Shown: piece by piece, positions 1 through 64,000 of the stretch
Layout: every line of letters begins with the position of its first letter
How positions within the stretch are numbered: position 1 is the first letter of the stretch
Origin: a virus
Direction: 5' to 3' (one strand)
Virus record (IMG/VR): IMGVR_UViG_3300050343_000147
Coordinates: 7,495 to 71,494 of that record
Length of the DNA: 64,000 nt
The notes under the pieces: generated by a model
Seen by the model: only the letters and a program-made list of their open reading frames with translations
Databases searched by the model: none
Told to the model about the DNA's origin: nothing
Program-made: the position numbers and the translations under genes

Positions 1-3000
1 ACTGTCTTGCGGTTTAGGATAACCATTATCTTTGTTTATGGCTATAAGCTCATTAGCAAATGTAACTAAGTTTTCATTTGCAGTAACATAGTCTTCTAGT
101 ATTTTTTGATCAGCTTTAGACAAACCTGGTATAGTCATACCTTGTTGTATCCATGTGTAAACCCTAACAGCATTACCTACAGTGTAAGGTTCACCTGTGA
201 TTTTTTTATTTAAATCTTTAGGACTAACACCTAATAGCTTTTTTAAAGCTTTAAAGTCATTGGCTAAAGCAACTCTAGCGTTTGATATATCTATGTTAGC
301 TCTAGCAAATGGATCTAAAAAGTTTTCTTTTATCCAAGCTATAGTTTCATCACCTTTTTTACCTTTACCAGCAAAATATCTAGTTAAACCTACAAAATCT
401 TGAGCAGATGGTGGTATGCCTAGTAAATTAAATTTACCTTTATCTGCGCCTACAGCTCTAGCTTTAGTTTGGCCATATCTTTTTTCTGTGCCAATACCTG
501 TAGCTCTTTCTATTATATCATTAAAATCTTTATTAAGATCTTTTGATTTACTAAATTTAATTCTAGCATTTTGAGCTTCAGTATCTAAACGTTGCATTTC
601 ATTAAGAACGTTTTGATTACTACTTGTTTTAGAAAATTTTGTTTGTATTTTAGACGGTAAAGAATTTATGTTTTTAGCTTTAGCTGCTTGAACTTCTTTA
701 TAAGCTTGTGGTGCAAAAGCTCCTAAAACTTTTGTTTTATAATTTCCATTATTTTGTTTTTCATAAACAGTCATTGAAAAAGGAAATCTACCAAAAGTAA
801 AAGAATTATAATATCTTGAACCTACTAAAGGACTAGAATCTTTATATCTTTCGTTTATAACATCATCCATTTGTTTAGGTATAATAGAAACAGTATAGCT
901 ATCAAAACCTTTTTTTAATTCTTCTAAAGTCATTTGACCATTAACATACTTAGCCATATTAACTAACATTGTTCTAGCTGGTGGATTATGTTCGTATCTG
1001 TAATCTTTTTTGTTTTTAGAGTTTGACTTTGCAAAGCTATCAACTCTAGCGGCTGCTCTAACTAAAGCTGTCATATCGCCATTTGATGCCGCAAAAAACA
1101 TAGCTAAATCATTAACAGTTATTTCGCTTTCTTTATTTAACCCTTTATAAAAATCTAATATATCAATTATAGCATCTTGATTTTTCTTTGCATAATTAGC
1201 AGAATCGTCTAACATGTTTTTTGAAATACCTCCGGTTTTATTTAAAGACGTAACATAAGTGTCTACTTTTTGAGCAACTTTAGTTTTTAACAACGGTTTA
1301 CTGTTATATTGAGGAGCGTTTCCTTTGTAAGTAAGTAATTCAGGTTTTTTTAAAAAAGGTTTAATTAAAACTTCACTCATTTCTTTTTGATTACCAAAAA
1401 TACTAGTTCTTAAACTATCACTTCTTTCTAATGTACTTGGAACTAAATGTAACAAATCTGTTTCTTTGTTCAATTCCCACATAAAATTATTTCCTCCAAC
1501 CTTTGCACCAGCACTGAGAGTAGGACCTAAAATATTTACAACATAATCAGCTATTTTTAAATCATCACCTTTAAATTCTTGCATTTTAGAACCAACAAGT
1601 TCATTCATAAAGTTGACATAACCCATTATTTGTTTATCATCTCTAAAATTTACACCACCTTTAGCTACACCTAATATATTTCTTACAACTTCTGTTTCTG
1701 TTTGCTCTTCAAAAGCCTGTATTAAATAATCGTTTATATTTATTTTTTTTGGTTTTCCAGTTTTAAAATCTTTTTGATTTTTAATAATACTTTTTCTAAC
1801 TTTTTTCCATTCACTTATTATTTCTTCTCTTTTTCTACTAGGTGTTCCATCGCTTTTGTTTAGAAAATTTCCAAAAACACTTTGAAAAGCAGCATCAACA
1901 TTATAGTTATCAATTGCAATTGAACTTATAAATTCAGGCAATAAGCCTCTGTATACAGTTTGATCTTCTGGTTTTAAACTTCTTAAACTTTTGTTTAAAT
2001 TTTGATTATTACTAGCGGTTTTGCTAAACTTTAAATCAATAGGTCTTTTAATTGCTTTCGAAACTTTTTCAGTGGTTTGTGTTTTATCTACAAACTCTCT
2101 TTTCTCTGTAATTTCTGGTTTCTGTATAGTTTCCATTGTAGCATCAAAAGCAAACTCTTCTGCTAATGCTTCAGCTAATGCATCTTTTCTAGTACCTTTA
2201 GTTGATGTACCAACATCTCTACCTAAAAAGTAATTAATAAATTCAGCTTTAGTAATATCTTTTTTCTTAAATATTTTTTTACCTTCTTTAGTTTTTTCTC
2301 TTTTACCAGTGTCTTCTGCAAACGGTCTAAATCTTTTATTTATAATTTCTTGAGGTATAGCTTCATAAATATTTTCAAAGTTATCTCTTAAAAAAGTTTC
2401 GTAAGCAGCTCTTGACCCTAAAACATCTTTAGCTATAGTAGTTTTAAGTTCTGTTCTAAAACCTTTTTGTAAAGCTTTTTTAAACTGTGGTGAATCTACA
2501 GGTGGTAGTTTAGTGCCAAAAGTTTTTGTAACAGCATCAATTACTTTTTGTGTGGTAGCTTTATCTAGTTTAATTTTCTTCCTTAAACTTTCTTTTGCTT
2601 TTGTAGGTTTTTCCGCAACACGCTCTGTAACCTCTTCAGTGGTTGTATCTGTAACTCCTTTAGCCTCTGTGACATCTAGTTTAAACTCAGTGTCTAAAAC
2701 TCTATTAGAAGCTTCTATAGCTCTTGCTGGTAAAAACTTATTTATATAAGCAGCTAACGGGACACCTTTGCTAGCATCGTATTCATTTATTAAATCTATA
2801 ATACCACGCTTACCAGTTTCTATTTCGTCGGTTAATAGTTGTCTATCAAAACCAGGCGCTTCACTTCTTCTTTGTACAATTCTATTTGTAATAGGTTTAA
2901 ACTTCTCTATTATTTCAAACGCACCTTCTTTACCTTTTTGTTCAAATATAGTTTGAACAGCATCAGACTCAGATTTAGATTCTTTTATAATATTTTCAAC

Positions 3001-5424
3001 ATCTTGCTCCTGTTGCTTAGGTATAACTAATTCACCTTTAACACCTTTAGCAGCTGCTTTTACTTGACCTAAGTTTAATGTACCTTTTTCTACACTATTG
3101 CTATAATCTTTTATAAAATTATATACATCTCTACCATTATTAAATTTAACGTTTAATCCAAAGCGTTGCAATACTCTTCTTACACTATCACCAATCCTTG
3201 TAAAAATATTTTCTTCAAACTTAATATCACCACTGGCTAAAGCATCTGAAAATAGGGTTAAGGCTTCTTCCATTTGAACTTCTTCAGATTTGTCAGCATA
3301 TTGCTCCATTCGTTTTTTAAAGTTACTATCTTTAATTTGAGCAGAATCTATTTTGTTTAGTTCTTTTAAAAGTTCATTACCTAAATTAATTGCGGTTTCA
3401 GGATTGTCTTTAACTGTTTTATATAATATAGCATGGCCTATTTCGTGAGTACCAACATTAAAAGCTTTTTCTTTACTAGCAATATCTCTATTTATAACAA
3501 TAGTTTGCTCGCCTGTGTTAGGATTTTGAACTATAAAACCTTGATCTGTAGAAGACTTAATATTTAAATCTTTTTCATTTTTTAAAAAATCATCAATTTC
3601 TTTTTTATTAGCAAAATCTCTTACATCAACACCACTAATAAATTTAGAAGCTTGTTTAGCTTTAGTTATATTGTTTACTAATTTTTCTCCTTCAGATCTT
3701 ATTTCATATATTTCTTGACTAGCGTTGTTTCTAGCTTTTTCTATATTATTTATAAGAATATTTTTAGTATCAGAATCTAATTCTGTTGAAGATTTAATCT
3801 TGTTAATTTTACTACCTGATTCTGTTAAAAAATCAGAATTTTTACTTATAATATTTAATTGTTTTTCATTAAGAGAAGAAACTATATTATCATTACTATC
3901 AAATTGGTTTTTTAAATCTTGTTTTATTTGAGCTTGAACAGTGTTAATAGTTTTTATTTGTTCTTCTGATATATTTTTTTTAAATTTAGAATTTTCTAAA
4001 TCATTTAATTGTTTTATAGAATTTTTAATTTTTTGTTGCTCTTCACTTGTTCTTATTGCTCTTCCAGCTCTTAAAGCTTTTCCGCCAACAGCAAGTCCAA
4101 CACCTCCAAACATACCCTTAAGCGCTTGATCTAAGGCATCTGGTGACGTCATAGAATTACCAGCTTCTAAACTTGCTTTTTTTAAGCTCATTCCTTTTGC
4201 TAAATTAGTGTTTAGTTCACCGGTACCGTATTGAAACCACTCTTGAAGAAAGTTTTTACCACCAACATTTATTAAAGAAAATAATTCTTTTCTAGAACTA
4301 GTAGGCATAGAATTTATCCATTTACCTATATTTCCAATTTGTGCTTTTTCAGAAACATATTCTACAATACCTAAAAAACCAGGAACAATAACTTCTGCTT
4401 TACCAGAATTAACAAGTTCTTCACTTGTAACACCAAGTTCATTTGCCTTTGTTTCGTTGTAGTTTTTTATGGAGCCAGAGGTTATAGTTGTAAAAAGACC
4501 AACCGGCGTTGATGCAACTGAAGTTACTATAGATGCAACCCCATCTAACGCAGCGGCAATACCACCTGAAAAATAATTATCTTTATTTAAATTAGGAAAA
4601 GATTGTGTAGGTAGATTTTGACTCTGCAATTTATCTATTCTAGATTTAGCCCTACCCATGCCCTCTATACTTTCTTTATAAAGTTTTTCAGCTGCTTCTA
4701 CTCCATATATATTAGCTGTTAAATCAAAGCCTTGAGTGCCCATAAAATGATACATGTAACTAAATTGATCATCTAAACCTGATAATTGCCTCATATTATT
4801 AGTTAATGTCCCATACATATCCTCTAAAAAAGGTAAGTCAATTTTACCACTAGAAACGTCTTGCATTTTTTTCTGTCTTCTGTCTCTAGCTTCTTTTTCA
4901 ACTTTAGATATTCTTTGTGATTCTTCAAATGGAGTTATAGATGTTAATTCTCCTTGAGCTTGTTTTTGTTTTTTTATATCTTCTTCTGTTAATTCTGGTA
5001 AATTAGCAGCTGCCATCATTATATTTCTAGCTGCATCGTTTTGTTCTTGTTGAATTTTTTCGTTATATTGTTTAGCCGTTACTTCAACTTCTTCTAATCC
5101 AACTGGGATAAATTGACCGTCACTAACCCCTCTTAATTTAATTTCACCTTCATCTGTAAAACCAGATCCAGCACCAATGAAATATCTGTTTCTTTTGTTT
5201 TTAGGATCTGTAGAAACCGAAGAACCAGGATCCAATGTGGATGCCGTATTTGGTTCTGGTGTTACAGACGCATCCGTCTCCGCAACACCGTTTGTCTTTA
5301 CTGAATTATCTTCATCTGTTTCAATACCAACTTTAACAATATAATCATCTAAACTAAGGTTTGAATCTTCCGCAGCTAATTGCACATCTTCTAAAGAATA
5401 TGTTTTGTCTTTAAATTTAAACAT
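1..5424 (-). CDS. Giant (>1808 aa, runs off window) putative internal virion/ejection 'polyvalent' protein with a zincin HEXXH motif and a sigma-70 region-2-like segment
   Basis: ATG at 5424 (MFKFKDKTYSLEDVQ...). Spot-translated segments share one frame: GTHEIGHAILY (~3447) followed by EEALTLFSDA, GIIDLINEYDASKGVPLAAYINKFL (~2800-2735), YRYEHNPPA (~993). It is probably absent from the ORF track because there is no stop inside the window. It follows the tail genes, as ejection proteins do in podoviruses. Confidence 0.75.
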   Translation of the reverse strand, partial: MFKFKDKTYSLEDVQLAAEDSNLSLDDYIVKVGIETDEDNSVKTNGVAETDASVTPEPNTASTLDPGSSVSTDPKNKRNRYFIGAGSGFTDEGEIKLRGVSDGQFIPVGLEEVEVTAKQYNEKIQQEQNDAARNIMMAAANLPELTEEDIKKQKQAQGELTSITPFEESQRISKVEKEARDRRQKKMQDVSSGKIDLPFLEDMYGTLTNNMRQLSGLDDQFSYMYHFMGTQGFDLTANIYGVEAAEKLYKESIEGMGRAKSRIDKLQSQNLPTQSFPNLNKDNYFSGGIAAALDGVASIVTSVASTPVGLFTTITSGSIKNYNETKANELGVTSEELVNSGKAEVIVPGFLGIVEYVSEKAQIGNIGKWINSMPTSSRKELFSLINVGGKNFLQEWFQYGTGELNTNLAKGMSLKKASLEAGNSMTSPDALDQALKGMFGGVGLAVGGKALRAGRAIRTSEEQQKIKNSIKQLNDLENSKFKKNISEEQIKTINTVQAQIKQDLKNQFDSNDNIVSSLNEKQLNIISKNSDFLTESGSKINKIKSSTELDSDTKNILINNIEKARNNASQEIYEIRSEGEKLVNNITKAKQASKFISGVDVRDFANKKEIDDFLKNEKDLNIKSSTDQGFIVQNPNTGEQTIVINRDIASKEKAFNVGTHEIGHAILYKTVKDNPETAINLGNELLKELNKIDSAQIKDSNFKKRMEQYADKSEEVQMEEALTLFSDALASGDIKFEENIFTRIGDSVRRVLQRFGLNVKFNNGRDVYNFIKDYSNSVEKGTLNLGQVKAAAKGVKGELVIPKQQEQDVENIIKESKSESDAVQTIFEQKGKEGAFEIIEKFKPITNRIVQRRSEAPGFDRQLLTDEIETGKRGIIDLINEYDASKGVPLAAYINKFLPARAIEASNRVLDTEFKLDVTEAKGVTDTTTEEVTERVAEKPTKAKESLRKKIKLDKATTQKVIDAVTKTFGTKLPPVDSPQFKKALQKGFRTELKTTIAKDVLGSRAAYETFLRDNFENIYEAIPQEIINKRFRPFAEDTGKREKTKEGKKIFKKKDITKAEFINYFLGRDVGTSTKGTRKDALAEALAEEFAFDATMETIQKPEITEKREFVDKTQTTEKVSKAIKRPIDLKFSKTASNNQNLNKSLRSLKPEDQTVYRGLLPEFISSIAIDNYNVDAAFQSVFGNFLNKSDGTPSRKREEIISEWKKVRKSIIKNQKDFKTGKPKKININDYLIQAFEEQTETEVVRNILGVAKGGVNFRDDKQIMGYVNFMNELVGSKMQEFKGDDLKIADYVVNILGPTLSAGAKVGGNNFMWELNKETDLLHLVPSTLERSDSLRTSIFGNQKEMSEVLIKPFLKKPELLTYKGNAPQYNSKPLLKTKVAQKVDTYVTSLNKTGGISKNMLDDSANYAKKNQDAIIDILDFYKGLNKESEITVNDLAMFFAASNGDMTALVRAAARVDSFAKSNSKNKKDYRYEHNPPARTMLVNMAKYVNGQMTLEELKKGFDSYTVSIIPKQMDDVINERYKDSSPLVGSRYYNSFTFGRFPFSMTVYEKQNNGNYKTKVLGAFAPQAYKEVQAAKAKNINSLPSKIQTKFSKTSSNQNVLNEMQRLDTEAQNARIKFSKSKDLNKDFNDIIERATGIGTEKRYGQTKARAVGADKGKFNLLGIPPSAQDFVGLTRYFAGKGKKGDETIAWIKENFLDPFARANIDISNARVALANDFKALKKLLGVSPKDLNKKITGEPYTVGNAVRVYTWIQQGMTIPGLSKADQKILEDYVTANENLVTFANELIAINKDNGYPKPQDS

Positions 5425-5433
5425 AATTATAAT

Positions 5434-7056
5434 TTAATTTTTTATAAGAGACATAGGATCAAAAACTATAGGCAAACCTTGTACTTTACCTTCTTTTTCA
5501 GCTTCTTTTTGTAATTTTAAATATGCTTGGTCATAAGTATTACCTCCATCTAAAATATACATAGTCATTTTAAGTTTAGCATCACTTAAACCTTTTGAAG
5601 GAATTTCTGCTACTTTACCTGTAGCCACTGATTTTAACTCTAAATAATCACCTTCTTCGTCACCCTCCACGTTTTTAAAACTAAACTCTGGTAAAAGTTG
5701 TTTTTGAAATTCTGAATCAAATATTATATCTTGTTTTTTAGTACCTTTAAGCGTAGGTCTTTTTGTGTTTAATTTTTCAAGTTTACTAGTTAAAGATTTT
5801 AATCTTTTAGAAGTTCCAGCTCTTTTTATTTCACTCTCTGTTAATTTTTCATCTACGCCAACTTCTTTCAGTCTAGGCATAGTATCTTGCAGTTCTTTAT
5901 GTTTTTTATCTAGTATCGCATCTGTAAGTTTTGCAAATGATCCTGGTGTTAAACCGTGGTCTGTTTCAGCAGATGGTTCAAGATCTATATCCGCACCTAA
6001 AACATCATCTGTCCAGCTTTGCATAGCGACTAAACCAGAGCCCATGTCACCACCAGAAGCTCTACCTTGTTTTATAACACCAGTTATCTGAGCTTTTAAT
6101 CCAGGTAACATTGTATTTTTAAACTTAGTAATATCTAAATTATCAACTTCATATTCTTTTACAACATTATTTTTATCAACAGATTTTATAACACTTGTTC
6201 CGTTAAGCATTCCTTTTACAATTTCAGAATTAAGATCTATAGCTCCGTTTAATGTTATTTTTTCATTTTCTAAATTTTCACTAACACCTTTGTTTATAAC
6301 AGGATTCATTACTAAGCTTTGTGGTGTGAAATCACTATTAAGATTGTAAGTTCTTTTATTTTTTTCAGCTAAATCTAAAATTTTATTGTCTTTACCTTTA
6401 CTTAAAACACTTTCAACCTTACCTCTATATGGTAACTCTCTGCCGTCTTGAGTTCTTGCAGATGGTTTATTTAAAAAAGTCATTGAAACATTTAAAGCAC
6501 CTGAACTATCTCTTATTATATTAAAATCATAATCAGCTTTTGGACTACCACTAAAAGTATCGTTTATATCATTTAAAACTTGAGGATTTGTGGCAGATGC
6601 TGATAAGCCTCCTTCTTGACCAAGATTTACTTGTTTTGCAGATATTTCATCTCTTTCTCCTTTTAAATTTTCTAAAGCATTAGGTAAACCTACATCAAAA
6701 AAAGTTTCTAAAGCGTTTAATTCATTTTGTTTACTTAAACGATCGTTTCCTGTTAAATTAACATTAGCAAGTTGTTGTCTTAATTGTGCAGCTTTATTTA
6801 CTTCACCATCTAATATTTTTCTAAACTGAGGTGTTATATTAAAATCTTTTAAAGACTTGTTTACGTCTTTTAAATAATCCGAACTAAACTTAATAAGATC
6901 AGCTTGACCTTTTAAATTTGATTTTTTTATCGCTTGGGCTTTAGCAAATCTAGTGTTTAAAGCTTTAACCGTGCTTTGTCCTATACTAGAGATAGCTTGT
7001 GCATAATATTTTGCAGATTCTGTATCAATTACTGTTTGTGGATTTCTATATGACAT
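5434..7056 (-). CDS. Putative internal virion/ejection protein (540 aa)
   Basis: Intact ORF between the hydrophobic ejection-like gene and the giant protein. Function inferred from synteny only. Confidence 0.5.
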   Translation of the reverse strand: MSYRNPQTVIDTESAKYYAQAISSIGQSTVKALNTRFAKAQAIKKSNLKGQADLIKFSSDYLKDVNKSLKDFNITPQFRKILDGEVNKAAQLRQQLANVNLTGNDRLSKQNELNALETFFDVGLPNALENLKGERDEISAKQVNLGQEGGLSASATNPQVLNDINDTFSGSPKADYDFNIIRDSSGALNVSMTFLNKPSARTQDGRELPYRGKVESVLSKGKDNKILDLAEKNKRTYNLNSDFTPQSLVMNPVINKGVSENLENEKITLNGAIDLNSEIVKGMLNGTSVIKSVDKNNVVKEYEVDNLDITKFKNTMLPGLKAQITGVIKQGRASGGDMGSGLVAMQSWTDDVLGADIDLEPSAETDHGLTPGSFAKLTDAILDKKHKELQDTMPRLKEVGVDEKLTESEIKRAGTSKRLKSLTSKLEKLNTKRPTLKGTKKQDIIFDSEFQKQLLPEFSFKNVEGDEEGDYLELKSVATGKVAEIPSKGLSDAKLKMTMYILDGGNTYDQAYLKLQKEAEKEGKVQGLPIVFDPMSLIKN

Positions 7057-7057
7057 A

Positions 7058-7855
7058 TTAACCGTTGTTTCCTGCGTAGGCCGCAGCTATATTACCGATA
7101 GAAGAAAGACCAGCTGAATACATTGCTGATGCACCTTGTGATGCAGCAACAGCTGCTTGAGCTTGACCTGTTATTTGAGCTTGTTTTCTATCTAATTGTT
7201 CCATTTCTCTTCTTTCTTTTTGACTAAATACAAATTGTTTACCGGCAACATCAGCTTGTTGTAATCTTTGTGCTTCAGTCATTTGTATGCCTTGAACTCT
7301 TTGAGCTTCTTGCATTTTTAACTGCTCTAGTTGAGATTGACCTTGAGCTTTTAATTTTTCGTTAGCAGCCTCTTGTTGTTCTATATTTGCACTAACACCT
7401 TTTTTACTTTGTAATGCAGCTTGTGCTAAAGCAGTTGCGCCACCAGCACTAGCTCCAGTAGCTCTTAACATATCTAATGTATTTGCCAAAGCTATATCCG
7501 CTTCTTCAATCTGCATGTTTGCCGCTTGAGTAGCCACACCTAAGTTAGCATAAGGATTGGAAACCATACCGCTTAAGTCTTTTGCCATACTAGAAATATC
7601 TGTTACTCCTGCATAAGGATTTATTATAGCTTGTCTGTTTTTTTCTAAAACACTAAGTTCTCCTTTTAATCTATCACGCTCTACTCTAGCTCTATAAGCT
7701 TCACGTTTTTTTGCACCACCACCAAACAAAGCTCCAAGCCCAGATATTACGGCTCCGCCTATAGCTATACCAGTGCTAACAGGATCTAAAGCCATTGTAA
7801 CCCCATATGGATTACCAAAAAACCACTCGTATATTTGTATTAAAATTTCTTCCAT
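7058..7855 (-). CDS. Putative ejection/pilot protein (hydrophobic Gly/Ala N-terminal helix plus Gln/Ala-rich coiled coil)
   Basis: DPVSTGIAIGGAVISGLGALFGG followed by a long QA-rich helix, typical of podovirus ejection proteins. The true start may be MALDP at 7795. Confidence 0.6.
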   Translation of the reverse strand: MEEILIQIYEWFFGNPYGVTMALDPVSTGIAIGGAVISGLGALFGGGAKKREAYRARVERDRLKGELSVLEKNRQAIINPYAGVTDISSMAKDLSGMVSNPYANLGVATQAANMQIEEADIALANTLDMLRATGASAGGATALAQAALQSKKGVSANIEQQEAANEKLKAQGQSQLEQLKMQEAQRVQGIQMTEAQRLQQADVAGKQFVFSQKERREMEQLDRKQAQITGQAQAAVAASQGASAMYSAGLSSIGNIAAAYAGNNG

Positions 7856-7860
7856 ATTAT

Positions 7861-9210
7861 TTAGTATGATGATTCTACAATATCAGATGATACTGCAAAT
7901 AATTCTTTTTTAGTTGTTGGGTAATCATTGTTTATTAATTTAAACTTAACTGTTGACCAAAATCCTTTTATACCAGAAGAGCTGGCACCCCAAAGTATTT
8001 CACCACCTGTTGATGTTGAAACATTTATCAAGTTAGCAAAAAATTTATTTTCTTTTCTTTTAAAATTATTAGCAAACATATCTGACTCTAAGGAGCTTAA
8101 ATTAGTTTGTAATGTAAATTTACCTACTGGAGAAGCAATGTCACTAGAACTAGCTACCATGCTTTCTAATTGCCACCCGTCAACACCTTCGTAATTTATT
8201 GTTTTAAAATTTTTAACTAATGATGGTTCTTTATTTAAAATAACTGTGACAGTAGAGTCAGCAGCGGTGTTATTATAAAACTTACCGTATTGACCAGAGT
8301 TATGTAACCAAATTTTTCCATCATAAAAACTATAGAAATTATTAATTAAACTAGTTAAAAAACTAGGTTTATAAGTAAAAAAACTAGTCCAACCTAAAAC
8401 ACCTTCATCAAAAGATAATGTTTTATATGTTTCATAACTTACAGGATCTGTCGGCAAAGGCCCTACGTTAGAACCCTGTAAAGATAGAATGTAATTTTTA
8501 TTATGAATATCCCATCCACCGACAATTTTAGTTGCAGAAGCTAATTCATCTCTAAAAAAGTCATGCATACCATATGATGATATTTCTGTAATACCATCTG
8601 CAGACAACCTTAAAACACATCCTTTTTTTCTATCTGTAAAATATTTTCTATAACCATATACAGCAAAACTAAATGGATCTGTAGCAATACCGTATTCACC
8701 TGCATAAGCTACTATTTGTCCTATTACTAAATTACTAGAAGTTACAGTTCCATTACCCTCTGCTGAGTATATAGCATCTTTATCTATTAAAGCTCTACTT
8801 ACTTTATCTTCTTGAAATATAATTAAGTTTGTATCCTCAGCATAAAGTTTTTGTATTGAACCATTTGCTGGGTCTGTAGATCTAGTTATGTCTTCGCCTA
8901 CAGAAAACTGATTAGTGTTATTTACACCTGTTCTTGAATTAAATATACCTGAGTATATCAAAGTGTTAAACCTGTGTTGTTGTTTAGTATTTTCTTCATC
9001 TAAATAAGCTTTAACACCAAAATCAACTGTCGTGTTGTTGTAACCTCCTCTGATTCTAGACTCTTCTACATACCAATCATCAGCAGCAACCGACGTGTAA
9101 CTTCCAGGTACGTTAGCATAAGGCGCTATTGGTTGCGGACTAGCCGTGACAATATCTTTAATTTTTTTAATTAAGAAAGTATTAAAATATTTTACTTCTA
9201 CTATTGCCAT
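7861..9210 (-). CDS. Tail nozzle/stabilisation protein, C-terminal part (P22 gp10/crAss-like)
   Basis: Motifs LIIFQEDKV, AYAGEYGI, YFTDRKKGCVLRLS, GWTSFFTYKP and KNFKTINYEG resemble the conserved C-terminal half of crAss-like stabilisation proteins. Confidence 0.65.
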   Translation of the reverse strand: MAIVEVKYFNTFLIKKIKDIVTASPQPIAPYANVPGSYTSVAADDWYVEESRIRGGYNNTTVDFGVKAYLDEENTKQQHRFNTLIYSGIFNSRTGVNNTNQFSVGEDITRSTDPANGSIQKLYAEDTNLIIFQEDKVSRALIDKDAIYSAEGNGTVTSSNLVIGQIVAYAGEYGIATDPFSFAVYGYRKYFTDRKKGCVLRLSADGITEISSYGMHDFFRDELASATKIVGGWDIHNKNYILSLQGSNVGPLPTDPVSYETYKTLSFDEGVLGWTSFFTYKPSFLTSLINNFYSFYDGKIWLHNSGQYGKFYNNTAADSTVTVILNKEPSLVKNFKTINYEGVDGWQLESMVASSSDIASPVGKFTLQTNLSSLESDMFANNFKRKENKFFANLINVSTSTGGEILWGASSSGIKGFWSTVKFKLINNDYPTTKKELFAVSSDIVESSY

Positions 9211-9228
9211 AATTTATTATCACTTAAT

Positions 9229-12200
9229 TTAACATGTACTTACAATATCTACGACACCATTACTGTTATTAATATCAAAATATCTTCTATTACCAAAACC
9301 AGTTTGAGCACAGTTATAAGAATATACTCCTGACGCCGCTAAAGGAGAGCTAGATCCATTTGGTCCTTGTCTTATAACATCACCAACTTGTGGTGTGCCA
9401 CTATTTGTCGTATTGTTATAATATAAATTAGAACCACAATCTGGATTTTGTTGACCATTGAAATGACAAGATGCACTAAATACACTAGGAGGTGATGCAT
9501 AAAACGGAAAACCTATAGCCGCTGAAACAACGTTAACTTCTTGTGTTGCTGTTTGGTTTAAAGAACCACTAGCTAAAGCAGAACCATTGTAGGCATCTTC
9601 TAATTTTATGGTTAATGTGCATGTGCCAGGATTTGTTCCTGTACCTGTTTTAGTTATAACTCCTGTTGTTTCGTTTATAGAAAAAACACCATTATAAACA
9701 GAAGGGCTAACACCTGAAATACTCCATTTTAATTGTTGTAACTTTAAAGTAGAGTTAACAGCTCCATTGTCACCTGTTATTGTTGCTATAGTTCCTTCAA
9801 AATTTTGATTAATATTGTTTACAGCTGGCAAAGCAACGCCTCCGTTAATAACAGGTGGAGAGTTTTGTAAACTAACCTGTATGTTTAATGTAGATGACAC
9901 TACAGGTGTAGCTGGTGCATTATTAGTTATAACCATTGATATAGTGTAGGATCTCACGTTTGGATCATAGTTGAAAACAAAAGCATCACCAACTTTAGCA
10001 AAATTATACAAATGTGGATCACCTGAAGTACCAGCACCTGTTTTAGTAATGCTAAATTGACTAGAAACATCAGTTCCGTTAACATCAAGAACAGTTATAG
10101 TAGAAGACTCTGTGTTAATAAGGTCGTTACCAGATTGATCAACTGGCGACAAATTTGTTAAAAAACTTCCAGTCATAGCCTCTGTAAAAGCACTAGAACT
10201 ATAAGTTGACCAACCAACAGCACCTTCATAATCGGATTTTATAGCGTCATTTAATGTAGATATTAAACCTACCGTTGGTGTTTCCCAAAATATATCTAAT
10301 AAAGAATCTTGAGGTTCTGTTTCATATATAGCTAAATACGGTTGCATATTAGCACTTTGATTACTATCGTCTAAAACACCAGGTATAATTGTATAGTTAT
10401 TTGAAAAAGTAATTCTAGCAATACTAGGATTTGTTGATGTTTGATAAATATTTTGATGCCCTCTAGCGTCTAAATCAGCGTAAGCCATATTTAAATCGTT
10501 AGAGTTAGTAGCGATTGTTGAAGCTGTGTCTGTAAGAACACCTGGAAAGTATTGAACATTATTTAAAGAAGAACCTCCAATAAGCCTGTTTGTAACTCTT
10601 AAAGAAAGCTGTACAGAACTTTTATATTGTTTTTGATCTGGACCTACTTGAGATAAATCTCTAGGTATTTTATTTATATTATCATTTAATAAAACTATAT
10701 GACCAGTAGAACTATTTTCGTTAGTTGGAAAAGGATTTGTTCCAGCGCCGCCATGGGTTGGGTAGCCTCTTAATATACCAGGTAAGTAAGTATTATAGTA
10801 ATCTTGCTCTTGCTGTTTTACAACTATTTTGTAAGAGTACCAACCTTTAGAATTTATACTATACTTATATTTTACATCAGGATTGCTAGGTGATTGTTGT
10901 AAGTAAATAGAACTTGCTTGGCCATCGGTTGCAATAGTGTATTTACCTGAACTAGGTGTGTTGTTTTTAATATTAATTACCTTAACGTAATCTGTAAATT
11001 GACCTTCTAAAAAAGAACCTATTGTTGGTATTTCGCTTTGAACAGTACCTAGTTTAAATATATAAACACTACTATATGCTAATTCTGAGTTTTCAAGAAT
11101 ATTTTGAGCTGAGTTTAACACAAAATTGTTAGCGTTAGTTACTGTATCAATGACAACACCAGCTGGTAAACCACCACCTGTTACAACCATTCCTACGGTT
11201 ATATTTGGATTTGCTGTTGTTAAGACTAAACTTGTTGTAGTACCACCTGCTGTATTGTCAGAACTAGTAGTACTCTCTATAATAACAGGTTGATCACCTG
11301 GTGTTGCTTGATAAGTATTGTAACCCGTGTCTGTGTTTGCGTACAAACCAGGTGTTCCAAGTGTGTCGTTTTCAGCTACCGTAATAGGTGTTTTTATATT
11401 TACTTTTAAAGCATCTCCAAACCAATTATTTAAATCACTTGTTGCAGAGTTAAAAGCATTATATATTGTATCACCGCCATAAACATTTCCATCGCCAGCT
11501 ATTGTAGAGGTTAACTTTATACCAGATAATATAACGTCTGATTGTCTTCCAAATTTATCTGCTAAAATAAAACCAACTTGATAGTTTCTATTTTGCTTAA
11601 CAGAATGATTAGGGTATTCTACCCAGTTGTTATAATTGTTAGCTAAAGATTTTGGGCCAACACCTACTATATAATCTAAAAATTCAGGAGATGTATATTT
11701 ATCTTTAAAATTACCATATATAATTCTATTTCCAGCTGTTTCTTGAGCTAAAGCTTTAACAGGAACTTTATCATAAACTCTAATTGTTTGATTTGTTGGT
11801 AACGTTCTAAAAGGTTTTCTTGATTGATAGTTGTATATGAAAATATTACTATTAGTTATAGAAGTCCACTTATTACGACTATCATTTAAAAATGGCTCAT
11901 TGTAATCTATTGAATCAATTACTTTAACTACAGTTTGATCAGACTCTTTGTAAAGTATATCTATAGATTTTATTTTATAAGTAGCATCGTCACCTGGTTG
12001 GCAATTACTTAAAACATCTGGAAAAGGAATTAATAAATCTATATTTTGCACTCCATTTTCCATAAATTCTAATATAGTACTTCTATACGCTTCATCTTCA
12101 TTGTTTTCTAAAAAATAACCTTTTTGTTTAGGTATAAAACATATTTGAGTAAAAGGTGCCATTAAAGAATACTCACCATCATCGAACTCAAATCTATAAC

Positions 12201-13020
12201 TTAATCTAATAAATCTACTTTCTAAATAATCTGGGTCTCCTGGCCAATCATAACCTTGATTAAAATCAAATGTAATATTTTCACCAGTCATTGTTGTTGC
12301 TAAAAAAGTAATATCACCAGCGTTAACAGTGGTTGGTGCAGCGTTTAAAACAACAGAAGTGTTAGTATTTACAGCTGTAACATAAAAATAATCTTCAGCG
12401 CCAAAACTAGCATTATTATATTGTACAGCTAGCATGCCTTTTTGTATACCTGCTGTATTAGCAATAAGCAAAGTGGCTGTTGAAGAATTAGTTGTTGTAG
12501 GTGTTACAACTTTTTGTAATAAACCTATAGGTTGGTAAGGATTGTATTTTGCTACAGATATATGATTTTCTTCTGTATAGTAAACACCATTGGCTACTAA
12601 GTCTAAATTTATTTTTCTAGGTTGATTTCTATTGTCAGTCCAGAATAAAAGATTTTCTATAACACTAACGCCTGTTATAGGGTTAGATGTTGAAAAATTT
12701 AAAAATGAACCAGTAACTAAAAGAGCAGGGGCAACATTAGGTGTGTAACTATATATATAATGATTAGTATTATTTGTTAAAAACACAATAATAACATTTC
12801 TACTATTTATTGCTTTATAACCTATTATTTCAAACCCACTTAAACCAAAATTACTAACTAAAGTATTACCTAAAACAGTTTCTAAAGCACCTATATCATC
12901 ATCTTCAGATTTACCTACAGATATGTTCTGCGCATCTCTATATTCACCGTTAGGTATTAATCTATCATCCAAGTCTTTATTCATCTTGGATCTTAGAAAA
13001 CTGTTTTTAATTTCTGCCAT
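9229..13020 (-). CDS. Tail nozzle/stabilisation protein, N-terminal part, with extra beta-rich/Ig-like domains
   Basis: MNKDLDDRLIPNGEYRDAQNI, LLFWTDNRNQPRKIN, GNRIIYGNF and SVKQNRNYQVGFILADKFGRQSDV are characteristic of this family. Confidence 0.7.
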   Translation of the reverse strand: MAEIKNSFLRSKMNKDLDDRLIPNGEYRDAQNISVGKSEDDDIGALETVLGNTLVSNFGLSGFEIIGYKAINSRNVIIVFLTNNTNHYIYSYTPNVAPALLVTGSFLNFSTSNPITGVSVIENLLFWTDNRNQPRKINLDLVANGVYYTEENHISVAKYNPYQPIGLLQKVVTPTTTNSSTATLLIANTAGIQKGMLAVQYNNASFGAEDYFYVTAVNTNTSVVLNAAPTTVNAGDITFLATTMTGENITFDFNQGYDWPGDPDYLESRFIRLSYRFEFDDGEYSLMAPFTQICFIPKQKGYFLENNEDEAYRSTILEFMENGVQNIDLLIPFPDVLSNCQPGDDATYKIKSIDILYKESDQTVVKVIDSIDYNEPFLNDSRNKWTSITNSNIFIYNYQSRKPFRTLPTNQTIRVYDKVPVKALAQETAGNRIIYGNFKDKYTSPEFLDYIVGVGPKSLANNYNNWVEYPNHSVKQNRNYQVGFILADKFGRQSDVILSGIKLTSTIAGDGNVYGGDTIYNAFNSATSDLNNWFGDALKVNIKTPITVAENDTLGTPGLYANTDTGYNTYQATPGDQPVIIESTTSSDNTAGGTTTSLVLTTANPNITVGMVVTGGGLPAGVVIDTVTNANNFVLNSAQNILENSELAYSSVYIFKLGTVQSEIPTIGSFLEGQFTDYVKVINIKNNTPSSGKYTIATDGQASSIYLQQSPSNPDVKYKYSINSKGWYSYKIVVKQQEQDYYNTYLPGILRGYPTHGGAGTNPFPTNENSSTGHIVLLNDNINKIPRDLSQVGPDQKQYKSSVQLSLRVTNRLIGGSSLNNVQYFPGVLTDTASTIATNSNDLNMAYADLDARGHQNIYQTSTNPSIARITFSNNYTIIPGVLDDSNQSANMQPYLAIYETEPQDSLLDIFWETPTVGLISTLNDAIKSDYEGAVGWSTYSSSAFTEAMTGSFLTNLSPVDQSGNDLINTESSTITVLDVNGTDVSSQFSITKTGAGTSGDPHLYNFAKVGDAFVFNYDPNVRSYTISMVITNNAPATPVVSSTLNIQVSLQNSPPVINGGVALPAVNNINQNFEGTIATITGDNGAVNSTLKLQQLKWSISGVSPSVYNGVFSINETTGVITKTGTGTNPGTCTLTIKLEDAYNGSALASGSLNQTATQEVNVVSAAIGFPFYASPPSVFSASCHFNGQQNPDCGSNLYYNNTTNSGTPQVGDVIRQGPNGSSSPLAASGVYSYNCAQTGFGNRRYFDINNSNGVVDIVSTC

Positions 13021-13025
13021 GTTAG

Positions 13026-14434
13026 TTATTTAATCCATTTAGATTTACCTCTCATAACTTGAACTATTTGATCAAGCTTAAGATTAGATAATCTTATTTT
13101 AGCATTTCTTAGTTTAGCACTTCTTTCTTGTTTAAACCTTCTTACAACATATTCTTGAACTCCAGATGATACAGATAGTATAGAGTGAATTATATGTGCA
13201 TATAAAGCTTCTTCAGCTAGTTTAGGTATTCTAGCATCTAGATCATAAGCATTGCCATCAGAAACATACTGAAGTATTATTAATTTATTAGCTAAGTTGC
13301 TAGTAAAACTAAACTCACCTTTTCTTTCATCTATTTTAAACCATCCGTTTTTTTGACTAGTCTGTGGTTCTAATCCATATCTTTGACCTAACGCACCATC
13401 TGTATAATTACGATCTAAAACGTTGGCATTGTTTAAATCATTGTTAAAACCTCCACTTATATACCTAGGATTTGTTTTATTCCAGGTTGCGTCTGTTTGA
13501 GACGTAACTTCTGTGTTGCTATCAAAGTTATCTTGAATAGGTTTACCATCATCATCTTGTGTAAAAGTATAATAAGGGCTTTGATTAATTATTAGTTGGA
13601 TATATAGTATGCAAAACACCTAACTCATCTACCCATGAAGCTTTTACGTAATTAACGTAGTCTTGTGGTATAGCTAAACTTAAAGCTTGGTGGAACATTT
13701 AATTCAGTTGATTTTACACTTTTTAAAGTATCATAACTAAACTCTTGTAAACCACGTCTAGCGTGAAATATAACGTCAGTTCTTTTTACACTAGGTATTA
13801 ATTTACCAGCGCCTACATAAGCTATTAAAAAATTATCAATAACATCCGTAAGTTTAGTGTAAGAATATTCACCGTGATTATCTTCTATAGCAGACTCTAC
13901 TAATTGTATTTTAATATAGGAATTAGCTGATAAATAAGAATTTACAGTTATTATATTGCCAGCTTCAGTATAAGGTTCTGCAAGTTTAAATACTAATGCT
14001 ACTTGAGCAGGAGGTATTTGAACAGTTATTGTACATGTAAATGTTGTAGTTGTTAATATTTGTTTTACAGTACCATATGTGGTTGTTCCAGCTGCATTCT
14101 GTATTAACATGCCTACAGATATATTTATATTAGCAACATTGATAGTCAAGGTGCTTTCACCTACAGGAACGACAGTTCCATTACTTGTACCTGTTGTTTT
14201 AGTATTATTAGGTGTTAGCTCTGTCCAAGTTAACGCATCAGGGCTAGAATATAAATGAAAATTATTTAAACCATATTGACCATTAGCATTATCAGAGCTT
14301 CCAAATATTAAATCAGTGTTAAAAGTGCTAGTAAATGTTTTGCCTGCACCAGCAGCCTCTACGTAAAACTGCTGAGCTCCAGCGTAATATTGTCTGTTTG
14401 TTTCGGTTATTAAACCACCATTAGGTATAGGCAT
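13026..14434 (-). CDS. Tail ring/structural protein (split by apparent indels near 13620-13690)
   Basis: The 260-aa and 197-aa fragments read as one protein (KRTDVIFHARRGLQEFSYD ... AKLRNAKIRLSNLK). Confidence 0.6.
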
Positions 14435-14440
14435 ATTTTA

Positions 14441-15380
14441 TTATCTTTGTTGATTAACATTTTCTTGAGCAACCTGTTGAGCCGCAACCTGTACTATTTC
14501 AGGGCTTTTTACCACAACACCAGCATACAATAATATTTTTAATATTAATTCAGTTTGCTCAGCAGGATGTAATTCAAAATTAAATGAAGTTGAAGAATTA
14601 AAAATGTATTGATTGTTTAAACCAGTTGTAAAATTCCATATAGGAGGTAAAGGTTTTCTTATGTACGAAGTAGTAATACCATTAACTATTGTTGTTGGAT
14701 ATATAGTTATTTTGTTATTCTATAAGTATACACAGGATATGTTGTTGTAGGTGCTGTTAGTTTAGAACTTAATAAGTGATATAACTCACTTTACCGACTC
14801 TTTCTAGCTCTTGCGTAGGTATAGCACCAGTGGTGTAAAAAAATCTCCTAGTCTATAAAATTCTTTTGGGTAAACGTTTACAATTAATGTTTGACCAGTT
14901 GTTGGTTGTGAAAAGAAATTTATTGTTGTTCCAGATATACTGTAAGAAGTTCGGAAATCAATATACCATTAGCAAATAATCTCTACAACCATTAGCTACT
15001 TGATCAGCTGTAGCCGTTTGAATAACATAAGCCGTTGTCCCTCCTGTTGTTGCCACGGGTAAAGTAGTTGTTGCTATTGAACCTGAACCAGAAAATTGTT
15101 GTGGTAAATTAAAAACGTTACTTGAAGATATTGATGTAGCGTTTCCAAATTCTTTAAATATAGAGATTTTTTCATCAAGATTACTTACTCTATCTGCGTA
15201 ATCTGTATCTGTTTGTGGAATACGTATCTGCTGATTTAAGCTATCAAAATATGTTTCAAATATTTCTAATTGAGCCTGAGTACCTGTTTTATTAAACTCA
15301 ACAGGTGTCATATAACCTCTCTGTTCTTTATTTAGTATTAATAAAACGGTTTGATATACAGTATTTACGTTTATTGCCAT
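14441..15380 (-). CDS. Tail tubular/adaptor ring protein (frameshifted in this sequence)
   Basis: Starts MAINVNTVYQTVLLILNKEQRGYMTP. Downstream frames give YIRKP and FELHPAEQTELILKILLYAGVVVK. Stop at 14441-14443. Confidence 0.6.
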
Positions 15381-15396
15381 TTTAGTATTTTAGTTA

Positions 15397-15432
15397 ATAG
15401 TGATAAGGGCCACGGAAGTGACCCTTCACTAT
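15397..15432. terminator. Intergenic stem-loop (possible terminator or processing hairpin)
   Basis: AAGGGCCAC-GGAA-GTGACCCTT core, extendable by TAGTG/CACTA, lying between two structural genes. The U-tract is weak. Confidence 0.4.
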
Positions 15433-15447
15433 AATTATAGTCACATA

Positions 15448-16212
15448 TTATTGTAACTTTTTCTTAATTGTTTTAAAAACTTCAACACCTTCATCAGTTT
15501 TAAACCAAGCGGCTAACGCTGAATAAGGGTTTTCATCAAAAGGTATAGTCATTAGTTTTCTATCATTAGATCCCCAATGGAACGTTCTTTGATCTTGAGC
15601 TAATTTTATTATATGTTGCTCAGTAGCTCTTATACCTATATTTCTTAAACCTACGTTCTCATCACTTGCTACAGATAAAAATGCTGATGGATTTCTTCTT
15701 GCCATAAGTAGTAAATCTCTTCTTAGCTCTTTAGAACTTAATGTAGAGACTTTAGACCCTAGTTCAACTCTTAACACAGCTTCAGCGTGATCTATATCCA
15801 TTTCTTTTGCTGCAATCATTGCATCTAGTTCTACATTAATATCTTCAAGTTCATCTTCAGCAACTACCTCAGCTTCCCATTCAGAATATATAATACCTTT
15901 TTTAGGGTGATATAGTGATAATAGTTTTTGTAAGTTTTGTTTTTGTTTTGGAACAGCTAAAACACCATCTTCAAATATAATGTGCCCTAGCGTTACCTCT
16001 CCTTTTTGTTCTTGTAAAAAAGGTGAGTTCTGATTCGTAGCATATCTTAATTCTTTTTGTTCCCCTGTTTTTTCATCAAACCATAGTAATGGATGTCTTC
16101 CAGTGTTTTTAGAATTTAAAGTATATGTTAACGGTTCTTTATCGTGTAATAGAAAATATCTTCTATCTTTAATCTCCCATTTAGGGGCTATTGTTTCTTT
16201 TGTTTTTGACAT
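15448..16212 (-). CDS. Conserved hypothetical protein downstream of the major capsid protein (254 aa)
   Basis: Intact ORF in the head-tail module. Confidence 0.6.
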   Translation of the reverse strand: MSKTKETIAPKWEIKDRRYFLLHDKEPLTYTLNSKNTGRHPLLWFDEKTGEQKELRYATNQNSPFLQEQKGEVTLGHIIFEDGVLAVPKQKQNLQKLLSLYHPKKGIIYSEWEAEVVAEDELEDINVELDAMIAAKEMDIDHAEAVLRVELGSKVSTLSSKELRRDLLLMARRNPSAFLSVASDENVGLRNIGIRATEQHIIKLAQDQRTFHWGSNDRKLMTIPFDENPYSALAAWFKTDEGVEVFKTIKKKLQ

Positions 16213-16232
16213 GATATAATATAATATAATTA

Positions 16233-16271
16233 ATAAAATAAAGGGCTGGGTGCCGAAGCACCCAACTCTTT
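16233..16271 (-). terminator. Rho-independent terminator after the major capsid gene
   Basis: Minus strand reads AAAGAGTTGGGTGC-TTCG-GCACCCAGCCCTTT-ATTTT: a stem with a UUCG tetraloop plus a U-rich tail, just after the MCP stop. Confidence 0.8.
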
Positions 16272-16280
16272 AAAGCAATC

Positions 16281-17759
16281 TTATTGTTGGAATAATACGA
16301 AATTATTCGCAGCTTGAGTAACCAAACATCTTTCAGATAACCAGTTAACTTGCATCGCATCAATGTTAGTAGTGTAAGCACCACCAGCAGATCCTGTGAT
16401 CCAGTTTTTGTATCTTCTGTCTTCTGTTTGTGAAGCTCTATATCTAACGTGTAAGAATGGTCTTCTTATGTTAGTACCTAATTGTTGGTCATACACAGTT
16501 GATGTTCCAGCAGGTATTAATACACCTTCTATTCCACTTACTGCAACTCCACCTCTTGTAGAAGCATCGTTTAAGTATTTCCAGCTAGTTTTGTAGAAGT
16601 CATAAGAACCTCTTCTGAAACCAGAGAAACCTAAATTAAGTGCCATGTCTTCAGAGTTTTCAAATAAACCGTAAGCAGTTCCACCTACAGCTCCACCTGA
16701 AATTTGTCCTAACATGTCATCAAAATCTAAATCAAGTCCTCTGTTTAAGAAAAGCATGTTTTCTTCAATAGCTCCTTGAGTATCTAGATTTTTAAGTACT
16801 TGATCAAAGTCAGAAATTCCAGTACCAGCTGAGAATCCAGACATTACATTACCTCTTGCTTGGATAGCAGAGAAAAGACCTTGAGATCCATAAGCGTTGA
16901 TACCGCCTCCAAATCCTTGGACATTAGCTTGTTGTGCAGCAAAGCTTACACCTCCAGCTCCAGTTGATAATTCACCTTCAACCATTGCCATTTCTAAGTA
17001 ATCGTCAAAACGTAATCTTGTTTCAGACTCAGACTTTAAATACCATAAGTATCCTGATGTTCCATCTTCTGTAGCAACTTCTACCCATCCAATTTGAGCC
17101 ATATCAGAACCATTGATTTGGAATGAATCTTTTATGATAATTGGGTTGTTAGAATATTGTGTGAATGAAGGTTGAATAGACTTGTAAGATCCAGCACCTA
17201 AGCCATTATCTACAGGTCCAACAGTTCCTTTAGCAAAAATAGAACCGTATACAAATAGTTTAAGATTTGTAGCTCCAACTCCTAAAGCATCCCAGTTAGC
17301 AGCTGTAAAAGGGTAAGCAATAACTTGCTGTCCTAAACCACCTGGTAAACTTGTTTTTACCACACCTTTTAATGTAACACCTGTAGCAGGGTTCATTACA
17401 ACGATAGTATCGTTTGGAAAAATAGCATTTGATACAGCTGGGTTTCCACCTAGAGCGAACTCTAATGTAGCAGAACCTGCACCACCTGTTTGTGCTACGT
17501 TTACATAAGAAACGTGTAATCTGTTTTGTTCAGACCAAATTACTTGATCAGATGTCATTGGCATTTCAGCGCCAACCATTCTTAAGAAACCAGATAATGT
17601 TCTGTTTCCATATCTTTCTACTTCAGCTTCGTAAACTTCAGGTAGGTATTGCTGAGCAAAGTCATTAGCTCCAGCGTTAAACGCTAGATAATTGTTTTGC
17701 AAAGCTAATTGTTGTTGAGAAGGTACAATACTTCCAAACACAGGATTAATTTGTCCCAT
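16281..17759 (-). CDS. Major capsid protein (492 aa)
   Basis: Follows portal and scaffold and precedes a strong terminator. Motifs QQYLPEVYEAEVERYGNRT, SDQVIWSEQNRLH and LNLGFSGFRRGSYDFYK are typical of MCPs of marine Bacteroidota phages. Confidence 0.8.
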   Translation of the reverse strand: MGQINPVFGSIVPSQQQLALQNNYLAFNAGANDFAQQYLPEVYEAEVERYGNRTLSGFLRMVGAEMPMTSDQVIWSEQNRLHVSYVNVAQTGGAGSATLEFALGGNPAVSNAIFPNDTIVVMNPATGVTLKGVVKTSLPGGLGQQVIAYPFTAANWDALGVGATNLKLFVYGSIFAKGTVGPVDNGLGAGSYKSIQPSFTQYSNNPIIIKDSFQINGSDMAQIGWVEVATEDGTSGYLWYLKSESETRLRFDDYLEMAMVEGELSTGAGGVSFAAQQANVQGFGGGINAYGSQGLFSAIQARGNVMSGFSAGTGISDFDQVLKNLDTQGAIEENMLFLNRGLDLDFDDMLGQISGGAVGGTAYGLFENSEDMALNLGFSGFRRGSYDFYKTSWKYLNDASTRGGVAVSGIEGVLIPAGTSTVYDQQLGTNIRRPFLHVRYRASQTEDRRYKNWITGSAGGAYTTNIDAMQVNWLSERCLVTQAANNFVLFQQ

Positions 17760-17776
17760 AATAATTAATTTTGTTT

Positions 17777-18935
17777 TTAGTTAAATTTTCTTGTTTTAAT
17801 CTTCAGTTTTGAAGAATCAAGACCGCTTATAGCTTTAACTTTTAATCCACCAACAAATACGTCTCCGGTAGGCGCTGGCCTAACATCTTCGGATATGTTT
17901 TTAGACTTAGCAACAAGATCTTTAGTAGCATCGGATTTACCTTGCTCATAAAAATGTTGTGCTATTTTGTCAACGTTTTCAGCGGCATACATAGCTTTGT
18001 GATAACCTTTAACATCTTTACATTACCTTTATCATCTAAGAACTTCTTAATTGTGTTTGTAATATTCGATTGTTTAGTTGCAACTTCACTAGGATTTTTA
18101 ACACCGTATCTAAATTTTTTTCACCAACACTGAAATCAAAACCTTTGAAATCATTAGTAAAATAATCTTTAGTATTAGATTTAAAATCCTCATGTTGTTG
18201 TTGAGCTGTGTTTTGCTCTTCATTATAGCGATTGAAAAAGTCCATAGCTTTTTGTTGGTCTTGTGTCGTACCAGGTCTCAACTTGATTTCCTCGTAATAT
18301 TGACTTTTTAAACCATCTAAATGCTTTCGGGCTTTAGCAACCTCTTCTTTATACGCAAGTTTCTTTTTACGAATCTCACGCTCCTCGTCCACTTCTTCAT
18401 CAAATGAAAAATTATCTTCAATCATAAAGTTAATTTCGCTTGAATCTAAGTGTGATTTGGCTTGTTTGTAATACTCTCTTAATAAAGTATCATTATCTAC
18501 ATTAGTATAGTCAGCATTTAATCTAACATAATCTTCTAATGTTCCACCTGTTTCTTTCATAAAGTCTACGACTTTTTCGATGTTTTCAGGTAATTTAGCT
18601 ACCTCTCTTGCCTCTTCAGGTGTAGGAGCAATAACTTTTTCTTCAATCTTTTCACCTAGTTGTACTATTTCTTCTTCAACAACTTCTTCAATAGGTTTTA
18701 CTTCTTCTTCTTTAATTTCAGAAACTGGGCTGGGCTCTGGTACTTGTTCGTCCACTTTAGGGCTATCTCCGGTTTGTTCTTCCACAACCACCTTCTTTGT
18801 TTCTCCGACTTGAATGGCATCTGTTTCTTCTGTTTTAGGTTTTGATAAATCGACTTTAATAATATCGTCTTTTACCAATTGTTTAGGCTTCTTTTTTATT
18901 TTAAAAGAGCCTTCTTCTTTTACTTGTTCTGACAT
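17777..18935 (-). CDS. Capsid scaffolding protein (frameshift near 18115)
   Basis: Glu-rich acidic N-terminus and coiled coil, between portal and MCP. The 299-aa and 71-aa fragments join. Confidence 0.65.
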
Positions 18936-18964
18936 AATATAATATAATAAAAATTAATAAAAGT

Positions 18965-21370
18965 TTATTGCGGTGTAAACTGCTCTAAACCAAATCCGCC
19001 TAAGTTATCATTACCAGCTGATTCAAAATCTGTAGGTAATAAATCATTTTGACGTTGTTCAATCATTTTTGATTGTTGTGTTGCTTGTATTTTAGTTCTT
19101 TTATCTTTACGATCTTCTATAAATTGTTCTTTTTGTTTGTCTCTACCAATTTGAGCTTGAGCTAGTTGCAAACTGTATTCAAACTCTTGAGCCATTAATT
19201 GTTTTTTAATTAAGCTTCTGTTTGCATTCTTTGTATTTCAAACTGAGACTTAGCTTGTTCAATTTGTATTTCTGTTTGAGCTAAAGCTTCTTGTTTTTGA
19301 ACTTCATCCATAGCAGCTTGCTTCAGAGGCTTTTGCATTTGCTTGAGCTTGAGCTTCAATCATTTGCTTGTTGTTGAGCTTGATCTTTTTTTTTTCTGTT
19401 TTCTTTTGTATTTTAATATTTGATTAGCTAGCTTTAGATTTTTAATTTGTCTAATATCTATAGCATCTTCTAAATATATTTGACCGTTGATTGTAAAGCT
19501 ATTTGTATGTTTTGCTCTAACATAGCTTTTTCTTCTTCATCAGGTTCTAAGTTCTAAATAAATACCAAAATCATGTAAATTTAATTAGATATTTCTTCTA
19601 AATTTTACATTGTAAAGTAGATATACTTTCATTAAAGCGTTTGCTTAGTTAAAGGGAAATCTAAAGCATCTGCTATTTTTAAAGATATGTTTTCACAATT
19701 CTTAAGAGTTAAATATAAACTAGCTTGTATTAATATGTTTAGTTGCTATATTAGATGCGTTAGCAGCCATTTTTTGTAACCTACTAAAGCGTTCTTTATC
19801 TGGTATACTACCATCTCTAGCTTCATTTAATCCGGTTACATCTCGTATCATTTGTAAATAATATTGATAAGTTGTATTAAGACTTTGTATTTTACCTTGA
19901 CCAGCTTGATGCTGTTAATTCTTGAATAGGTACTTTACCTCTATTTAAGGATCACCATCTTGTGTAAGTGATCTACCAACAATACTACCAGTTTGGAAAT
20001 ACATATTTAATGCTTCTGCTGGATTATAATTTGTTCCATTACCTAAATCAACTTCTGCTAAACCATCCATATCTAAAATACACCATCTGGTACCATTCTA
20101 GACAATAACTTGTTGTAGTTTTAAATGATGTTAATTGAATCATATCAGCAAAACCAGTTACATTTACTAACTAAAGATTCTATACGACCTTTATACATTC
20201 TAGGTGCACATATAGCATAATTCATTTTAACTTTAGTTAGTATCTGCTATTAGGTCTTGTCATGTTTTCAGCAAGCTCCCACTTTAACATATTAACACCT
20301 AAAACTTTAGCACCGCTGTATAAACTTCTATAGACTTCTTGAAACTCTATCAAAGTTATCATTTTCTGGTGGATTAAATGTATCAGGTTTTTCTAATGCT
20401 TTTTCTAAACCTTGATCTGTTTTTTTATTTTAAATACTTGATTATATATGTTTTATATTCAAAATATAATACTTGAACAGTGTTTTCATCATAATTACCC
20501 CAACCAGTTATATACCATCTGTTACCAGGCATTTTTTGTATTTTTCTAATTCTTCTTGTAAGATATGGAAATTCTTTTTTAAGTTCAGGTAAAGTTATAG
20601 ATTTTACTTCACCAACATAATATATATCTTCAAAGTTAGGATCTTCTGTATATGAATAAACTAAATAAGCAGGATCAACATAATCAATTGTAACTCCTTC
20701 AGATTTATTAAAATTTGTTTTACACAGCACCAATACCTATTGTAACTATATCATATTAATTCTTTTTTAGTTAATTCATATTTATTTTGAGCTAATACAT
20801 TATTGATATAGCTTCTTCTTCAGCTATTTCAACAGATTGCTTATAACTTAATTGCATGTGTAATTCTAACTCTTCTTTGTTTCTGGTAGTTATCTTTAGG
20901 ATTTGTATTGATATAAATCAATACCTAATGTTTGTTTTTTTGTTCTAAATATTTCTTTAGCAACATATCTCTCATATATAGCTTGAAGCATAATCTGTTC
21001 TTTTTTTAATAGAAAATGGATCTTGAGCGTAAGCTTTTATATCATAATTTTTTTGATATACCATTTACAACTATATCTACAAACTTAGATATAATAGGTA
21101 CTGGTTTCCAGTCTAAATTTAAATAAGACAAATCACCATTAATAGATAATTCATCTTTATATTTTTGTACAGGTTGTTCACCTCTAGCGTATAATCTTAA
21201 ACTATGAAATTGATTCCAATTAGTTAAATATCTATTACCGTTAGTTCTACCCTTGTCAAACCATTCATATTCAATAGCTTGAGCAACTTGCAAACCATAT
21301 TCTAAAGAAGCTTTTTCAGCGTCACTTACTACTTGACTAGGAAAAGCACTATTGTGTTAGTATATATATC
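18965..21370 (-). CDS. Portal protein (multiple apparent indel errors; start approximate)
   Basis: Fragments LRLYARGEQPVQKYKDEL, LDWKPVPIISKFVDIVVNG and IDYVDPAYLVYSYTEDP, plus a Gln-rich C-terminus. Adjacent to terminase. Confidence 0.75.
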
Positions 21371-21374
21371 TATT

Positions 21375-23572
21375 TAATTATTATTTTTGATGTGTACCTT
21401 TGTTGTTATATTTTTTAATTACCTAAATTATAACTTTTCTTTGAATTTAGCAACTGGGTCTATATTTATTTTTATTGCAAGCCATTAATAGCTAAACCAG
21501 AACTAATAGAAGCATCATGTTTTGTTCTATTGTTTATATTAAATTTAGCCCAATCTTCTAATGTTCTTTGAAAATACATATCACCATATTGCCTGTTTCT
21601 TTTAAACCTACAAAATCTTCTATATAAGTTTCAATAGCAGCAGCGTGAGCTTGTTTTATATCTTCACTTGAATTAGGTATTCCACCTATTTCTCTTTCTG
21701 TTACAGATAATTTATTGCATTTTTTATCTGGTCTGTTCATAGAATAACCTCTATAACCTCTTCTTTTAAAATGATATAATAATCTAGGTTTGTTATTTTC
21801 TGCTAAGTATTGGCATACCATAAAATACACAAGCCATAAGTACATCTTCAAAAAATATTTCAGCAGTTTGTGGTCTAGCTATATATTCTAAAAAAAAATG
21901 ATTAGGTGGACGTCTTCCATACTAAACTTAGTTAAACCATGTAAAGAACCATTAGAACCTCTACCATCTACAGTACCTGATATATCATAACTATCACAAC
22001 CAAAAGCACCCATATGTTCATTACCAGGATATTTTAATACCATTTTTTATTATAACTCTATTTTGTAAGATTTAATAGGTGGAACCCAAGAAATTAAAAA
22101 TCTACCTTTTTATTTGGTACAAAAATACTTGTATCTTTAACACCATTTTCCCATTGAAAATTACCTTGAGTTATTATTGAGTTTTTAAATCTTCATTGTA
22201 ATCTATTTGTTCATATATTTTAGTTAAGATTAAATAAAGATTGTTTAGTTTCATCTCTAAACGCGTGTTTAGTTGTACTTGGAAACTGTCTATAAAATTC
22301 ATTTAAACCATCTTGATCTTCCTTTAAGACCTTCTACTTCATTTTCCCAGTATTCTATTACACCTATTTTAATTGGGTCTCCGTGAGGTCCTTCAACTTT
22401 TTTTTTGGTGTGTTCGAAGACAGGTAAGCCATAAGAATCAATGTATCCTTCGTAGTTCCATTCCATAGGTATGAACAAAGAATATAGTCCCGAGCGAGTC
22501 TGTCCATTGGCGTTTCTTTTTGTAACGTCTGAGTCATCATATAATTTTTTAAAATTTCTACCACCTTTATCTAAAGCGTTTGATGTTGATCCCATCATAC
22601 ACTTACCTATAATTCTACTACCTAATCGTAAACAAGTTTTTGTAACACTCCAGTTGTTTAATATATTGTCAGGTCTTTCCCACTTACCTGATTCATCGTG
22701 TACTAGTAGTTTTAGTTTTTCACCATCATAAGAGTTGTCTCCTGTATTTTTCCAGTCGATAGTTGTATCTAGACCTGTAATTTCTTCTAGCTTTTCGTTG
22801 CTATCAAGTTTTCTTCTTGTGAATTTGAGCTGGAACTCTGTATGCAAGTTCGGTTTTGGCCTGTCCATACCGTCTTGAATTGGCTTGAAAAAGAACGGGT
22901 AGTTAACGGATATTGGTACAACTTTATCGGTAAACATTTTCTTAGCATCAGGACCAGATTTTGATAATACACCAAATCTGCATCTGTTGATATTGTAGCA
23001 AGGTTAACTGTTTCGCCTGATGCCATAAATGAAAAACCAGATCGTCTGTTTTTAAGATAGCACATTCCGTAACATCTTGTATCTGCTTTGCAAGCTTCCC
23101 AGAATATAAAGAATAATCTGTTTGCTTCCCTAAAGTCTGGCTTGCCCAACATCAATCTTGGACCACTGCAAGTACATATAATGAGTACCAGTAATATAAG
23201 TAGCTTTACCTTTATTATAAACCAAAACCTTCTCTTCTAGCCTTTAAATTCTTCTATCAATATAATCATACCATTTTTCTTTAAAATCATCTGGATATTC
23301 TTTCCAGTCAAATATTGATTTTATTTTTTTTAATTCTTTTAGGATATTCGTGTGTTTGTCCATTTTCAAACTTATGAACATTCGTTTTCTTTTGGTAATG
23401 CTATTTTAAGATTTTGTATTTCATAAACCTCACCTATCTCACCAGTTTTAGATATAACAACAACATCATGTTCTTTGTTATAACCATACTCCCATTTTTT
23501 AGATTTGTTTATTCTTTTATAAGTTTTAGGTTAATATGGATTTAATACTTTATATAAAGTTTGCTCGTACAT
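21375..23572 (-). CDS. terL: Terminase large subunit (multiple apparent indel errors; end approximate)
   Basis: Walker A-like LKNRRSGFSFMAS, Walker B LLVHDESGKW, MMGSTSNA, and nuclease-domain FGCDSYDISG and HDASISSGL segments. Confidence 0.85.
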
Positions 23573-23845
23573 TACTTAGATCTTCCTTCTGCAAAACCTC
23601 CAAAAGCTTTTTTCTTTTTTCTTCTTTAGGTTTTTCATTTAACATATCTTCTTCTTCTTGTATTCTATTAAGTATTTCAAAAGCATCAAATATAGCTAGC
23701 TTTTTTGTAGCAGCAGCGTTTTTAATCTATCAGCTGATATATCATCATCAGAATCTACAATAGCTTCTTTAGCTACTTTAATTAATTCCTCAACTGCTAT
23801 GTGCCCAGCTTGGATTATATTCTTCTTCGTTTCCTTGACGTTCAT
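23572..23845 (-). CDS. Small protein immediately upstream of terL (candidate terminase small subunit; one indel)
   Basis: MNVKETKKNIIQAGHIAVEELIKVAKE...NAAATKKLAIFDAFEIL...FGGFAEGRSK, with a TAATG overlap onto terL. Confidence 0.45.
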
Positions 23846-24390
23846 ACTTAATTACAATATCATTTGATTTCATACAATATAGACGCTTTGCCATCAACAA
23901 TAAACTCATATTCACCGTTAGGTGTATAACCTACAAGGTCTCCCTCGTTGATTCCTAGCGCTTCTAACGAGCTATTACCATATTTTAATATACCAATAAG
24001 ACTTTGCTCTTTATCAACGTTAGTATTGTCATTACTTTTATAGGTTTTATAAAACATCTATTGCCAATAGCTTTCCATTTATCCTTTATTTTTATATAAA
24101 TACATTTGATCTATTTGAACAAAAATATAAACCATCTTTAAAATAAGATCTACTTTTTTTTCTTCACCTTTCATATATAAAAGTTCTAAAAACATTATGA
24201 TGTATAATTATTAAATCACCTTTTTTAATATCAGTTTTAAAGCTAAAGGTGTTTCTATAACTTTAGCTAATTATTTACAAATTTAAAACTTTCTATTTTA
24301 GTGTTTAATTATAAGGCTTTTGTCACCTACTTTTATTTCATTATGTATATCTCCTAAAGGCTCAACGATAAAGTCATATAAACTTTTCAT
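23835..24390 (-). CDS. GroES-like (tandem) co-chaperonin-fold protein (frameshifted; end approximate)
   Basis: MKSLYDFIVEPLG...IKKGDLIIIHHNVFR...GILKYGN...GINEGDLVGY resembles the GroES-like proteins of crAss-like phages. Confidence 0.45.
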
Positions 24391-24659
24391 TAATATTCTA
24401 AATCATACTCAACTGATATTGCCATGTTAGAATTAAACTTTTTCCATGGCAATACCTCGTTGTTTTTTTTGATGTAAATATTATAAGAATTATCTTCTTT
24501 ATCAAAAGTATATGTGATATTGTATGACCACCATATACTTGTTGCCCTAACGAGTAATGCATAGCATCATTTTTATAGTCAGAACCAATACTTATCTTTC
24601 TAATTAAAGTCTTTTTGAAAGCCTTGGATTTTTTCTAATTGGTCTTTTTTAATTTCCAT
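24391..24659 (-). CDS. Hypothetical protein (frameshifted)
   Basis: Reads IRKISIGSDYKNDAMHY...KKFNSNMAISVEYDLEY*. Confidence 0.5.
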
Positions 24660-24675
24660 TTTTAATTTAATTTAA

Positions 24676-25128
24676 TTATTTGCCTATTGATTTAAATTTC
24701 TCTGCACCACGTGAACCGAAATAGGCAACATAAACGGTTATAAGTAGTGATTTTAAAAGGTCTATCCAACCGGTATCTATACCAAATGATATATCAAACC
24801 CGTCTAATAGAATAAAAATTACAAGTGATATTGTTAAGAATATCAATGTCATTGGCCTAGTGTTTTTTGAGAGCCATGAATCCGATTTCATATCGCTTTC
24901 CCAGCGTTTAGATACCTCTTGTAATTCTATAGTGTCTTGCTCTAGTAATTTAAGAGCTGTTTCTTTGTCTTGTGGTGGTAAGTCTGGATCTTTGTCTATA
25001 AGATTTTTAACCATACCTAGCGCGCCTTGATCAGGCAGTATATCTCCTATCACATTTATAATACCTGATTTACCTAGTAGAAATTTTCCTACCTTAGTAT
25101 CTTTAAATTTCTTTTTTGGTTGTGACAT
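24676..25128 (-). CDS. Putative holin (GTA-holin-like, 2 TM helices)
   Basis: Likely start MSQPKKKF at 25128. RWESDMKSDSWLSKNTRP is followed by two hydrophobic helices and YFGSRGAEK. Confidence 0.65.
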   Translation of the reverse strand: MSQPKKKFKDTKVGKFLLGKSGIINVIGDILPDQGALGMVKNLIDKDPDLPPQDKETALKLLEQDTIELQEVSKRWESDMKSDSWLSKNTRPMTLIFLTISLVIFILLDGFDISFGIDTGWIDLLKSLLITVYVAYFGSRGAEKFKSIGK

Positions 25129-25129
25129 A

Positions 25130-25438
25130 TTATCCTGCTTTGTATGCGGGTATTTCCCACGGTAAATTTTTATTAGCTTCGTTAAAACTAGATCTAGGAT
25201 ACTTTTTTCCCTTCCAGTAAACGTTACTTTCATCATAATCTAAATCACCAGAAGCCATTTGTTCTATGTGAACATTCTCATGATTAATAGTATCTTGAAT
25301 TTGTTTTGGATCTTTTAAATCTTTGTTAATTAAAATATTGCCTCTTTTATCAGCTCTACCCATTACGTTTTGTTCCATAGGTACATTAACTATAGGTGTT
25401 GCATGTTTTTTGAAAGGTGATGTAAGTTTAAAAGACAT
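25130..25438 (-). CDS. Small zincin-like metallopeptidase
   Basis: HENVH (HEXXH) motif preceded by GRA...GNILINK and followed by LPWE. Confidence 0.6.
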   Translation of the reverse strand: MSFKLTSPFKKHATPIVNVPMEQNVMGRADKRGNILINKDLKDPKQIQDTINHENVHIEQMASGDLDYDESNVYWKGKKYPRSSFNEANKNLPWEIPAYKAG

Positions 25439-25446
25439 ATTATAAT

Positions 25447-25474
25447 AAAAGCCGTAGGGCGTTAACCCTACGAC
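25447..25474 (-). terminator. Rho-independent terminator
   Basis: Minus strand reads GTCGTAGGG-TTAACG-CCCTACGGC-TTTT, after the 95-aa ORF. Confidence 0.7.
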
Positions 25475-25490
25475 ATATTATTAATTGTTG

Positions 25491-25778
25491 TTACGAGAAC
25501 GCTACTGCTGAAACAGTTATTCCTGATGGAAGCTTAACTTTAGCTTTAATACCACCTGGGTTAGCTGTTAATGCATAGATAACTGCATCTCTCACAGAAG
25601 GAATAGTTCCTGTTGATCCGTGAGTAATAGTTGCTAAGTCTCCTGCAGTACCACCTTTTAAGTAGATAACAGTTTCTGTTGCTGAATTAGCTACAACTCC
25701 TGTTGCTTCTCCACTTACTAGAATGTCTCCACCAGCAAGCCCTGCTCCTGATGAATAAATTGAGATAAATTTTGCCAT
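25491..25778 (-). CDS. Small putative structural protein (95 aa)
   Basis: Gly/Ala/Thr-rich intact ORF followed by a terminator. Confidence 0.5.
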   Translation of the reverse strand: MAKFISIYSSGAGLAGGDILVSGEATGVVANSATETVIYLKGGTAGDLATITHGSTGTIPSVRDAVIYALTANPGGIKAKVKLPSGITVSAVAFS

Positions 25779-25823
25779 AATTTTGATTTTTGTTTGTTGT
25801 TAATGATTGTTGATTGTTGTTGA

Positions 25824-26291
25824 TTATTTTTTACCTTTTTTCTTTATATCGTCAAAATGAATATCTTTTTTTAATCTTGATATTTCACTTCTGTCGTAAG
25901 CCATTTTATGATCCTGAGATTCTTTATGTGGACCTTTTTTATCCCCGTATTTTCCTGGAGCAGCTTCGATTTTATCTTTTAATTCTTGTGGTAATTTATC
26001 TTGATTACCTACTAATTCTTTTTCAGGTCCTTTATGACCGTACTTACTAGCGCCACACTTGTATTTAGGTGTTGACATAAACTTTCCTTTTGAATGACCT
26101 CCAGAAATCATTTTAGCTGATCCCATAGAGTCATTTTCCATTTTAGTTTCTTTACCAGATAAAACGTCATCTTGTGATTGACTTATTTTACCCATACCTT
26201 TTTCTATTTTAACACCGCCTCCATGAGCTTTACCACCCATTTTTGGTCCTAAAGACGAAAGACCATTTACTGTTTTACCACCGTATCCCAT
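25824..26291 (-). CDS. Lys/Gly-rich hypothetical protein
   Basis: Intact low-complexity basic ORF on the coding strand. Confidence 0.5.
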   Translation of the reverse strand: MGYGGKTVNGLSSLGPKMGGKAHGGGVKIEKGMGKISQSQDDVLSGKETKMENDSMGSAKMISGGHSKGKFMSTPKYKCGASKYGHKGPEKELVGNQDKLPQELKDKIEAAPGKYGDKKGPHKESQDHKMAYDRSEISRLKKDIHFDDIKKKGKK

Positions 26292-26327
26292 AATAATAAT
26301 TTTTAAATTGTTTTTTTTTATTTATTT

Positions 26328-26846
26328 TTAACTTAATGCTACTAAATTTGAAATACCACCTTCAGTATCTGTAGCGTATACCTGAACAACACTAACTGGT
26401 AATACAAAACCTTGAGCAGGTTTTACAAACTCTATTACTTCGTTATTTATTGTGTGTACTTTTATTTTAGCTTCTGAATCGTAGCTATAAGTAAGAGTTG
26501 AATTAGCAGCTATACTTTGTGCCGATGCTAAGACGTAGTTACTACTATTAGTAACTGATGCTATTAAAACACCAGCCGCAGGCAAAGTACCACCTGTTAC
26601 TCTCATACCAGCTTTCACCTGTGCGTTTGGTGACGCTAAACCTACGTTAGTAGAGTTTGAGACAATACTGTTATCACCAGTTGTTGTAACTGGTAAAGCG
26701 CTTGGTGAATTACCTATATATATATTATATTCTTTCCATGCTCCTTGTGGAGTTGTTGATTTTGTTCTACCATCTAATAATAATGTATCACTTGGTGTTA
26801 CAGCTATTCCAGACTTGTAAGAGTCAGTGTAATAATTTCTAATCAT
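26328..26846 (-). CDS. Putative structural/decoration protein with an inserted beta module
   Basis: GIAVTPSD...GFVLPVSVVQVYATDT frame with an internal VKAGMRVTGGTLPAAGVLI module. Confidence 0.55.
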   Translation of the reverse strand: MIRNYYTDSYKSGIAVTPSDTLLLDGRTKSTTPQGAWKEYNIYIGNSPSALPVTTTGDNSIVSNSTNVGLASPNAQVKAGMRVTGGTLPAAGVLIASVTNSSNYVLASAQSIAANSTLTYSYDSEAKIKVHTINNEVIEFVKPAQGFVLPVSVVQVYATDTEGGISNLVALS

Positions 26847-26869
26847 AATGTTTTATTTTTTTTTTTTAT

Positions 26870-27137
26870 TTAACATTTCCATCTACGTCTAGCAGCTTTA
26901 CCTCTTTCACCAGTCCAACCTTTTGATCTAGCGCAGAATGATTTTCTTCTTTTAGCAGCTTTACTTCCAGGTTTAACATTACCTGTAACTGCTGTTTTTA
27001 ATTTACTACCAGGGTTTTGTTTTCTATATTCTTTAACACCTTTAGCTTTAGTCATACCTGCACCTTCTTTAGTGCTTCTAAAAGTTCTTCCTTTACCTTT
27101 AGTAGTTTTTCTAATTTAATGGCGAAAGGGAGCCATT
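26870..27137 (-). CDS. Small basic protein (5' end frameshifted; start approximate)
   Basis: GAGMTKAKGVKEYRKQNPGSKLKTAVTG...AKRRKSFCARSKGW, a common phage hypothetical family. Confidence 0.55.
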
Positions 27138-27156
27138 ATTTTTTCTTTTACCTATT

Positions 27157-27657
27157 TTAACACAGTTGAGTACCATAAGCAGCATTCATCATTTTTTTAA
27201 TTTTGTATTTAGTTTTACCATTTTCTTTATATGCTTGTAAACATCTTCTTCTGTTAATATCCTCAGATACGTAACTTACATGTACCCAGTCTGGGTTATC
27301 TTCTGTTCCAAACTCCCAAATAATCTGATCATAATCTAAGTTATTCTTAATATAATCATACATCTCTGCATTTGTTTTATAACCGTAGTTATCGTCTATG
27401 TCAATTGCACAGCCAATACAATGTTGTGAGGTTGTACTTCCGCCAATAGCAGAATTTAATTTGGGTGAGCGATAGAAACTATTAATAGCTATTGGACCAC
27501 CTACCCATTTACGTAGAGGTTCAAACACTTCTTCTGCAATAGTTTTCATGTTTATTAAATCTAATTCTCTAGGTATATTGTCAATATTTAACCTAGTAGC
27601 TGTGTGAGATTTAATACCTTCTTTAAGAGATATGTGTTCACTTATTCTATCACTCAT
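27157..27657 (-). CDS. Peptidase M15A family endolysin (Zn peptidoglycan peptidase)
   Basis: SFYRSPKLNSAIGGSTTSQHCIGCAID (HxxxxAxD) and DWVHVSY motifs. The C-terminal tail may be extended by an indel. Confidence 0.85.
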   Translation of the reverse strand: MSDRISEHISLKEGIKSHTATRLNIDNIPRELDLINMKTIAEEVFEPLRKWVGGPIAINSFYRSPKLNSAIGGSTTSQHCIGCAIDIDDNYGYKTNAEMYDYIKNNLDYDQIIWEFGTEDNPDWVHVSYVSEDINRRRCLQAYKENGKTKYKIKKMMNAAYGTQLC

Positions 27658-27658
27658 T

Positions 27659-27840
27659 TTAGTGAGTTTTTACTTTGCCAACGAGCTTATTGGTCCTGCT
27701 TTGTAAGGCACGTCTGCTTTCATAACTTGAATACAGCTATCGCCACATCTTGAGTTACCTTGCCTAGTGTTCTACCTTCTTTAGGTAAACCTGATACCCA
27801 TATTCGCATTTTGCCCGTATTGTCCTGGTTGTTTTGCCAT
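27659..27840 (-). CDS. Small hypothetical protein (frameshifted)
   Basis: MAKQPGQYGQNA...IQVMKADVPYKAGPISSLAKVKTH*. Confidence 0.4.
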
Positions 27841-28095
27841 AATATTTATGTAAGATTGTTATTGTATTTCTACTTTAGGAGTAAAGTTTTCTTTTTTTCA
27901 ACTGAAGGGTTTTCCATGATTATCTATTTTTATCTTTGGTGGATCTATTTGTTTTTTATTTAACTATAGATTGTCAATTTTTTTACAATAATACCTTGCT
28001 CTTCCACTATTTTTAGAGATTGAGTTTAGTAATCTTGTAGTTTACAATTTTTTTATCCATATAGGTTTTTGCACTTTACCTTTTTTTCCCATGAT

Positions 28096-28536
28096 TATCT
28101 GTTTTTATCTTTGTTAACATTGTTTATAGACGTAATCATAACTTTATCTATATAGGTTTTACCCTTCATTATTTTATGTAGATGTAGGTATATCTTCAGT
28201 CGCCTAGCATAATACGGTACATTCGACTTATTAGTTGTTTACACTTGAAGGAAACTTTATAGATATTATACTTTTGAGTTGTGCGGTTATGTTTTCTCCA
28301 AACCGTTATCCAACCTTCTTTAAGTAATCTGTTCCAGCGTCTGTTGTCCCAACTATAAGAATATGTACCGATTTTAAAATCTTCTCTTGTAAAAAGATCC
28401 ATGCAATCGAAGTATATAAGTAATTCTAAATCTGCATCGTTTAAATCATAATTTTTGCAAGCCCATTTTCTAATAATACTGATAATGTTTTAAAAGATTT
28501 AGATTTCTAATGTCATCTTTTGGCTTCTAGTCTCAT
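28096..28536 (-). CDS. Hypothetical, possibly winged-helix DNA-binding protein (frameshifted; ends approximate)
   Basis: RKWACKNYDLNDADLELLIYFDCMDLFTREDF...RWNRLLKEGWITVW. Confidence 0.45.
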
Positions 28537-28797
28537 AACACAACTACAACGTTGATCCATATTTAACTACTTGTATAATTCTTGTTTATTAATTTCTATT
28601 TGATGTGAATTATTTTTATCAAAATAAATAACATCATTTTCATTAATACCTACAACATTGATCCAGCTGATAATACAGTTCCTTCAGCATATCTTATATC
28701 TTCTCTTTGTTTTTCTGCTAAGTAGTAAACCTCCTTTTGTTTCAGAGACTCCTACAGCTTGTCATATTAACTATTAAATTTTACCTATTGCCTTCAT
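28533..28797 (-). CDS. groES: Co-chaperonin GroES (frameshifted)
   Basis: MKAIGK...ETKGGLLLAEKQREDIRYAEGTVLSAG...GINENDVIYFDK, including the TKGGLLL mobile-loop motif. Adjacent to groEL. Confidence 0.75.
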
Positions 28798-30317
28798 TAA
28801 TTCTAAGATTATTAATTACACAATCGGTTGATAAAATAGTTGTGCTACAGAAGCTGCATTTTTTAATGCACTTTTTGTGACAAGTAAAGGATCAATAATC
28901 CCTGACTCAATCATATTTACCATATTTCCTGTAACCACATCTATTCCTTCTCCTTCTGTTAAAGATGCTTTGTATTGTCTATACCTGCATTGCTTAAAAT
29001 AGTCTTAAAAGGCGCCTTAATAGCTCTATAAAACTTTTTCATAACTATTAGAAGTTTTATATTTGTGCAGCATTTAACAAGCTATACCACCTCCTGGAAC
29101 AATACCTTCTTTAATAGCAGCTTTAGTTGCACATATTGCATCTTCAACTCTATCTTTTTTTCTTGTAATTCAACTTCTGAATTAGCACCTACTTTTACAA
29201 TAGCAACTTTACCAGATAACCTAGCTAATCTTTTTTCATTTTTAACTTAATAGCAGGATTTTGCTGTTTTAATTTATCTTTTAAATCTTTTATTAAATCT
29301 TTAACTTCTTCAGTTACTTCATTAACATGTATAATTGTTTCCATTTCACTTAGATACACTTTTTTTAAACATCACCTAAATGTTCTGGTTGTATTAAATC
29401 AATATCATCTCCTAGATCTTCATTTATAATTGTAGCTCCTGTAATAAAGAAAGATCTTCTAATGTTTCTTTTTTATTAATACCATAAACAGGTGCATCAA
29501 TTAATTAACTTTTATATTACCTTTAATTTATTCATAGCTAAAGCAGACAAACTTGTTGGTCTACATCAGCTATAATAATAAAGATCTATTATTTTTAATA
29601 ACATATTCTAAAACACTTTGTATTTTTCTAATATTTTCAACCTGTGATTCAACTAATAAAACTAAAGGTTTATCTAGTTCAGCTGTTTTAGTTTCTTTGT
29701 TTGTTACAAAATGTATATTTTTTAATCCTCTATCGTACTGTATACCATCAATAACTTCAAATTGTTTCTGGTAATTTCTGTTGTTTCCATCATAACAACA
29801 CCATGTTTCACCAACAGATCTAAATGCATCAGCTATAATTTTACCAAGTTCTGGATCGTTGTTAGTAGATATAGTAGCTACTTGATCAATCATATCTCCT
29901 TTACAGGTATAGCTATTGTTTCTAAATATTCAACACTTTATCAGTTGCTGTTTATACCTTTTTTAAATCTCTTGAGTTTTATTTATCTTAACTTTATAAG
30001 CTTCTTCTAAAATAGCATGAGCTAACACTGTAGCAGTTGTTGTACCATCACCAGCTTCTTTAACTGTTTTTCTAGCTGCTTCTTTTAATAATGTTGCTCC
30101 CATATTTTCTACAGGATCTAATAGTGTTATAGCTTCAGCTACTGTTACACCATCTTTTGTAATAATAGGTTTGCCGGTTAGTATCTTCTAACATAACACA
30201 CTTACCACTAGCCCCAAGAGTGGAGCTAACGGCTTGTGTAAGTTTTGTAATACCAGCAAACACATTGTCTTTAGCATCAGAACCAAAGTTCAGATTCTTT
30301 ACAATTGCATTTGACAT
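28781..30317 (-). CDS. groEL: Chaperonin GroEL (multiple apparent indel errors)
   Basis: [47 protein letters not shown] and [15 protein letters not shown] motifs across frames. Confidence 0.9.
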
Positions 30318-30349
30318 AATTTAATTTAATTTGATTTGATTGATTGATA

Positions 30350-30649
30350 TTATTTAAACGTCTTAACTACTTTAGGTCCTTTTAAGAAATCTACTTTCTT
30401 TGCATAGTGATCAACACTACCATCAATTGCAGTTTCTGCGGCTTCCATAGTTTCACGTCTTGTTACATCGTACCATTTGTCTTTTTCTACAAGGTCACGG
30501 TGTTCGGTTTGAAAATAACCATTAGGTAACTGTACTATTCTCCAATGTTTCTTTTTGGATAAATGTTTCCAGATTTTAATAGTTTCTTCGGTAATCTGCG
30601 GTGTTTGTGGTTGGCCCATACTTGAGCTCAACGAATAAAAATAAGTCAT
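30350..30649 (-). CDS. Hypothetical protein (99 aa)
   Basis: Intact ORF (WRIVQLPNGYFQTE) upstream of groEL. Confidence 0.6.
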   Translation of the reverse strand: MTYFYSLSSSMGQPQTPQITEETIKIWKHLSKKKHWRIVQLPNGYFQTEHRDLVEKDKWYDVTRRETMEAAETAIDGSVDHYAKKVDFLKGPKVVKTFK

Positions 30650-30750
30650 CGTGTTTTGGTTTTAAGGGTTAAACTTTATTTTTGGTTAATATTGCCTCGC
30701 TAGCAATATAGGTTTAGTTATACTATCACTTGTTTTTTACAAAACTTACA

Positions 30751-31109
30751 CTACTCAACTGGTGGTATAGGTGGGTTTTGCCATGTGAAGTATAAATCTT
30801 CATTTACAGGTGTTATTTGTTTAGCTATTTGAGCTTCAATATTAGCTGCCATAGAAGGTACATCTAATGCTCTTCAAGCCAACCAATCACTATGTTTTCA
30901 AAAGCTTCAGTGTCTGCATAAGGTGTAAAAGGTTCTCCAGCTACATAAGTAAAGCTTTGAGCACCTATTTGACTTGCTTGATATTGTTGTCCTCCAGATT
31001 CTTCAGAACCTGAATAAGTCCAATGAACAGTGAAGATTACATTATCTTCACCTTCAGCTTGGATATGAGCGTTCATTTGGTTAATTGTCCATTTGTAAGT
31101 AATTGCCAT
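30751..31109 (-). CDS. Tail-fibre-associated small protein (indel near 30868)
   Basis: MAITYKWTINQM...DNVIFTVHW...FTPYAD...VIGWL, a family commonly found next to S74 fibres. It continues in another frame to TAG at 30751. Confidence 0.55.
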
Positions 31110-31127
31110 TTTTATTGTTTTAATTTA

Positions 31128-32944
31128 TTAATTTAATCCTAGAGTATATATTTTTCCCCAAACCACACTTCCATCAGAAATTTTAAATTTCATTATAACA
31201 GCTTTAACTTGTCTATATGAAGTTGCACTAGGGTTTGATCTTCTTGTTTCTGCTGGATTATTGTTTGGTGCATTATATGTAAATTGACCTCCAGCTCCTG
31301 GATCATTTTCTTGATTTTGAGTTGCAACATATATATAATCATCATTCATTTCAATAAACTGCCAAACTCCTGGACCAACATTTGGAGCATTATTAACAAA
31401 AACAGTATACAACGCTATTGCTTTAAACCATTTAACAGAAGTTAGATTTCCAGCTTCAGTATTGTAACATACTAAAAAAGTAAGAGGATTGTACCAATCA
31501 TTTATATCTGGCTGAATAGGTGAAACAGTTGTAATTCCATTACCTATTGTTGTTCCCCCCGCACGCCGCTACGTTTTCATTGTTACTAGCTATACCTTGA
31601 AAACAAGCATTAAAATTTCTATCAGGACCGCTTGATGTCGTGGCTTGCATATACGTATCATAATAAGTTTCAAAATTTAAATCCGTATCAAACTTAACTA
31701 TGTGACCTACACTAAACTTTTGAGGAGCTATAGGATTGCTCAAAGGTATGGGTGGAAAACATGTTCCAGCTGCGTATATTTTTATCTCACTCATATTATT
31801 TTATTTAACGTGAATCAAATGCTCCAAAACAAGTAATATCATTAAATCCAGTTGTATTAGAGTTTGGCATATTTGATCCAGTGCCAGTTCCAACACCACG
31901 GTTTATTTGCCAAACTTTAAATGTTGGTGTAGTAAGAGCAACTGAGGTTCCTGTACTAGTTGTTTTGTCGTATTTCATTTTTGTAATACCACCATTCCAT
32001 TCTCTGTCATTAGCTAAATTTTCGTTTTTAATTTGATTAACAACATATATATTTATTATATCTTCGTCTAAAACAGAAGTATTATCCCATTGATTTATAA
32101 ACTCGTTAGATAAAGACGCTGCTCTAGGTTGAGAATAATGATAACCTTGTTGGTGCGTACTATCATTAATTTGTCTAGTCCAACCAGTATATTGCCAAAG
32201 TTTAGGATATGTATCGCCATTATATGTAGACGTGTTTATAGAAAAGATGCCATATCTTCTTATATCAACAGCACCGTCGTCGCCAGTTGTTGCAAACTCT
32301 TGATCTAACCAAAAAATCTTAGTTTCATCACCTTGTAAATAAATAGCATCAGCCGCTACGTGGTTAATTGAACCAGGATAATCTATAAAGTGACCGTTGT
32401 CAGACATTCCTCTAAAAGAATTAGTAATTGAACTAGTGTAAAAAGATCTTAAATATTGTTGCCAAACAGGATAGTATCTATTGGTGGATGTGGAATAAGA
32501 TCCACCAACTATTATCATATCTTCATCTGAATTTATTGTTAAAATACCACAAGCATTCCATTGACCATTTGATTGAGAAACGCCTGGAGCTAATGGACCT
32601 AATATTACCGATGTGGATAAGGGATCACTATTATTGGGAACTACGTTGCTTCCGCTAGTTGTATATTTTTTACCATTTAATCCAGGTGCATAAGTAGTGT
32701 TTATTATCCACCAAGGGCTTGTTGCAGCAACAAATGTTCTACCATAAAAATCAGAATACTTATAAGAAGGCGTAACATTCATTGGTGGAAATACTGGCGT
32801 TGAATTAGCATACAAACCTACAAACGAAACAGCTGTAGGTGTGGTTCCAACTGTTCCAGCTAAAGGTCCAGTTGTAGATCCAACTCTTGATGCTTCAAGG
32901 TTTATTGCTGTAGCGGATATTGGTCCACTTGTTGGTAATGCCAT
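31128..32944 (-). CDS. Tail-tip/receptor-binding-associated protein (379-aa ORF plus downstream fragments; possibly one gene)
   Basis: MALPTSGPISATAIN...YSDFYG is a typical N-terminus of fibre-associated proteins. The beta-rich continuation is broken at ~31800 and ~31540. Confidence 0.5.
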
Positions 32945-35900
32945 TACTTATTACAATTACAGTTATTTGACTTTAATTCCTCTATTTCAGCTTTTAGTTC
33001 TTTTATAGCTTCTAGTAATATTGGTGTTATACCTTGATGTCTCATTGATAGCATACCGTTATCATTTTCTCTAACAAGTTCTGGTAAAACTTTCTGAACG
33101 TCTTGAGCTATAAATCCTATATCTTCTTTTATATCAAGTATATCTTCTGATTTATTTTTCCAATCAAATGTTACACCTTGTAGTTTACTTACTTTATCTA
33201 AAGCTGATTCAATTGGTTTAATATTTTCTTTTAATCTAATATCTGATGGTGAACCATAAGCTACAATATCTCCAGAAACTGTAAAAGTACCACTTGAATT
33301 TAATTTACCTGTTTGAGCTGGTGTTGATCCTGTTCTTAAACAAACTGCAAAACCAGATATTGTAGGTCCTTCATTTGCTTGATCATAAAAAGTTGCTGTA
33401 CTAGTTGTAGGATTTGAGTGATTAGCTCTAAACCTATATGAATCAGCAACAACATCTCCAGTAACTGTAAAATCTCCAGTGTAAGCACCTGACATAGTTA
33501 ATGTTCCTGAAGTAGTAATAGTACCACCAGATAAACCATTTCCAGTTGCAACACTTGTAACAGTTCCAGTAGTTGGTGGAGCTGTCCATACCAAATTTAT
33601 AGAACCTGAAGCTTTTGATAAATAATAACCCGAGCCTGGCGCTGCTACTTTTGGCATTCTCCAAAATGTATTACCTATAGTTGAAGTTGCTGTTGGACCA
33701 GTTAATTCTAAATTACCATTACCATAAAGTTTTAATGTTGTGTTATCAACCGGTGTGCCTGATGTATTAAATCTATTTATAAAAGCAAAATAAGCATTAT
33801 CGTTTTCAGATTGTGTAGCTCCAGACCCTGTAGCATAATATATTTCATTTTCTCTAGAACCACCTGAATTATTCCACACCATAGCCATACCAGTATCATA
33901 AGTAGTAGGTGGAGCGGTTGATTGTGCATTTCCACTTACATAAAAATAAGCCCCAGCATTAGTGCCATTAACAGTTAAACTACCAGTAAAATTAGTTGCT
34001 ATAGAAGACGAAGCGCCTCTTGCTGTAACTGATTGTAAAGTATCAGTTTCAGTATATGAAGTTAAATATCTACCATCTAAATTAATAGTAGCTCCAACAG
34101 CAGCATTATTACCAGTTATACTTAAATCACCGTTAGAATCATTAAAAGTTCCACCTGTTACAAAATAGTTTGAACCTGCACTTGGTGTTGCCCAAGATCC
34201 ATCACCTCTTAAAAAAGTTGTAGCACTTCCTCCAGTTGGTACATATCCAACATTAGTGGTTCCAGCATAATACTTTGAAGTTAATGTAAGAACTCTACCG
34301 TTTATACCTTGACCTAAAGGAGCACCAGTAGATGCTGCAACAGCTAAAGTAACACTTGTTATTCCAGTATCAGCTACGGTATAATTAGGTATATTTAAAA
34401 CGCCTGCGTTACTAAGTGTTGAAGCTCCTGAAGTTCCTGTAGTTGTTAATGATTGAAAAGTTTCTGTCGCTTCTGAAACTAAAGTTGAACTTGCACCGGC
34501 TGGTAATAACATTGTATTAGTGACACCTGCACTATGAGGTTGTGATTTTAATATTTGACCATGTGTTCCATCATAACACATTAGTTTAATACCACCATCA
34601 ACAGTGCCCGCACCATCAACTTGTAATAAACCAGCAGAAGGTGAAATTTGATCAATTACAGGTGTAGTTAATGTTTTATTGGTTAACGTTTGAGTACCTG
34701 TTAATGTAACCACAGTACTGTCTATAGAAAATTCATCTGTAGCTGACAAGAGTAAACCTGTTCCATTTGTATACGTTGTGTCGTCTGAATCTATTGTTAT
34801 AGCTGTATTTCCAGTTCTAGTAATTGTTGTTCCACCTGAACCTGTTAAAATAACATCATTATTACTTCCAGTTAAAGGATCTAATCTTAAAGCTGGATTA
34901 GTATTTGAACCTCCTGTTGTTACAGCTAAAAAAGAATAAGTAGTATTATTAATATAACTAGGTACTTGCCATTTATTACCTTCAGTTAAAAATTTAGTTG
35001 TAATTGTAGAGGTTCCAGTAGCAGCGGCACTTAAATCGGCTGTAACTGTTATTGATCCTGTACTAGCTGAATTAGGTGTTAAATTAATATAAGTTCCATC
35101 AGTTGTATCCACACTGTTAACCCCAGAAGCTGTTGCTGGTACCCTAGTCCATGACCCACTACTAGATGATCCACTCCAGATAACCGTATCGCCTATACTC
35201 CAGCTGTTTGGTGTTGTATTAGCTCCATTAGGCGTTGCATTACCGGCAACACTACATATGTAAAAATCACCATTACTATAAGGACTAGGTCCAATTGGCG
35301 GAGGTATTAGGTATGGCATACCACCACTACCACTTGAGGCATCCCATGTTCCTTGAAATTGCGAACCTATACTTGACCAGGTTCCATCCCCTCTTAAATA
35401 AGTAGAGTTTGTTCCACCATCAGGCACATAACCAACTAAACTCCCACCTTTATATTTTTTAGATGATAAAGTTAAAGATCTTAAGTTAGAATTAATAACA
35501 GCTGTTAATGGTGTGTTGTTAACCGTTGCATCCGCTACACCAACAGACTCACTAATTATACCTTGCCCAGGCGGTATACTCCAGGTTTCATCACTAGTTA
35601 AATAATATTTATCTGTGTTTGGCCAAGTTGAAGCAGGTGGTGCTGGAACCAACCCTTTTGTACCTATAACTCCAGTAGGTGGATTACCTGTTCCTACAGC
35701 TGCTTCAAAAACAGTATTTGGTGCGGCTGTACTAGCAATTTCTATTTCACCTGCTCCTACTCTAGTTACTGTTATAAGATCCCCTCCTGAAATTTGTATA
35801 GAATCATCAGTTGTAGAGCTAGCATCAAGTGTTATTAACGGGTCATTATTATCACCTTGAGATGATTGGTCTACGTCTAAAGTATATCTTGGGACATTCG

Positions 35901-38718
35901 GTATGTTTAAAACCCCTGCAGCACTCAGTGTAGCTACGCTCATATAAGGTGAAGTTGGAATAGCAGTTGTTGTTAAGCTTTCAACAACACCGTCACCAGT
36001 TCCAGCACCGATTTGTGTTCTAACCATAGTCGCTGTAACATTACCAGCAAAAGACAAACTTGGAATGGCTGCACCATCAGATATAACGGCTGGTATACCT
36101 GTATCAGGTGAATCATTTGTTATTGTTATTGTGTTATTTGATGCGCTAGATATAGATATATCGGAACCATCTACAAAAGTAATAGTTCCAGCAGCTGCAC
36201 CAGTACTTGTATCGTTCAATGTTATTATCTTTGCAGCACTTGTTAAAGTATATGTATTGTTGTCTCCAGTTGAATCAACTCGCCAAGCTGGATTACCATT
36301 AGTATCTGTTTTCCAAACTAAATTAGCATCAGTAGCGGCGGGAGCGGCTACATAACCAGCCACTGTAACAGCATTAGCAACCCAAGTGTTTGTTGCGTTT
36401 ATAGTTAATAAATCATCTGCTCTTGTAAAAGTAACATTTGAACCTTGTTTAAACACCATCGTATCTTGAGCCGTAGAATCTGCCGATAAAACTAAATTAT
36501 ATTCTCCAGCTGTAACACTTGCTGTACCTGCTAAATCATACAACGTATTATCATTAGCAGCAGCTATAGTTAAAGAATTTGCCGCTCTTGTAAATGTAAT
36601 ATTGGAACCTTTTGTAAACACCATCGTGTCTTGAGCTGTTCCATCGGCTGATAAAACTAAATTATAATTAGCAGCAGTAGTACCATCTGCAGCTCCAGCT
36701 AAAGCATATAGTGTGTCATCATTATCATTAGGTGATGTCAATGTCATTACAAAATTACCATCACTATTAGGATCTGTTAATACAGTTGATAAAGCGCCTG
36801 TTGCTCCAACAAATTGAACTGTTTTACCACTAGCAACATCACCAGTGCTAGGAGTTCCTTGATTATCTTTTATTTCCCAATCATATGATGTATCTGTCCA
36901 AGGCACATTAACAACTAGGTTTTCGCTTTGATCGTCTAGTTGAATCTTATATGTTTGATTAGCTGTTGTTGAAAGACTTTCTGGCACAGCTGAAGCAGTT
37001 GAATCTACATTAACATCAAACTCTAGTGTATTTAACGTTAAACCTATCCCCGCTGTATATGTTGTATTTGTTGCGGCTATATCTATTGTGCTCGCGTCTG
37101 TTCTTGATAATGTAACATTATTTCCACCCGTTAATACAATAGCATCGTCTGTACCATCACTACCTTTTAAATTTATACTTGTTGTGGCTGAAGGTACGTC
37201 GACAGTATAAGTTGTGTTGTTATCTGTTGTATAAGCGGGTACCGCCCAAGTGTTGTTTTTTGTTAAGAATCTTTGTGATGTGCCAGTGTTGTTTCCATCA
37301 GCAGCACTTAGATCAGCTGTAACAGTCACAGCACCAGTTGTAGCTGTATTAGGCGTTAAATCAATAAAAGTACCGTCAGTTGTTGTTAAACTGGTTACAC
37401 CTGAATTTGTAGCAGGTACTCTAGTCCAAGCAGTTCCATCATAAACACACCAATCTCCTAAAGCCCAAGTACTAGGTTCGTTAGTTCCTCCGTTTGGATA
37501 AGCAGTTCCCGCGACATCACATATCCATAAAAACCCTGCACCTTTGTTAGCTGCTAAAGTTAAATCTGGACTTCCACCGCTACCACCTGAAGCATCCCAA
37601 GTTCCTTTAAATATTAAACCTGTAGGTATTGCTTCCCAAGTACCATCACCTTTTAAGTAAGTAGATGATGTTCCACCTTCAGGTACATAACCTACATTAG
37701 CACCACCAATATATTTAGCTGATGTTAGAGTTAACTCTCTGTTAGCTATACTCTCAACTAAAGGTGCACCTGCTGAATCTGCTGTAGCCAAAGTAACACC
37801 AGTTATACCAGTATCTGTACCAGTTAAAGTTATTGTGTTTCCTGTTTGTGCAGCTGTAACACTACCATCGCCTAATATTAAAACAGTTCCACCACTATCG
37901 CTTAACAATACACCAGAATCAGTGTTGTCTGTTCCAGTACCTGCTATTGTTTGTATCGTATCGCTCCAAGGAACTGTAACCAACATTTTTTCACTAGCTA
38001 ATGTAACTGGATAATCTCTAGTTGATGTTTGTGTATAACCTATTTGTACACCACCTCTTATACCATCTGCCGCTAGAGGCAATGTATATATTGTGTCTGT
38101 CCAAGGGACATTTACATAAGCTCTTTCATTATCTAATTCTAATGGATAGTTTTTACCAGCCTCTGTGTAGCCTATTTTTACACCACCTAATGCTACAGTT
38201 GTTGCAACTGGTAAAACATATTGAGTTGGTATTGTTGGAAAAGTAACTAAGTTACCTAAACCATTTATGTATTGAGCAGCTGTCCCCGCGCCTGTAACCG
38301 TTAGTATACCAGCTTGAGTTATAGGTGAGTTAGTGACTGTAAATGCTGCTGGCATTGATAAACCAACGCTAGTTACACCTTGAGCAGCAACATTAACCCA
38401 TTGCGTTCCTGTAGCTGTAGAACTAAGTAATTGCCCTGCTGTTCCTGGTTGGTTACTTGAATCGTAATAACCACCTGAAACTTTTAAACTATTAGAAATA
38501 ATAATAGAATTAGTTGTTGTATTACCTATATTAGTAACCTGTTGTAAATTTTGCGCTGCACCTTGACTAGCGATTAAATCAAGTAAAGATCCTACGGTAA
38601 AACTAACAGTTGGATTACCATGCACTGGGTTTACAGCATCCTCGTCATAAGTTATAGTACCTATAAGTAAATCATCTCTCTTTGGTGTGTTTAAAGGGTA
38701 TGAATATATTATCGCCAT
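32944..38718 (-). CDS. Long tail fibre (1924 aa) with C-terminal Peptidase_S74 intramolecular chaperone
   Basis: Thr/Gly-rich repeats (YLKGDGTW x3, GTWDAS x2) and C-terminal SDIRLKENIKPI...GFIAQDVQKVLPELV...LLEAIKELKAEIEEL. Confidence 0.85.
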   Translation of the reverse strand: MAIIYSYPLNTPKRDDLLIGTITYDEDAVNPVHGNPTVSFTVGSLLDLIASQGAAQNLQQVTNIGNTTTNSIIISNSLKVSGGYYDSSNQPGTAGQLLSSTATGTQWVNVAAQGVTSVGLSMPAAFTVTNSPITQAGILTVTGAGTAAQYINGLGNLVTFPTIPTQYVLPVATTVALGGVKIGYTEAGKNYPLELDNERAYVNVPWTDTIYTLPLAADGIRGGVQIGYTQTSTRDYPVTLASEKMLVTVPWSDTIQTIAGTGTDNTDSGVLLSDSGGTVLILGDGSVTAAQTGNTITLTGTDTGITGVTLATADSAGAPLVESIANRELTLTSAKYIGGANVGYVPEGGTSSTYLKGDGTWEAIPTGLIFKGTWDASGGSGGSPDLTLAANKGAGFLWICDVAGTAYPNGGTNEPSTWALGDWCVYDGTAWTRVPATNSGVTSLTTTDGTFIDLTPNTATTGAVTVTADLSAADGNNTGTSQRFLTKNNTWAVPAYTTDNNTTYTVDVPSATTSINLKGSDGTDDAIVLTGGNNVTLSRTDASTIDIAATNTTYTAGIGLTLNTLEFDVNVDSTASAVPESLSTTANQTYKIQLDDQSENLVVNVPWTDTSYDWEIKDNQGTPSTGDVASGKTVQFVGATGALSTVLTDPNSDGNFVMTLTSPNDNDDTLYALAGAADGTTAANYNLVLSADGTAQDTMVFTKGSNITFTRAANSLTIAAANDNTLYDLAGTASVTAGEYNLVLSADSTAQDTMVFKQGSNVTFTRADDLLTINATNTWVANAVTVAGYVAAPAATDANLVWKTDTNGNPAWRVDSTGDNNTYTLTSAAKIITLNDTSTGAAAGTITFVDGSDISISSASNNTITITNDSPDTGIPAVISDGAAIPSLSFAGNVTATMVRTQIGAGTGDGVVESLTTTAIPTSPYMSVATLSAAGVLNIPNVPRYTLDVDQSSQGDNNDPLITLDASSTTDDSIQISGGDLITVTRVGAGEIEIASTAAPNTVFEAAVGTGNPPTGVIGTKGLVPAPPASTWPNTDKYYLTSDETWSIPPGQGIISESVGVADATVNNTPLTAVINSNLRSLTLSSKKYKGGSLVGYVPDGGTNSTYLRGDGTWSSIGSQFQGTWDASSGSGGMPYLIPPPIGPSPYSNGDFYICSVAGNATPNGANTTPNSWSIGDTVIWSGSSSSGSWTRVPATASGVNSVDTTDGTYINLTPNSASTGSITVTADLSAAATGTSTITTKFLTEGNKWQVPSYINNTTYSFLAVTTGGSNTNPALRLDPLTGSNNDVILTGSGGTTITRTGNTAITIDSDDTTYTNGTGLLLSATDEFSIDSTVVTLTGTQTLTNKTLTTPVIDQISPSAGLLQVDGAGTVDGGIKLMCYDGTHGQILKSQPHSAGVTNTMLLPAGASSTLVSEATETFQSLTTTGTSGASTLSNAGVLNIPNYTVADTGITSVTLAVAASTGAPLGQGINGRVLTLTSKYYAGTTNVGYVPTGGSATTFLRGDGSWATPSAGSNYFVTGGTFNDSNGDLSITGNNAAVGATINLDGRYLTSYTETDTLQSVTARGASSSIATNFTGSLTVNGTNAGAYFYVSGNAQSTAPPTTYDTGMAMVWNNSGGSRENEIYYATGSGATQSENDNAYFAFINRFNTSGTPVDNTTLKLYGNGNLELTGPTATSTIGNTFWRMPKVAAPGSGYYLSKASGSINLVWTAPPTTGTVTSVATGNGLSGGTITTSGTLTMSGAYTGDFTVTGDVVADSYRFRANHSNPTTSTATFYDQANEGPTISGFAVCLRTGSTPAQTGKLNSSGTFTVSGDIVAYGSPSDIRLKENIKPIESALDKVSKLQGVTFDWKNKSEDILDIKEDIGFIAQDVQKVLPELVRENDNGMLSMRHQGITPILLEAIKELKAEIEELKSNNCNCNK

Positions 38719-38721
38719 TTA

Positions 38722-41088
38722 TTATTTATTTTTTAATATTTCTATTTCAGCTTTTAGTTCTTGTATTGCTTTAACTAATAAAGTAACTATTTTAGAGTAA
38801 TCAACACCTTGCATTTCTTCTGCATCTTTTTCTCCCACAACTGCATCTGGTAATACTTCTTGTAATTCATGAGCCATAACTCCATAACTTCTGCTTTCAT
38901 TTGTTTTCCATTTAAAGTCATAAACAGGTATTTTAGAAACCATATCTAAACCTGCAAAGTCTTGTAAATCTTCTTTTAACCTATAATCAGAAGATGTGCT
39001 ATAGGTAGTTGAAGAAGTTGTAAGATTTATTGAACCAACTGCTGTACTTCCATTTGCAAACCTTACAGCTTGATTACTTCCTGAAGCAGTTTTTATGCCT
39101 AAATTTTGACTAGTAGCGTCAATAACTAATTTATGTCCACCAACACCACCAACAGTAGTACTTTCAGTTCCTATTCCGACGTTTCCTTTAATATAGGTTT
39201 TACCATCTGCTTGTATCGTAAAAACGTCGCCGCTTGCAGCATATCCTCCCGAATATAAATCTGTGACTACAAACTTACCTTGCGATCCAGTATATGTAAC
39301 ACCAATTCTTCCCACTGTATTAGTTGCTGTTATACTGTCAGTAAAGTTAATAGCTGCCAAACCCCCTATGTTTCCACTCCATCCACCGTTAAAAGATAAT
39401 TGTAAAAAATCAAAATCTGTTCCCCCGGATAACATGCTTTTAATAACCTTAACATTTCCATCATTAACAGTTAGTTTAGCTGTAGGATTAGTCGTCCCAA
39501 TCCCGACTTTTCCGGGAATACTAACATAAGTAGCCGCCCTGTCTCCAAACATAACTAATGATCCAGCGGCATTGTTATTGTGGCCCCACATTCCCCATTG
39601 ACCATTGCCAATTTGTGTTAATCCAGTCCAAGTATTTCCGCTTGATCCAACAATAGAAGTGCCACCTCCTCTATAACCTAATGACATGCCATATTTATCC
39701 ATAGCAGCTGTGCTTGAATTATGCTCTGTGAAAAATATTCTACTTGAACCTTCGCCACTACTATCAGTATTTCCTTCAATAGATATAAATCTACCAGATG
39801 TGTTTGTGCCATTTCCTGGTAAACCAAAAGTTTGGTTACCCATTATAGTTAGCTTAGCTGATGCAGCAGGTGAAGCCGTTCCGATCCCGACGTTTTCTGA
39901 ACTATCTAATGTTATTCCTCTGTTAGTTATTCCTGAACCACCACCATTTTGTATTTGTAATTTATTTGTTGCATTATCTAAAATAATCTGTGCATAGTTA
40001 TCATCATCTGCATCTCCTAATGCAAGAAACGATAAACCATTAGTAGTGTTAGATTTTATGTTTATTGCAGTTGATGTAGTACCATCTATAGTAAGTTTTC
40101 TTGAGGGCGAAACCGTTCCAATTCCTAATCCAGTTGAGTTCCATCTACCTAAGGTTCCACCACTTCGTTTAAAATCAATATAATTCGTACAGTCTAGTGT
40201 TAAAGGATAGCCTGTGTCAATATGAAAACCGGTTGATGCACGGGTGTCATAATCAATCCCTATTTTATTATAAACTGTATCATCACTATTAAACGTCCAG
40301 TTTATAAATCCACTTGTGCCAGTTGCTCCAGATTTTATCCACATACTAGCGTTTGACGCATCAAGTTGTAAATCACCAACAACTTCTAATTTTTTATATG
40401 GCGAAGCCGTTCCGATTCCTACGTTTCCTGAACTATTTACAACTAAAGCATTGCTATTAAAGTTTGTTACTGCAACTTTAAATACATCTGCGGAATCATC
40501 ATAACCTACTCTAAATGTTCTTGATGGATTTTTAAAATCTATAAATGAATCTGCTTCTGAAGTATTCTCTAATTGAATTGCTGCAACAGAATCACTTTCA
40601 ACGTGTAAAATTCTTTCAGGCGAAGTCGTCCCGATACCTAAATTACAATCATTGAAATAACTAGTACCAGATCTTACATCTAAAACAGCAGTACCTGTAT
40701 TGGCACCATAAGAACCATATGCAAATCTAGCTATTGCTGCATCACCAAAAACCCCCAAAGAGTTTTGACAATACAAAGGGTAAGATCCATTACTATTATT
40801 TCTAGTTAATAAATTATAACTAGAATTTGTTGATCCTGTTCTAAAACCACCACTACTATAAATTATACCTGAAAAAGTTGCACTAGTTCCAGATAAAGGT
40901 CCAGTTAATGTTCCACCTGTTAAAGGTAAATATGGTCCACCAATAACAGTTGAAGCTGCTACCCAAGTTGGGGCTGCATTACCATTTGATCTTAATATCT
41001 GCCCAGAAGTTCCATGAGTATTACTAAAAAGTATAGCCCCAGTGGAATGGACGTCAAATAATCCGTTTATATTAGATAATGATGCCAT
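38722..41088 (-). CDS. Tail fibre (788 aa) with GNVGIGT repeats and an S74 chaperone
   Basis: Six xGIGT junctions and SDYRLKEDL...GVMAHELQEVLPDAV...VDYSK. Confidence 0.85.
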   Translation of the reverse strand: MASLSNINGLFDVHSTGAILFSNTHGTSGQILRSNGNAAPTWVAASTVIGGPYLPLTGGTLTGPLSGTSATFSGIIYSSGGFRTGSTNSSYNLLTRNNSNGSYPLYCQNSLGVFGDAAIARFAYGSYGANTGTAVLDVRSGTSYFNDCNLGIGTTSPERILHVESDSVAAIQLENTSEADSFIDFKNPSRTFRVGYDDSADVFKVAVTNFNSNALVVNSSGNVGIGTASPYKKLEVVGDLQLDASNASMWIKSGATGTSGFINWTFNSDDTVYNKIGIDYDTRASTGFHIDTGYPLTLDCTNYIDFKRSGGTLGRWNSTGLGIGTVSPSRKLTIDGTTSTAINIKSNTTNGLSFLALGDADDDNYAQIILDNATNKLQIQNGGGSGITNRGITLDSSENVGIGTASPAASAKLTIMGNQTFGLPGNGTNTSGRFISIEGNTDSSGEGSSRIFFTEHNSSTAAMDKYGMSLGYRGGGTSIVGSSGNTWTGLTQIGNGQWGMWGHNNNAAGSLVMFGDRAATYVSIPGKVGIGTTNPTAKLTVNDGNVKVIKSMLSGGTDFDFLQLSFNGGWSGNIGGLAAINFTDSITATNTVGRIGVTYTGSQGKFVVTDLYSGGYAASGDVFTIQADGKTYIKGNVGIGTESTTVGGVGGHKLVIDATSQNLGIKTASGSNQAVRFANGSTAVGSINLTTSSTTYSTSSDYRLKEDLQDFAGLDMVSKIPVYDFKWKTNESRSYGVMAHELQEVLPDAVVGEKDAEEMQGVDYSKIVTLLVKAIQELKAEIEILKNK

Positions 41089-44000
41089 TAATTATTTTCT
41101 AATGTTTCTATTCTAGCTTTTAAGCTATCGTTATCTGCTTTTAATTCTTGTATTGATTGAATCAAATGAGGCACAAGTTTTGAGTAATCAACAGACTGAT
41201 ATTCTTCTTCACCTTTTTTATTTATTTCATCTTTTTCACCAGCTACAACTTCAGGTATTAACTCTTGTAATTCGTGAGCTAACACACCGTAATTAACATT
41301 ATACCCTTCTATATCTTTCCACTTATAATTATAAACATTTATTTTACAAATAGTATCTAAAGCTTTAAAAGGTTTTAAATCTTCTTTTAATCTATAATCA
41401 GAAGTTGTAAGATATTGAACTGAATTAGAATTGTATCCTTTTTGAATAGTTCCACATAAAGTAGTGTTATGATAAAATCTAATAAACTTAGTGGTTATTT
41501 GTGAGCTACTTGATGTAGAAACCATACCTATAAAAGGATTACTGTTTCCAGAACTGTCTCCATTTATTGCTACACCCGGATTATTTAAACCAGAGTTTAA
41601 TGGTATTGTTACTAATGCTTGGTCTAAGTTTCCAGCAGTTACACTACTATTATAATAATTAGGTTGTAATACAATTCTTGGTATAAAAGATTGATTGGAT
41701 TGTTCTGTGATTCCTATGAACTTGTCGGTTCCTTTATATAAAACTAAACTTGGGTTACTATCTGCAAATTGATTATTATCACGGTTTAAATATTTAAATT
41801 CAAAATTAGCACTATTATATGAATTAGTATTTGAAGCAAAAGTTAAAGTTGCATAATCTTGATTTGGAAAAACTGAAGGAGCCGTAAATATTGTTATACC
41901 TGCGTCAGCAGTTCCAGACCCAGAGTTAACACCTGATCCAACCACTAATGTATTACGATTTGAAGGGTGAGAAGATGGTGTTGTATTTTGTATTCCAACA
42001 TTTCCAGCGTAATCAACTCTAAATCTTTCTGCTAAACCAGTAGGCGTTCCAGGGCCAACACCTGTAGCATTATTTGTATATACAACAAAAGCACCTGAAC
42101 CTTCTTTTTCTTGCGTATTTGCATCCCCATTTTGCCCAACCTCTGCACCTATTCTAACCTGTGGATATTCATTGGCATTGTCATCTTGAAACACAAAATC
42201 TATAAATGTTTTTTGTTGATTTAAATCTGAACCTACATAATTCCATAACCTTTGTAACGTAGTTCCTGTGGCAGAGCTGGTTGTTCCTGTAGATTTATAA
42301 AGATCTAATAAGTAATCAGGACTAGTTGTTCCGATACCAACGTTACCAGAATTGTTATTATAAATATCATTACCAGTTGTTGTCCAAGGTGATGATCCAC
42401 CTGCAGCTTGCCAACTTGGAGCAGCATTTCCATTTGATGTCAACACTTCTCCTGCAGCTCCGTAATTAGCACCACCAATACCTATAGCACCATTTGATGA
42501 TATACGCATTTTTTCAGAAGTATTTGTACCACTTGCACCCGTATTTGTAATGAAAACTAAATCACTTTTATAATTAGAACCACTGTTTGTTCTATCTGCG
42601 TAAATAGCTGCATTTACTGAATTTGCATCATTAAAAGAAATACCGTGTGCCCTATCGCTTCCACTCCCGGTTGACCAAGTTCTTCTTAATTTTAATACAT
42701 CTATATCATTAAAAGTGTCATCAGAAACATTAACTTCAAGTTTTGAACCAGGCGTAGCCGTCCCGATTCCTACGTTGCCGCCGTTTGGATTTAATACTAA
42801 AAGTGAAGTAGTCTCCATTGCGCCAGCACCACTAACTTGAATCCAAGCCCCATACGGGCTTGCATTATAAATGCCCATATCCATAACTTGGCTATTACCT
42901 GTTGTAGTAGCAAGCCTAAAACCAACATTAGTAGTGGATGTACCAGAAGTAGCTGGAGCACCTGGAGTATTGTGTACCGTAAGTTTTCCTTTATTATAAC
43001 TATTTGAAGTCGTCCCGATCACGACGTCACCAGAACTATCTATACGCATTCTTTCTGTAATTGTTGAACCTGTTAAAAATGTTATATAACCAGTTCCACC
43101 TGTGATAAGCGTTGCATTGCCCCCTTGTCCTGTGTATTCATTTCCGTATAACTGTAATTGGGCTCCCCTTGAAGGACTTGCTTCTCCACCACCTGCTAAA
43201 ATCATTCTTTGATTATCAGCAGCATCAGAAGTATTAGTTCCTATAAAGTTATAAGTTGACCTATTTAATAAGATTTTCCCAGAACTGTCTATAACCATTC
43301 TTTGACTACCATTTGTCTGAAATCTCATTTCATTGTCAGTGTGATTATATGTAATCATTCCACCATCTGTATTTCCAGCAGTTGAACTTTTTGTATCTGT
43401 AAACACTAATCTACCATTTCCAGTGCTTGTAGACTTTATTGTTATTCCACCATTACCAGATGTATCTATGACTATATTATTTGCTTGTCCCCAATAGCCT
43501 GAAGGGTCTGTTTCGCTGATGCCGACATTACCTGAAGTGTCTATTGTTAATCTAGCAGAAGCAGCATCACTATCCCAAAAAACCAATGAACCATTTCCAC
43601 TTGAATACATTACATATTTTTTACCACTAGCAGCTGTAGTATCTAAAGTTATTGAAGCAACATTCGAATTTGTTATAGATATTCCGCTTTCAGTACCTGA
43701 TATATTATTAATAGGCGCTAAATCACCTATTTTAAGAAAATCTCCATCCGTGAATAGGAATTTATTATTTATATTTGATAAATTTGCCATTATTTGCTTT
43801 TAAGTAATTCTATTTCAGCTTTTAGTTCTTGTATTGCTGCAACTAATAGTGGTACTAATTTTGATTGGTCAATTCCTTGATATTCTGGATTACCTTTTTC
43901 ATCTACACCGTCTTTAATTCCTGTGATTGCTTCCGGAACTATCTCTTGCACTTCGTGGGCTAAGAATCCATCTACTGTTTTATCTGCATCTGCTATAAAG

Positions 44001-46076
44001 TTAAATCGACTTGGTTTTAATTGACTTACTCTGTCTAAAGCTCCAGTTATTTCTACTACATTTTCTTTTAATCTATAATCAGAAGATGTGTTAAATTGTG
44101 TATTAGAACCATCTGTTACAACTGAACCTACAACACCATTTGGATTAGTAAAATACATAGATACTGTTCCAGTTGTAGTTGCTGAACCAATCTTCACTAA
44201 ACCTTGATTAAGACTAATATTATTTGCACCATCACTATAAGATGCACCTGAAATTACAACTTCACCATCTGTGTATGATAGTCTACCCGCTGTTCTTTGC
44301 CACATATAATCAGACCCAAATATTTCAGGAGCCGTGTTAGCTTGATTTGAATTTGTTGTTTCAACTCTATACAAAACACCATACGAACTTGGATGATCAT
44401 TGTAAATACGAGCCTCGGTTCCACTTACGGTAAGTTCAGGATGATTACTTGTTGTTCCTCTTCTAGAAACTTCTCTAACCACCCAAGCTGTATTATTACT
44501 ATTAGCATATACTATATAGACAGAACTATTATATGTTCCAGTTCCAGTGGTTGTTAAAAAAAACTTATACTGATGTTTAGATGTTAAAGTAGTTCCTTGA
44601 AGTTGATTTAATGTTGCGACAAGATAATTACTAGGTCCTATACCTGCGGGTACAGTTCCTCCACTTGAATAAAATGTTTTATACCCTAATCCAACTCCGT
44701 AATTACCAGGTATTGTAAGTTTTTCACTAGGCGAATCCGTCCCAATCCCGACGTTTCCGTTTAAATTTACTCTTAAATGCTCTGTTGTTACATTACCTGT
44801 TATTCCTCCACCAATACCAACTGTAAAAACTGAGTTTGTTGCATAATAACCAGATGGTGTTCCATTCCCATCTGTAGTTACTAATAATATTGGTTTAGTT
44901 GGAACATATGAAGTACCTCCATCAGTACCAGAATTAGTACACAAAGTACTTTCCATTACCGTTAGTTTACTAGGAGGTCCTTGCGTTCCGATCCCGACGT
45001 TGCCGCTTCCTTTGATAGCCATTCTGATTTGAGGTGAAACAGCTGTTTTTGTTCTAAAATATATACTTCCATTATCATTATTAAATCTATTATCAATATA
45101 AGTATCACCATAATAATGATCACCTGTAATGTCAGTACCAGTAGCTGTTGTATCAGAATTCCTTAAAAATAAACCAGTGCTTGCAAAATCTGGCGCTGCT
45201 ATTTCTAATGCTTTACTACCAGCTCTAGTCCATCCGATAGGAAGATTACCTCCAATTGGTTCTGTTGCTGAAGGTGAATCCGTCCCGATCCCGACGTTGC
45301 CGCCATCATCAATAGTGACACGAGTACTAGAATGTCTATAGTCTCGTATACCAAAATGTCCTTCTCCGCCTTCACGTAAAGTAAAGCCCCATCTATTGAG
45401 AGATGGATTTAAGTTTGAAGGAGCAACAAAAGCTATAGGACTAGATGATACTACTTGTATAGCACCATCTGAAATATCATTGATATTATCTGAAGTCGCA
45501 ACTTCAAGTTTAGATTGAGGATCATTTGTTCCAATCCCGACGTTTCCGTCTGAAGCAATACGCATTTTTTCTGACTTAACATCACCATGTTCTGTTACAA
45601 AAGCCATATCAACAGATGCTGGACCTGAATCTAAAAATACAATACGAGCAATCCCTTGTCCTGATGTTCTACTGTCATACATTAATTGACCAAAAGTATT
45701 TATAGTAGCTGTTTGATTAGTAATATGAATTGTTGCTGTACCCGATCTTTGTCCTAAATCATCTGCAGGATTATAAATAACACTATTATTTTTTTCTACA
45801 TCTAACAAAGCTTGAGGTCCATTCGTACCGATCCCGACGTTGCCGTTATTAAAGTAAGAAGTTCCATTACCTCTAACAGAAAACAGTTCAGTTCCATCTT
45901 CCTTTCTTATAAGCAATGGTGCGTGACCTGAAGTACGACCTGCGGTAACTACAACACCACTGCTATCACCAGTATTTTCAAACCAACCTGCCCACCCTGC
46001 TGTAGAACGTATGCTTCTAATTCCATCACCAGAAACATCTAGTTTAAAACTTGGCGAATCCGTTCCAATTCCTACG
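39166..46076. repeat. Dispersed GC-rich 16-bp quasi-palindromic repeat (consensus on + strand CGTYCCRATYCCKACG) encoding NVGIGT junctions
   Basis: Copies at 39166, 39493, 39877, 40114, 40408, 40627, 42759, 43011, 44738, 44984, 45281, 45527, 45824 and 46061. Confidence 0.85.
41088..43790 (-). CDS. Tail fibre (900 aa) with GNVGIGT repeats and an S74 chaperone
   Basis: GNVGIG repeats and SDYRLKEDL...GVLAHELQELIPEVV...VDYSKLVP. Confidence 0.85.
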   Translation of the reverse strand: MANLSNINNKFLFTDGDFLKIGDLAPINNISGTESGISITNSNVASITLDTTAASGKKYVMYSSGNGSLVFWDSDAASARLTIDTSGNVGISETDPSGYWGQANNIVIDTSGNGGITIKSTSTGNGRLVFTDTKSSTAGNTDGGMITYNHTDNEMRFQTNGSQRMVIDSSGKILLNRSTYNFIGTNTSDAADNQRMILAGGGEASPSRGAQLQLYGNEYTGQGGNATLITGGTGYITFLTGSTITERMRIDSSGDVVIGTTSNSYNKGKLTVHNTPGAPATSGTSTTNVGFRLATTTGNSQVMDMGIYNASPYGAWIQVSGAGAMETTSLLVLNPNGGNVGIGTATPGSKLEVNVSDDTFNDIDVLKLRRTWSTGSGSDRAHGISFNDANSVNAAIYADRTNSGSNYKSDLVFITNTGASGTNTSEKMRISSNGAIGIGGANYGAAGEVLTSNGNAAPSWQAAGGSSPWTTTGNDIYNNNSGNVGIGTTSPDYLLDLYKSTGTTSSATGTTLQRLWNYVGSDLNQQKTFIDFVFQDDNANEYPQVRIGAEVGQNGDANTQEKEGSGAFVVYTNNATGVGPGTPTGLAERFRVDYAGNVGIQNTTPSSHPSNRNTLVVGSGVNSGSGTADAGITIFTAPSVFPNQDYATLTFASNTNSYNSANFEFKYLNRDNNQFADSNPSLVLYKGTDKFIGITEQSNQSFIPRIVLQPNYYNSSVTAGNLDQALVTIPLNSGLNNPGVAINGDSSGNSNPFIGMVSTSSSSQITTKFIRFYHNTTLCGTIQKGYNSNSVQYLTTSDYRLKEDLKPFKALDTICKINVYNYKWKDIEGYNVNYGVLAHELQELIPEVVAGEKDEINKKGEEEYQSVDYSKLVPHLIQSIQELKADNDSLKARIETLENN

Positions 46077-46354
46077 TTTCCTCCATCTTTAACTGTCAAA
46101 CCAACACCACTGTCATCAAATAAATTTATATTTTTATTATTTGAAGCCTGTATTGTAAATTGATTACCACCACCACCAACGTCTCCGTATTTAATATTAT
46201 CTCTATAAACTTGATAAGAAGTAAAACTTGCGCCATTATCAATTCTAATTGAACCACCTACTTCCAGTTTTTCATTTGGACCTGTGCTATTAATACCCAC
46301 ATTACCTCCAGTTGTTACTAGGAACTTATTATTTATATTAGATAAATTAGCCAT
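43790..46354 (-). CDS. Tail fibre (854 aa) with GNVGIGT repeats and an S74 chaperone
   Basis: Seven GNVGI repeats and SDYRLKENV...GFLAHEVQEIVPEAI...IDQSKLVP. Confidence 0.85.
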   Translation of the reverse strand: MANLSNINNKFLVTTGGNVGINSTGPNEKLEVGGSIRIDNGASFTSYQVYRDNIKYGDVGGGGNQFTIQASNNKNINLFDDSGVGLTVKDGGNVGIGTDSPSFKLDVSGDGIRSIRSTAGWAGWFENTGDSSGVVVTAGRTSGHAPLLIRKEDGTELFSVRGNGTSYFNNGNVGIGTNGPQALLDVEKNNSVIYNPADDLGQRSGTATIHITNQTATINTFGQLMYDSRTSGQGIARIVFLDSGPASVDMAFVTEHGDVKSEKMRIASDGNVGIGTNDPQSKLEVATSDNINDISDGAIQVVSSSPIAFVAPSNLNPSLNRWGFTLREGGEGHFGIRDYRHSSTRVTIDDGGNVGIGTDSPSATEPIGGNLPIGWTRAGSKALEIAAPDFASTGLFLRNSDTTATGTDITGDHYYGDTYIDNRFNNDNGSIYFRTKTAVSPQIRMAIKGSGNVGIGTQGPPSKLTVMESTLCTNSGTDGGTSYVPTKPILLVTTDGNGTPSGYYATNSVFTVGIGGGITGNVTTEHLRVNLNGNVGIGTDSPSEKLTIPGNYGVGLGYKTFYSSGGTVPAGIGPSNYLVATLNQLQGTTLTSKHQYKFFLTTTGTGTYNSSVYIVYANSNNTAWVVREVSRRGTTSNHPELTVSGTEARIYNDHPSSYGVLYRVETTNSNQANTAPEIFGSDYMWQRTAGRLSYTDGEVVISGASYSDGANNISLNQGLVKIGSATTTGTVSMYFTNPNGVVGSVVTDGSNTQFNTSSDYRLKENVVEITGALDRVSQLKPSRFNFIADADKTVDGFLAHEVQEIVPEAITGIKDGVDEKGNPEYQGIDQSKLVPLLVAAIQELKAEIELLKSK

Positions 46355-46362
46355 ATATTATT

Positions 46363-49300
46363 TTATGATGTGTATCTAGTTACAGCAGTTGCTCCTTGAC
46401 CTACTTGAATTGTGTAGTGTATATCTTGAGTTGTAGTTGCGGCAATTTCACACTTAACAGTATCACCACCTACACCTTGACCATCGTCAGTAAAAGTAAC
46501 TACATAGTCACCATTTGTAGCGGCGCCACTATCTATTATTTTGTTATAATTTGGAGCTGTATTCAACCTGTGTGCTACAGTGTATTTTTTACAAGAATAT
46601 CCAGAAGTTGCAGATGTTAAGTAAACATCAAAAATTAAAGCTCCAGTTGTTGTTCTTGTTAATCTAAATAATGTTGCAGCTGCAGCTCCACCAGTAAAAC
46701 TTTTACTTCCGTTAAATATACCAGATTTTCCACCACCATGTATTATATCACCATCAACAGTTAAGTTACCGTCGATTTCTACATCACCTGAAAAAGTTGC
46801 ATTTTGTGATGAATCTAATGTAAGTGCTAATGTATCTGCTTGACCTGCACCTCCACCAGTTCTAAAATGTAAATTTCCACTTCCTGCAGTTGCACCATAT
46901 GCTCTTATTCTTAAACTATCTCCTGACCTATCTAATACACCTGCACTTGTTTTTGAAGTTGTTAAAGCACCCTTCCAAACTATTGCTCCATTTACTTCAA
47001 GTTTTTCGGTTAAAGAAGTTTCATTAATTCCTACATTACCAGAATTGTCTATTGTTAATCTTTTTGAACCACCTGTATAAAACTCTAAATTTTGACCATA
47101 AGGAGCAGTCGAAGCATCTTCCCCAGAATTTTTAATATAAGGAGCAGCACCTGCTGAATTTTGAAATCTTAATTGAGCACCAACTGTTTGTAGTTGAACA
47201 TTTCCTGAACTATCTATTGTTAATTTTGTATTAGCGTTTGTCTTAAAAGTCATTTCTTTACCGACATTATCATATAAAATACCACCATTATCAAAGTCTG
47301 CTTGATTACCAAAATCTAATATAGAAGTGCCTTCACTTGTGAATGAAGCCCTTGTATTTCCTGAAGCAGTTGATAATTTTAATACACTTCCTGTTGCCCC
47401 TTTCGGTGTACCACTACCTGCAATTAATACAGGTGCTGTTACATTTCCTGAAACAGTAAGTTCTGTACCTCCTGCATTTTGAGAAACCATTGAATCACCA
47501 AGACTAGTTGTTGTGCTCCAAACTGGTAAAGTATATTGTGTACCTGTACCTGGTTGAGCAGATCCTGTTATAGTTATTGTTCCAGCACTTTCAGCCACTG
47601 TTATACCACTAGCACCTGTAAATGTTGCTGTATCAGTTGTACTTATGTTAGTTGTATTCGTTCCATCAGATAAAGTCCAGTATTGGTAATTATCTAAAGT
47701 TGGAAATGCAACTAAATTTAATTCACCGTTTATATAATCTGTAGAAGCTCCAGCGCCTGCAATGTTAATATCACCACTACTTGTTATTGGTGAGTTTGTT
47801 ATAGTAAGTGCGTCACCAGTTTCTGTTAAACCTACACTTGTAACTGTACCTGTTGTTGGTGTTGTCCATGTGTTAACTGAAGCAGAACCTCCACCTGATG
47901 TTAGTACTTGTCCAGCTGTACCGTAAGTTGCAGCACCTAAACTAATCCCTTCGTTTATTCTTAATGTTTCTTCAAAAACAGCAGGACCTTTTACAGTTGT
48001 ACTGTCTGTATCAGCATCACCAAGCGTTGTATTACCTTCAACTACAAAGTTACCAGAGTTACCAACAGTAACCGTAGTACCATCATCTGCTATAAGACCA
48101 GTTGCTAAAGTATTAGATCCAGTCCATTTAGCTATTTTATTTGCAGTACCACTTCCAAGTATAGCAGAAGTGTTATCTATTTTTTGCCAAGTATCAGTTG
48201 CCCCGACTTCTACGAATATAGCCCAATCACCAACTTGCCAATCAGTTATACCATCTAAGTTTGTAGCACCTGCAACACTTACAATATAAAATTCACCAGT
48301 TACACCTGTGCCACTAGCAAGTGTTGGCGTATTAGTGCTAGCGTTCCACGTTCCTTTGTATACAAGACCTTGTGGTATACCTGTTATTTGACCTTGTAAT
48401 TTTGCCATTGCAGCAAGTATCGTGTCAGATGCAGCGATTGCAGCAGAAGTTGGAGTTGGTAAGTTTGTAAGAACTTTACCGGTTACAGTGGTATCGGCTA
48501 TTGTAGTTGGTATTGTAACAGCGCCACCTGATGTATAAGTGTGAGGACCACCTGTTGATACGGCATCACCTGAAATTGCAATAGCTCCAGACGATGCTAA
48601 AGCTGTTGCTGTACTTGCATTACCAGTTAAAGCACCTACAAAATCTGTAGATGTAATACTTGTGTAACCTGTGTATGCACCAGCTGACCCAGTAAATGTA
48701 CCGTCAGTTAATACGCCACCAACCTCTAGTTCACCAGCTATAGCTACTTTACCAGTTGCACCGCCTGCAAAAGTAAATCCTGCAGCACCTGTTAGTGTAT
48801 CAGTGTCTGACCAGTATGTAACTTGATTAGCTGCACCAGATCCGTCTGGCACACCTGTTGTAGCTATTGTTAAATCAAAGTTAGCTGCATCCCAAGTTGT
48901 AGTTATATTAGTACCATCAGTTACCGTGACAGCAGTGCCACTAGGTATAGCTGTACCTTCTAAGCTCCAATTGTATAATGGAACTTCTGTAACCCAGTTA
49001 GTACCAGAACCTGTAGACGATAGTATTTGACCTGCAGTACCTATATCACCGCTTGAATCAGAGTATGATCCTGTATTTATTAAACTAGCAAACGTACCTG
49101 ATGTTGTAGCTTCAAAAGCTCCAGTTACTTTAGCACCACCTACTAGTGTTTCTATTTTTTTAGAGCCTTCAAAGTTTAAATCAACCCCGGCTTTACCGTT
49201 TAAAATTAATTTTTTAGCAGTTGCTGTAGCTGATATATCTATATCACCTGAACTGTTGGATATTGTAGTTTTACCTTCAGTATTTACAATTTTTAAATCA

Positions 49301-49935
49301 GTACCATCATGTTCTATTATAGCATCTGATCCAGTACCAAGAATAACTTTTGATGTATCCGTGAAAGTAATGTCATCACCTGCTGAAACCACTATATCAG
49401 ATCCACTAGTTGTATTACCATTAGCTAATACTTCTTGTAACGTGTCGTATAACCCAACTTTAGTGTCAACATAAGTTTTTATTGCTAATGTACTTACTAC
49501 ATTGTCATTTGCTGCTCCTGTTAAATTAGAATTGTTTATTAAGTTAGTACCAGATATTGGGCCATCAATAACTAAAGCAGTTAAACTACCTAAACTTGTA
49601 ATATTAGGTTGAACTGGAGTAGCTATTGTACCTGTGAACGCCGTTGAGTTAACATTTGTAAAACCTGTTGCTGTAGTACCAGTGATACTAACACCTCCTG
49701 TTGTTACAAAGTTTCCACCTCTAAAAGCATTGTTAGTTAAGTTTATATCTCTACCAGTTGCTACATTACCAAGATCTAATACTGTTTGTAAATCTCCAGT
49801 TGCTATAGTTACAAGATCTATTACACTTTGTATAGTAAAATTCTTAGTGGCTTTATTGCTACTGCTTACATCTGTACCTAATATAAGGTCGGTTCTTTCT
49901 GGATTAACCGTGGGATATGAATATATTATTGCCAT
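46363..49935 (-). CDS. Tail fibre (1190 aa), no S74 domain
   Basis: Shares the MAIIYSYP N-terminus and the GTAGQxLSS, LQxVxxxGN and YKGTWNAS modules with the 1924-aa fibre. Confidence 0.75.
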   Translation of the reverse strand: MAIIYSYPTVNPERTDLILGTDVSSSNKATKNFTIQSVIDLVTIATGDLQTVLDLGNVATGRDINLTNNAFRGGNFVTTGGVSITGTTATGFTNVNSTAFTGTIATPVQPNITSLGSLTALVIDGPISGTNLINNSNLTGAANDNVVSTLAIKTYVDTKVGLYDTLQEVLANGNTTSGSDIVVSAGDDITFTDTSKVILGTGSDAIIEHDGTDLKIVNTEGKTTISNSSGDIDISATATAKKLILNGKAGVDLNFEGSKKIETLVGGAKVTGAFEATTSGTFASLINTGSYSDSSGDIGTAGQILSSTGSGTNWVTEVPLYNWSLEGTAIPSGTAVTVTDGTNITTTWDAANFDLTIATTGVPDGSGAANQVTYWSDTDTLTGAAGFTFAGGATGKVAIAGELEVGGVLTDGTFTGSAGAYTGYTSITSTDFVGALTGNASTATALASSGAIAISGDAVSTGGPHTYTSGGAVTIPTTIADTTVTGKVLTNLPTPTSAAIAASDTILAAMAKLQGQITGIPQGLVYKGTWNASTNTPTLASGTGVTGEFYIVSVAGATNLDGITDWQVGDWAIFVEVGATDTWQKIDNTSAILGSGTANKIAKWTGSNTLATGLIADDGTTVTVGNSGNFVVEGNTTLGDADTDSTTVKGPAVFEETLRINEGISLGAATYGTAGQVLTSGGGSASVNTWTTPTTGTVTSVGLTETGDALTITNSPITSSGDINIAGAGASTDYINGELNLVAFPTLDNYQYWTLSDGTNTTNISTTDTATFTGASGITVAESAGTITITGSAQPGTGTQYTLPVWSTTTSLGDSMVSQNAGGTELTVSGNVTAPVLIAGSGTPKGATGSVLKLSTASGNTRASFTSEGTSILDFGNQADFDNGGILYDNVGKEMTFKTNANTKLTIDSSGNVQLQTVGAQLRFQNSAGAAPYIKNSGEDASTAPYGQNLEFYTGGSKRLTIDNSGNVGINETSLTEKLEVNGAIVWKGALTTSKTSAGVLDRSGDSLRIRAYGATAGSGNLHFRTGGGAGQADTLALTLDSSQNATFSGDVEIDGNLTVDGDIIHGGGKSGIFNGSKSFTGGAAAATLFRLTRTTTGALIFDVYLTSATSGYSCKKYTVAHRLNTAPNYNKIIDSGAATNGDYVVTFTDDGQGVGGDTVKCEIAATTTQDIHYTIQVGQGATAVTRYTS

Positions 49936-49936
49936 G

Positions 49937-50554
49937 TTATATTAGTTTATAAATTTTTAAAGATGCACTTGGCACTTGTGTAGCCCAGTTATTAGTTATA
50001 AGCTGATATTCTAAAGTTGGTTGTGCACCTTGAGAATCCCATAAGCCTCTGAATAAATAATATGTACCTGCTACAGTTATATTAACGATGTTAGTGATAG
50101 ATATTCTTTTTCTGTCTGAACTAGCATTTGCATACCATCGTTCTGCGACAGTTGGTCCTACTTGAGACAAACCATCTTGTTCTGTTTTAAATACCGGGAA
50201 TAATTGACCACCTGCTGTACCTGAAACCAGATACTCTTGTTCTATATAGTATGAACCCTTACTATTAAAGGTTATTTTTCCTGTAGCTGCTGTATAAGAT
50301 ACGTGTGTACCTGTAATATCATCTGCACCAAATATAATAACATCACCCGCTTGTGTTAAAGGGATAGATGCTGTAGTTTCTGTTTGTAATTGCTGAAAGA
50401 AGTTTTGATCAACTAACGATTTAATGCTTGAAAATGTGTATTGTACTGTGGGGTTTCCTAATACAGGAGCACCTACACTATCCACAGTATTGGATCCTAA
50501 TACCTTGTCCGCTAGTTGCGGATCTAATATAGGATATGAAGAGATTTGAGCCAT
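49937..50554 (-). CDS. Putative fibre-associated protein (205 aa; possible C1q/TNF-like C-terminus)
   Basis: MAQISSYP N-terminus related to the fibre N-termini. GKITFNSKGSYYI is C1q-like. First gene of the late arm. Confidence 0.5.
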   Translation of the reverse strand: MAQISSYPILDPQLADKVLGSNTVDSVGAPVLGNPTVQYTFSSIKSLVDQNFFQQLQTETTASIPLTQAGDVIIFGADDITGTHVSYTAATGKITFNSKGSYYIEQEYLVSGTAGGQLFPVFKTEQDGLSQVGPTVAERWYANASSDRKRISITNIVNITVAGTYYLFRGLWDSQGAQPTLEYQLITNNWATQVPSASLKIYKLI

Positions 50555-50645
50555 AGTTTTTTTTATTTATATTCTGTCTACGCTGTAAACATGTGAATTT
50601 ATGTGATTTCTCTAACGGACTTTTGGTAAAGCGCGCTATGATAGA

Positions 50646-50654
50646 TAATATCAC
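50646..50654 (-). promoter_or_regulatory. Candidate late promoter GTGATATTA heading the structural arm
   Basis: Similar motifs occur in intergenic gaps at 9215-9223(-), 15436-15444(-), 30721-30729(-), 59039-59047(+) and 60910-60918(+). Confidence 0.4.
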
Positions 50655-50701
50655 AGGTTTTTAACAAGGTTTACTAGTAGTATATAGAGAGTATTTGAAT
50701 A

Positions 50702-50748
50702 GTGTGACAATAGCCTGTTACTATACTACCTTAATAGCCTTATGTCAC
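50702..50748. repeat. Dyad site, copy 1 (half-sites GTGACAWWAGS)
   Basis: GTGTGACAATAGCCTGTTACTAT...GCCTTATGTCAC matches the reverse complement of 57580-57625 at 20 of the first 23 nt and 9 of the last 11 nt. Confidence 0.75.
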
Positions 50749-50948
50749 TGTTTTCATTCTGAAAAAGTGTTGGTTATATAGAATTATGGTGTTACCCCTA
50801 TCCCTCTGGTTATCAACGTGTTACACAAAACGGTTTTCAAATGACGGCCCGGCCCCACTTTTTTTCACAATTGTGTAAATGTTTTACCTTTTTTGTTCAA
50901 TATCGTGTACATGTTTACATATTCACTACAACTACTAACTATTTACTA

Positions 50949-50981
50949 TTACAAACTAAATACGAGTCTACTTGGATAATA
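50949..50981 (+). promoter_or_regulatory. Early repeat motif, copy 1 (putative phage early promoter)
   Basis: TTACAAACTAAATACGA-gtctactt-GGATAATA. Confidence 0.7.
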
Positions 50982-51063
50982 TAGATGTAAGTAATTAATT
51001 AATACTAGTTACTTCACAAGAATGAGTGTGGGAGTAAGATAATTAACACTATAAAAATATACT

Positions 51064-51189
51064 ATGAATAAATTAATACAAGAATTAAAAATAAAGTTTC
51101 CATACAATGAAACAATGTGTAAAGATAAGTACAATGAGACTATACTAGATTATCTATATGAAGAAATTGTAGTAGAACTTACAAACTAA
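51064..51189 (+). CDS. Small early protein (41 aa)
   Basis: MNKLIQELKIKFPY...ELTN*. The stop lies inside motif copy 2. Confidence 0.5.
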   Translation: MNKLIQELKIKFPYNETMCKDKYNETILDYLYEEIVVELTN

Positions 51190-51211
51190 ATACGACACAA
51201 ACTGGATAATA
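51179..51211 (+). promoter_or_regulatory. Early repeat motif, copy 2
   Basis: TTACAAACTAAATACGA-cacaaact-GGATAATA. Confidence 0.7.
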
Positions 51212-51254
51212 TAAATGTAAAACAACTAATAAATAATAAATAAATAAATATAAT

Positions 51255-51482
51255 ATGAGTAATTTAAAATCAAAAAGATTTGTCATCAGACAGTCACTAA
51301 TCGGAAAAAATGTAACAATAGAATTTACAAACAAGAAAGGTATTACATACACTTACAATCATGACATAGCGTTCAACATTATGAAAAGTAAGTTACAAAG
51401 TATGAATTGCTTTCAAAAATACAAGTCTTACACTGCAACAAATAATATTCCAGTTGCACTAAGAAATGTAGAGTTAGTATAA
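51255..51482 (+). CDS. Early hypothetical protein (75 aa)
   Basis: Intact ORF with an A-rich leader. Confidence 0.65.
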   Translation: MSNLKSKRFVIRQSLIGKNVTIEFTNKKGITYTYNHDIAFNIMKSKLQSMNCFQKYKSYTATNNIPVALRNVELV

Positions 51483-51539
51483 TAATCTAACAAGTGTGCG
51501 TTCAGTATTTTCTACACTATAAACACAGTTGAATACTTA

Positions 51540-51583
51540 TGACATAATGGTTTATGTGAGTTCGATTCTCACCATGTCAACTA
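51540..51583 (+). ncRNA. tRNA-like minihelix (acceptor stem plus T-arm only)
   Basis: TGACATA-atggtttat-GTGAG-TTCGATT-CTCAC-CATGTCA-A-CTA: a perfect T-arm and 6/7-bp acceptor stem, with no D or anticodon arm. Confidence 0.55.
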
Positions 51584-51599
51584 ATCTTAAAAATAATAT

Positions 51600-51692
51600 A
51601 TGACTAATTTACAAAAATTCAATGTACTAATTGTACTTACACTAATCATCGTTTTAACTAACGTAATTAATAACGGCGGATTTTTACTATGA
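51600..51692 (+). CDS. Tiny hydrophobic peptide (30 aa)
   Basis: MTNLQKFNVLIVLTLIIVLTNVINNGGFLL*, with an ATGA overlap onto the next ORF. Confidence 0.45.
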   Translation: MTNLQKFNVLIVLTLIIVLTNVINNGGFLL

Positions 51693-51847
51693 TTGCTGTA
51701 ATGGATAACTACGATTTCACTTGGGCTATACTTGCTCAAATGAAAGATGAACTAACAAGAGAAGATGTGTTAGGCATACTAGAAACTCACAAAAATTGTT
51801 TCACTGATGCAACTAACTACAAACTAAACACGATCACTAATGGATAA
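51689..51847 (+). CDS. Small early protein (52 aa)
   Basis: MIAVMDNYDFTWAIL...NYKLNTITNG*. Ends inside motif copy 3. Confidence 0.5.
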   Translation: MIAVMDNYDFTWAILAQMKDELTREDVLGILETHKNCFTDATNYKLNTITNG

Positions 51848-51849
51848 TA
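51817..51849 (+). promoter_or_regulatory. Early repeat motif, copy 3
   Basis: CTACAAACTAAACACGA-tcactaat-GGATAATA (2 mismatches). Confidence 0.65.
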
Positions 51850-51854
51850 ATAAT

Positions 51855-52076
51855 ATGAATAAACAATATATAGACTATCCCGCTTCAGAAATCAAAGCAA
51901 AGTTACAACAATGTCTTGACTATGAAGCAAAATACGGTGAAATACCACAAGTAACTGCTGTCAAAAAATGGTGTCAAAGCTATGAGTATCGCAAGAATGA
52001 GTGGCAATGGCGACAAAATGTAGCTAAATCAATTAACTTTAATACTAACTACACTAAACCTTATTACAATGGATAA
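51855..52076 (+). CDS. Early hypothetical protein
   Basis: ORF track gives 51840-52076. The ATG at 51855 (MNKQYIDYP) is preferred because it follows the motif like the other copies. Confidence 0.6.
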   Translation: MNKQYIDYPASEIKAKLQQCLDYEAKYGEIPQVTAVKKWCQSYEYRKNEWQWRQNVAKSINFNTNYTKPYYNG

Positions 52077-52178
52077 AACAAAAGAATTAGTTGTTCGAAG
52101 AAAAATTTGGTGAAGGATCACTAGAGTTTGCAATAGAACAAGGTTTTGACAAAGAAGAATTACTAAACAATATATAAT

Positions 52179-52598
52179 ATGGCATATCAAACATGGAAAC
52201 TCGAACAAGAATCGCTTGAAAATGCGTACGCTAGACGACTACTAGTCGAGTATAATATCAAAGAAGTCACAACACAGCGTCAAGCTAAGAATGGTACAAG
52301 AGAGTTTGAATTTCCTGTACCATCAAGAAAAAGATGGCCAAATGGTAACAGACTAAGACTAGCGGTGTATAAATCTGGTTATGTAAGAAACTGTAACAGT
52401 TGCTCATCTAACTATCAACTAAATCCAGTTTACAAATCAGAGAGTAGACAAATGTTTCTAACTGACGAAGGTATACTTAAAACATATATCTATAATGGTT
52501 ACACTAGAACTAAAATCTGGAATACTATGGCAAGAATGAAATTTATGCTTGACTTCTATATCAGAAATTACAAACTAAATACGAATAATAACGGATAA
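52179..52598 (+). CDS. Early hypothetical protein (139 aa)
   Basis: Intact ORF ending NYKLNTNNNG* inside motif copy 4. Confidence 0.65.
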   Translation: MAYQTWKLEQESLENAYARRLLVEYNIKEVTTQRQAKNGTREFEFPVPSRKRWPNGNRLRLAVYKSGYVRNCNSCSSNYQLNPVYKSESRQMFLTDEGILKTYIYNGYTRTKIWNTMARMKFMLDFYIRNYKLNTNNNG

Positions 52599-52600
52599 TA
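52568..52600 (+). promoter_or_regulatory. Early repeat motif, copy 4
   Basis: TTACAAACTAAATACGA-ataataac-GGATAATA. Confidence 0.7.
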
Positions 52601-52607
52601 TAAGTAT

Positions 52608-52754
52608 ATGAAACAAATTAAATTCAATCAAGAAACAGGTAATGTACTGTTAGAAACAGACAAAGGTTACCAAGTGCTTACTCCACTACATCAAAACATA
52701 GAGTACACAGACTACACATCGTTTTATCGCATAAATAATAGAATATATGTGTAA
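52608..52754 (+). CDS. Small early protein (48 aa)
   Basis: MKQIKFNQETGNVLLETDKGY...RIYV*, directly after motif copy 4. Confidence 0.55.
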   Translation: MKQIKFNQETGNVLLETDKGYQVLTPLHQNIEYTDYTSFYRINNRIYV

Positions 52755-52995
52755 GAATATGCGTGAGTTACTAGAATACTCTAAAAATAGCAGACGTAAA
52801 CGTGCATTTCAGCACTACGAACTCAACAAAGTGCATGGTGAATGCAGTGGTTTGACTGATCGCGAATGGAATAATGTAAAAACACGCGGTAAAACATCGT
52901 ATACTCAATCAAGTAAGTACACAATGCACAAAATGTGGCGTGATAATACACAGAAATACGACTTAAAACAATTAAAAATAATAAATAAAGCATGA
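52747..52995 (+). CDS. Early hypothetical protein (82 aa)
   Basis: ORF overlapping its neighbours by a few nt. Confidence 0.55.
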   Translation: MCKNMRELLEYSKNSRRKRAFQHYELNKVHGECSGLTDREWNNVKTRGKTSYTQSSKYTMHKMWRDNTQKYDLKQLKIINKA

Positions 52996-53192
52996 GTAAA
53001 ATGAAAATTATAGATGAAATAGCAGACGCACAAGTGTCTCACATCAAAGAAACACTGTATGAAGCAACAAATTGGGCAATGGATGGTGTTATGGAGTTTG
53101 AAGGACTTGATAGCGACGATTATAACCATGTTCACAATGCTATAATGGTAGCAGTAATAGAAAAATTACATACAGGATTAGATGAAAACTAG
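52992..53192 (+). CDS. Early hypothetical acidic protein (66 aa)
   Basis: ATGA-coupled ORF. Confidence 0.55.
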   Translation: MSKMKIIDEIADAQVSHIKETLYEATNWAMDGVMEFEGLDSDDYNHVHNAIMVAVIEKLHTGLDEN

Positions 53193-53310
53193 AAAACTAA
53201 GACATAAGCACATTAAACTACTTAAAATAACTAAGTATGAAGCGGAAAGATTAGAAGTAGAATACTACAGACGGTTTAATTACAAACTAAATACGATTGT
53301 AAACGGATAA
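53182..53310 (+). CDS. Small early protein (42 aa)
   Basis: MKTRKLRHKHIKLL...NYKLNTIVNG*. Ends inside motif copy 5. Confidence 0.5.
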   Translation: MKTRKLRHKHIKLLKITKYEAERLEVEYYRRFNYKLNTIVNG

Positions 53311-53312
53311 TA
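53280..53312 (+). promoter_or_regulatory. Early repeat motif, copy 5
   Basis: TTACAAACTAAATACGA-ttgtaaac-GGATAATA. Confidence 0.7.
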
Positions 53313-53317
53313 TAAAT

Positions 53318-53506
53318 ATGAGATGTAAATGTAATAACAAAATACCGGCAGGCAGAATAGCATTAGGTTATTCAAACTGTGTAAACTGTAGTTCAACAAA
53401 GCAATATAGCTATGTACCTATTATTGCTAACAAACAAGTTCTAGAAATACAAATAGTAAGTCAAGAACTAAGTGATCAAGTACACAAAGCTTGGCGCAGG
53501 AAATAA
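53318..53506 (+). CDS. Small zinc-finger protein (DksA/TraR C4-like)
   Basis: MRCKCNNKIPAGRIALGYSNCVNCS resembles the CxxC..IPxxR....CxxC pattern. Confidence 0.55.
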   Translation: MRCKCNNKIPAGRIALGYSNCVNCSSTKQYSYVPIIANKQVLEIQIVSQELSDQVHKAWRRK

Positions 53507-53507
53507 G

Positions 53508-53598
53508 GGAGTGATATGGTAAGTGAGACAGTATCTTAGCCGATTGTGGCAAGACAGTAACCCAAAGGTCGGCGGTTCGATTCCTTCCCACGCCACTA
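53508..53598 (+). pseudogene. Degenerate tRNA-like element
   Basis: The 3' half TAACCCAAAGGTC-GGCGG-TTCGATT-CCTTC-CCACGCC-A-CTA resembles an initiator-tRNA 3' half. Acceptor and T stems are imperfect, and the middle forms a non-canonical hairpin. Confidence 0.45.
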
Positions 53599-53615
53599 AC
53601 ATTAAATAATTAAAT

Positions 53616-53843
53616 ATGGCAAATATGAGTTATTGCAGGTTTGAAAATACTGCAAGAGATTTAGAAGACTGTGTTATTGCTCTTCAAAACAATGACTTAA
53701 ATGAGTACATGAGTGTTCATGAGGTTAATGGTTTAGCTGAACTACAACTGTTAGCGATGGATATTGTAGCAATGCAAGATCACATCGGTGATATAATAGA
53801 AAAAGAAAAACAAAGATTTGAAGCACACGAATTTACAAACTAA
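53616..53843 (+). CDS. Early hypothetical protein (MANMSYCRFENT family)
   Basis: Widespread phage N-terminus. The stop lies inside motif copy 6. Confidence 0.7.
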   Translation: MANMSYCRFENTARDLEDCVIALQNNDLNEYMSVHEVNGLAELQLLAMDIVAMQDHIGDIIEKEKQRFEAHEFTN

Positions 53844-53865
53844 ATACGAATTAATACGGATAATA
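53833..53865 (+). promoter_or_regulatory. Early repeat motif, copy 6
   Basis: TTACAAACTAAATACGA-attaatac-GGATAATA. Confidence 0.7.
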
Positions 53866-53870
53866 TAAAT

Positions 53871-54104
53871 ATGAAGATCAAAACAATTTATGACAGACTA
53901 AAACCAGGTTTCAAGTCGTCACTGCAAAAAAACGCTAGAAAATATTCTAGTGCTAAAAGGCTTAAGTACACTCTTATGTCTCAAACGTCATGGTATGACT
54001 TAACGGTTAGTCAAGTATCTGATATATCAGTTTACTGTGACATACCAACTTACAAATTGTCTGCTCAAGACTTAATGTATGGTAACTCTATAATCAATAA
54101 ATAA
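53871..54104 (+). CDS. Early hypothetical protein (77 aa)
   Basis: ATG 6 nt after the GATAAT of motif copy 6. Confidence 0.6.
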   Translation: MKIKTIYDRLKPGFKSSLQKNARKYSSAKRLKYTLMSQTSWYDLTVSQVSDISVYCDIPTYKLSAQDLMYGNSIINK

Positions 54105-54105
54105 T

Positions 54106-54360
54106 ATGACTACAAGAGTAAAAAACTTAGCACATGACAAAGCATTCGCTAATGTATACAGTCTAGACACTGACATTAGCAGGCTAAAGCAAGAAATAAA
54201 AGATGATAATACGCCTTTTATAACAATAGACCAACTAGAAGGTGTATTGAGACACACAAAACAACAACGTGAAGTGTGGGATTATATAGCAAAATTAATA
54301 GAAATAGATCACGAAAGAATAGATTACTTAGATTATGAAAAACAAAACAACATTACCTAA
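54106..54360 (+). CDS. Early hypothetical protein (84 aa)
   Basis: Intact ORF. Confidence 0.6.
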   Translation: MTTRVKNLAHDKAFANVYSLDTDISRLKQEIKDDNTPFITIDQLEGVLRHTKQQREVWDYIAKLIEIDHERIDYLDYEKQNNIT

Positions 54361-54565
54361 ATGGTTCGACGGTACGATATACGACAAAGGCGAAACAGTG
54401 ACAAACCCTTTTTCAGGCGACACTTACGAACTAAACAACTTAGAATTAAGTATGTATGACTTAATTATGGGTTCTCAAATGGTACAAAAGTACGATTTAA
54501 CAAGAAAAGGCTTAGATTGGTTTAGAAAAGCTAATCCTAAAGCTTACCAAGTGCTATTAGATTAG
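54335..54565 (+). CDS. Early hypothetical protein (76 aa)
   Basis: VTNPFSG...GLDWFRKANPKAYQVLLD, a recurring phage hypothetical family. Confidence 0.65.
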   Translation: MKNKTTLPKWFDGTIYDKGETVTNPFSGDTYELNNLELSMYDLIMGSQMVQKYDLTRKGLDWFRKANPKAYQVLLD

Positions 54566-54570
54566 CATAA

Positions 54571-54643
54571 TGACTCGTGGTGTAATTGGCAACACGTCTG
54601 GTTTTGGTCCAGAAGAGTCCAGGTTCGAGCCCTGGCGAGTCAA
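54571..54643 (+). tRNA. trnQ: tRNA-Gln (anticodon TTG)
   Basis: Full cloverleaf: acceptor TGACTCG/CGAGTCA, D-stem GTGT/ACAC, anticodon stem TCTGG/CCAGA with loop TT-TTG-GT, T-arm CCAGG-TTCGAGC-CCTGG. Followed by CTA rather than CCA. Confidence 0.92.
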
Positions 54644-54664
54644 CTAACATTAAATAATAATAAT

Positions 54665-54826
54665 ATGAGTAGATTTAAAAGTAAACTTACACCTCATTTC
54701 AAGGTGAGTTTAGCTAAGTCAGTGATTAGAGTCATGGGCTTTAGCATCCTATTGTCATCATTGCCAATAGGTGTAGCAGTATTAATAATCGCTGAAATAG
54801 TCAGCATAGGTGAAGAGTTAGTATAA
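54665..54826 (+). CDS. Small membrane protein (53 aa)
   Basis: HFKVSLAKSVIRVMGF...AVLIIAEIVSIGEELV*, two hydrophobic segments. Confidence 0.6.
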   Translation: MSRFKSKLTPHFKVSLAKSVIRVMGFSILLSSLPIGVAVLIIAEIVSIGEELV

Positions 54827-55332
54827 TGAGTACAAGAAATATGACACTAGTGATCGATAGATCACACGCAGAAGATCATGAAGCAGGCTTTGCACTTAAA
54901 CCTCAATTGGTAAGTGATAAAGCTTATGTTCACATGTATATGCATCACGACGGTTACCCTGAGTGGAGAGGCGTAGAGCTTGCTAACTGGATTCAACACA
55001 TGCAAGACTACAGAGGTTTTACTAACTTCGGTGATGGTTCAAGAATAGCATCACATTTAGTACACGACTTTCACTACAATAGTCAATACTTATATCCTAA
55101 CGTTGATTCGTGTGACCATGAATATACGTGGATTATATGGACAGGTAAACCTGATGTATGGTTAAGTGCTTATAATCAGTACACTAACAGATGTGAATTT
55201 GTTGGCACACCTGATAAACTTATAAATAAATATAAGCAGAAAAACATGGGCTATACTAACTGGACTGAAAAGTTTTTAGTAGACAGTCATGCAGAAGAAA
55301 ATTACAAACTAAATACGAAACACAATGGATAA
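54826..55332 (+). CDS. Early hypothetical protein (MSTR...HHDGYPE family)
   Basis: MSTR and YMHHDGYP motifs, common in phage early regions. Ends inside motif copy 7. Confidence 0.7.
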   Translation: MSTRNMTLVIDRSHAEDHEAGFALKPQLVSDKAYVHMYMHHDGYPEWRGVELANWIQHMQDYRGFTNFGDGSRIASHLVHDFHYNSQYLYPNVDSCDHEYTWIIWTGKPDVWLSAYNQYTNRCEFVGTPDKLINKYKQKNMGYTNWTEKFLVDSHAEENYKLNTKHNG

Positions 55333-55334
55333 TA
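55302..55334 (+). promoter_or_regulatory. Early repeat motif, copy 7
   Basis: TTACAAACTAAATACGA-aacacaat-GGATAATA. Confidence 0.7.
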
Positions 55335-55339
55335 ATAGT

Positions 55340-55453
55340 ATGTTCAAACAAACCGAAGATCCAATCAAAGTAAAATCTCATCTTGACGGTGAGTCTTACA
55401 CATTAAAACAATTGTTAGTACGTATTGAAGACTTAGAAGAACAAACAGTCTGA
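55340..55453 (+). CDS. Small early protein (37 aa)
   Basis: MFKQTEDPIKV...EEQTV*, directly after motif copy 7. Confidence 0.45.
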   Translation: MFKQTEDPIKVKSHLDGESYTLKQLLVRIEDLEEQTV

Positions 55454-55495
55454 TATAAAGTACTTTTTAGCTAATCCTAAAAAACTAAATTATTA

Positions 55496-55765
55496 ATGAC
55501 AGAAAAAGAATACGAAAAGCTACTAGATAGAATTAAATTCGATCTATATCAAGAGTTTATTAACCCTGACACTGCTACATATGGTATTAAATATGTAGAC
55601 GAAGAGATAACTCCTGAGTCATTAACTGACAGAGAAATATTGCAAGACGAATTAGGTAGGCTTTGTCTTATACAAAATAAGTATGTAGACGATGAAGAAT
55701 ACAGAAAAGCTGCAATAATACAAAATAAAATAACTAAAATTCAAAATAAAATAGATAAATTATGA
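55496..55765 (+). CDS. Hypothetical protein with a UVR-like C-terminal helix
   Basis: VDDEEYRKAAIIQNKI resembles the UvrB/C 'EEYEKAA..RD.I' motif. Confidence 0.5.
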   Translation: MTEKEYEKLLDRIKFDLYQEFINPDTATYGIKYVDEEITPESLTDREILQDELGRLCLIQNKYVDDEEYRKAAIIQNKITKIQNKIDKL

Positions 55766-56616
55766 TTAAACCAATGCTCGCATACAAAGTAGACAAAAAA
55801 CCTGTCGACTGGTCCGAGAAAGTATACATTCAACCTAAGCTTGACGGCGTAAGGTGTGTTATATACGTCGACGACAAAGAAAACATCAGATGTTTCTCAC
55901 GTACAGGTAAAGAATTTCACAATCTTGAACACATTAAACTATCGTTAAACAAATTTTTCTTTGACTATGCTAATGTAGATGTTGTACTCGACGGTGAACT
56001 ATACAACCATGATCTTAAAGATGACTTCGAAAAGATTATATCATTAGTTAGAAAACAAAAACCAACTGATGCTGATAAAGCTGAAGCTGAAAGGCTAATA
56101 CAGTTTCATTGCTATGACTATATAGAAACAGTTATGGACAAGCCTTACAGTTACAGATCTGATCAACTAGCTTGTTCTGATATGTATAACTACTGTATTA
56201 AATACGTAGAAACTACTCTAGTTAATTCTAAAGAGTCTGCAAAGTTAAGACATCAGTATAATCTAAATAACGGCTACGAAGGCTCTATATTGCGTCTAGA
56301 CAAACCTTATCAGCAAAAACGATCTTACAACTTACAAAAGTTTAAAGACTTTAATGACACCGAAGCTACAATTGTAGGTTACGAAATCGGCAAAGGTAAA
56401 CGTGAAGGTACTCTTGGCAAGTTTCTAATGCAAGATGATGATGGCATAGAGTTTGGTTGTCCTCCAGGTAAAGGCTACAACTACAAAGATCTAGCTAATA
56501 TACTTAACAATATTCATGACTACATAGGCAAACGAGCTACGTTTACTTATTTCGAACGTACTCAGTACGGTAGTTACAGACACCCATTGTTTAAAACTAT
56601 TCGTAACTATGAGTAA
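55762..56616 (+). CDS. ATP-dependent DNA ligase
   Basis: Motif I QPKLDGVR, LDGELY, YEGSILR, KRSYNLQKFK, and an OB domain ending YRHPLF. Confidence 0.92.
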   Translation: MIKPMLAYKVDKKPVDWSEKVYIQPKLDGVRCVIYVDDKENIRCFSRTGKEFHNLEHIKLSLNKFFFDYANVDVVLDGELYNHDLKDDFEKIISLVRKQKPTDADKAEAERLIQFHCYDYIETVMDKPYSYRSDQLACSDMYNYCIKYVETTLVNSKESAKLRHQYNLNNGYEGSILRLDKPYQQKRSYNLQKFKDFNDTEATIVGYEIGKGKREGTLGKFLMQDDDGIEFGCPPGKGYNYKDLANILNNIHDYIGKRATFTYFERTQYGSYRHPLFKTIRNYE

Positions 56617-56706
56617 GCTAGTATGGCAATTGTATAACGACAATATGATCAGCATAGAAGTTGCCAATATGCTACTTGATCAACATTATAACAGGGTAAA
56701 TAAACT

Positions 56707-57243
56707 ATGAATATATTTTACTTACACCCTGATCCTTATGAAGCTGCCGCTTATCATTATGACAAACATAAAGTTAAGATGATACTCGAAGCAGCACAAA
56801 TGCTATGTACCGCTCATCGCATGTATAACCTCGATTATGAATGTGAGGATATACCTTACAAGAAAGCGCATGTAAATCATCCGTCTACCATATGGGCTAG
56901 ACAGTCTGGTCAAAACTATTATTGGCTATACCATTACATGCTTGCACTTGGCGATGAGTATACTAAGCGTTATGGTAAAATACATTTAAGTATTACTAAA
57001 TGTAAAAAACCATTAGCTAAATATCCAGGTGGTATATTACATACCGGTTTTACACAACCGCCACAATGTATGCCTGATGAATATAAAGTTGAAGGTAATT
57101 CTGTTAAAGCTTATTGGAATTACTATATTAATGATAAGAAAACTATAATTAATAAAAATGAAAAACCTTATACTAAGTACCCTTTTGACTGTGACCGCTA
57201 CGATATATCACGCGACACCGTCTCAGACAGACAGTACGCCTGA
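56707..57243 (+). CDS. Pyrimidine-dimer DNA glycosylase/endonuclease V-like protein
   Basis: MNIFYL...DKHKVKMILEAAQMLCTAH...HVNHPSTIWAR...EYTKRYGKIH...PPQCMPDEYK. Confidence 0.8.
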   Translation: MNIFYLHPDPYEAAAYHYDKHKVKMILEAAQMLCTAHRMYNLDYECEDIPYKKAHVNHPSTIWARQSGQNYYWLYHYMLALGDEYTKRYGKIHLSITKCKKPLAKYPGGILHTGFTQPPQCMPDEYKVEGNSVKAYWNYYINDKKTIINKNEKPYTKYPFDCDRYDISRDTVSDRQYA

Positions 57244-57508
57244 TAGAACAGCTACAAATTTTAAAATAAATATGAACAACCCTGAGATACACAGAATAAT
57301 TGCTGTATCTCGGGATCTTGAAGCTAAAGGTTTTAAAATGAATACAGTAGTTGTAATTAGTAATGCAGGTGATATGAATGGCCTTTGGGTCATAAGAGAT
57401 AGAATGAATAAAAGATGGACAAATAGAATAGATTTCCTGGTCGACGAGACAATGAAGGGAGGTAAATGGACTAACGTAAAAATTAAATTATATGAGCACA
57501 GTAACTAA
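57158..57508 (+). CDS. 3D-domain (MltA/RlpA-like) cell-wall-related protein
   Basis: Signal-like N-terminus, VTATIYH...QTDSTPDRTA, IIAVSRDL, and RDRMNKRWTNRIDF. Confidence 0.7.
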   Translation: MKNLILSTLLTVTATIYHATPSQTDSTPDRTATNFKINMNNPEIHRIIAVSRDLEAKGFKMNTVVVISNAGDMNGLWVIRDRMNKRWTNRIDFLVDETMKGGKWTNVKIKLYEHSN

Positions 57509-57617
57509 TGTAAAACATTTAATGTCATCAGATGTTTTTAAAATAAAAACAAAAGTTAAAGCTTTTCAAAAGCCAAAACGTGACAATAGGTCTAATAATA
57601 AGAGAGTAAGAGGCTAA
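57492..57617 (+). CDS. Small basic peptide (41 aa)
   Basis: MSTVTNVKHL...KRVRG*. TAATG overlap with the next gene; spans dyad site copy 2. Confidence 0.35.
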   Translation: MSTVTNVKHLMSSDVFKIKTKVKAFQKPKRDNRSNNKRVRG

Positions 57618-57625
57618 TGTCACAC
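57580..57625. repeat. Dyad site, copy 2 (inverted relative to copy 1), overlapping the ATG of the HTH gene
   Basis: GTGACAATAGGTC...GAGTAAGAGGCTAATGTCACAC. Confidence 0.75.
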
Positions 57626-58262
57626 AACTACGTATCAATACCGCGTTATTTACAATATCTAAACAAGAGGCGGATTGTATACAGACGTAATCCTATCACT
57701 GATAAACCTACTTTAGAATTTGAATACGGTAAGTTTTATGAAGATGGTACTTACGAATGCTATGACTTATTTCGTAGTAAAGCTAAAATAACTACATACA
57801 AAAGTTTAAAATGGCATTTGTTAGTATTGTGGTATTTAAATCCTAAACTTGATATGAATAAGTTTACTGAACTAGCAGAAACTATAGCTAATTATAAATA
57901 TGGATTTATTGCGTTTGATATACCTGCAGAGTTATTAAAACGAATGATATATGATGTTAGCATGTGTGATCTTAGAAGAACCACCTAAAAACAAACTAAG
58001 AAAAGTAATATTTAATGACAATAGCGGTTTAAACTTGTCAGAAAAATTAACTATAGTTGGACAGTTGATAGGTAAAACTAAACGTATACATCAAGATGAC
58101 ATATACCAATGCATGCTAGATATTAATGACATGAACCAAAAAATAACTATTACAAAATTAGCCTCAACACTTAAATGTTCTGTTAGAACAATACATAGAA
58201 ACATGGGCTATGAACTTAAAAAAGAAAAAGAACTTTTAAATATGGAAAATGAAAAAATATAA
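57617..58262 (+). CDS. HTH DNA-binding protein (one apparent frameshift near 57975); possible replication initiator or regulator
   Basis: The fragments join at YDVSMCDL/EEPPKNK. C-terminal HTH KITITKLASTLKCSVRTIHRNM. Confidence 0.6.
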
Positions 58263-59009
58263 CGTACCTAATTATGTTAGATATAAAAAAGATGTTATTG
58301 CTTGTCAACCTGATGAAGAAATACCATTAAATGAACTAACAGAAAAACAGTTAACATATAGATTTTTACCTCTTGTAGAAAACATAGGCCGTAAGTTTGC
58401 TACAACACAACAAGCTTCAGGTGTTATGAGTATTAATGATATAATACAAGAAGGTAATTTAAACTTAACTAAAGCTATACGTAGAATAGACTGGTTAAGA
58501 CTAGAAGAATCTGACGATCAATGTTAAAAACATTAAAGTCTTTTTTATCTAAACGTATTAAAGGTGGTATCAGACGTGCTATTGACAAAAATAGAGGTGA
58601 TATAAGAATACCTGAACATAAGTTAAATGAAATACGCAAAGATAATGGCAAAGACCATCGTATGGTTGCAATGTTTTTTAATAGTATGTTTTTATCTATA
58701 GATGAAAAACCTAAAGATGACGAAGAGTCTATGATCTATCAAATAGCAGACAAATCAGAGCCTTATAATATAGGTTTGTTAAATGTTTATTTAACTGGTT
58801 TGTTAAAACGACATCTTAATGAACGTGAGTTTGATGTGTTAAGATTAAGCTATGGTTTAGACTGCGAAAAGCATTCGGCTAACAAAATAGCAGAGATATT
58901 AAACATCGAAGGAAGCAGTGCTTATGTACGTGTTTCAGAGCTAAAAAAGCAAGCTGTAGATAAGCTAATTGATAGTGTTGATCACTCGCAAGTGCTTGAT
59001 TATCTGTAG
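58249..59009 (+). CDS. Phage sigma-70 family RNA polymerase sigma factor (frameshift near 58522)
   Basis: Region 2 (LPLVENIGRKF...DIIQEGNLNLTKAI...RIKGGIRRAIDKNRGDIRIPEH) and region 4 (LNEREFDVLRLSYGLD...IAEILN...RVSELKKQAVDKL). Confidence 0.85.
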
Positions 59010-59052
59010 TTTACTTATGTAAAACTTAATTTAAATATGTAATTATATAACT

Positions 59053-59559
59053 ATGACCTTAAACCAAAAACTGGCCACAATCCAGACCAAATTTAAATCG
59101 AAAAAGAGTAGATTTAATTCGTTCGGCAAATATTACTTCCGATCTGCCGAAGACATCCTTGAAGCAACAAAACCCTATTTATTAGAATTAGGAGTAACAG
59201 TAACAATTAATGAAAACTTAGTTGAGACTAATCCTGTGCCTATTATTGAAAGTTGTGCAACAATATCTGATGGAGAAAATACTTTAAATGCTACGGCATT
59301 AGTTGGTGTTGATCTTAATCAAAAAGGTATGCAAACGCCACAACAGTTCGGTACTGCTTCAAGTTACGGGAAGAAATATGCATTAGGTAATTTATTCCTA
59401 ATTGATGATACCAAAGATGCTGATGCAACCAATGGTTTACCTATGAACAAAGCAGCTATACAAAAAGCTAAAGACTTTGTGCAAGCCGGTGGAAAGCTCG
59501 ATGCTATCAAAAAGAAATATAATGTAACTCCTGAAATTGAAAAACAAATAACATTATAG
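59053..59559 (+). CDS. ERF-family ssDNA annealing protein
   Basis: YYFRSAEDILEATKP and QQFGTASSYGKKYALGNLFLIDD. Confidence 0.85.
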   Translation: MTLNQKLATIQTKFKSKKSRFNSFGKYYFRSAEDILEATKPYLLELGVTVTINENLVETNPVPIIESCATISDGENTLNATALVGVDLNQKGMQTPQQFGTASSYGKKYALGNLFLIDDTKDADATNGLPMNKAAIQKAKDFVQAGGKLDAIKKKYNVTPEIEKQITL

Positions 59560-59560
59560 T

Positions 59561-60289
59561 ATGACTAAACAAGAGGTGTTAGATAAGCTTAAAATTGATG
59601 AACATTACTACGGAGACTTTGGTAAACAATACCTTAGTAATTCTGATATATCAGCTTTATTAAACAACCCTTTAGCGCTTGGACAACAGTCACCACCATC
59701 GGCTGCATTTTTAGTCGGTGGTTATTTTCACACAGCAATACTAGAGCCTAATAAGCTTGATAAGTATAAGATTGTGAAATCGTCTACTAGAAATACTAAA
59801 GCCTACAAAGAAGTAGCTGGAGGAGAGCTATGTCTGTTACAACATGAAGTTGATTCAATAGAATTAATGAGAGAAAAAATCATGAGTAACGACGTTTGTA
59901 AAAGCTTAATAACAGGTAATGTTGAATATGAACAACCTGGTATTATAGAGCTTGAAGGTCAAATGTGGAAAGGTAAGGCTGATATTGTAAACCATGACGA
60001 AAAACTGATCATCGATTTAAAGACGACAGCAGATCTTCAGAAGTTTAGATATTCAGCCTCTAAGTACAATTATGACAGTCAGGCTTATATTTATAGTAGT
60101 CTATTTGGTTATGAGTTTATGTTTATTGTTATAGACAAAAAGACTCATCAAATAGGTATATACGACTGTTCCCCTAAATTCTATGAATCAGGGCAGGACA
60201 AGGTTAAAAGAGCCGTTGAGGCTTACGATCTGTTTTATAAGACAGACAGTTTCGATCCGAAACAATATTTTATTAGTAAAACCCTTTAA
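59561..60289 (+). CDS. PD-(D/E)XK exonuclease (RecE/DUF3799-like)
   Basis: LSNSDI, GGYFHTAILEP, KGKADI, IIDLKTT and YDSQAYIY. Confidence 0.85.
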   Translation: MTKQEVLDKLKIDEHYYGDFGKQYLSNSDISALLNNPLALGQQSPPSAAFLVGGYFHTAILEPNKLDKYKIVKSSTRNTKAYKEVAGGELCLLQHEVDSIELMREKIMSNDVCKSLITGNVEYEQPGIIELEGQMWKGKADIVNHDEKLIIDLKTTADLQKFRYSASKYNYDSQAYIYSSLFGYEFMFIVIDKKTHQIGIYDCSPKFYESGQDKVKRAVEAYDLFYKTDSFDPKQYFISKTL

Positions 60290-60301
60290 AACCCCATTAT
60301 T

Positions 60302-60520
60302 ATGGCAAGAAGAAAAAAAGCAACAGCAAAACAATGTGCAATGACTGGAATGACATTTCCAACAAATGAATTTTATGCGAATAACAATTCAAAAGACGGA
60401 TTACATGCATACAGCAAGAAAGCAGATAACTTTCGTAGAAGGTTACAAGCTACAGGTGCAAACATAGGCACTACAGAACTCAGAACTATGTTTAATAATT
60501 TATTTCAAACAGCAGTATAA
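60302..60520 (+). CDS. Small hypothetical protein (degenerate Zn-ribbon-like)
   Basis: KQCAMTG...NEFYANNNSKDGLHAYSK. Confidence 0.55.
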   Translation: MARRKKATAKQCAMTGMTFPTNEFYANNNSKDGLHAYSKKADNFRRRLQATGANIGTTELRTMFNNLFQTAV

Positions 60521-60831
60521 TGGCATTAATATTAGCAGCAAGCATTAACCTAAATGAAATACCTAAAGACAAGATCATCATTGGTAAGAAAGGTAAGTAT
60601 TTACCTATCAGTATTACTCTTAATGATGAGCTTGATCAGTTCGGTAATCAAGGTCCGGTCATTGTATCGCAGAGCAAAGAAGAACGCGAAGCGAAACAAG
60701 CCAAAACATATTTAGGTAATGTAAAATTAGTATGGACCAACGGAGAAGTTAAAAAGTTTGATAACCCGCAGCAACAAGCTTCACAGCCTGTAGCAGCTCC
60801 GGCAGCAATAGAAGATGATCTTCCATTTTAA
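60520..60831 (+). CDS. Putative single-stranded DNA-binding protein
   Basis: SINLNEIPKDKI..GKKGKYL..DQFGN..YLGN and an acidic DDLPF C-terminal tail. Confidence 0.7.
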   Translation: MALILAASINLNEIPKDKIIIGKKGKYLPISITLNDELDQFGNQGPVIVSQSKEEREAKQAKTYLGNVKLVWTNGEVKKFDNPQQQASQPVAAPAAIEDDLPF

Positions 60832-60934
60832 TGGAATGTGAGATGTGTGGACAAGGTATGACGCAGGACGAATATTTGTTCTGCGACATATGTCCTGATT
60901 GCAGAGACGGTGATTAATAACTAAATAATAATAA

Positions 60935-62662
60935 ATGCAAGTAAACAGTACGGAGATTAATGGATTTTTAATCGACCAGTTCAACCAACATAATTTAGAT
61001 GTAGGTAAAACTCAGGGGACTTGTCCCCTTTGTTCGTCTGATAGGCAACCGAAAAATCAAAAGCTTAAATGTGCTAGTTATGATTGGGAACGTGGTCTGG
61101 GTACTTGTCATCATTGTGATTCATCATTTCAATTACATACGTATCAACGTAAAGGATCATCTGAGAAGACATATATACGTCCAGATGCATTAAACGTTGT
61201 AGACCCAAAACAAATAACGTCTAAGGTCTTTAAATGGTTTGAATCTCGTGGAATATCTCAGAAAACCCTCGACGATCTTATGGTCACAGAGGGTACTGAG
61301 TATATGCCACAGACCGGCAAGTCCGAGAATACAATTCAGTTTAATTATATAATGGGTGACGAACTAATCAATGTTAAATACAGAGATGGTCGTAAGAATT
61401 TTAAGTTATATAAAGGGGCTGAAAAAGTATTTTATAATATAAATAGCATTGTAGGTTATGATCATTGTATTATAACTGAGGGTGAGATGGACGTATTAGC
61501 TTTGCATGAAGCTGGTATTAAAAATGCTATCTCAGTTCCTAACGGTGCAACTCTAAATTCTAATAACTTAGACTATTTAGATAACTGTATAGATTATTTT
61601 GAAGATAAAGAAAAAGTAATACTAGCAGTAGATAATGATGAACCAGGTTTAGCTTTACAACAAGAACTTATTAGACGTCTTGGAGCTGAAGTTTGTTTCT
61701 TAAGTACGTTTGAAGATTGTAAAGATGCAAATGATTATCTAATCAAATATGGCAAAGACAAACTAGTTAAACGTATTGAAGGTGCAAGACCTGTGCCATT
61801 AGAAAACGTTAAAACTTTTAAAGACATAGAAGATGAAATTACAGACTTTGTTAGAAATGGTTTCAAACGCGGTTACCAAATTGGTTTACCTAATTTTGAT
61901 GATATTTTTAGTACTTATACTGGGCAGTTTATCACTGTTACTGGCATACCATCTAGCGGAAAGTCTGACTTCGTTGACCAGATGGTTGTAGGTTACAATA
62001 ATAAGTATCAATGGAAAACAGCTTTTGCTAGTCCTGAAAATGCTCCTACATATTTACATGCTCACAAGCTTATGCGTAAGATATGGCAAGATATGCCTAA
62101 ACGAGAGGATATACATACAGACAAATGGAATCAGATTGCTGATCATTGTAACGATAACTTTTTTCATATTGATATGGAAAGATATACATTAGAATCTGTA
62201 TTACGTAAAGGTGCTGAGCTAGTTAAACGTAAGGGTATTAAATGTCTTGTTATAGATCCTTTTAATAAGATCAGAGACGTTGATTGTAAGACTGAAGATG
62301 TAAATCGTTACACGATGGAATATCTAACTAAGATTGAAATGTTTGCAAAGAAATATGATGTCTTAGTATTTATTGTAGCACATCCAACTAAAATGTATAA
62401 AGATAAAGATGGAAAAATTGAAGAACCTACTATGTATAACATTAAAGGCGGTGGCGAATGGTATGATGCAAGTTATCATGGTATATTGGTACACAGAGAT
62501 TATGAAGCTAAAACAGTTAAAGCAAAAATACTTAAAGTAAAGTTTCAAAACCTAGGTGAGAACGGAGCTGAAGCTCATTTTAAATGGGAACCAAGATCAG
62601 GTTGTTTTGTACCTCATGAATTAGCAACTATGGCTGATGATGATCAAATGCCTTGGGATTAA
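60935..62662 (+). CDS. Bifunctional primase-helicase (T7 gp4/Twinkle-like)
   Basis: Zn finger CPLC...CHHC, TOPRIM ITEGEMD and AVDNDEPG, Walker A GIPSSGKS, LVIDPFN and IVAHP. Confidence 0.92.
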   Translation: MQVNSTEINGFLIDQFNQHNLDVGKTQGTCPLCSSDRQPKNQKLKCASYDWERGLGTCHHCDSSFQLHTYQRKGSSEKTYIRPDALNVVDPKQITSKVFKWFESRGISQKTLDDLMVTEGTEYMPQTGKSENTIQFNYIMGDELINVKYRDGRKNFKLYKGAEKVFYNINSIVGYDHCIITEGEMDVLALHEAGIKNAISVPNGATLNSNNLDYLDNCIDYFEDKEKVILAVDNDEPGLALQQELIRRLGAEVCFLSTFEDCKDANDYLIKYGKDKLVKRIEGARPVPLENVKTFKDIEDEITDFVRNGFKRGYQIGLPNFDDIFSTYTGQFITVTGIPSSGKSDFVDQMVVGYNNKYQWKTAFASPENAPTYLHAHKLMRKIWQDMPKREDIHTDKWNQIADHCNDNFFHIDMERYTLESVLRKGAELVKRKGIKCLVIDPFNKIRDVDCKTEDVNRYTMEYLTKIEMFAKKYDVLVFIVAHPTKMYKDKDGKIEEPTMYNIKGGGEWYDASYHGILVHRDYEAKTVKAKILKVKFQNLGENGAEAHFKWEPRSGCFVPHELATMADDDQMPWD

Positions 62663-62928
62663 TGAGTGCGGCATGGAGCAAGAAGAAAGTTACAATTATA
62701 GCACCTGAGTGGACAGATGAAAACCTTGAAGCTTATAGATGGTGTATAAACAATGGGATTAAAATAACTCCTTGGGCTTATAGTAGTGAAAGAGATAATT
62801 ACTACTGGTGGATTGATGTAGAGGTTAATGGAGCTAAAAAACGATCACCATTTAAATATAATGGTAAACAAGTTAACGAAAAGATATTTGAACTATATAA
62901 ATTTTATTATGATAAAAACAAAATTTGA
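62653..62928 (+). CDS. Hypothetical protein (91 aa)
   Basis: Intact ORF (WCINNGIKI). Confidence 0.6.
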   Translation: MGLMSAAWSKKKVTIIAPEWTDENLEAYRWCINNGIKITPWAYSSERDNYYWWIDVEVNGAKKRSPFKYNGKQVNEKIFELYKFYYDKNKI

Positions 62929-63559
62929 AACAGCAAGCGATGCTTTTAATTATTTTTTTCCTAAAATAATGTGGGATGGTGTTAAGTTTGATAATACAAT
63001 GGCTTTGTTTAATATAGGTTTCTATATTGAAAAACCTATGTATAATCATATACTAGCCGAACACAGAAACTGGAATGATGAATATGCAGAGGCTGAATGG
63101 CAATGGTACTTATCAGGTAATCCTAATGTAGATAAACTAGGAGATATATACGGTAAAGTACCTGAAATATGGAAACGAATGGTTGACAGTAACAATGAGG
63201 TAAGATCTAACTACGGTTGGCAATGGGAACGTAACTATCAACTAGATTATGTAGTTGCAAAACTAAAAGATAATCCTAACACTAGACATGCTGCAATAAG
63301 TATATACGATGGTAAAGAGCATAGCACATATGCTAAAGACACACCTTGTACTTATGCGGTTCAGTTTACTGTGTTAAACAATAAACTAAATATGTCAGTT
63401 GTAATGCGATCTAACGATCTCTGGTACGGTTTCTGTAATGATCAGTATTGTTTTTCAAAGCTACAGGAATTAGTTGCAGAGAGGACAGGATATGAGATCG
63501 GTACATACTACCATTTCGCACATAACTTACATTTGTATAACGATAAAATAACAAAATAA
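62909..63559 (+). CDS. Thymidylate-synthase superfamily enzyme, dCMP hydroxymethylase-like
   Basis: Catalytic DTPC, MRSNDLWYGFCND and HFAHNLHLY. Likely start MIKTKF at 62909. Confidence 0.8.
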   Translation: MIKTKFETASDAFNYFFPKIMWDGVKFDNTMALFNIGFYIEKPMYNHILAEHRNWNDEYAEAEWQWYLSGNPNVDKLGDIYGKVPEIWKRMVDSNNEVRSNYGWQWERNYQLDYVVAKLKDNPNTRHAAISIYDGKEHSTYAKDTPCTYAVQFTVLNNKLNMSVVMRSNDLWYGFCNDQYCFSKLQELVAERTGYEIGTYYHFAHNLHLYNDKITK

Positions 63560-63560
63560 T

Positions 63561-64000
63561 ATGTATTATTTATACCACATACCAGGTAAAAAGATAGGTG
63601 TAACACGTGATCTTAATACTCGTGTTACGTTAATACAAGGTTATAAACCTAGTGAATATGAAGTTCTTGATCAGTCGGACGATATAGATTATATATCGGA
63701 CAAAGAGATAGAACTTCAAAAGTCTTACGGCTATAAGGTCGATTTAAAGAAATATAAAAACCTTTTTAAGAAAATGAAAATAAACGTAACAGAACAAACT
63801 TCAACATTTGCAGTTCCTTTAAATAAACTAAAAGGACATCTTATGGACAATATGAATCTAAAATGGGAAACTTCTCATGGAAAGTTCTATATAGATATGC
63901 AAACAATACAATGGATAATGGATAACGCTAAAGTTTCTATGTATAACGACAATAGGTCTTATATATACAATAAAGCTTTTGCAGAGTATTTTAAAACTAA
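63561..64000 (+). CDS. Partial ORF with a GIY-YIG-like N-terminus
   Basis: MYYLYHIPGKKIGVTRDLNTRV...KEIELQKSYGY, open to the window end. Confidence 0.5.
   Translation, partial: MYYLYHIPGKKIGVTRDLNTRVTLIQGYKPSEYEVLDQSDDIDYISDKEIELQKSYGYKVDLKKYKNLFKKMKINVTEQTSTFAVPLNKLKGHLMDNMNLKWETSHGKFYIDMQTIQWIMDNAKVSMYNDNRSYIYNKAFAEYFKT

Follow-up and report, generated by a model that had tools for sequence, protein, structure and literature searches.

A giant protein encoded by a marine phage related to the podophages of Flavobacteriia carries a module with the predicted fold of the sigma-2 domain, the helical domain spanning regions 1.2 to 2.4 of sigma-70-family factors. The sigma region-2-like module (aa 817–912, 2689–2976, minus strand) lies within the product of a giant ORF that closes the late structural gene block, and is indicated by profile, NCBIfam, Foldseek and ESM Atlas evidence; all coordinates refer to the window, i.e. 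the whole 64,000-nucleotide stretch of DNA analysed here, which corresponds to bases 7495–71494 of a 71,494-bp viral record. The fold, the conservation of the module and the conserved architecture around it are established. As a whole explanation we tentatively propose, at rather less than an even chance, that a sigma-2-type domain within a giant polyvalent protein is packaged in the virion and docks on the host core RNA polymerase.

The giant ORF (1–5424, minus strand) encodes 2301 aa in full; the window covers the first 1808 aa, and the remaining C-terminal 493 aa are encoded to its left in the same record. A search with aa 760–1060 identified 1262 relatives (as 90% identity clusters) at E ≤ 0.001 in giant proteins of 1.3–3 thousand aa, and the relatives fall into 409 clusters at 50% identity. 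This family is so far represented from metagenomes only, many of them marine, and tblastn against 50,697 cultured-phage records gave no match for the whole protein or its 300-aa core. PHROGs held nothing at E ≤ 0.01 for the first 1808 aa or the C-terminal 702 aa, and a Pfam search of the whole protein returned neither a sigma-family nor an LPD-type polyvalent family match. Maribacter phage Panino has a giant ORF in the syntenic position, which was considered as a homolog and rejected, having no similarity to the giant protein (best E 1.2).

The architecture of the protein is conserved, with the module order zincin, sigma-like, D2, variable, C1 and C2 showing zero violations among 203 long homologs, and with the core modules present in 155–200 of these compared to 46 for the N-terminal part and 12 for the central part. 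Short homologs were also considered as free-standing cassette genes, but appear to be fragments of longer proteins. Kinase or Zeta-toxin/AAA_33-type Pfam domains (PF06414, PF07931 and PF13671) were found in the variable middle region of two homologs (P0102 and P0122), and a HAD-like DxDxT segment was spotted by eye in homolog sequences, which suggests that these are exchangeable cargo. We note separately that the protein ends in a strongly basic tail of approximately 35 residues rich in Lys, Arg and Ser (L002 6016–6100, minus strand), which is kept in kind among the homologs.

The initial annotation had proposed a region-2-like segment on the basis of a peptide that corresponds to residues 835–905 of the giant ORF (2710–2922), inside the module defined here, and this segment proved to be real, as Foldseek, ESM Atlas, NCBIfam and profile matches all point to sigma-2. 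Structure prediction covering residues 809–949 of the giant protein gave a model of five helices with pLDDT values of 84–89 over model residues 11–100, followed by a disordered tail (pLDDT <50 for model residues 111–130). When the model was compared with the PDB using Foldseek, 48 of the 49 matches listed were sigma factors or RNA polymerase–sigma complexes (E 0.33–1.9, probability up to 0.96), with the match to the SigE N-terminal domain having a TM score of 0.67 and an rmsd of 2.8 over 75 columns. ESM Atlas features placed 26 of 30 hits in Sigma70_r2 clusters at a score of 0.96; a note supplied with the tool puts the rate at which shuffled proteins attain 0.95 at roughly one in 100. Sigma regions 3 and 4 were not found next to the module in PDB profile, VIA, Foldseek and ESM Atlas searches, and a Pfam scan of the rest of the 2301 aa gave no match.

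Sequence comparisons were made with an alignment of 54 members (A2); 53 of these are non-redundant relatives from viral contigs, picked out of 79 tblastn hits among 80 loci. Pfam Sigma70_r2 (PF04542, gathering score 24 bits) matched none of the 54 members at E ≤ 10, and was absent from Pfam searches of both the whole giant protein and the module segment. NCBIfam gave weak matches for the window's own protein (SigK, E 0.026; FliA, E 0.086), and over the 54 members 16 of the 25 families listed were sigma families, with SigI matched by 18 members, SigK by 14 and 9, FliA/WhiG by 6 and SigB/F/G by 5. Sigma factors also accounted for three of six and four of 11 matches when family profiles were compared with PDB sequences (E 0.04–2), and those matches shown residue by residue are in register at regions 2.1–2.3. 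In the HMM alignments to SigK and SigE the hydrophobic pattern is retained, as are an Asp, two Gly, one Tyr and the aromatic residue that precedes the loop; other positions differ.

A generic helical bundle might be drawn by structure and language-model tools towards the huge sigma family without common descent, but we regard such a chance resemblance as very unlikely. The four methods agree on one family and on one register covering regions 1.2–2.4, a confidently predicted helical control domain from the same giant protein gives no sigma matches, and the rate at which shuffled proteins approach the atlas score is low.

The more substantial alternative is that a sigma-2 fold has been put to work away from RNA polymerase. 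The module might, for example, grip single-stranded or terminal DNA while the genome is packaged or ejected, or help to build the internal core as a structural or assembly element, in which case its conservation would stem from contacts with other phage parts. At the sequence level the module only marginally resembles genuine sigma factors, it is never accompanied by a region 4, and key residues through which E. coli sigma70 binds core and contacts the -10 element appear to be replaced. The module is also set between constant phage-specific flanks, with the zincin upstream and DVTEA and D2 downstream. Nonetheless, among the structures matched this fold occurs in sigma factors, and the module outranks the phage-specific modules beside it in conservation, its median identity to the window's protein being the highest at 65.9% (39–60% for the other modules; 119 proteins, a retrieval-biased set). 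A near-invariant host target explains this ranking more easily, and we consider re-use possible but rather unlikely. A complex prediction of the module with Flavobacterium johnsoniae RpoC residues 200–400 scored 0.20 against a mark of 0.32, and weighs neither way on binding.

The regions flanking the module are themselves well defined. Upstream is a zincin-like metallopeptidase region (aa 641–790, 3055–3504, minus strand) with the sequence HEIGH at aa 660–664 (3433–3447) and a downstream Glu; H46, E47, H50 and E106 of this region are invariant in 31/31 aligned sequences, and there are weak matches to Peptidase_M78/IrrE (E 0.33 and 0.79). Of 220 homologs, 204 have an HExxH motif that precedes the sigma-like module by no more than 350 aa (median 151 aa). 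Judged from sequence, the giant protein is a large multidomain phage protein with a zincin-like HExxH peptidase domain. Directly after the sigma-like module, in a linker predicted to be disordered, is DVTEA (aa 917–921, 2662–2676, minus strand). All 54 sequences compared share D109, V110, T111 and A113, and E112 is conserved in at least 90% of them; the stretch may act as a short linear motif or mark a site of processing. This is followed by the conserved domain D2 (aa 940–1105, 2110–2607, minus strand), which has a confidently predicted fold without known relative, and for which no sigma was found among ten PDB profile matches, the 50 VIA matches listed and the 50 Foldseek matches listed.

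Short KFSK[ST] motifs recur at the module borders. KESKS (aa 814–818, 2971–2985, minus strand), a variant for which relatives read KFSKS or KLSKS, is located just upstream of the sigma-like module, and KFSKT (aa 1132–1136, 2017–2031, minus strand) closes the sigma-like and D2 cassette. Two further copies (aa 1596–1600 and 1623–1627; 625–639 and 544–558, respectively, within 544–639, minus strand) precede the conserved C-terminal region. Across the giant protein and its homologs the motif occurs 0.86 times per protein compared to 0.010 in shuffles; it follows D2 in 56/156 cases in the strict form (89 in the loose form) and precedes C1 in 79/200 (102 loose). These motifs are candidate cleavage sites or linkers, and we infer that they bound a cassette of approximately 310 aa made up of the sigma-like module and D2.

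The giant ORF is the final gene of a long minus-strand block. This block encodes a capsid protein with relatives, all <60% identical, in 85 records of Flavobacterium, Cellulophaga and Maribacter phages, and several of its proteins match PHROGs annotated as virion structural proteins. The block also includes four tail-fibre genes in a row (1924, 788, 900 and 854 aa; 32944–46354, minus strand), each with a terminal Peptidase_S74 intramolecular chaperone domain and one of them also having an endosialidase-like piece; together these look like a battery of tail fibres or spikes. A repeated AT-rich element (16200–16238, 18923–18961 and 30305–30336; roughly TTATATTATATTATATCATG when read on the minus strand) adjoins the upstream side of three minus-strand gene starts and may be a late promoter or translation-start context. 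The late block and the divergent early block are separated by a non-coding stretch of about 400 bases (50555–50950), by eye richer in G+C than its surroundings, which may be an origin, genome end or control region; the word GTGACAATAGCC from this stretch recurs in the relatives L225 and L226. The plus-strand block from 50.9 kb begins with small ORFs, followed by genes for a ligase, DNA-binding protein, Erf, exonuclease, primase/helicase, thymidylate synthase and ribonucleotide reductase.

In the mechanism we propose, the giant protein is probably packaged and ejected with the DNA, as other giant podophage core proteins are, given the position of its gene and its architecture. The ejected protein may be cut at the KFSK[ST] junctions, yielding the sigma-like and D2 cassette. 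Once in the cell, the module could dock on the beta-prime clamp helices of the host core RNA polymerase as sigma-2 domains do, a step argued by analogy that we place close to, but just under, an even chance. Docking would bring the polymerase to the entering DNA, or keep the host sigma off, before phage gene expression. That the module also selects the early promoters is a further and weaker step than docking, and one we think unlikely.

These putative promoters are marked by a bipartite motif, TTACAAAC-N17-GGATAATA, with seven copies at 50949–55334 on the plus strand where 0 were expected, so that the early motif reported at 50.9–55.3 kb in the initial annotation is confirmed. The strict form, ACAAACTAAAYACGA-N8-GGATAATA, likewise has seven copies at 50951–55334 on the plus strand against 0 expected, and a scan with the bipartite core recovered the same seven window copies plus one weak match at 18030. 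The motif is confined to the first 4.4 kb of the plus-strand block, and a 16-mer from it is present in at least 119 viral-contig stretches. An ATG follows within 5–8 bases in five of the seven copies, suggesting that the early mRNAs have little or no leader. The early region is represented in seawater RNA-library runs by assembled contigs, in which starts, strand and level are unreadable and DNA is possibly present; uncovered bins at 50587–50960 in these libraries carry no evidential weight.

The initial annotation had reported no RNAP motif in the window, but this overlooked a conventional sigma-70-family gene at 58249–59009 on the plus strand, downstream of the motif cluster. The gene is split into two frames (58249–58527, 92 aa, and 58521–59009, 162 aa) by a one-base shift at an A-rich stretch, and a genome-wide Pfam scan placed the sole Sigma70_r2 match within it (58360–58491). 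In close relatives the gene is intact and encodes 252 aa (7657 hits), some being named as sigma-70 family by JGI, and these relatives score just below the Pfam cut-offs for regions 2 and 4; no match for the 252-aa sigma was found by tblastn in the cultured-phage records. As the two frames together make up a conventional sigma that is intact in relatives, the phage itself possesses a complete sigma. The related record G001 has the gene split at a similar place, and the split could have arisen in assembly or be a genuine frameshift, perhaps a programmed one. We considered the module as a recent duplicate of this sigma and rejected the idea, since there is only an E of 0.15 between them (hhalign probability 0.4%).

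The 252-aa sigma, with regions 2 and 4, is a rival candidate for reading the early motif. Any link between the early motif and the sigma-like module is conjectural; in its strongest form, the module would be an injected promoter-specificity factor that steers host core polymerase to the motif before any phage protein synthesis. The excess of copies, found only in the early 4.4 kb and upstream of the phage sigma gene, and the ATG close behind most of them are in keeping with this, as is the resemblance of GATAAT to a -10 element. The Bacteroidota housekeeping promoter consensus is not enriched (three matches versus 3.94 expected, none in the early block), and in the relatives examined the motif cluster is also upstream of the 252-aa sigma gene; together these keep the idea of an injected factor alive. 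T4 gp55, a sigma of little more than a sigma-2 domain, provides a precedent. However, the fixed 17-base spacer between the two boxes favours the 252-aa sigma or else a host factor, as such a bipartite motif suits a sigma having both regions 2 and 4; a two-domain sigma accounts for it no less well than a sigma-2 domain by itself. No region 4 was seen in the giant protein (D2 was searched by VIA and Foldseek), and the sigma70 residues that read the -10 element appear not to be kept in the module. We consider an injected specificity factor improbable.

Comparing ten related records gave no means of choosing between the two sigma candidates. The strict motif was found in seven of these, and two near-complete ones (L225 and L226) have a variant which keeps only TTACAAAC-N17-GGATAATA, the middle part TAAATACGA being swapped for AAAATAATA-like sequence. 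The co-occurrence of domain and motif that had been suggested as a check was thus observed, with the motif or variant in nine of the ten records, but it does not discriminate, because every record was chosen for having the giant protein and the 252-aa sigma is also in nine of ten. In the fullest version of promoter selection, a minimal sigma would be delivered by the virion, with the protein's own zincin freeing the sigma-2-like and D2 cassette, which would then load host core polymerase onto TTACAAAC-N17-GGATAATA promoters prior to phage expression; D2 would replace region 4, and start sites would be at or beside the ATG. This too we hold to be doubtful.

Transcription of the first genes decides whether a phage infection starts at all. 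Known answers to this include host-like promoters, a virion-carried polymerase, and packaged modifying enzymes that act on the polymerase of the host. A sigma-type binding domain in a virion protein would, if true, be a further and cheap answer in which the phage brings only an adaptor, and an injected minimal sigma, if true, would be a third way of starting infection beside host-type promoters and virion RNA polymerases. As the giant-protein family is large and comes from metagenomes only, this concerns common uncultured phages with a capsid protein like those of Flavobacteriia phages.

Several known systems can be compared with the docking mechanism we propose. T4 gp55 is a small, free late sigma made after infection that needs gp33 and the sliding clamp, whereas here the sigma-2 domain is buried in a 2301-aa late-gene product. 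Free phage sigmas such as phiEco32 gp36 and SPO1 gp28 are proteins of 200–300 aa with region 4 present, which are made after infection and redirect the host core polymerase. These, and the phage's own 252-aa protein, share region 2 of the sigma-70 family with the module, but the module is part of a giant protein and is only distantly similar to the phage's own sigma (E 0.15). In the main texts of open-access papers and bioRxiv preprints we came across no virion or polyvalent protein described as having a sigma domain.

The virion RNA polymerases N4 gp50 and crAss-like phi14:2 gp66 are complete polymerases, ejected with the DNA, that carry out early transcription without any new protein. The giant protein is likewise encoded with virion genes and is presumably ejected, but it offers only a polymerase-binding type of domain. 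A scan for PF00940 (T7-like polymerase) gave no match, with control genomes equally silent, and a regular-expression scan of ORFs of at least 150 aa found no DFDxD-type motif. T4 Alt is an ADP-ribosyltransferase, an enzyme, whereas our candidate is a binding domain. Alt is nonetheless an example of a virion-carried protein that acts at once on the host RNA polymerase, and N4-like virion RNA polymerases have been reported fused to a zincin peptidase (both in the main text of Iyer et al. 2017, PMC5512222).

The closest comparison is with the polyvalent proteins, for which the same paper proposes delivery with the DNA, counter-defence, processing by zincins and the jump-starting of transcription (Iyer et al. 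2017, PMC5512222). None of their Pfam LPD-type families matched in the giant protein, and the word sigma or its Greek letter occurs 0 times in the main text of that paper. In common with the polyvalent proteins as described there, the giant protein is a multidomain protein with a zincin-like HExxH, varies in cargo among its homologs and is encoded with virion genes. To the extent that sequence comparison can tell, it carries variable cargo on a shared scaffold just as polyvalent proteins do, and sigma-2 would be an added domain type for the catalogue of these proteins.

Follow-up and report, generated by a model that had tools for sequence, protein, structure and literature searches.

GC-rich DNA boxes coding for the capping loop of S74-type phage fibres as probable crossover sites between fibre modules

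The window analysed here, a 64,000-nucleotide stretch of DNA, comes from an uncultured marine phage and harbors on its minus strand a cluster of three S74-type fibre genes (38722-46354). These are g788 (38722..41088; 788 aa), with six xIGT boxes and a C-terminal S74 domain, g900 (41088..43790; 900 aa), with three xIGT boxes, two variant boxes and again a C-terminal S74 domain, and g854 (43790..46354; 854 aa), with six canonical boxes, one variant and a C-terminal S74 chaperone domain. Two further fibre genes of the same strand, g1924 (32944-38718) and g1190 (46363-49935), flank the trio. The modules found between boxes are ~70-130 aa long and mutually dissimilar: all-vs-all blastp gives short and weak matches (29-50% identity over at most 73 aa), the S74 ends excepted, and within-genome similarity between box copies is confined to ~40-58 nt around the box.

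Each box can be located individually, together with the related loci (designated by L numbers) in which it coincides with a breakpoint; all boxes lie on the minus strand. In g854, a variant at aa19 (46286..46303; GNVGINS, AT-rich codons) is followed by boxes at aa94 (46061..46078; AAC GTA GGA ATT GGA ACG; breakpoint in L140 and L145), aa173 (45824..45841; AAC GTC GGG ATC GGT ACG; L140, L145, L146, L147 and L148) and aa272 (45527..45544; AAC GTC GGG ATT GGA ACA; L146 and L148). The box at aa354 (45281..45298; AAC GTC GGG ATC GGG ACG), which has the full dyad discussed below, forms the left edge of module m5 and is a breakpoint in L139, L147, L149, L150, L153, L154, L156 and L157; that at aa453 (44984..45001; AAC GTC GGG ATC GGA ACG) forms its right edge and is a breakpoint in L139, L153, L154, L156 and L157. 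The last box of g854, at aa535 (44738..44755; AAC GTC GGG ATT GGG ACG), is a breakpoint in L146, L147 and L148. In g900, high-scoring segment pairs (HSPs) from L149, L150 and L157 end at the variant at aa89 (43512..43529; GNVGISE), and the box at aa256 (43011..43028; GDVVIGT; GAC GTC GTG ATC GGG ACG), also with a full dyad, is joined to g854 module m2 in L140. Boxes at aa340 (42759..42776; AAC GTA GGA ATC GGG ACG) and aa484 (42327..42344; AAC GTT GGT ATC GGA ACA) and an AT-rich variant at aa598 (41985..42002; GNVGIQN) complete this gene. The boxes of g788 lie at aa150 (40627..40644; CNLGIGT; AAT TTA GGT ATC GGG ACG), aa223 (40408..40425; AAC GTA GGA ATC GGA ACG), aa321 (40114..40131; TGLGIGT; GGA TTA GGA ATT GGA ACG), aa400 (39877..39894; AAC GTC GGG ATC GGA ACG), aa528 (39493..39510; GKVGIGT; AAA GTC GGG ATT GGG ACG) and aa637 (39166..39183; AAC GTC GGA ATA GGA ACT), those at aa400 and aa528 being the left and right edges of a module shared with L146 at 90.7%. 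From one box start to the next there are 219-384 nt in g788 and 237-297 nt in g854, all copies being direct and in frame, and the junctions GIQN (~42000), GINS (~46290) and GINE (~47030) do use AT-rich codons; on both points the earlier sequence-only reading of this DNA holds.

In trimeric beta-helix fibres, the junction peptide is already known as the "capping loop", a motif of MAT / S74 fibres (Caulton et al., 2024, PMC10769870; PDB 8OND, 8OML). By phmmer, g854 matches the Bdellovibrio fibre Bd2133 (8OND, E 2e-4), and the boxes stay in register in the alignment; Bd2133 has the same peptide motif (VGINTAAPLQKL, VGIGATAPTAKL) and a C-terminal S74 domain that includes an SDxxxK motif. In the text available of Caulton et al. 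(2024), the motif is handled purely as protein structure, whereas the phage boxes show a DNA-level signature and exchange; there, "recombin" occurs twice, both times in the methods, "shuffl" is absent, and neither a DNA-level signature nor exchange at the loop is described. The (G)NVGIGT-x-x-P-x-x-KL loop would open every segment of the trimeric beta-helix in S74-type fibres, and a ~70-130 aa module lying between two such loops would therefore be a self-contained structural unit.

At the DNA level, the fibre genes g788, g900 and g854 contain 6, 3 and 6 xIGT junctions, respectively, and their GC-rich fixed codons are confirmed as a genuine observation. The counts made from the sequence alone are borne out: Thr is ACG in 12 of the 15 junctions, and the ten GTC codons correspond to 9 of the 13 Val-bearing xIGT junctions plus one at the GNVGISE junction. 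Outside junctions in the five fibre genes, using a pattern that caught 14 of the 15 xIGT junctions, ACG accounts for 42/757 codons (5.5%), GTC for 16/357 (4.5%) and GGG for 40/664 (6%), and junctions versus the remainder give ATC 9/15 vs 15/335 (4.5%) and AAC 11/12 vs 102/422 (24%). Binomial tests of this bias, with sites assumed independent, yield P values of 3e-13 (ACG), 4e-10 (GTC), 3e-9 (ATC) and 2e-6 (AAC). Overall, GC3 is 0.60 in the 98 codons of 14 boxes vs 0.139 in the remaining 5558 codons. The S74 catalytic motif S/T-SDYRLKE, which is just as conserved, serves as a control and is written in AT-ending codons (GC3 0-0.125 in 3/3 genes).

The same modules are found in relatives in different orders and genes, single-module queries matching at 80-100% aa identity, and blastn HSPs at 87-99% identity run from box to box within otherwise unrelated fibre genes. 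HSP ends lie within 5 nt of a box in 30 of 63 cases vs 6.8% expected, these ends being non-independent because the loci share ancestry. Alignment identity drops from ~100% to ~30% inside the box; since an HSP over a shared module always enters the conserved box, the crossover can be placed no finer than the box itself. L139 (10.7 kb) shares with the whole window a sole piece, namely one 317-nt module (95%). L140 has two modules in common with it (96.3% and 96.5%), which a box connects to one another, and in addition a 361-nt stretch that matches the end of g1924 at 67.6%. In L146 the relationship extends to synteny, with flanking genes 87-93% identical and a mosaic fibre cluster. In 13 of 15 shared segments examined, the relative has an open frame across the whole segment (262-1814 aa, counted between stops or up to the end of the contig). 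Joints in Logan contigs are mostly box-to-box with only 21-30 nt on one side, and repeats can create such joints; g788 and g900 are thinly sampled, as relatives were fetched with g854 as query. The suggestion that the junctions are conserved crossover points for in-frame module exchange agrees with these modules of 87-99% nucleotide identity in unrelated contexts, and the related environmental DNA supports the view that modules have been exchanged at the boxes.

The codon signature extends to the relatives' pool (159 boxes in 31 loci), where GC3 over the seven box codons is 0.61, 0.89, 0.47, 0.45, 0.54, 0.33 and 0.68, with 0.04-0.29 in flanking codons. Within this pool, ACG is used by 106/159 Thr+6 vs 5/96 Thr+7, AAC by 142/159 Asn+1 vs 5/35 Asn+18, and GTC by 72/159 Val+2 vs 4/93 Val+15; Pro+9 is CCT in 124/153. 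The bias persists in 103 collapsed contexts with unrelated flanks (ACG 68, AAC 89, GGC 62, GTC 42, ATC 47). In variant boxes (GNVGIxx) the bias to AAC and GGC is weaker (p 0.002-0.003), and no difference was found for GTC. Nor is the box special to this phage: many unrelated phages and cellular genomes carry it, and in a scan of viral contigs (211 boxes) GC3 is higher in the boxes than in their flanks whatever the GC bin. In gp114 of the cultured Synechococcus phage S-CRES2, 5 of 12 boxes share the 22-nt core GGCAACGTTGGTATCGGTACGA exactly, and another two differ from it by 1-2 nt (one with ATA for ATC, the other with GTC and CGT); the core is extended by GTAATCCT or GTAGTCCT, and the modules are without longer repeats. 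Boxes of the pelagiphage Bylgja use ACT, not ACG, and cellular genomes exhibit a weak ACG enrichment (7/55 in the lowest GC bin, where the background is 10%).

The explanation that we hold probable is that the DNA of a structural loop serves as a short-homology crossover site, and that exchange keeps its codons uniform. The loop would be encoded by a conserved 21-30 nt box (gene-pool consensus GGC AAC GTC GGG ATC GGR ACG, then ACT AGT CCT) common to many otherwise unrelated modules, genes and phages. When two box-bearing genes meet, by co-infection or in the same genome, a short-homology crossover could take place inside the box; as the box has the same frame and structural position everywhere, every crossover would yield an in-frame, foldable chimera, and modules would in this way be exchanged, substituted or relocated among fibre genes. 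Those bordered by the shared box would spread, exchange would keep the synonymous sites of the box uniform, and the box would come to stand out as a GC-rich codon island in a genome of ~14% GC3. Regarding the catalyst, the Erf/exonuclease pair pointed out in the sequence-only reading is present: an Erf-like single-strand annealing protein (59053..59559, plus strand; phrog_155, E 7e-32) and an exonuclease, its presumed partner (59561..60289, plus strand; phrog_412, E 1e-34). The presence of these genes makes them plausible candidates for catalysing the crossovers, and Erf/Exo pairs efficiently recombine short, diverged homologies, according to the part available of De Paepe et al. (2014, PMC3945230).

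Quite different is the proposal that a site-specific recombinase or nuclease acts on the 16-nt dyad CGTC-NN-GATC-NN-GACG. This sequence is where it was said to be, exact at 45281-45296 and 43011-43026 and with one mismatch at 39877, 44738, 44984 and 45824; with up to two mismatches, CGTCNNGATCNNGACG has 8 matches in the window, all in fibre genes, vs 0.13 expected from shuffles, and in the fullest box all six synonymous choices complete it. However, complementary covariation of dyad partners is absent among relatives, where complementarity equals the marginal prediction (90 vs 89.9, 40 vs 39.9 and 45 vs 47.2, observed vs expected), the GATC centre is not general because GGT usually encodes the first Gly in the broad sample, and GATC is over-represented in the window rather than avoided. 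No Phage_integrase or Resolvase match was found in the whole 71.5 kb record, nor any endonuclease or recombinase besides Erf among the 37 ORFs scanned (80 called), and boxes occur in many unrelated phages and cellular genomes, so that this part of the sequence-only reading is abandoned as very improbable. Still less credible is recent tandem duplication, by which boxes would be alike as modules are alike and exchange would be absent. Direct repeats with regular spacing are what it would give, but it is refuted by the restriction of similarity to the box surroundings and by modules that are otherwise unlike each other and yet highly identical to those of unrelated contigs.

Two further readings concern the codons rather than the crossovers. 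It is possible, but unlikely, that crossovers are real and the signature is their neutral by-product, exchange or gene conversion (with perhaps GC-biased repair) homogenising boxes with no selection for recombination. Third positions are indeed more alike within a locus than between loci (0.61 vs 0.34 in the broad set, 0.53 vs 0.46 among relatives), and S-CRES2 repeats a near-identical 30-nt box that contains T-ending codons, as concerted evolution would give; yet GGC, AAC, ATC and ACG recur across unrelated lineages and GC contents, a recurrence not expected from conversion within genomes alone. More doubtful is a cause in translation, either a rare-codon pause for co-translational folding or accuracy-optimal C-ending codons at the loop, with recombination incidental. 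The box marks a structural boundary, in the window it employs for Val, Ile, Gly and Thr the rarest codon or nearly so, and GGC, AAC, GTC and ATC are all C-ending, a choice that selection on translation at the box would explain equally well. In GC-richer contexts, however, the box is at least as GC-rich as its flanks and therefore not built of rare codons; Thr is ACG rather than ACC across GC bins (28 v 5, 36 v 4, 24 v 3), conserved neighbours (Pro+9, 96% conserved, and Leu+13) stay AT-ending like the S74 catalytic motif, and in the repeated fixed string of S-CRES2 AAC encodes the first Asn and AAT a later one. From the sharply bounded codon profile and this fixed string, we infer exchange or selection on the DNA string as the cause of the signature; the earlier claim of a constraint on the DNA is thereby the most economical reading, short of proof.

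Crossover at adhesin motifs of T-even phages was reportedly described by Tetart et al. in 1998. As far as the available parts of the sources go, the closest precedents are the glycine-rich motifs of T-even gp38, which with conserved boxes of gp37 are crossover sites (Trojet et al., 2011, PMC3157838), and the conserved DNA motifs that border receptor-binding domains in tailspike phages of E. coli, for which a role as recombination hotspots has been put forward (Pas et al., 2023, PMC10408124). As in the fibres described here, short conserved glycine-rich motifs of gp38 separate variable receptor-recognition segments, and crossovers in them without extended homology generate chimeric adhesins. 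In contrast to gp38, an unrelated protein, the segments here are whole 70-130 aa beta-helix modules of S74-type trimeric fibres, with up to 6-12 per gene, the box has a marked synonymous-codon signature in an AT-rich genome, and exchange is known from environmental DNA, not crosses. The tailspike motifs, and likewise the short high-identity "hotspots" of Klebsiella phage receptor-binding proteins (bioRxiv 10.64898/2026.05.12.724579), are also short, more conserved than their surroundings, borders of exchangeable receptor-binding parts and interpreted as substrates of horizontal exchange between phage taxa. Unlike the fibre box, which recurs at all boundaries between modules inside a gene, matches a defined structural loop in position and has been analysed by codon with breakpoints mapped to ~20 nt, they number one or two in each gene and sit at the boundary between N-terminal anchor and receptor-binding domain. 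A further parallel is the relaxed homologous recombination carried out by Rad52-like phage annealases (Redbeta, Erf, RecT), where a phage-encoded Erf and exonuclease likewise go together with high-identity inserts whose borders are short stretches of higher conservation (De Paepe et al., 2014). In the part of that study available, which deals with temperate coliphages and prophages, homologies lie between genes and span tens to hundreds of bp, whereas here the Erf/exonuclease pair is a candidate catalyst and the homology is a reiterated intragenic box of 21-30 nt.

Five fibre-like genes are arranged head to tail on the minus strand of the window, which corresponds to the final 64,000 bases (positions 7495-71494) of a 71.5 kb record in IMG/VR rated complete by CheckV, namely g1924 (32944-38718), g788 (38722-41088), g900 (41088-43790), g854 (43790-46354), and g1190 (46363-49935). 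A C-terminal Peptidase_S74 domain is found in four of the five, with PF13884 matches in g1924 (E 2e-20), g788 (E 9e-13), g900 (E 7e-12), and g854 (E 3e-10) and none in g1190; g900 also gives a weak End_tail_spike match. The catalytic motif of this domain, named SDxxxK by Caulton et al. (2024, PMC10769870), is present as S/T-SDYRLKE in g788, g900, and g854. A structural protein of the window has 43-50% identity to those encoded by Flavobacterium, Cellulophaga, and Maribacter phages, which makes marine Flavobacteriia the probable host group; Flavobacteriia phages of the elemo, Cellulophaga, and Maribacter groups are related to it in their backbone. The fibre stretch can be found, whole or in part, in 20 of 22 listed runs from seawater and viral metagenomes, the holders belonging to 16 studies and three of the listed runs possibly being the source sample. 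Among cultured phages, no match is obtained by megablast with g788, g900, and g854, and blastn with these genes retrieves only the S74 domain (68-76% identity) and three short stretches (49-99 nt, 74-86%). The S74 domain of g854 (43790-44160) shows 72-76% nucleotide identity to fibre genes of Pelagibacter phages (HTVC168P and EXVC010P group) and 68-72% to Synechococcus and Prochlorococcus phages, in contrast to the capsid-side genes, which resemble those of Flavobacteriia phages; fibre ends seem to be common to phages of very different hosts.

In the window as in its relatives, a short conserved motif parts the variable segments of these fibres: a box of 21-30 nt that encodes the junction peptide (G)NVGIGT and carries a sharp codon signature. 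Among the 15 xIGT junctions of the window, Thr is encoded by ACG in 12, and GTC encodes Val in 9 of the 13 junctions that bear it and once again at a GISE junction. Elsewhere in the five fibre genes, the shares among synonymous codons are 5.5% for ACG (Thr), 4.5% each for GTC (Val) and ATC (Ile), 6% for GGG (Gly), and 24% for AAC (Asn). The bias that the sequence-only reading had counted by hand is significant against this background (binomial P 3e-13 to 1e-4, sites being taken as independent), and GC3 reaches 0.60 in the boxes versus 0.139 in the remaining 5558 codons. Every box lies on the minus strand, and the copies are direct repeats, as had been noted. Likeness between the copies spans only about 40-58 nt, and modules of the same genome are otherwise unrelated, S74 ends excepted; recent duplication as the source of the likeness is therefore excluded.

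Relatives were collected with g854 as the sole bait (g788 and g900 are sampled less well), giving 35 loci from metagenome contigs and five from a viral collection, of which four were left out, L144 as being this very phage and L151, L168, and L174 as duplicating viral loci. In the resulting pool of 159 boxes in 31 loci, window included, GC3 rises from 0.04-0.29 in the flanks to 0.33-0.89 over seven box codons and then drops again. The bias stops as sharply along the reading frame: Thr at position +6 is ACG in 106 of 159 boxes and the next Thr ACT in 83 of 96, Asn+1 is AAC in 142 of 159 versus 5 of 35 for Asn+18, and Val+2 is GTC in 72 of 159 versus 4 of 93 for Val+15, while Pro+9, conserved at 96%, is CCT in 124 of 153. 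When boxes with either flank at least 70% identical are merged, the bias is kept in the 103 remaining contexts (ACG 68, AAC 89, GGC 62, GTC 42, and ATC 47). A comparison of variant with canonical boxes gives partial support.

Beyond these relatives, viral contigs were searched for any DNA encoding GNVGIGT, yielding at least 138 stretches, a sample rather than a census. Among the matches listed, GC3 of 211 in-frame boxes exceeds that of their flanks in every GC bin, with a preference for GGC at the Gly that precedes the box and for AAC, GTC, and ACG; likewise among the matches listed, ACG prevails over ACC across GC bins (28 v 5, 36 v 4, and 24 v 3). In a sample of bacterial and archaeal genomes, GGC and GTC are enriched and ACG weakly so, again among the matches listed. 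In the pelagiphage Bylgja, three boxes are present, with ATC in two and ACT for Thr. Another cultured example is gp114 of Synechococcus phage S-CRES2 (locus L331, 3655-7608), a 1318-aa S74 fibre with 12 boxes, of which five share the identical 22-nt core GGCAACGTTGGTATCGGTACGA, followed by GTAATCCT or GTAGTCCT. Two further boxes depart from GGCAACGTTGGTATCGGTACGA by 1-2 nt, one having ATA for ATC and the other GTC and CGT; the spacing is 213-261 nt, and repeats around the boxes do not exceed 68 nt. Since this string combines C-ending and T-ending codons for one amino acid (AAC early, AAT later), the S-CRES2 box looks like a fixed DNA string and not like codon optimisation. S-CRES2, as a cultured cyanophage, is a possible experimental system, seven near-identical boxes being present in S-CRES1 and S-CRES2; a literature search for S-CRES1 found no paper mentioning that phage.

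Queried singly, modules recur at 80-100% amino acid identity in differing neighbourhoods. L145 is 99% identical to the window with the module at aa96-174 replaced, L147 has modules 3 and 4 preserved (97.7% nt) with foreign modules on either side, and in L140 a g900 module (96.3%) is joined directly to a g854 module (96.5%), the two HSPs overlapping by 26 nt at the box. Module 5 of g854 (between the boxes at aa354 and aa453) lies in the next gene downstream in L157 and has at least six further contexts; in one locus of 10.7 kb (L139), this 317-nt module, at 95%, is the only stretch of at least 150 nt in common with the whole 64 kb window. In L146, a syntenic relative with flanking genes 87-93% identical, the fibre cluster is a patchwork. 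With blastn of the three genes, 30 of 63 HSP ends fall within 5 nt of the 18-nt box core versus 6.8% expected, contig ends being left out, the ends not being independent of each other and an HSP over a shared module necessarily running into the conserved box, which limits the breakpoint reading. Five of the other 33 lie at 6-25 nt from the core, and the remaining 28 are mostly at gene starts or stops, or where the shared N-terminal domain ends or the S74 domain begins. In ungapped alignments, identity falls from about 100% to about 30% inside the box, and the open frame of the relative spans the shared segment in 13 of 15 segments checked. Natural chimeras with exchange boundaries inside the motif are thus seen in the fibre genes of relatives, and the proposal of conserved crossover points for in-frame module exchange, with breakpoints in relatives clustered at the boxes, is supported. 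Logan contigs from four public sequencing runs (X10, X12, X19, and X8; 85% likeness) also display numerous joints and loose ends at the boxes, with only 21-30 nt on one side of each joint; these joints were set aside as exchange evidence, as other genes with boxes may have produced them through split alignment, and such contigs cannot reveal rare variants.

Regarding structure, phmmer pairs g854 with Bd2133, a Bdellovibrio fibre (8OND, E 2e-4), and with 8OML, with the boxes in register. Caulton et al. (2024, PMC10769870) describe Bd2133-type proteins as trimeric beta-helix fibres, some carrying S74 domains and others not, and print a capping-loop motif on the helix edges as V-G-G/N-pi-x-x-P-x-x-x-L. 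The window boxes read V-G-I-G/N-T-x-x-P-x-x-K-L, as does Bd2133 in the phmmer alignment; the consensus as printed is one residue shorter than both. Because the boxes align with the capping loops of Bd2133, a module is predicted to be one beta-helix segment and the box its opening loop.

What the DNA of the box does beyond encoding this loop can be understood in several ways. The sequence-only reading had proposed a palindromic recombinase target, and the dyad CGTCNNGATCNNGACG indeed occurs eight times with at most two mismatches versus 0.13 expected, all in fibre genes and at the positions then reported; in the fullest box, all six synonymous choices complete it. Among relatives, however, complementarity at the dyad partner positions equals the marginal expectation (90 vs 89.9, 40 vs 39.9, and 45 vs 47.2). 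A search for the DNA motif in other GNVGIGT genes had been suggested; the GC-rich box codons recur there, but the GATC centre is lost in the broad samples, where the first Gly is mostly GGT (among the matches listed). GATC is over-represented in the window, with 181 sites versus 120 ± 10 in dinucleotide-preserving shuffles; a restriction-methylation role was dropped, GATC not being avoided. The co-occurring recombinase, likewise suggested as a check, is not found either: the whole 71.5 kb record has no match to PF00589 (Phage_integrase) or PF00239 (Resolvase), which are detected in 14/14 and 12/14 reference genomes, respectively, in agreement with the earlier remark that the window has no site-specific recombinase. 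Rfam gives no family match at 38000-47500. With no tyrosine or serine recombinase gene, no conserved dyad symmetry, and no inverted sites, the palindromic site is unsupported, and for want of covariation, given the GGT first Gly, the GATC excess, and the absence of integrase, resolvase, and Rfam matches, the dyad is read as a by-product of the consensus codons. A preference for CpG would describe several biased positions (AAC|G, GTC|G, ATC|G, and ACG), but was dropped as a sufficient description, the first Gly favouring GGC before AAC and the second GGG or GGA, neither of which creates CpG. Codon choice serving translation fits less well; the S74 catalytic motif S/T-SDYRLKE, a control conserved at least as much as the box, has AT-ending codons in 3/3 genes, and a constraint on the DNA accounts for the codon-usage anomaly better than a translational one.

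As to how such a constraint could arise, an Erf-like annealase (59053-59559) and an exonuclease (59561-60289) are encoded in the window, and crossovers between the boxes of genes or genomes that reside together would occur by short-homology recombination. In De Paepe et al. (2014, PMC3945230), an Erf/Exo pair surpasses the RecA pathway 20-fold on identical and 100-fold on 78% identical substrates, and Rad52-like recombinases dominate exchange on short and diverged homologies. Any box-to-box crossover would yield a foldable chimera because frame and structural position are identical in every box; modules bracketed by the common string would spread and so keep it uniform, and in a background of 14% GC3 a uniform string would be visible as a GC-rich island. 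The uniformity may also be the mere footprint of repeated exchange or conversion, as opposed to a selected property. It is possible, though rather doubtful, that the 21-30 nt box is a community-wide codon-locked adaptor, i.e., a string held uniform by selection through module spread, acting as a universal in-frame splice point for beta-helix fibre modules across marine phage lineages and hosts, its GC-rich island in AT-rich phages offering Erf-type proteins a unique and stable annealing address. Were it such an adaptor, the box would be the natural counterpart of standardised assembly overhangs, and the evolution of receptor-binding fibres would be a combinatorial assembly of modules drawn from a common library.

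The principle of motif-mediated exchange in receptor-binding genes is already known. For the glycine-rich motif crossovers of gp38, the source is reportedly work by Tetart from 1998, as cited by Trojet. Crossovers fall inside small conserved glycine-rich motifs of T-even gp38 (Trojet, 2011, PMC3157838), DNA motifs up- and downstream of the receptor-binding domains of E. coli tailspike phages are proposed recombination hotspots (Pas, 2023, PMC10408124), and short hotspots are reported in Klebsiella phage receptor-binding proteins (2026 preprint, bioRxiv 10.64898/2026.05.12.724579). The window fibres are alike in having a conserved motif between variable segments and motif-bounded chimeras. The text of Smug (2023, PMC10684548) contains neither "breakpoint" nor "linker", and literature searches found the peptide strings GNVGIGT and NVGIGT in no paper. 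As far as these searches reach, four points are new: the box recurs at all internal module boundaries of S74 fibres, it coincides with the capping loop, its synonymous signature has sharp limits, and module exchange maps to it in marine viral DNA. While the usual explanations of how receptor-binding proteins shuffle domains without a broken frame or fold are general only, the widespread S74 fibre family offers a concrete and testable answer, the crossover point being a short DNA box at a structural loop, with a measurable synonymous-site signature and breakpoints placed to about 20 nt in environmental DNA. The box could serve to mark module limits in fibre genes from metagenomes, to follow module flow between marine phage lineages, and as a natural junction for chimeric fibre engineering in laboratory phage-host pairs.

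Several further features of the locus were observed. In Logan contigs of X19 and X8, from two studies, a joint runs from the g788 start codon to the g854 stop and omits exactly g900 (41090-43789), with only 28 nt on one side and 7 nt ambiguous; it could be a variant without one fibre gene or a gene junction of a relative. The fibre cluster of L146 has no high-identity g900 segment; its one match to g900 covers the S74 end, at 66.6%. In L145, the open frame stops at 1603 while the window gene and the alignment go on, either as a nonsense or frameshift variant or through a contig error. Genes on the minus strand at 18000-32000 are fragmented, the adjoining 17 kb of fibre genes being intact: the pieces include 212 aa of a large terminase (profile positions 231-427 of 758), 102 aa of a portal, and 107 aa of a GroEL-like chaperonin, and stop-to-stop ORFs switch between frames. 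Reading TAG as Gln or TGA as Trp gives no repair there, and an ORF of about 521 aa, intact in L167 and L156, is split in the window over frames -3, -1, -2, -3, and -1 (tblastn); the fragmentation reflects either many assembly indel errors or real decay. Finally, the two largest fibre genes, g1924 and g1190, are without the canonical box, g1190 having one AT-rich GNVGINE variant at about 47020-47037. They have the common N-terminus MAIIYSYP, which differs from the MA(N/S)LSNIN common to the box-rich g788, g900, and g854 and suggests that fibres of two attachment classes occur on one virion.

Follow-up and report, generated by a model that had tools for sequence, protein, structure and literature searches.

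Bacillus phage SPO1 and coliphage phiEco32 encode sigma factors (gp28 and gp34 in the former, gp36 in the latter) that read phage promoters; the promoters that depend on these factors drive middle or late genes, early genes being served by host-type promoters. T4 middle promoters, which combine a -10 element with a conserved MotA box centred near -30, are read by a phage factor together with AsiA, a mechanism known as ‘sigma appropriation’. Phage RNA polymerases have promoters of their own, 23-bp sequences of the T7 type or the hairpins of N4, and crAss-like phages carry an RNA polymerase in the virion. Phages of marine Flavobacteriia are abundant, and to our knowledge almost nothing is known about their gene regulation. 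PeSLs, the promoter-early stem-loop cassettes of T4-type phages, are composites of a terminator and a host-sigma-70-type promoter, at least in the portions of the literature used here (PMC2839356; PMC4122927). For the crAss-like phage phi14:2, the sections of the preprint that we draw on report no common motif upstream of early transcripts (10.1101/2020.03.07.982082).

Here we analyse a bipartite motif repeated in the early region of an uncultured phage. The DNA analysed, called the window below, is a stretch of 64,000 nt comprising bases 7495-71494 of a 71,494-base virus record. As in SPO1 and phiEco32, a sigma-70-family factor is encoded, no RNA polymerase of the phage's own was found, and the putative promoters are near-identical, bipartite and not of host type; unlike in those phages, a motif not of host type stands at the head of the early arm and ahead of the sigma gene itself, and the pairing of sigma with motif is a candidate one. 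T4 middle promoters share with it the plan of a -10 element plus a conserved box centred near -30, but the box is longer here and a hexamer is retained at the -35 position, and no MotA or AsiA Pfam family was detected among 17 plus-arm window proteins and the helix-turn-helix protein of a relative. PeSLs resemble it in being many near-identical early promoters between small function-unassigned genes of a plastic region, with relatives differing by gain or loss of cassettes at the repeats; however, the present copies have no stem-loop and the promoter would not be host-type. The PeSL stem-loop was absent at all copies in both a folding test and a terminator scan, the latter giving six sites against 5.2 expected and none at a motif copy. 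The long, almost invariant, phage-specific sequence repeated in one orientation also recalls promoters of phage RNA polymerases; it differs from T7 promoters in being bipartite with a free spacer and from N4 promoters in being unstructured, and from the T7, N4 and crAss-like systems in that no phage RNA polymerase was found. An N4-type early promoter was rejected, as the seven 60-nt stretches around the motif form no DNA hairpin: they fold no better than shuffles (z from +0.2 to +1.3), with minimum free energies of -0.1 to -5.5 kcal/mol.

Seven co-oriented copies in the early region

When both strands of the window were searched with up to three mismatches allowed, the pattern gave seven matches, all on the plus strand, and the full 71,494-base record returned the same seven forward copies and none in reverse. 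Six are exact and copy 3 carries two mismatches (T1>C and T13>C), and the spacer is 8 nt long in all seven. A sequence-only reading of this DNA had described just this arrangement, including the copy-3 exception and the lack of copies elsewhere in the window; the search bears it out and extends the latter point to the whole 71.5-kb genome. None of 100 dinucleotide-preserving shuffles of the window yielded any match, the reversed pattern matched nowhere in the 71,494-base record, and a repeat finder independently recovered the same family. Apart from the motif, a k-mer enrichment scan found no over-represented non-coding word. The features concerned are as follows.

50555..50948, no strand assigned: divergent intergenic region between the late and early arms, strongly conserved in relatives
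50949..50981, plus strand: copy 1, head of the early (plus-strand) arm; predicted +1 at G50987; next ORF 51064-51189
51179..51211, plus strand: copy 2; predicted +1 at G51217, then ORF 51255-51482
51817..51849, plus strand: copy 3, two mismatches; predicted +1 at the A of ATG 51855, a leaderless start
52568..52600, plus strand: copy 4; predicted +1 at A52606, with ATG 52608 and a 2-nt leader
53280..53312, plus strand: copy 5; predicted +1 at the A of ATG 53318, then a 62-aa Cys-rich ORF
53833..53865, plus strand: copy 6; predicted +1 at the A of ATG 53871, then a 77-aa ORF
55302..55334, plus strand: copy 7; predicted +1 at the A of ATG 55340; final copy ahead of the ligase, helix-turn-helix protein, sigma and replication genes
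57617..58262, plus strand: protein with a C-terminal helix-turn-helix, directly upstream of sigma; split near 57971
58249..59009, plus strand: sigma-70-family factor with regions 2 and 4; split in the window at 58520

With the first T taken as position 1, position 39 of the motif is a purine in all seven copies, and the conserved unit is thus slightly longer than the 33-nt pattern. Upstream ORFs enter the motif in either of two frames: at copies 2 and 6 they end at a TAA at motif positions 9-11, and at copies 3, 4, 5 and 7 they end at a TAA at positions 29-31, which indicates that conservation acts on the nucleic acid and not on a peptide. The divergent region ahead of copy 1 contains an inverted repeat that is invariant and, at about 50836-50866, a hairpin with a T run that resembles a terminator, and may hold start signals for the transcription of either arm.

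Anatomy of the motif

GATAAT occupies motif positions 27-32 in every window copy and has the A at its second and the T at its sixth position that characterize a -10 hexamer. In a position weight matrix built from 430 copies that had been selected for likeness to the consensus, G27, A28, T29 and A30 are invariant, and A31 and T32 occur in 426 and 428 copies, respectively; GATAAT is also retained in lineages whose upstream box differs. A second element lies at fixed spacing within the range of about 16-19 bp upstream of the -10: in the window it is the hexamer ACAAAC at positions 3-8, 18 bp upstream of GATAAT, and in other lineages its place is taken by ACAGAC, ACGGAC or GCAGAC. The 17-nt arm, which had been regarded as a single element, resolves into a hexamer ACA[A/G]AC at the -35 position and a spacer box, TAAATACGA, which is lineage-specific and missing from some lineages (e.g. 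L145 and L154).

Conservation and strand bias in relatives

The exact pattern is present in at least 119 IMG/VR stretches with unrelated flanks, and the core ACGA-N9-GATAATA occurs 3-12 times per genome in 21 of 21 near-complete relatives, so that the conservation in related genomes on which the sequence-only reading had made its proposal depend is indeed found. Across these relatives, 149 core matches fall on the early-gene strand and one on the opposite strand, while the reversed core gave a single match in the same 21 genomes; the core-bearing strand is that of the sigma gene in 20/20 genomes. An independent sample of 59 loci, retrieved via the sigma protein and not via the motif, contained 97 core matches on the sigma strand and none opposite, and there each other spacing from 5 to 13 gave only one to three matches compared with 97 for N9. 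The motif was not found in any of the three cultured phages examined.

Link to genes and start codons

The motif lies upstream of, and on the same strand as, the genes that it would serve. Within the motif-fetched sample, 418 of the 430 unique copies are followed within 400 nt by a same-strand ORF that begins with ATG and is at least 35 aa long. This ATG falls on motif position 39 in 90 copies, on 38 in none, on 40 in one, and on 46 or later in 273. Among the sigma-fetched loci, all 94 unique copies have a purine as the seventh base after GATAAT, and in 32 of them an ATG begins exactly there; the predicted +1 coincides with the A of the start codon in four of the seven window copies.

The motif also travels with particular genes. 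It is kept ahead of homologues of ORF 51255-51482 behind copy 2 (62/68), of the Cys-rich ORF behind copy 5 (66/75 relatives), of the ORF behind copy 6 (39/47 relatives) and of another motif-led gene (7/8), and is almost never found at unit-internal genes (0-1 of 11-55 each). Contigs from four RNA runs showed no pile-up of ends, these being assembled contigs in which 5′ ends are not readable. Taken together, sequence anatomy, conservation and linkage to strand and genes lead us to infer both the promoter identity of the motif and the start position, and we consider it highly probable that the motif is a promoter common to a large group of uncultured marine flavobacteria phages.

Comparison with host-type promoters

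An A at -11 and a T at -7 are common to all -10 elements of the sigma-70 family, and the likeness of the motif to the housekeeping consensus is confined to these two bases. The flavobacterial sigma-A promoter, as characterized in the part of the source used here, has TTG at -33 and a -7 box TAnnTTTG (PMC9723704). The motif has neither; unlike the Bacteroidota housekeeping promoter, it places 18 bp between its hexamers and contains no TTTG in either element, and that promoter type was rejected because both of its defining elements are missing. Nor are host-type patterns enriched in the window, where TTTG-N17-21-TAnnTTTG occurs three times against 3.9 expected and TAnnTTTG 110 times against 105.6, and no plus-strand TAnnTTTG lies between 50555 and 58249. 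The mismatch to the housekeeping promoter claimed from the sequence alone therefore holds. Middle promoters of Cellulophaga phage phi14:2, which are read by host RNA polymerase according to the preprint passages used, do show TTG...TAnnTTTG (10.1101/2020.03.07.982082).

Three Flavobacteriales or Flavobacteriaceae MAGs carry one core copy each, and in the MAGs ACARAC-N18-GATAATA gave five matches against three for the control, three of the five being the same core copies. The candidate host genomes thus hold single copies and no promoter class of the motif type. The single exact copies precede chromosomal genes, namely a TerB-domain gene and a gene for a 27-residue hydrophobic peptide; these MAGs are likely host genomes, and the copies would have been captured from phage. 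The non-host sequence and its conservation in relatives lend support to the earlier suggestion of a promoter-like, phage-specific element.

Phage sigma factor and search for an RNA polymerase

In relatives the sigma factor is a single ORF of 252-264 aa and the adjoining helix-turn-helix protein a single ORF of 213 aa. A sigma-70-family factor is encoded in 20 of 20 motif-bearing genomes at least 90% complete, a co-occurrence confounded by the common descent of these genomes. This sigma is absent from the cultured-phage collection and has at least 8000 protein matches in public metagenomes. Upstream of the sigma gene, scans for TAnnTTTG and for k-mers found no conserved promoter other than the motif.

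Large proteins gave no RNA polymerase match in Pfam, PHROG or PDB. The 2301-aa protein has no family match and no DxDxD motif, and no ORF of at least 300 aa contains the stricter D[FYLIVM]D[GIVAST]D; PF00940 had no match in the genome, though its control matched nowhere either.

Proposed mechanism and alternatives

In the explanation that we favour, every copy would be a promoter of the early arm built on the sigma-70-family plan, with GATAAT as the -10 element, ACAAAC in the place of the -35 element, and TAAATACGA as a third, lineage-specific element occupying the upstream half of the spacer. Transcription would start at the purine at position 39, and where this is the A of the start codon the mRNA would be leaderless. 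With these copies, the early arm would be split over its first 4.4 kb into seven transcription units, of which the final one would extend into the ligase, sigma and replication genes. Since the promoter is not of the host housekeeping type, specificity should come from the phage; the first candidate reader would be its sigma-70-family factor, perhaps with the adjoining helix-turn-helix protein, and this factor could be either bootstrapped by weak host transcription or delivered with the virion. The sequence-only reading had thought of a dedicated, possibly injected factor and had made no mention of the sigma that the phage encodes. We regard the promoter function by itself as very likely, and give the explanation as a whole, phage-supplied specificity included, about an even chance.

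What speaks against the phage sigma as reader is the position of its gene, which in every genome comes after the motif cluster, on the same strand, and in locus L165 directly behind a motif copy, so that sigma would there require its own product for its synthesis. In addition, the helix of region 4.2 that is predicted to read DNA, YVRVSELKKQAV, shows almost no variation while the upstream box varies by lineage, and the head of an early arm is normally occupied by host-read promoters. The same promoter might instead be a classical early promoter for the host's RNA polymerase holoenzyme in its unmodified form, with the phage sigma then switching transcription to the late arm. Copies at the very start of the early arm, with the sigma gene in the unit of the last copy (or, in L165, immediately behind one), suit such a simple cascade, in which sigma is made from host-read transcripts and no bootstrapping problem arises. 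The true target of sigma could then be the AT-rich motif TTAATT-N-TATAATATT-N5-ATG, which precedes a late gene in 21/21 genomes, and the chromosomal genes behind the MAG copies, if ordinary, would need a promoter that the host can read. However, the motif shows no likeness to TTG/TAnnTTTG beyond the two -10 bases named above, the Cellulophaga phage promoters shown by experiment to be host-dependent follow that consensus, and the candidate host genomes lack such a promoter class; we consider reading by the host the less likely of the two. Less probable again is a private promoter of the phage sigma and helix-turn-helix module that runs nearly the whole infection without host-type promoters, the captured host copies acting as a promoter trap.

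Two further explanations dispense with a promoter. T4 RegA and RegB targets have a role comparable to that of an RNA-level signal in polycistronic early transcripts, that is, a translation operator or a processing site for a phage protein. An A/U-rich, unstructured 3′ part, a motif end only 3-7 nt before an ATG in 7/7 window copies, and a TAA immediately after that ATG in copies 1 and 2 would agree with such a signal, as would the lack of Shine–Dalgarno sequences in flavobacteria, as stated in the portion of the source used (PMC6847099). Yet in relatives the start codon may lie anywhere from 0 to >100 nt away, no gene of the early arm stands ahead of copy 1, the two blocks are held at a strict, DNA-like distance by a free 8-nt spacer, and the sharp peak of ATGs at position 39 is more readily explained by a transcript start than by the distance needed for ribosome binding; we judge an RNA signal quite improbable. 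Hardly credible is a role in recombination, either as tyrosine-recombinase cores, as the arm-N8-arm layout had suggested to the sequence-only reading, or as homology patches mainly shuffling gene cassettes. In a PeSL-like junction test, RNA-run contigs of related strains join differently at motif edges (ending at 50947 and 52571, starting at 51850 and 53868) and cassette content between copies differs among relatives, but conserved cassettes are largely syntenic in order, and in T4-type phages repeated promoters are known to give rise to shuffling as a by-product, judging from the part of the source used (PMC4122927). A tyrosine-recombinase core site was ruled against, the arms being unrelated in sequence and not inverted repeats and no integrase family matching in the genome (control positive in 14/14 genomes); the strict single orientation and the linkage to gene starts are not required of recombination sites, so that the earlier analogy finds no support.

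Implications

The motif is best described as a putative phage-specific promoter class of sigma-70-family anatomy. In a widespread clade with no RNA polymerase found and a sigma gene behind a non-host promoter, it raises the question of what initiates transcription at time zero. As a practical marker, it allows early transcription units to be recognized in metagenomic contigs, and it predicts leaderless starts at 34% of sigma-anchored copies; leaderless mRNAs make up 5.5% in Flavobacterium psychrophilum by the figure given in the source (PMC9723704). It could become a phage-inducible promoter for flavobacterial genetics, and its chromosomal copies point to candidate hosts. If the motif were a private promoter of the phage module, the trapped TerB-domain and 27-residue peptide genes would fire only upon arrival of the phage factor, and the captured copies would be an infection-triggered defence.

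Seven copies of the motif at the head of the early arm

The genome is organised in two arms of opposite strand, and its 71,494-base IMG/VR virus record, of which bases 7495–71494 form the window, is rated 100% complete by CheckV. The features needed here are as follows (window coordinates):

up to 50554, minus strand: late arm, virion and tail-fibre genes
50555–50948: divergent intergenic region between late and early arms
from about 51064, plus strand: early arm, small ORFs without family first
50949, 51179, 51817, 52568, 53280, 53833 and 55302 (starts), plus strand: motif copies 1–7, from the pattern search
57617–58262, plus strand: gene of a helix-turn-helix (HTH) protein, two overlapping ORFs here, a single ORF of ~213 aa in relatives
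58249–59009, plus strand: gene of a sigma-70-family factor, two overlapping ORFs here, a single ORF of ~255 aa in relatives

After the small ORFs, the plus arm carries an ATP-dependent ligase, a pyrimidine-dimer glycosylase, the sigma factor and an ERF recombinase, and further on a PDDEXK nuclease, a primase-helicase and a thymidylate synthase; ribonucleotide reductase genes follow on the same strand past the window's end.

The motif consists of a 17-nt arm, an 8-nt spacer and a second arm with GATAAT, and its positions are counted from the first T. Searching both strands of the window with up to three mismatches gave exactly seven matches, all on the plus strand, in agreement with the seven co-oriented copies of the sequence-only reading, and the spacer it had described as fixed was 8 nt in 7/7 copies. 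Six of the seven are exact and copy 3 has two T-to-C changes. No match occurred in 100 dinucleotide-preserving shuffles, and the complete record held the same seven copies alone (other strand 0, reversed control 0). The same motif family was returned by the repeat finder (D2), a k-mer scan found no further over-represented non-coding word, and the remaining repeats of the genome are coding repeats in tail-fibre genes. All copies fall within the 4.4 kb at the start of the plus arm, with copy 1 inside the divergent intergenic region. RNA data on the stretch were assembled contigs (24 runs listed), and the contigs of four of these runs (X1, X2, X3 and X6) revealed neither transcript starts nor ends.

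Upstream ORFs run into the motif, those of copies 2 and 6 ending at a TAA of motif positions 9–11 and those of copies 3, 4, 5 and 7 at a TAA of positions 29–31. Because these ORFs enter the motif in two frames, its conservation is not that of a peptide. Secondary structure was not found at the copies either (seven 60-nt stretches, z +0.2 to +1.3 versus shuffles). On the downstream side, position 39 of the motif is the A of an ATG in copies 3, 5, 6 and 7, and the ATG of copy 4 starts at position 41. The base at position 39 is a G in the two remaining copies, where leaders of 77 nt (copy 1) and 38 nt (copy 2) follow. A purine occupies this position in 7/7 window copies.

Two stretches in the same region, 51483–51575 and 53507–53600, end with the T-arm-like GGTTCGATTC, as in tRNA genes. 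ARAGORN and Rfam called no tRNA at either, the sole call there being tRNA-Gln at 54571–54644; the two stretches may be tRNA genes damaged by assembly indels, or decayed ones.

Conservation in other phages

The proposed motif search across related genomes did recover the motif: at least 119 stretches of IMG/VR contigs match all 22 specified bases of the pattern, and their flanks are unrelated in sequence. Those loci contain 450 copies with up to four mismatches, in 430 unique contexts. Among the 430, A14, C15 and G27–A30 are invariant, A31, T32 and A33 differ in at most 5, positions 34–38 favour TAAAT, 419 have A or G at position 39, and the flanks upstream of position 1 hold no information. 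An ATG begins at position 39 in 90 of the 430 copies and at position 41 in 16, compared with none at 38 and 1 at 40; in all others it is scattered over positions 42 to >100. This one-base peak, together with an otherwise free distance, fits a transcription start and not a ribosome-binding signal.

As the 430 copies had been chosen by likeness to the consensus, the key counts were repeated on 59 loci fetched via the sigma protein, independently of the motif. In these, all 97 occurrences of the short core ACGA-N9-GATAAT are on the sigma strand, and the other spacings from 5 to 13 give 1–3 matches each. The seventh base past GATAAT is a purine in 94/94 unique copies, and an ATG begins there in 32/94. 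Moreover, all 21 near-complete genomes carry the core, 3–12 times each, with 149 copies on one strand versus 1 on the other (reversed control 1), and the core-rich strand is the sigma strand in 20/20 genomes. The copies cluster upstream of sigma, some genomes having one extra copy 1–2 kb downstream.

Motif linkage to particular genes was scored within 140 nt upstream of homologues of window genes. The motif is kept before 62/68 homologues of the 75-aa ORF of copy 2, 66/75 of the 62-aa Cys-rich ORF of copy 5, 39/47 of the 77-aa ORF of copy 6 and 7/8 of the 48-aa ORF of copy 4. Genes internal to the units are almost free of it (1/17, 1/19, 0/18, 0/41, 0/11 and 1/55), and it precedes 5/65 ligase homologues.

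One sigma-bearing locus (L172) lacks the GATAATA motif and carries another repeat of ~40 nt (..AACAAYGTTATAAGAAACATTCAAAAAATTGAACCA), which suggests that lineages of the phage group swap their promoter motif:

L172, about 28, 1403, 4203 and 8312: four copies of the other repeat

The 117-kb contig C7 of G054 (loci L196, L206 and L211–L214), binned in a Flavobacteriaceae MAG, contains one set of motif copies twice, at a distance of 62.6 kb; rather than a prophage, it seems to be a concatemeric assembly of a phage genome.

Anatomy of the element and comparison with host promoters

Taking GATAAT as a −10 hexamer (A second, T sixth) puts the predicted +1 at position 39 and the 17-nt arm at −38 to −22. 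When diverged lineages are compared, this arm resolves into two parts. The first, 18 bp away from GATAAT and thus at the −35 position, is a hexamer: ACAAAC in the window, and in other lineages ACAGAC, ACGGAC or GCAGAC. The second is a spacer box, TAAATACGA, carried by most lineages; two loci (L145 and L154) lack it and have ACGGAC-N18-GATAATA instead. GATAATA is retained in all variants save a few loci with other repeats (L172, L167). Starts at the motif are predicted, from the positions of the start codons, to be often leaderless; in Flavobacterium psychrophilum, the available part of PMC9723704 gives 5.5% of mRNAs as leaderless.

The same part of that source places TAnnTTTG of flavobacterial sigma-A promoters at −12 to −5. 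The stated mismatch with the Bacteroidota housekeeping promoter held up, the motif having neither TTG at −33 nor TTTG at −7. The window contains the full host pattern 3 times versus 3.9 expected and TAnnTTTG 110 times versus 105.6 expected, with no TAnnTTTG on the plus strand from 50555 to 58249. As a positive control, TTG...TAnnTTTG was found upstream of 3/4 middle genes checked in the crAss-like Cellulophaga phage phi14:2 (g070, g075, g110), whose middle promoters are transcribed by bacterial RNAP in a rifampicin-sensitive manner according to the accessible portion of a preprint (10.1101/2020.03.07.982082). The sigma loci contain 8 sense-strand host-type promoters in 467 kb versus 45 antisense, a comparison between strands of different composition. 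A scan for E. coli-type promoters was uninformative (97 sites versus 73 expected).

Divergent intergenic region and a second motif

In six genomes the divergent region has a per-column identity of 73%, compared with 39–45% identity of a flanking protein. It includes an invariant 18-bp inverted repeat (GTGACAATAGCCTGTTAC ... TAATAGGCTTATGTCAC), a GC hairpin that with its T run resembles a terminator and stands about 90 nt ahead of copy 1, and a conserved TTTG-N20-TAATAT block. A non-coding RNA was rejected, the fold being worse than that of shuffles (z +2.0), and Rfam gave no match in the region; the long helix is invariant and thus yields no covariation. The region may hold signals that start either or both arms, an origin or an operator.

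A second, AT-rich motif, TTAATT-N-TATAATATT, lies before two late genes:

18936–18960 and 16213–16236, minus strand: second motif

In 21/21 genomes, TTAATT-N-TATAATATT-N5-ATG or a close variant precedes the homologue of the late gene at 18036–18935, which is about 400 aa long in relatives (loci L216–L235). The two motifs have an ATAATAT core in common, and the second is a candidate late promoter.

Relatives and quality of the record

Relatives detectable by protein are phages of Flavobacteriaceae. Matches to the capsid-like protein comprise 68 records from Flavobacterium phages, 15 from Cellulophaga phages and 1 from a Maribacter phage, each at <60% identity, and the nearest primase-helicase is that of Cellulophaga phage phi10:1 (42.8%). 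No cultured phage is close in DNA: megablast of 50700–55600 matched only 56 nt of tRNA-Gln, and a 61-nt motif stretch searched by blastn at E up to 10 had chance matches alone, with a low-complexity filter that may conceal real ones. A lead to the crAss-like phage phi14:2 was rejected, its genome having 0 core copies; the accessible portion of the same preprint describes its early transcripts as lacking a common motif.

The assembly carries indels. Terminase and portal are split over three frames at 19.4–23.3 kb, matching Maribacter phage Panino in 4 and 7 tblastn pieces, respectively. Reading TAG, TGA or TAA as sense restored no long ORFs in 18–32 kb, and an alternative genetic code was rejected; the ORF breaks there are frameshifts, and the same richness in indels may account for several ORF-free gaps of 0.5–1.2 kb in 13–32 kb. 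Contigs from other samples gain one base after 58520 and lose one at 57971, coinciding exactly with the breaks of the sigma and HTH genes, respectively, so that assembly errors or strain-specific frameshifts seem to underlie these splits. Indels leave the seven motif copies untouched, and hundreds of copies elsewhere back them.

Three tail-fibre/tail-spike genes stand in a row at 38700–47300 (788, 900 and 854 aa). With common repeated segments and a C-terminal S74 chaperone domain, their products resemble a family of paralogous receptor-binding proteins.

Possible readers of the probable promoter

From these sequence comparisons the motif is very probably a promoter. Given a promoter, the phage sigma is its possible reader with somewhat less than an even chance; unmodified host holoenzyme is rather unlikely, a virion-delivered factor is improbable, and a small remainder falls to other readers.

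The sigma factor has regions 2 and 4 (one ORF of 252–264 aa in relatives), and the motif geometry would fit a sigma with both; a 213-aa ORF with a C-terminal helix-turn-helix precedes and overlaps it in relatives. For this reader, sigma was found in 35/50 motif-bearing contigs and in 20/20 of those at least 90% complete, a co-occurrence confounded by descent. Sigma was not found in the cultured-phage collection (no tblastn match), and three cultured phages checked for the motif, Maribacter phage Panino, Flavobacterium phage elemoF and phi14:2, have no copy of it. Against it, the sigma gene sits behind the motif cluster, in one locus (L165) directly behind one copy, and no other conserved promoter was found ahead of it. 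Moreover, the region 4.2 helix is nearly invariant though the upstream box varies, and covariation of this box with the region 4.2 helix or the HTH helix showed no clean pattern. The sole hint, confounded by descent, is that L145 and L154, which have the ACGGAC-type box, share the HTH helix ERT[VI]IRNIN.

A polymerase of the phage's own was sought among its large proteins, without an RNA polymerase match in Pfam, PHROG or PDB; PF00940 was not matched in the phage, yet its control gave no match anywhere. The largest candidate was:

genome 6013–12918 (window 1–5424 and upstream), minus strand: 2301-aa protein at the end of the late arm

It has no match in Pfam, PHROG, PDB or cultured phages, and a reading as a hidden polymerase gained no support, no DxDxD motif being found in it. 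In Atlas it falls into unnamed clusters with weak leads to the polyvalent-protein domains LPD38/LPD39. Its C-terminus is basic and Ser/Arg-rich, and it may be an ejected internal protein.

Chromosomal copies in MAGs of likely hosts

Scanning one genome per prokaryote species gave the exact motif in 17 stretches, mostly from contigs that are short or resemble phage and were binned into Bacteroidetes or Flavobacteriaceae MAGs. Long chromosomal contigs hold 3/17, one per genome:

L198, 324–353: exact copy
L205, 4275–4304: exact copy
L199, 150–179: exact copy

In a 1.39-Mb Flavobacteriales MAG contig, 94 nt separate the copy from a downstream 293-aa TerB-domain gene that adjoins parA and parB; in two Flavobacteriaceae MAGs a 27-aa hydrophobic ORF follows the copy at a distance of 19 nt. 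The core occurs once in each of the three MAGs, and ACARAC-N18-GATAATA 5 times versus 3 for the control, 3/5 being copies already known. The likely hosts are thus without a regulon of this type, and no host sigma appears devoted to the motif. The chromosomal copies give a clue to the host group, and may be promoters captured from phage or responsive to infection.

Discussion

We classed the motif as a tripartite non-host promoter heading the early arm of a widespread uncultured flavobacterial phage clade. The recombinase site suggested earlier by its arm-spacer-arm geometry was not borne out, and it is not a promoter of T7 or N4 type. The promoter sets of SPO1 and phiEco32 and the T4 middle promoters belong to phages that bring their own specificity, and the motif set would work like these. 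The PeSLs of T4-type phages likewise lie between small early genes in a plastic region, as the available part of PMC4122927 describes; unlike them, the motif has no stem-loop and no host-type promoter.

We found no printed description of the motif, although supplementary files could contain such motifs. Among the matches listed, the 10-mer CTAAATACGA in full-text literature gave only items unrelated by title (primers, aptamers), and the Cellulophaga phage promoter literature held nothing on it. A requirement for a phage factor at time zero, or chromosomal copies triggered by infection, would make this promoter of greater interest.
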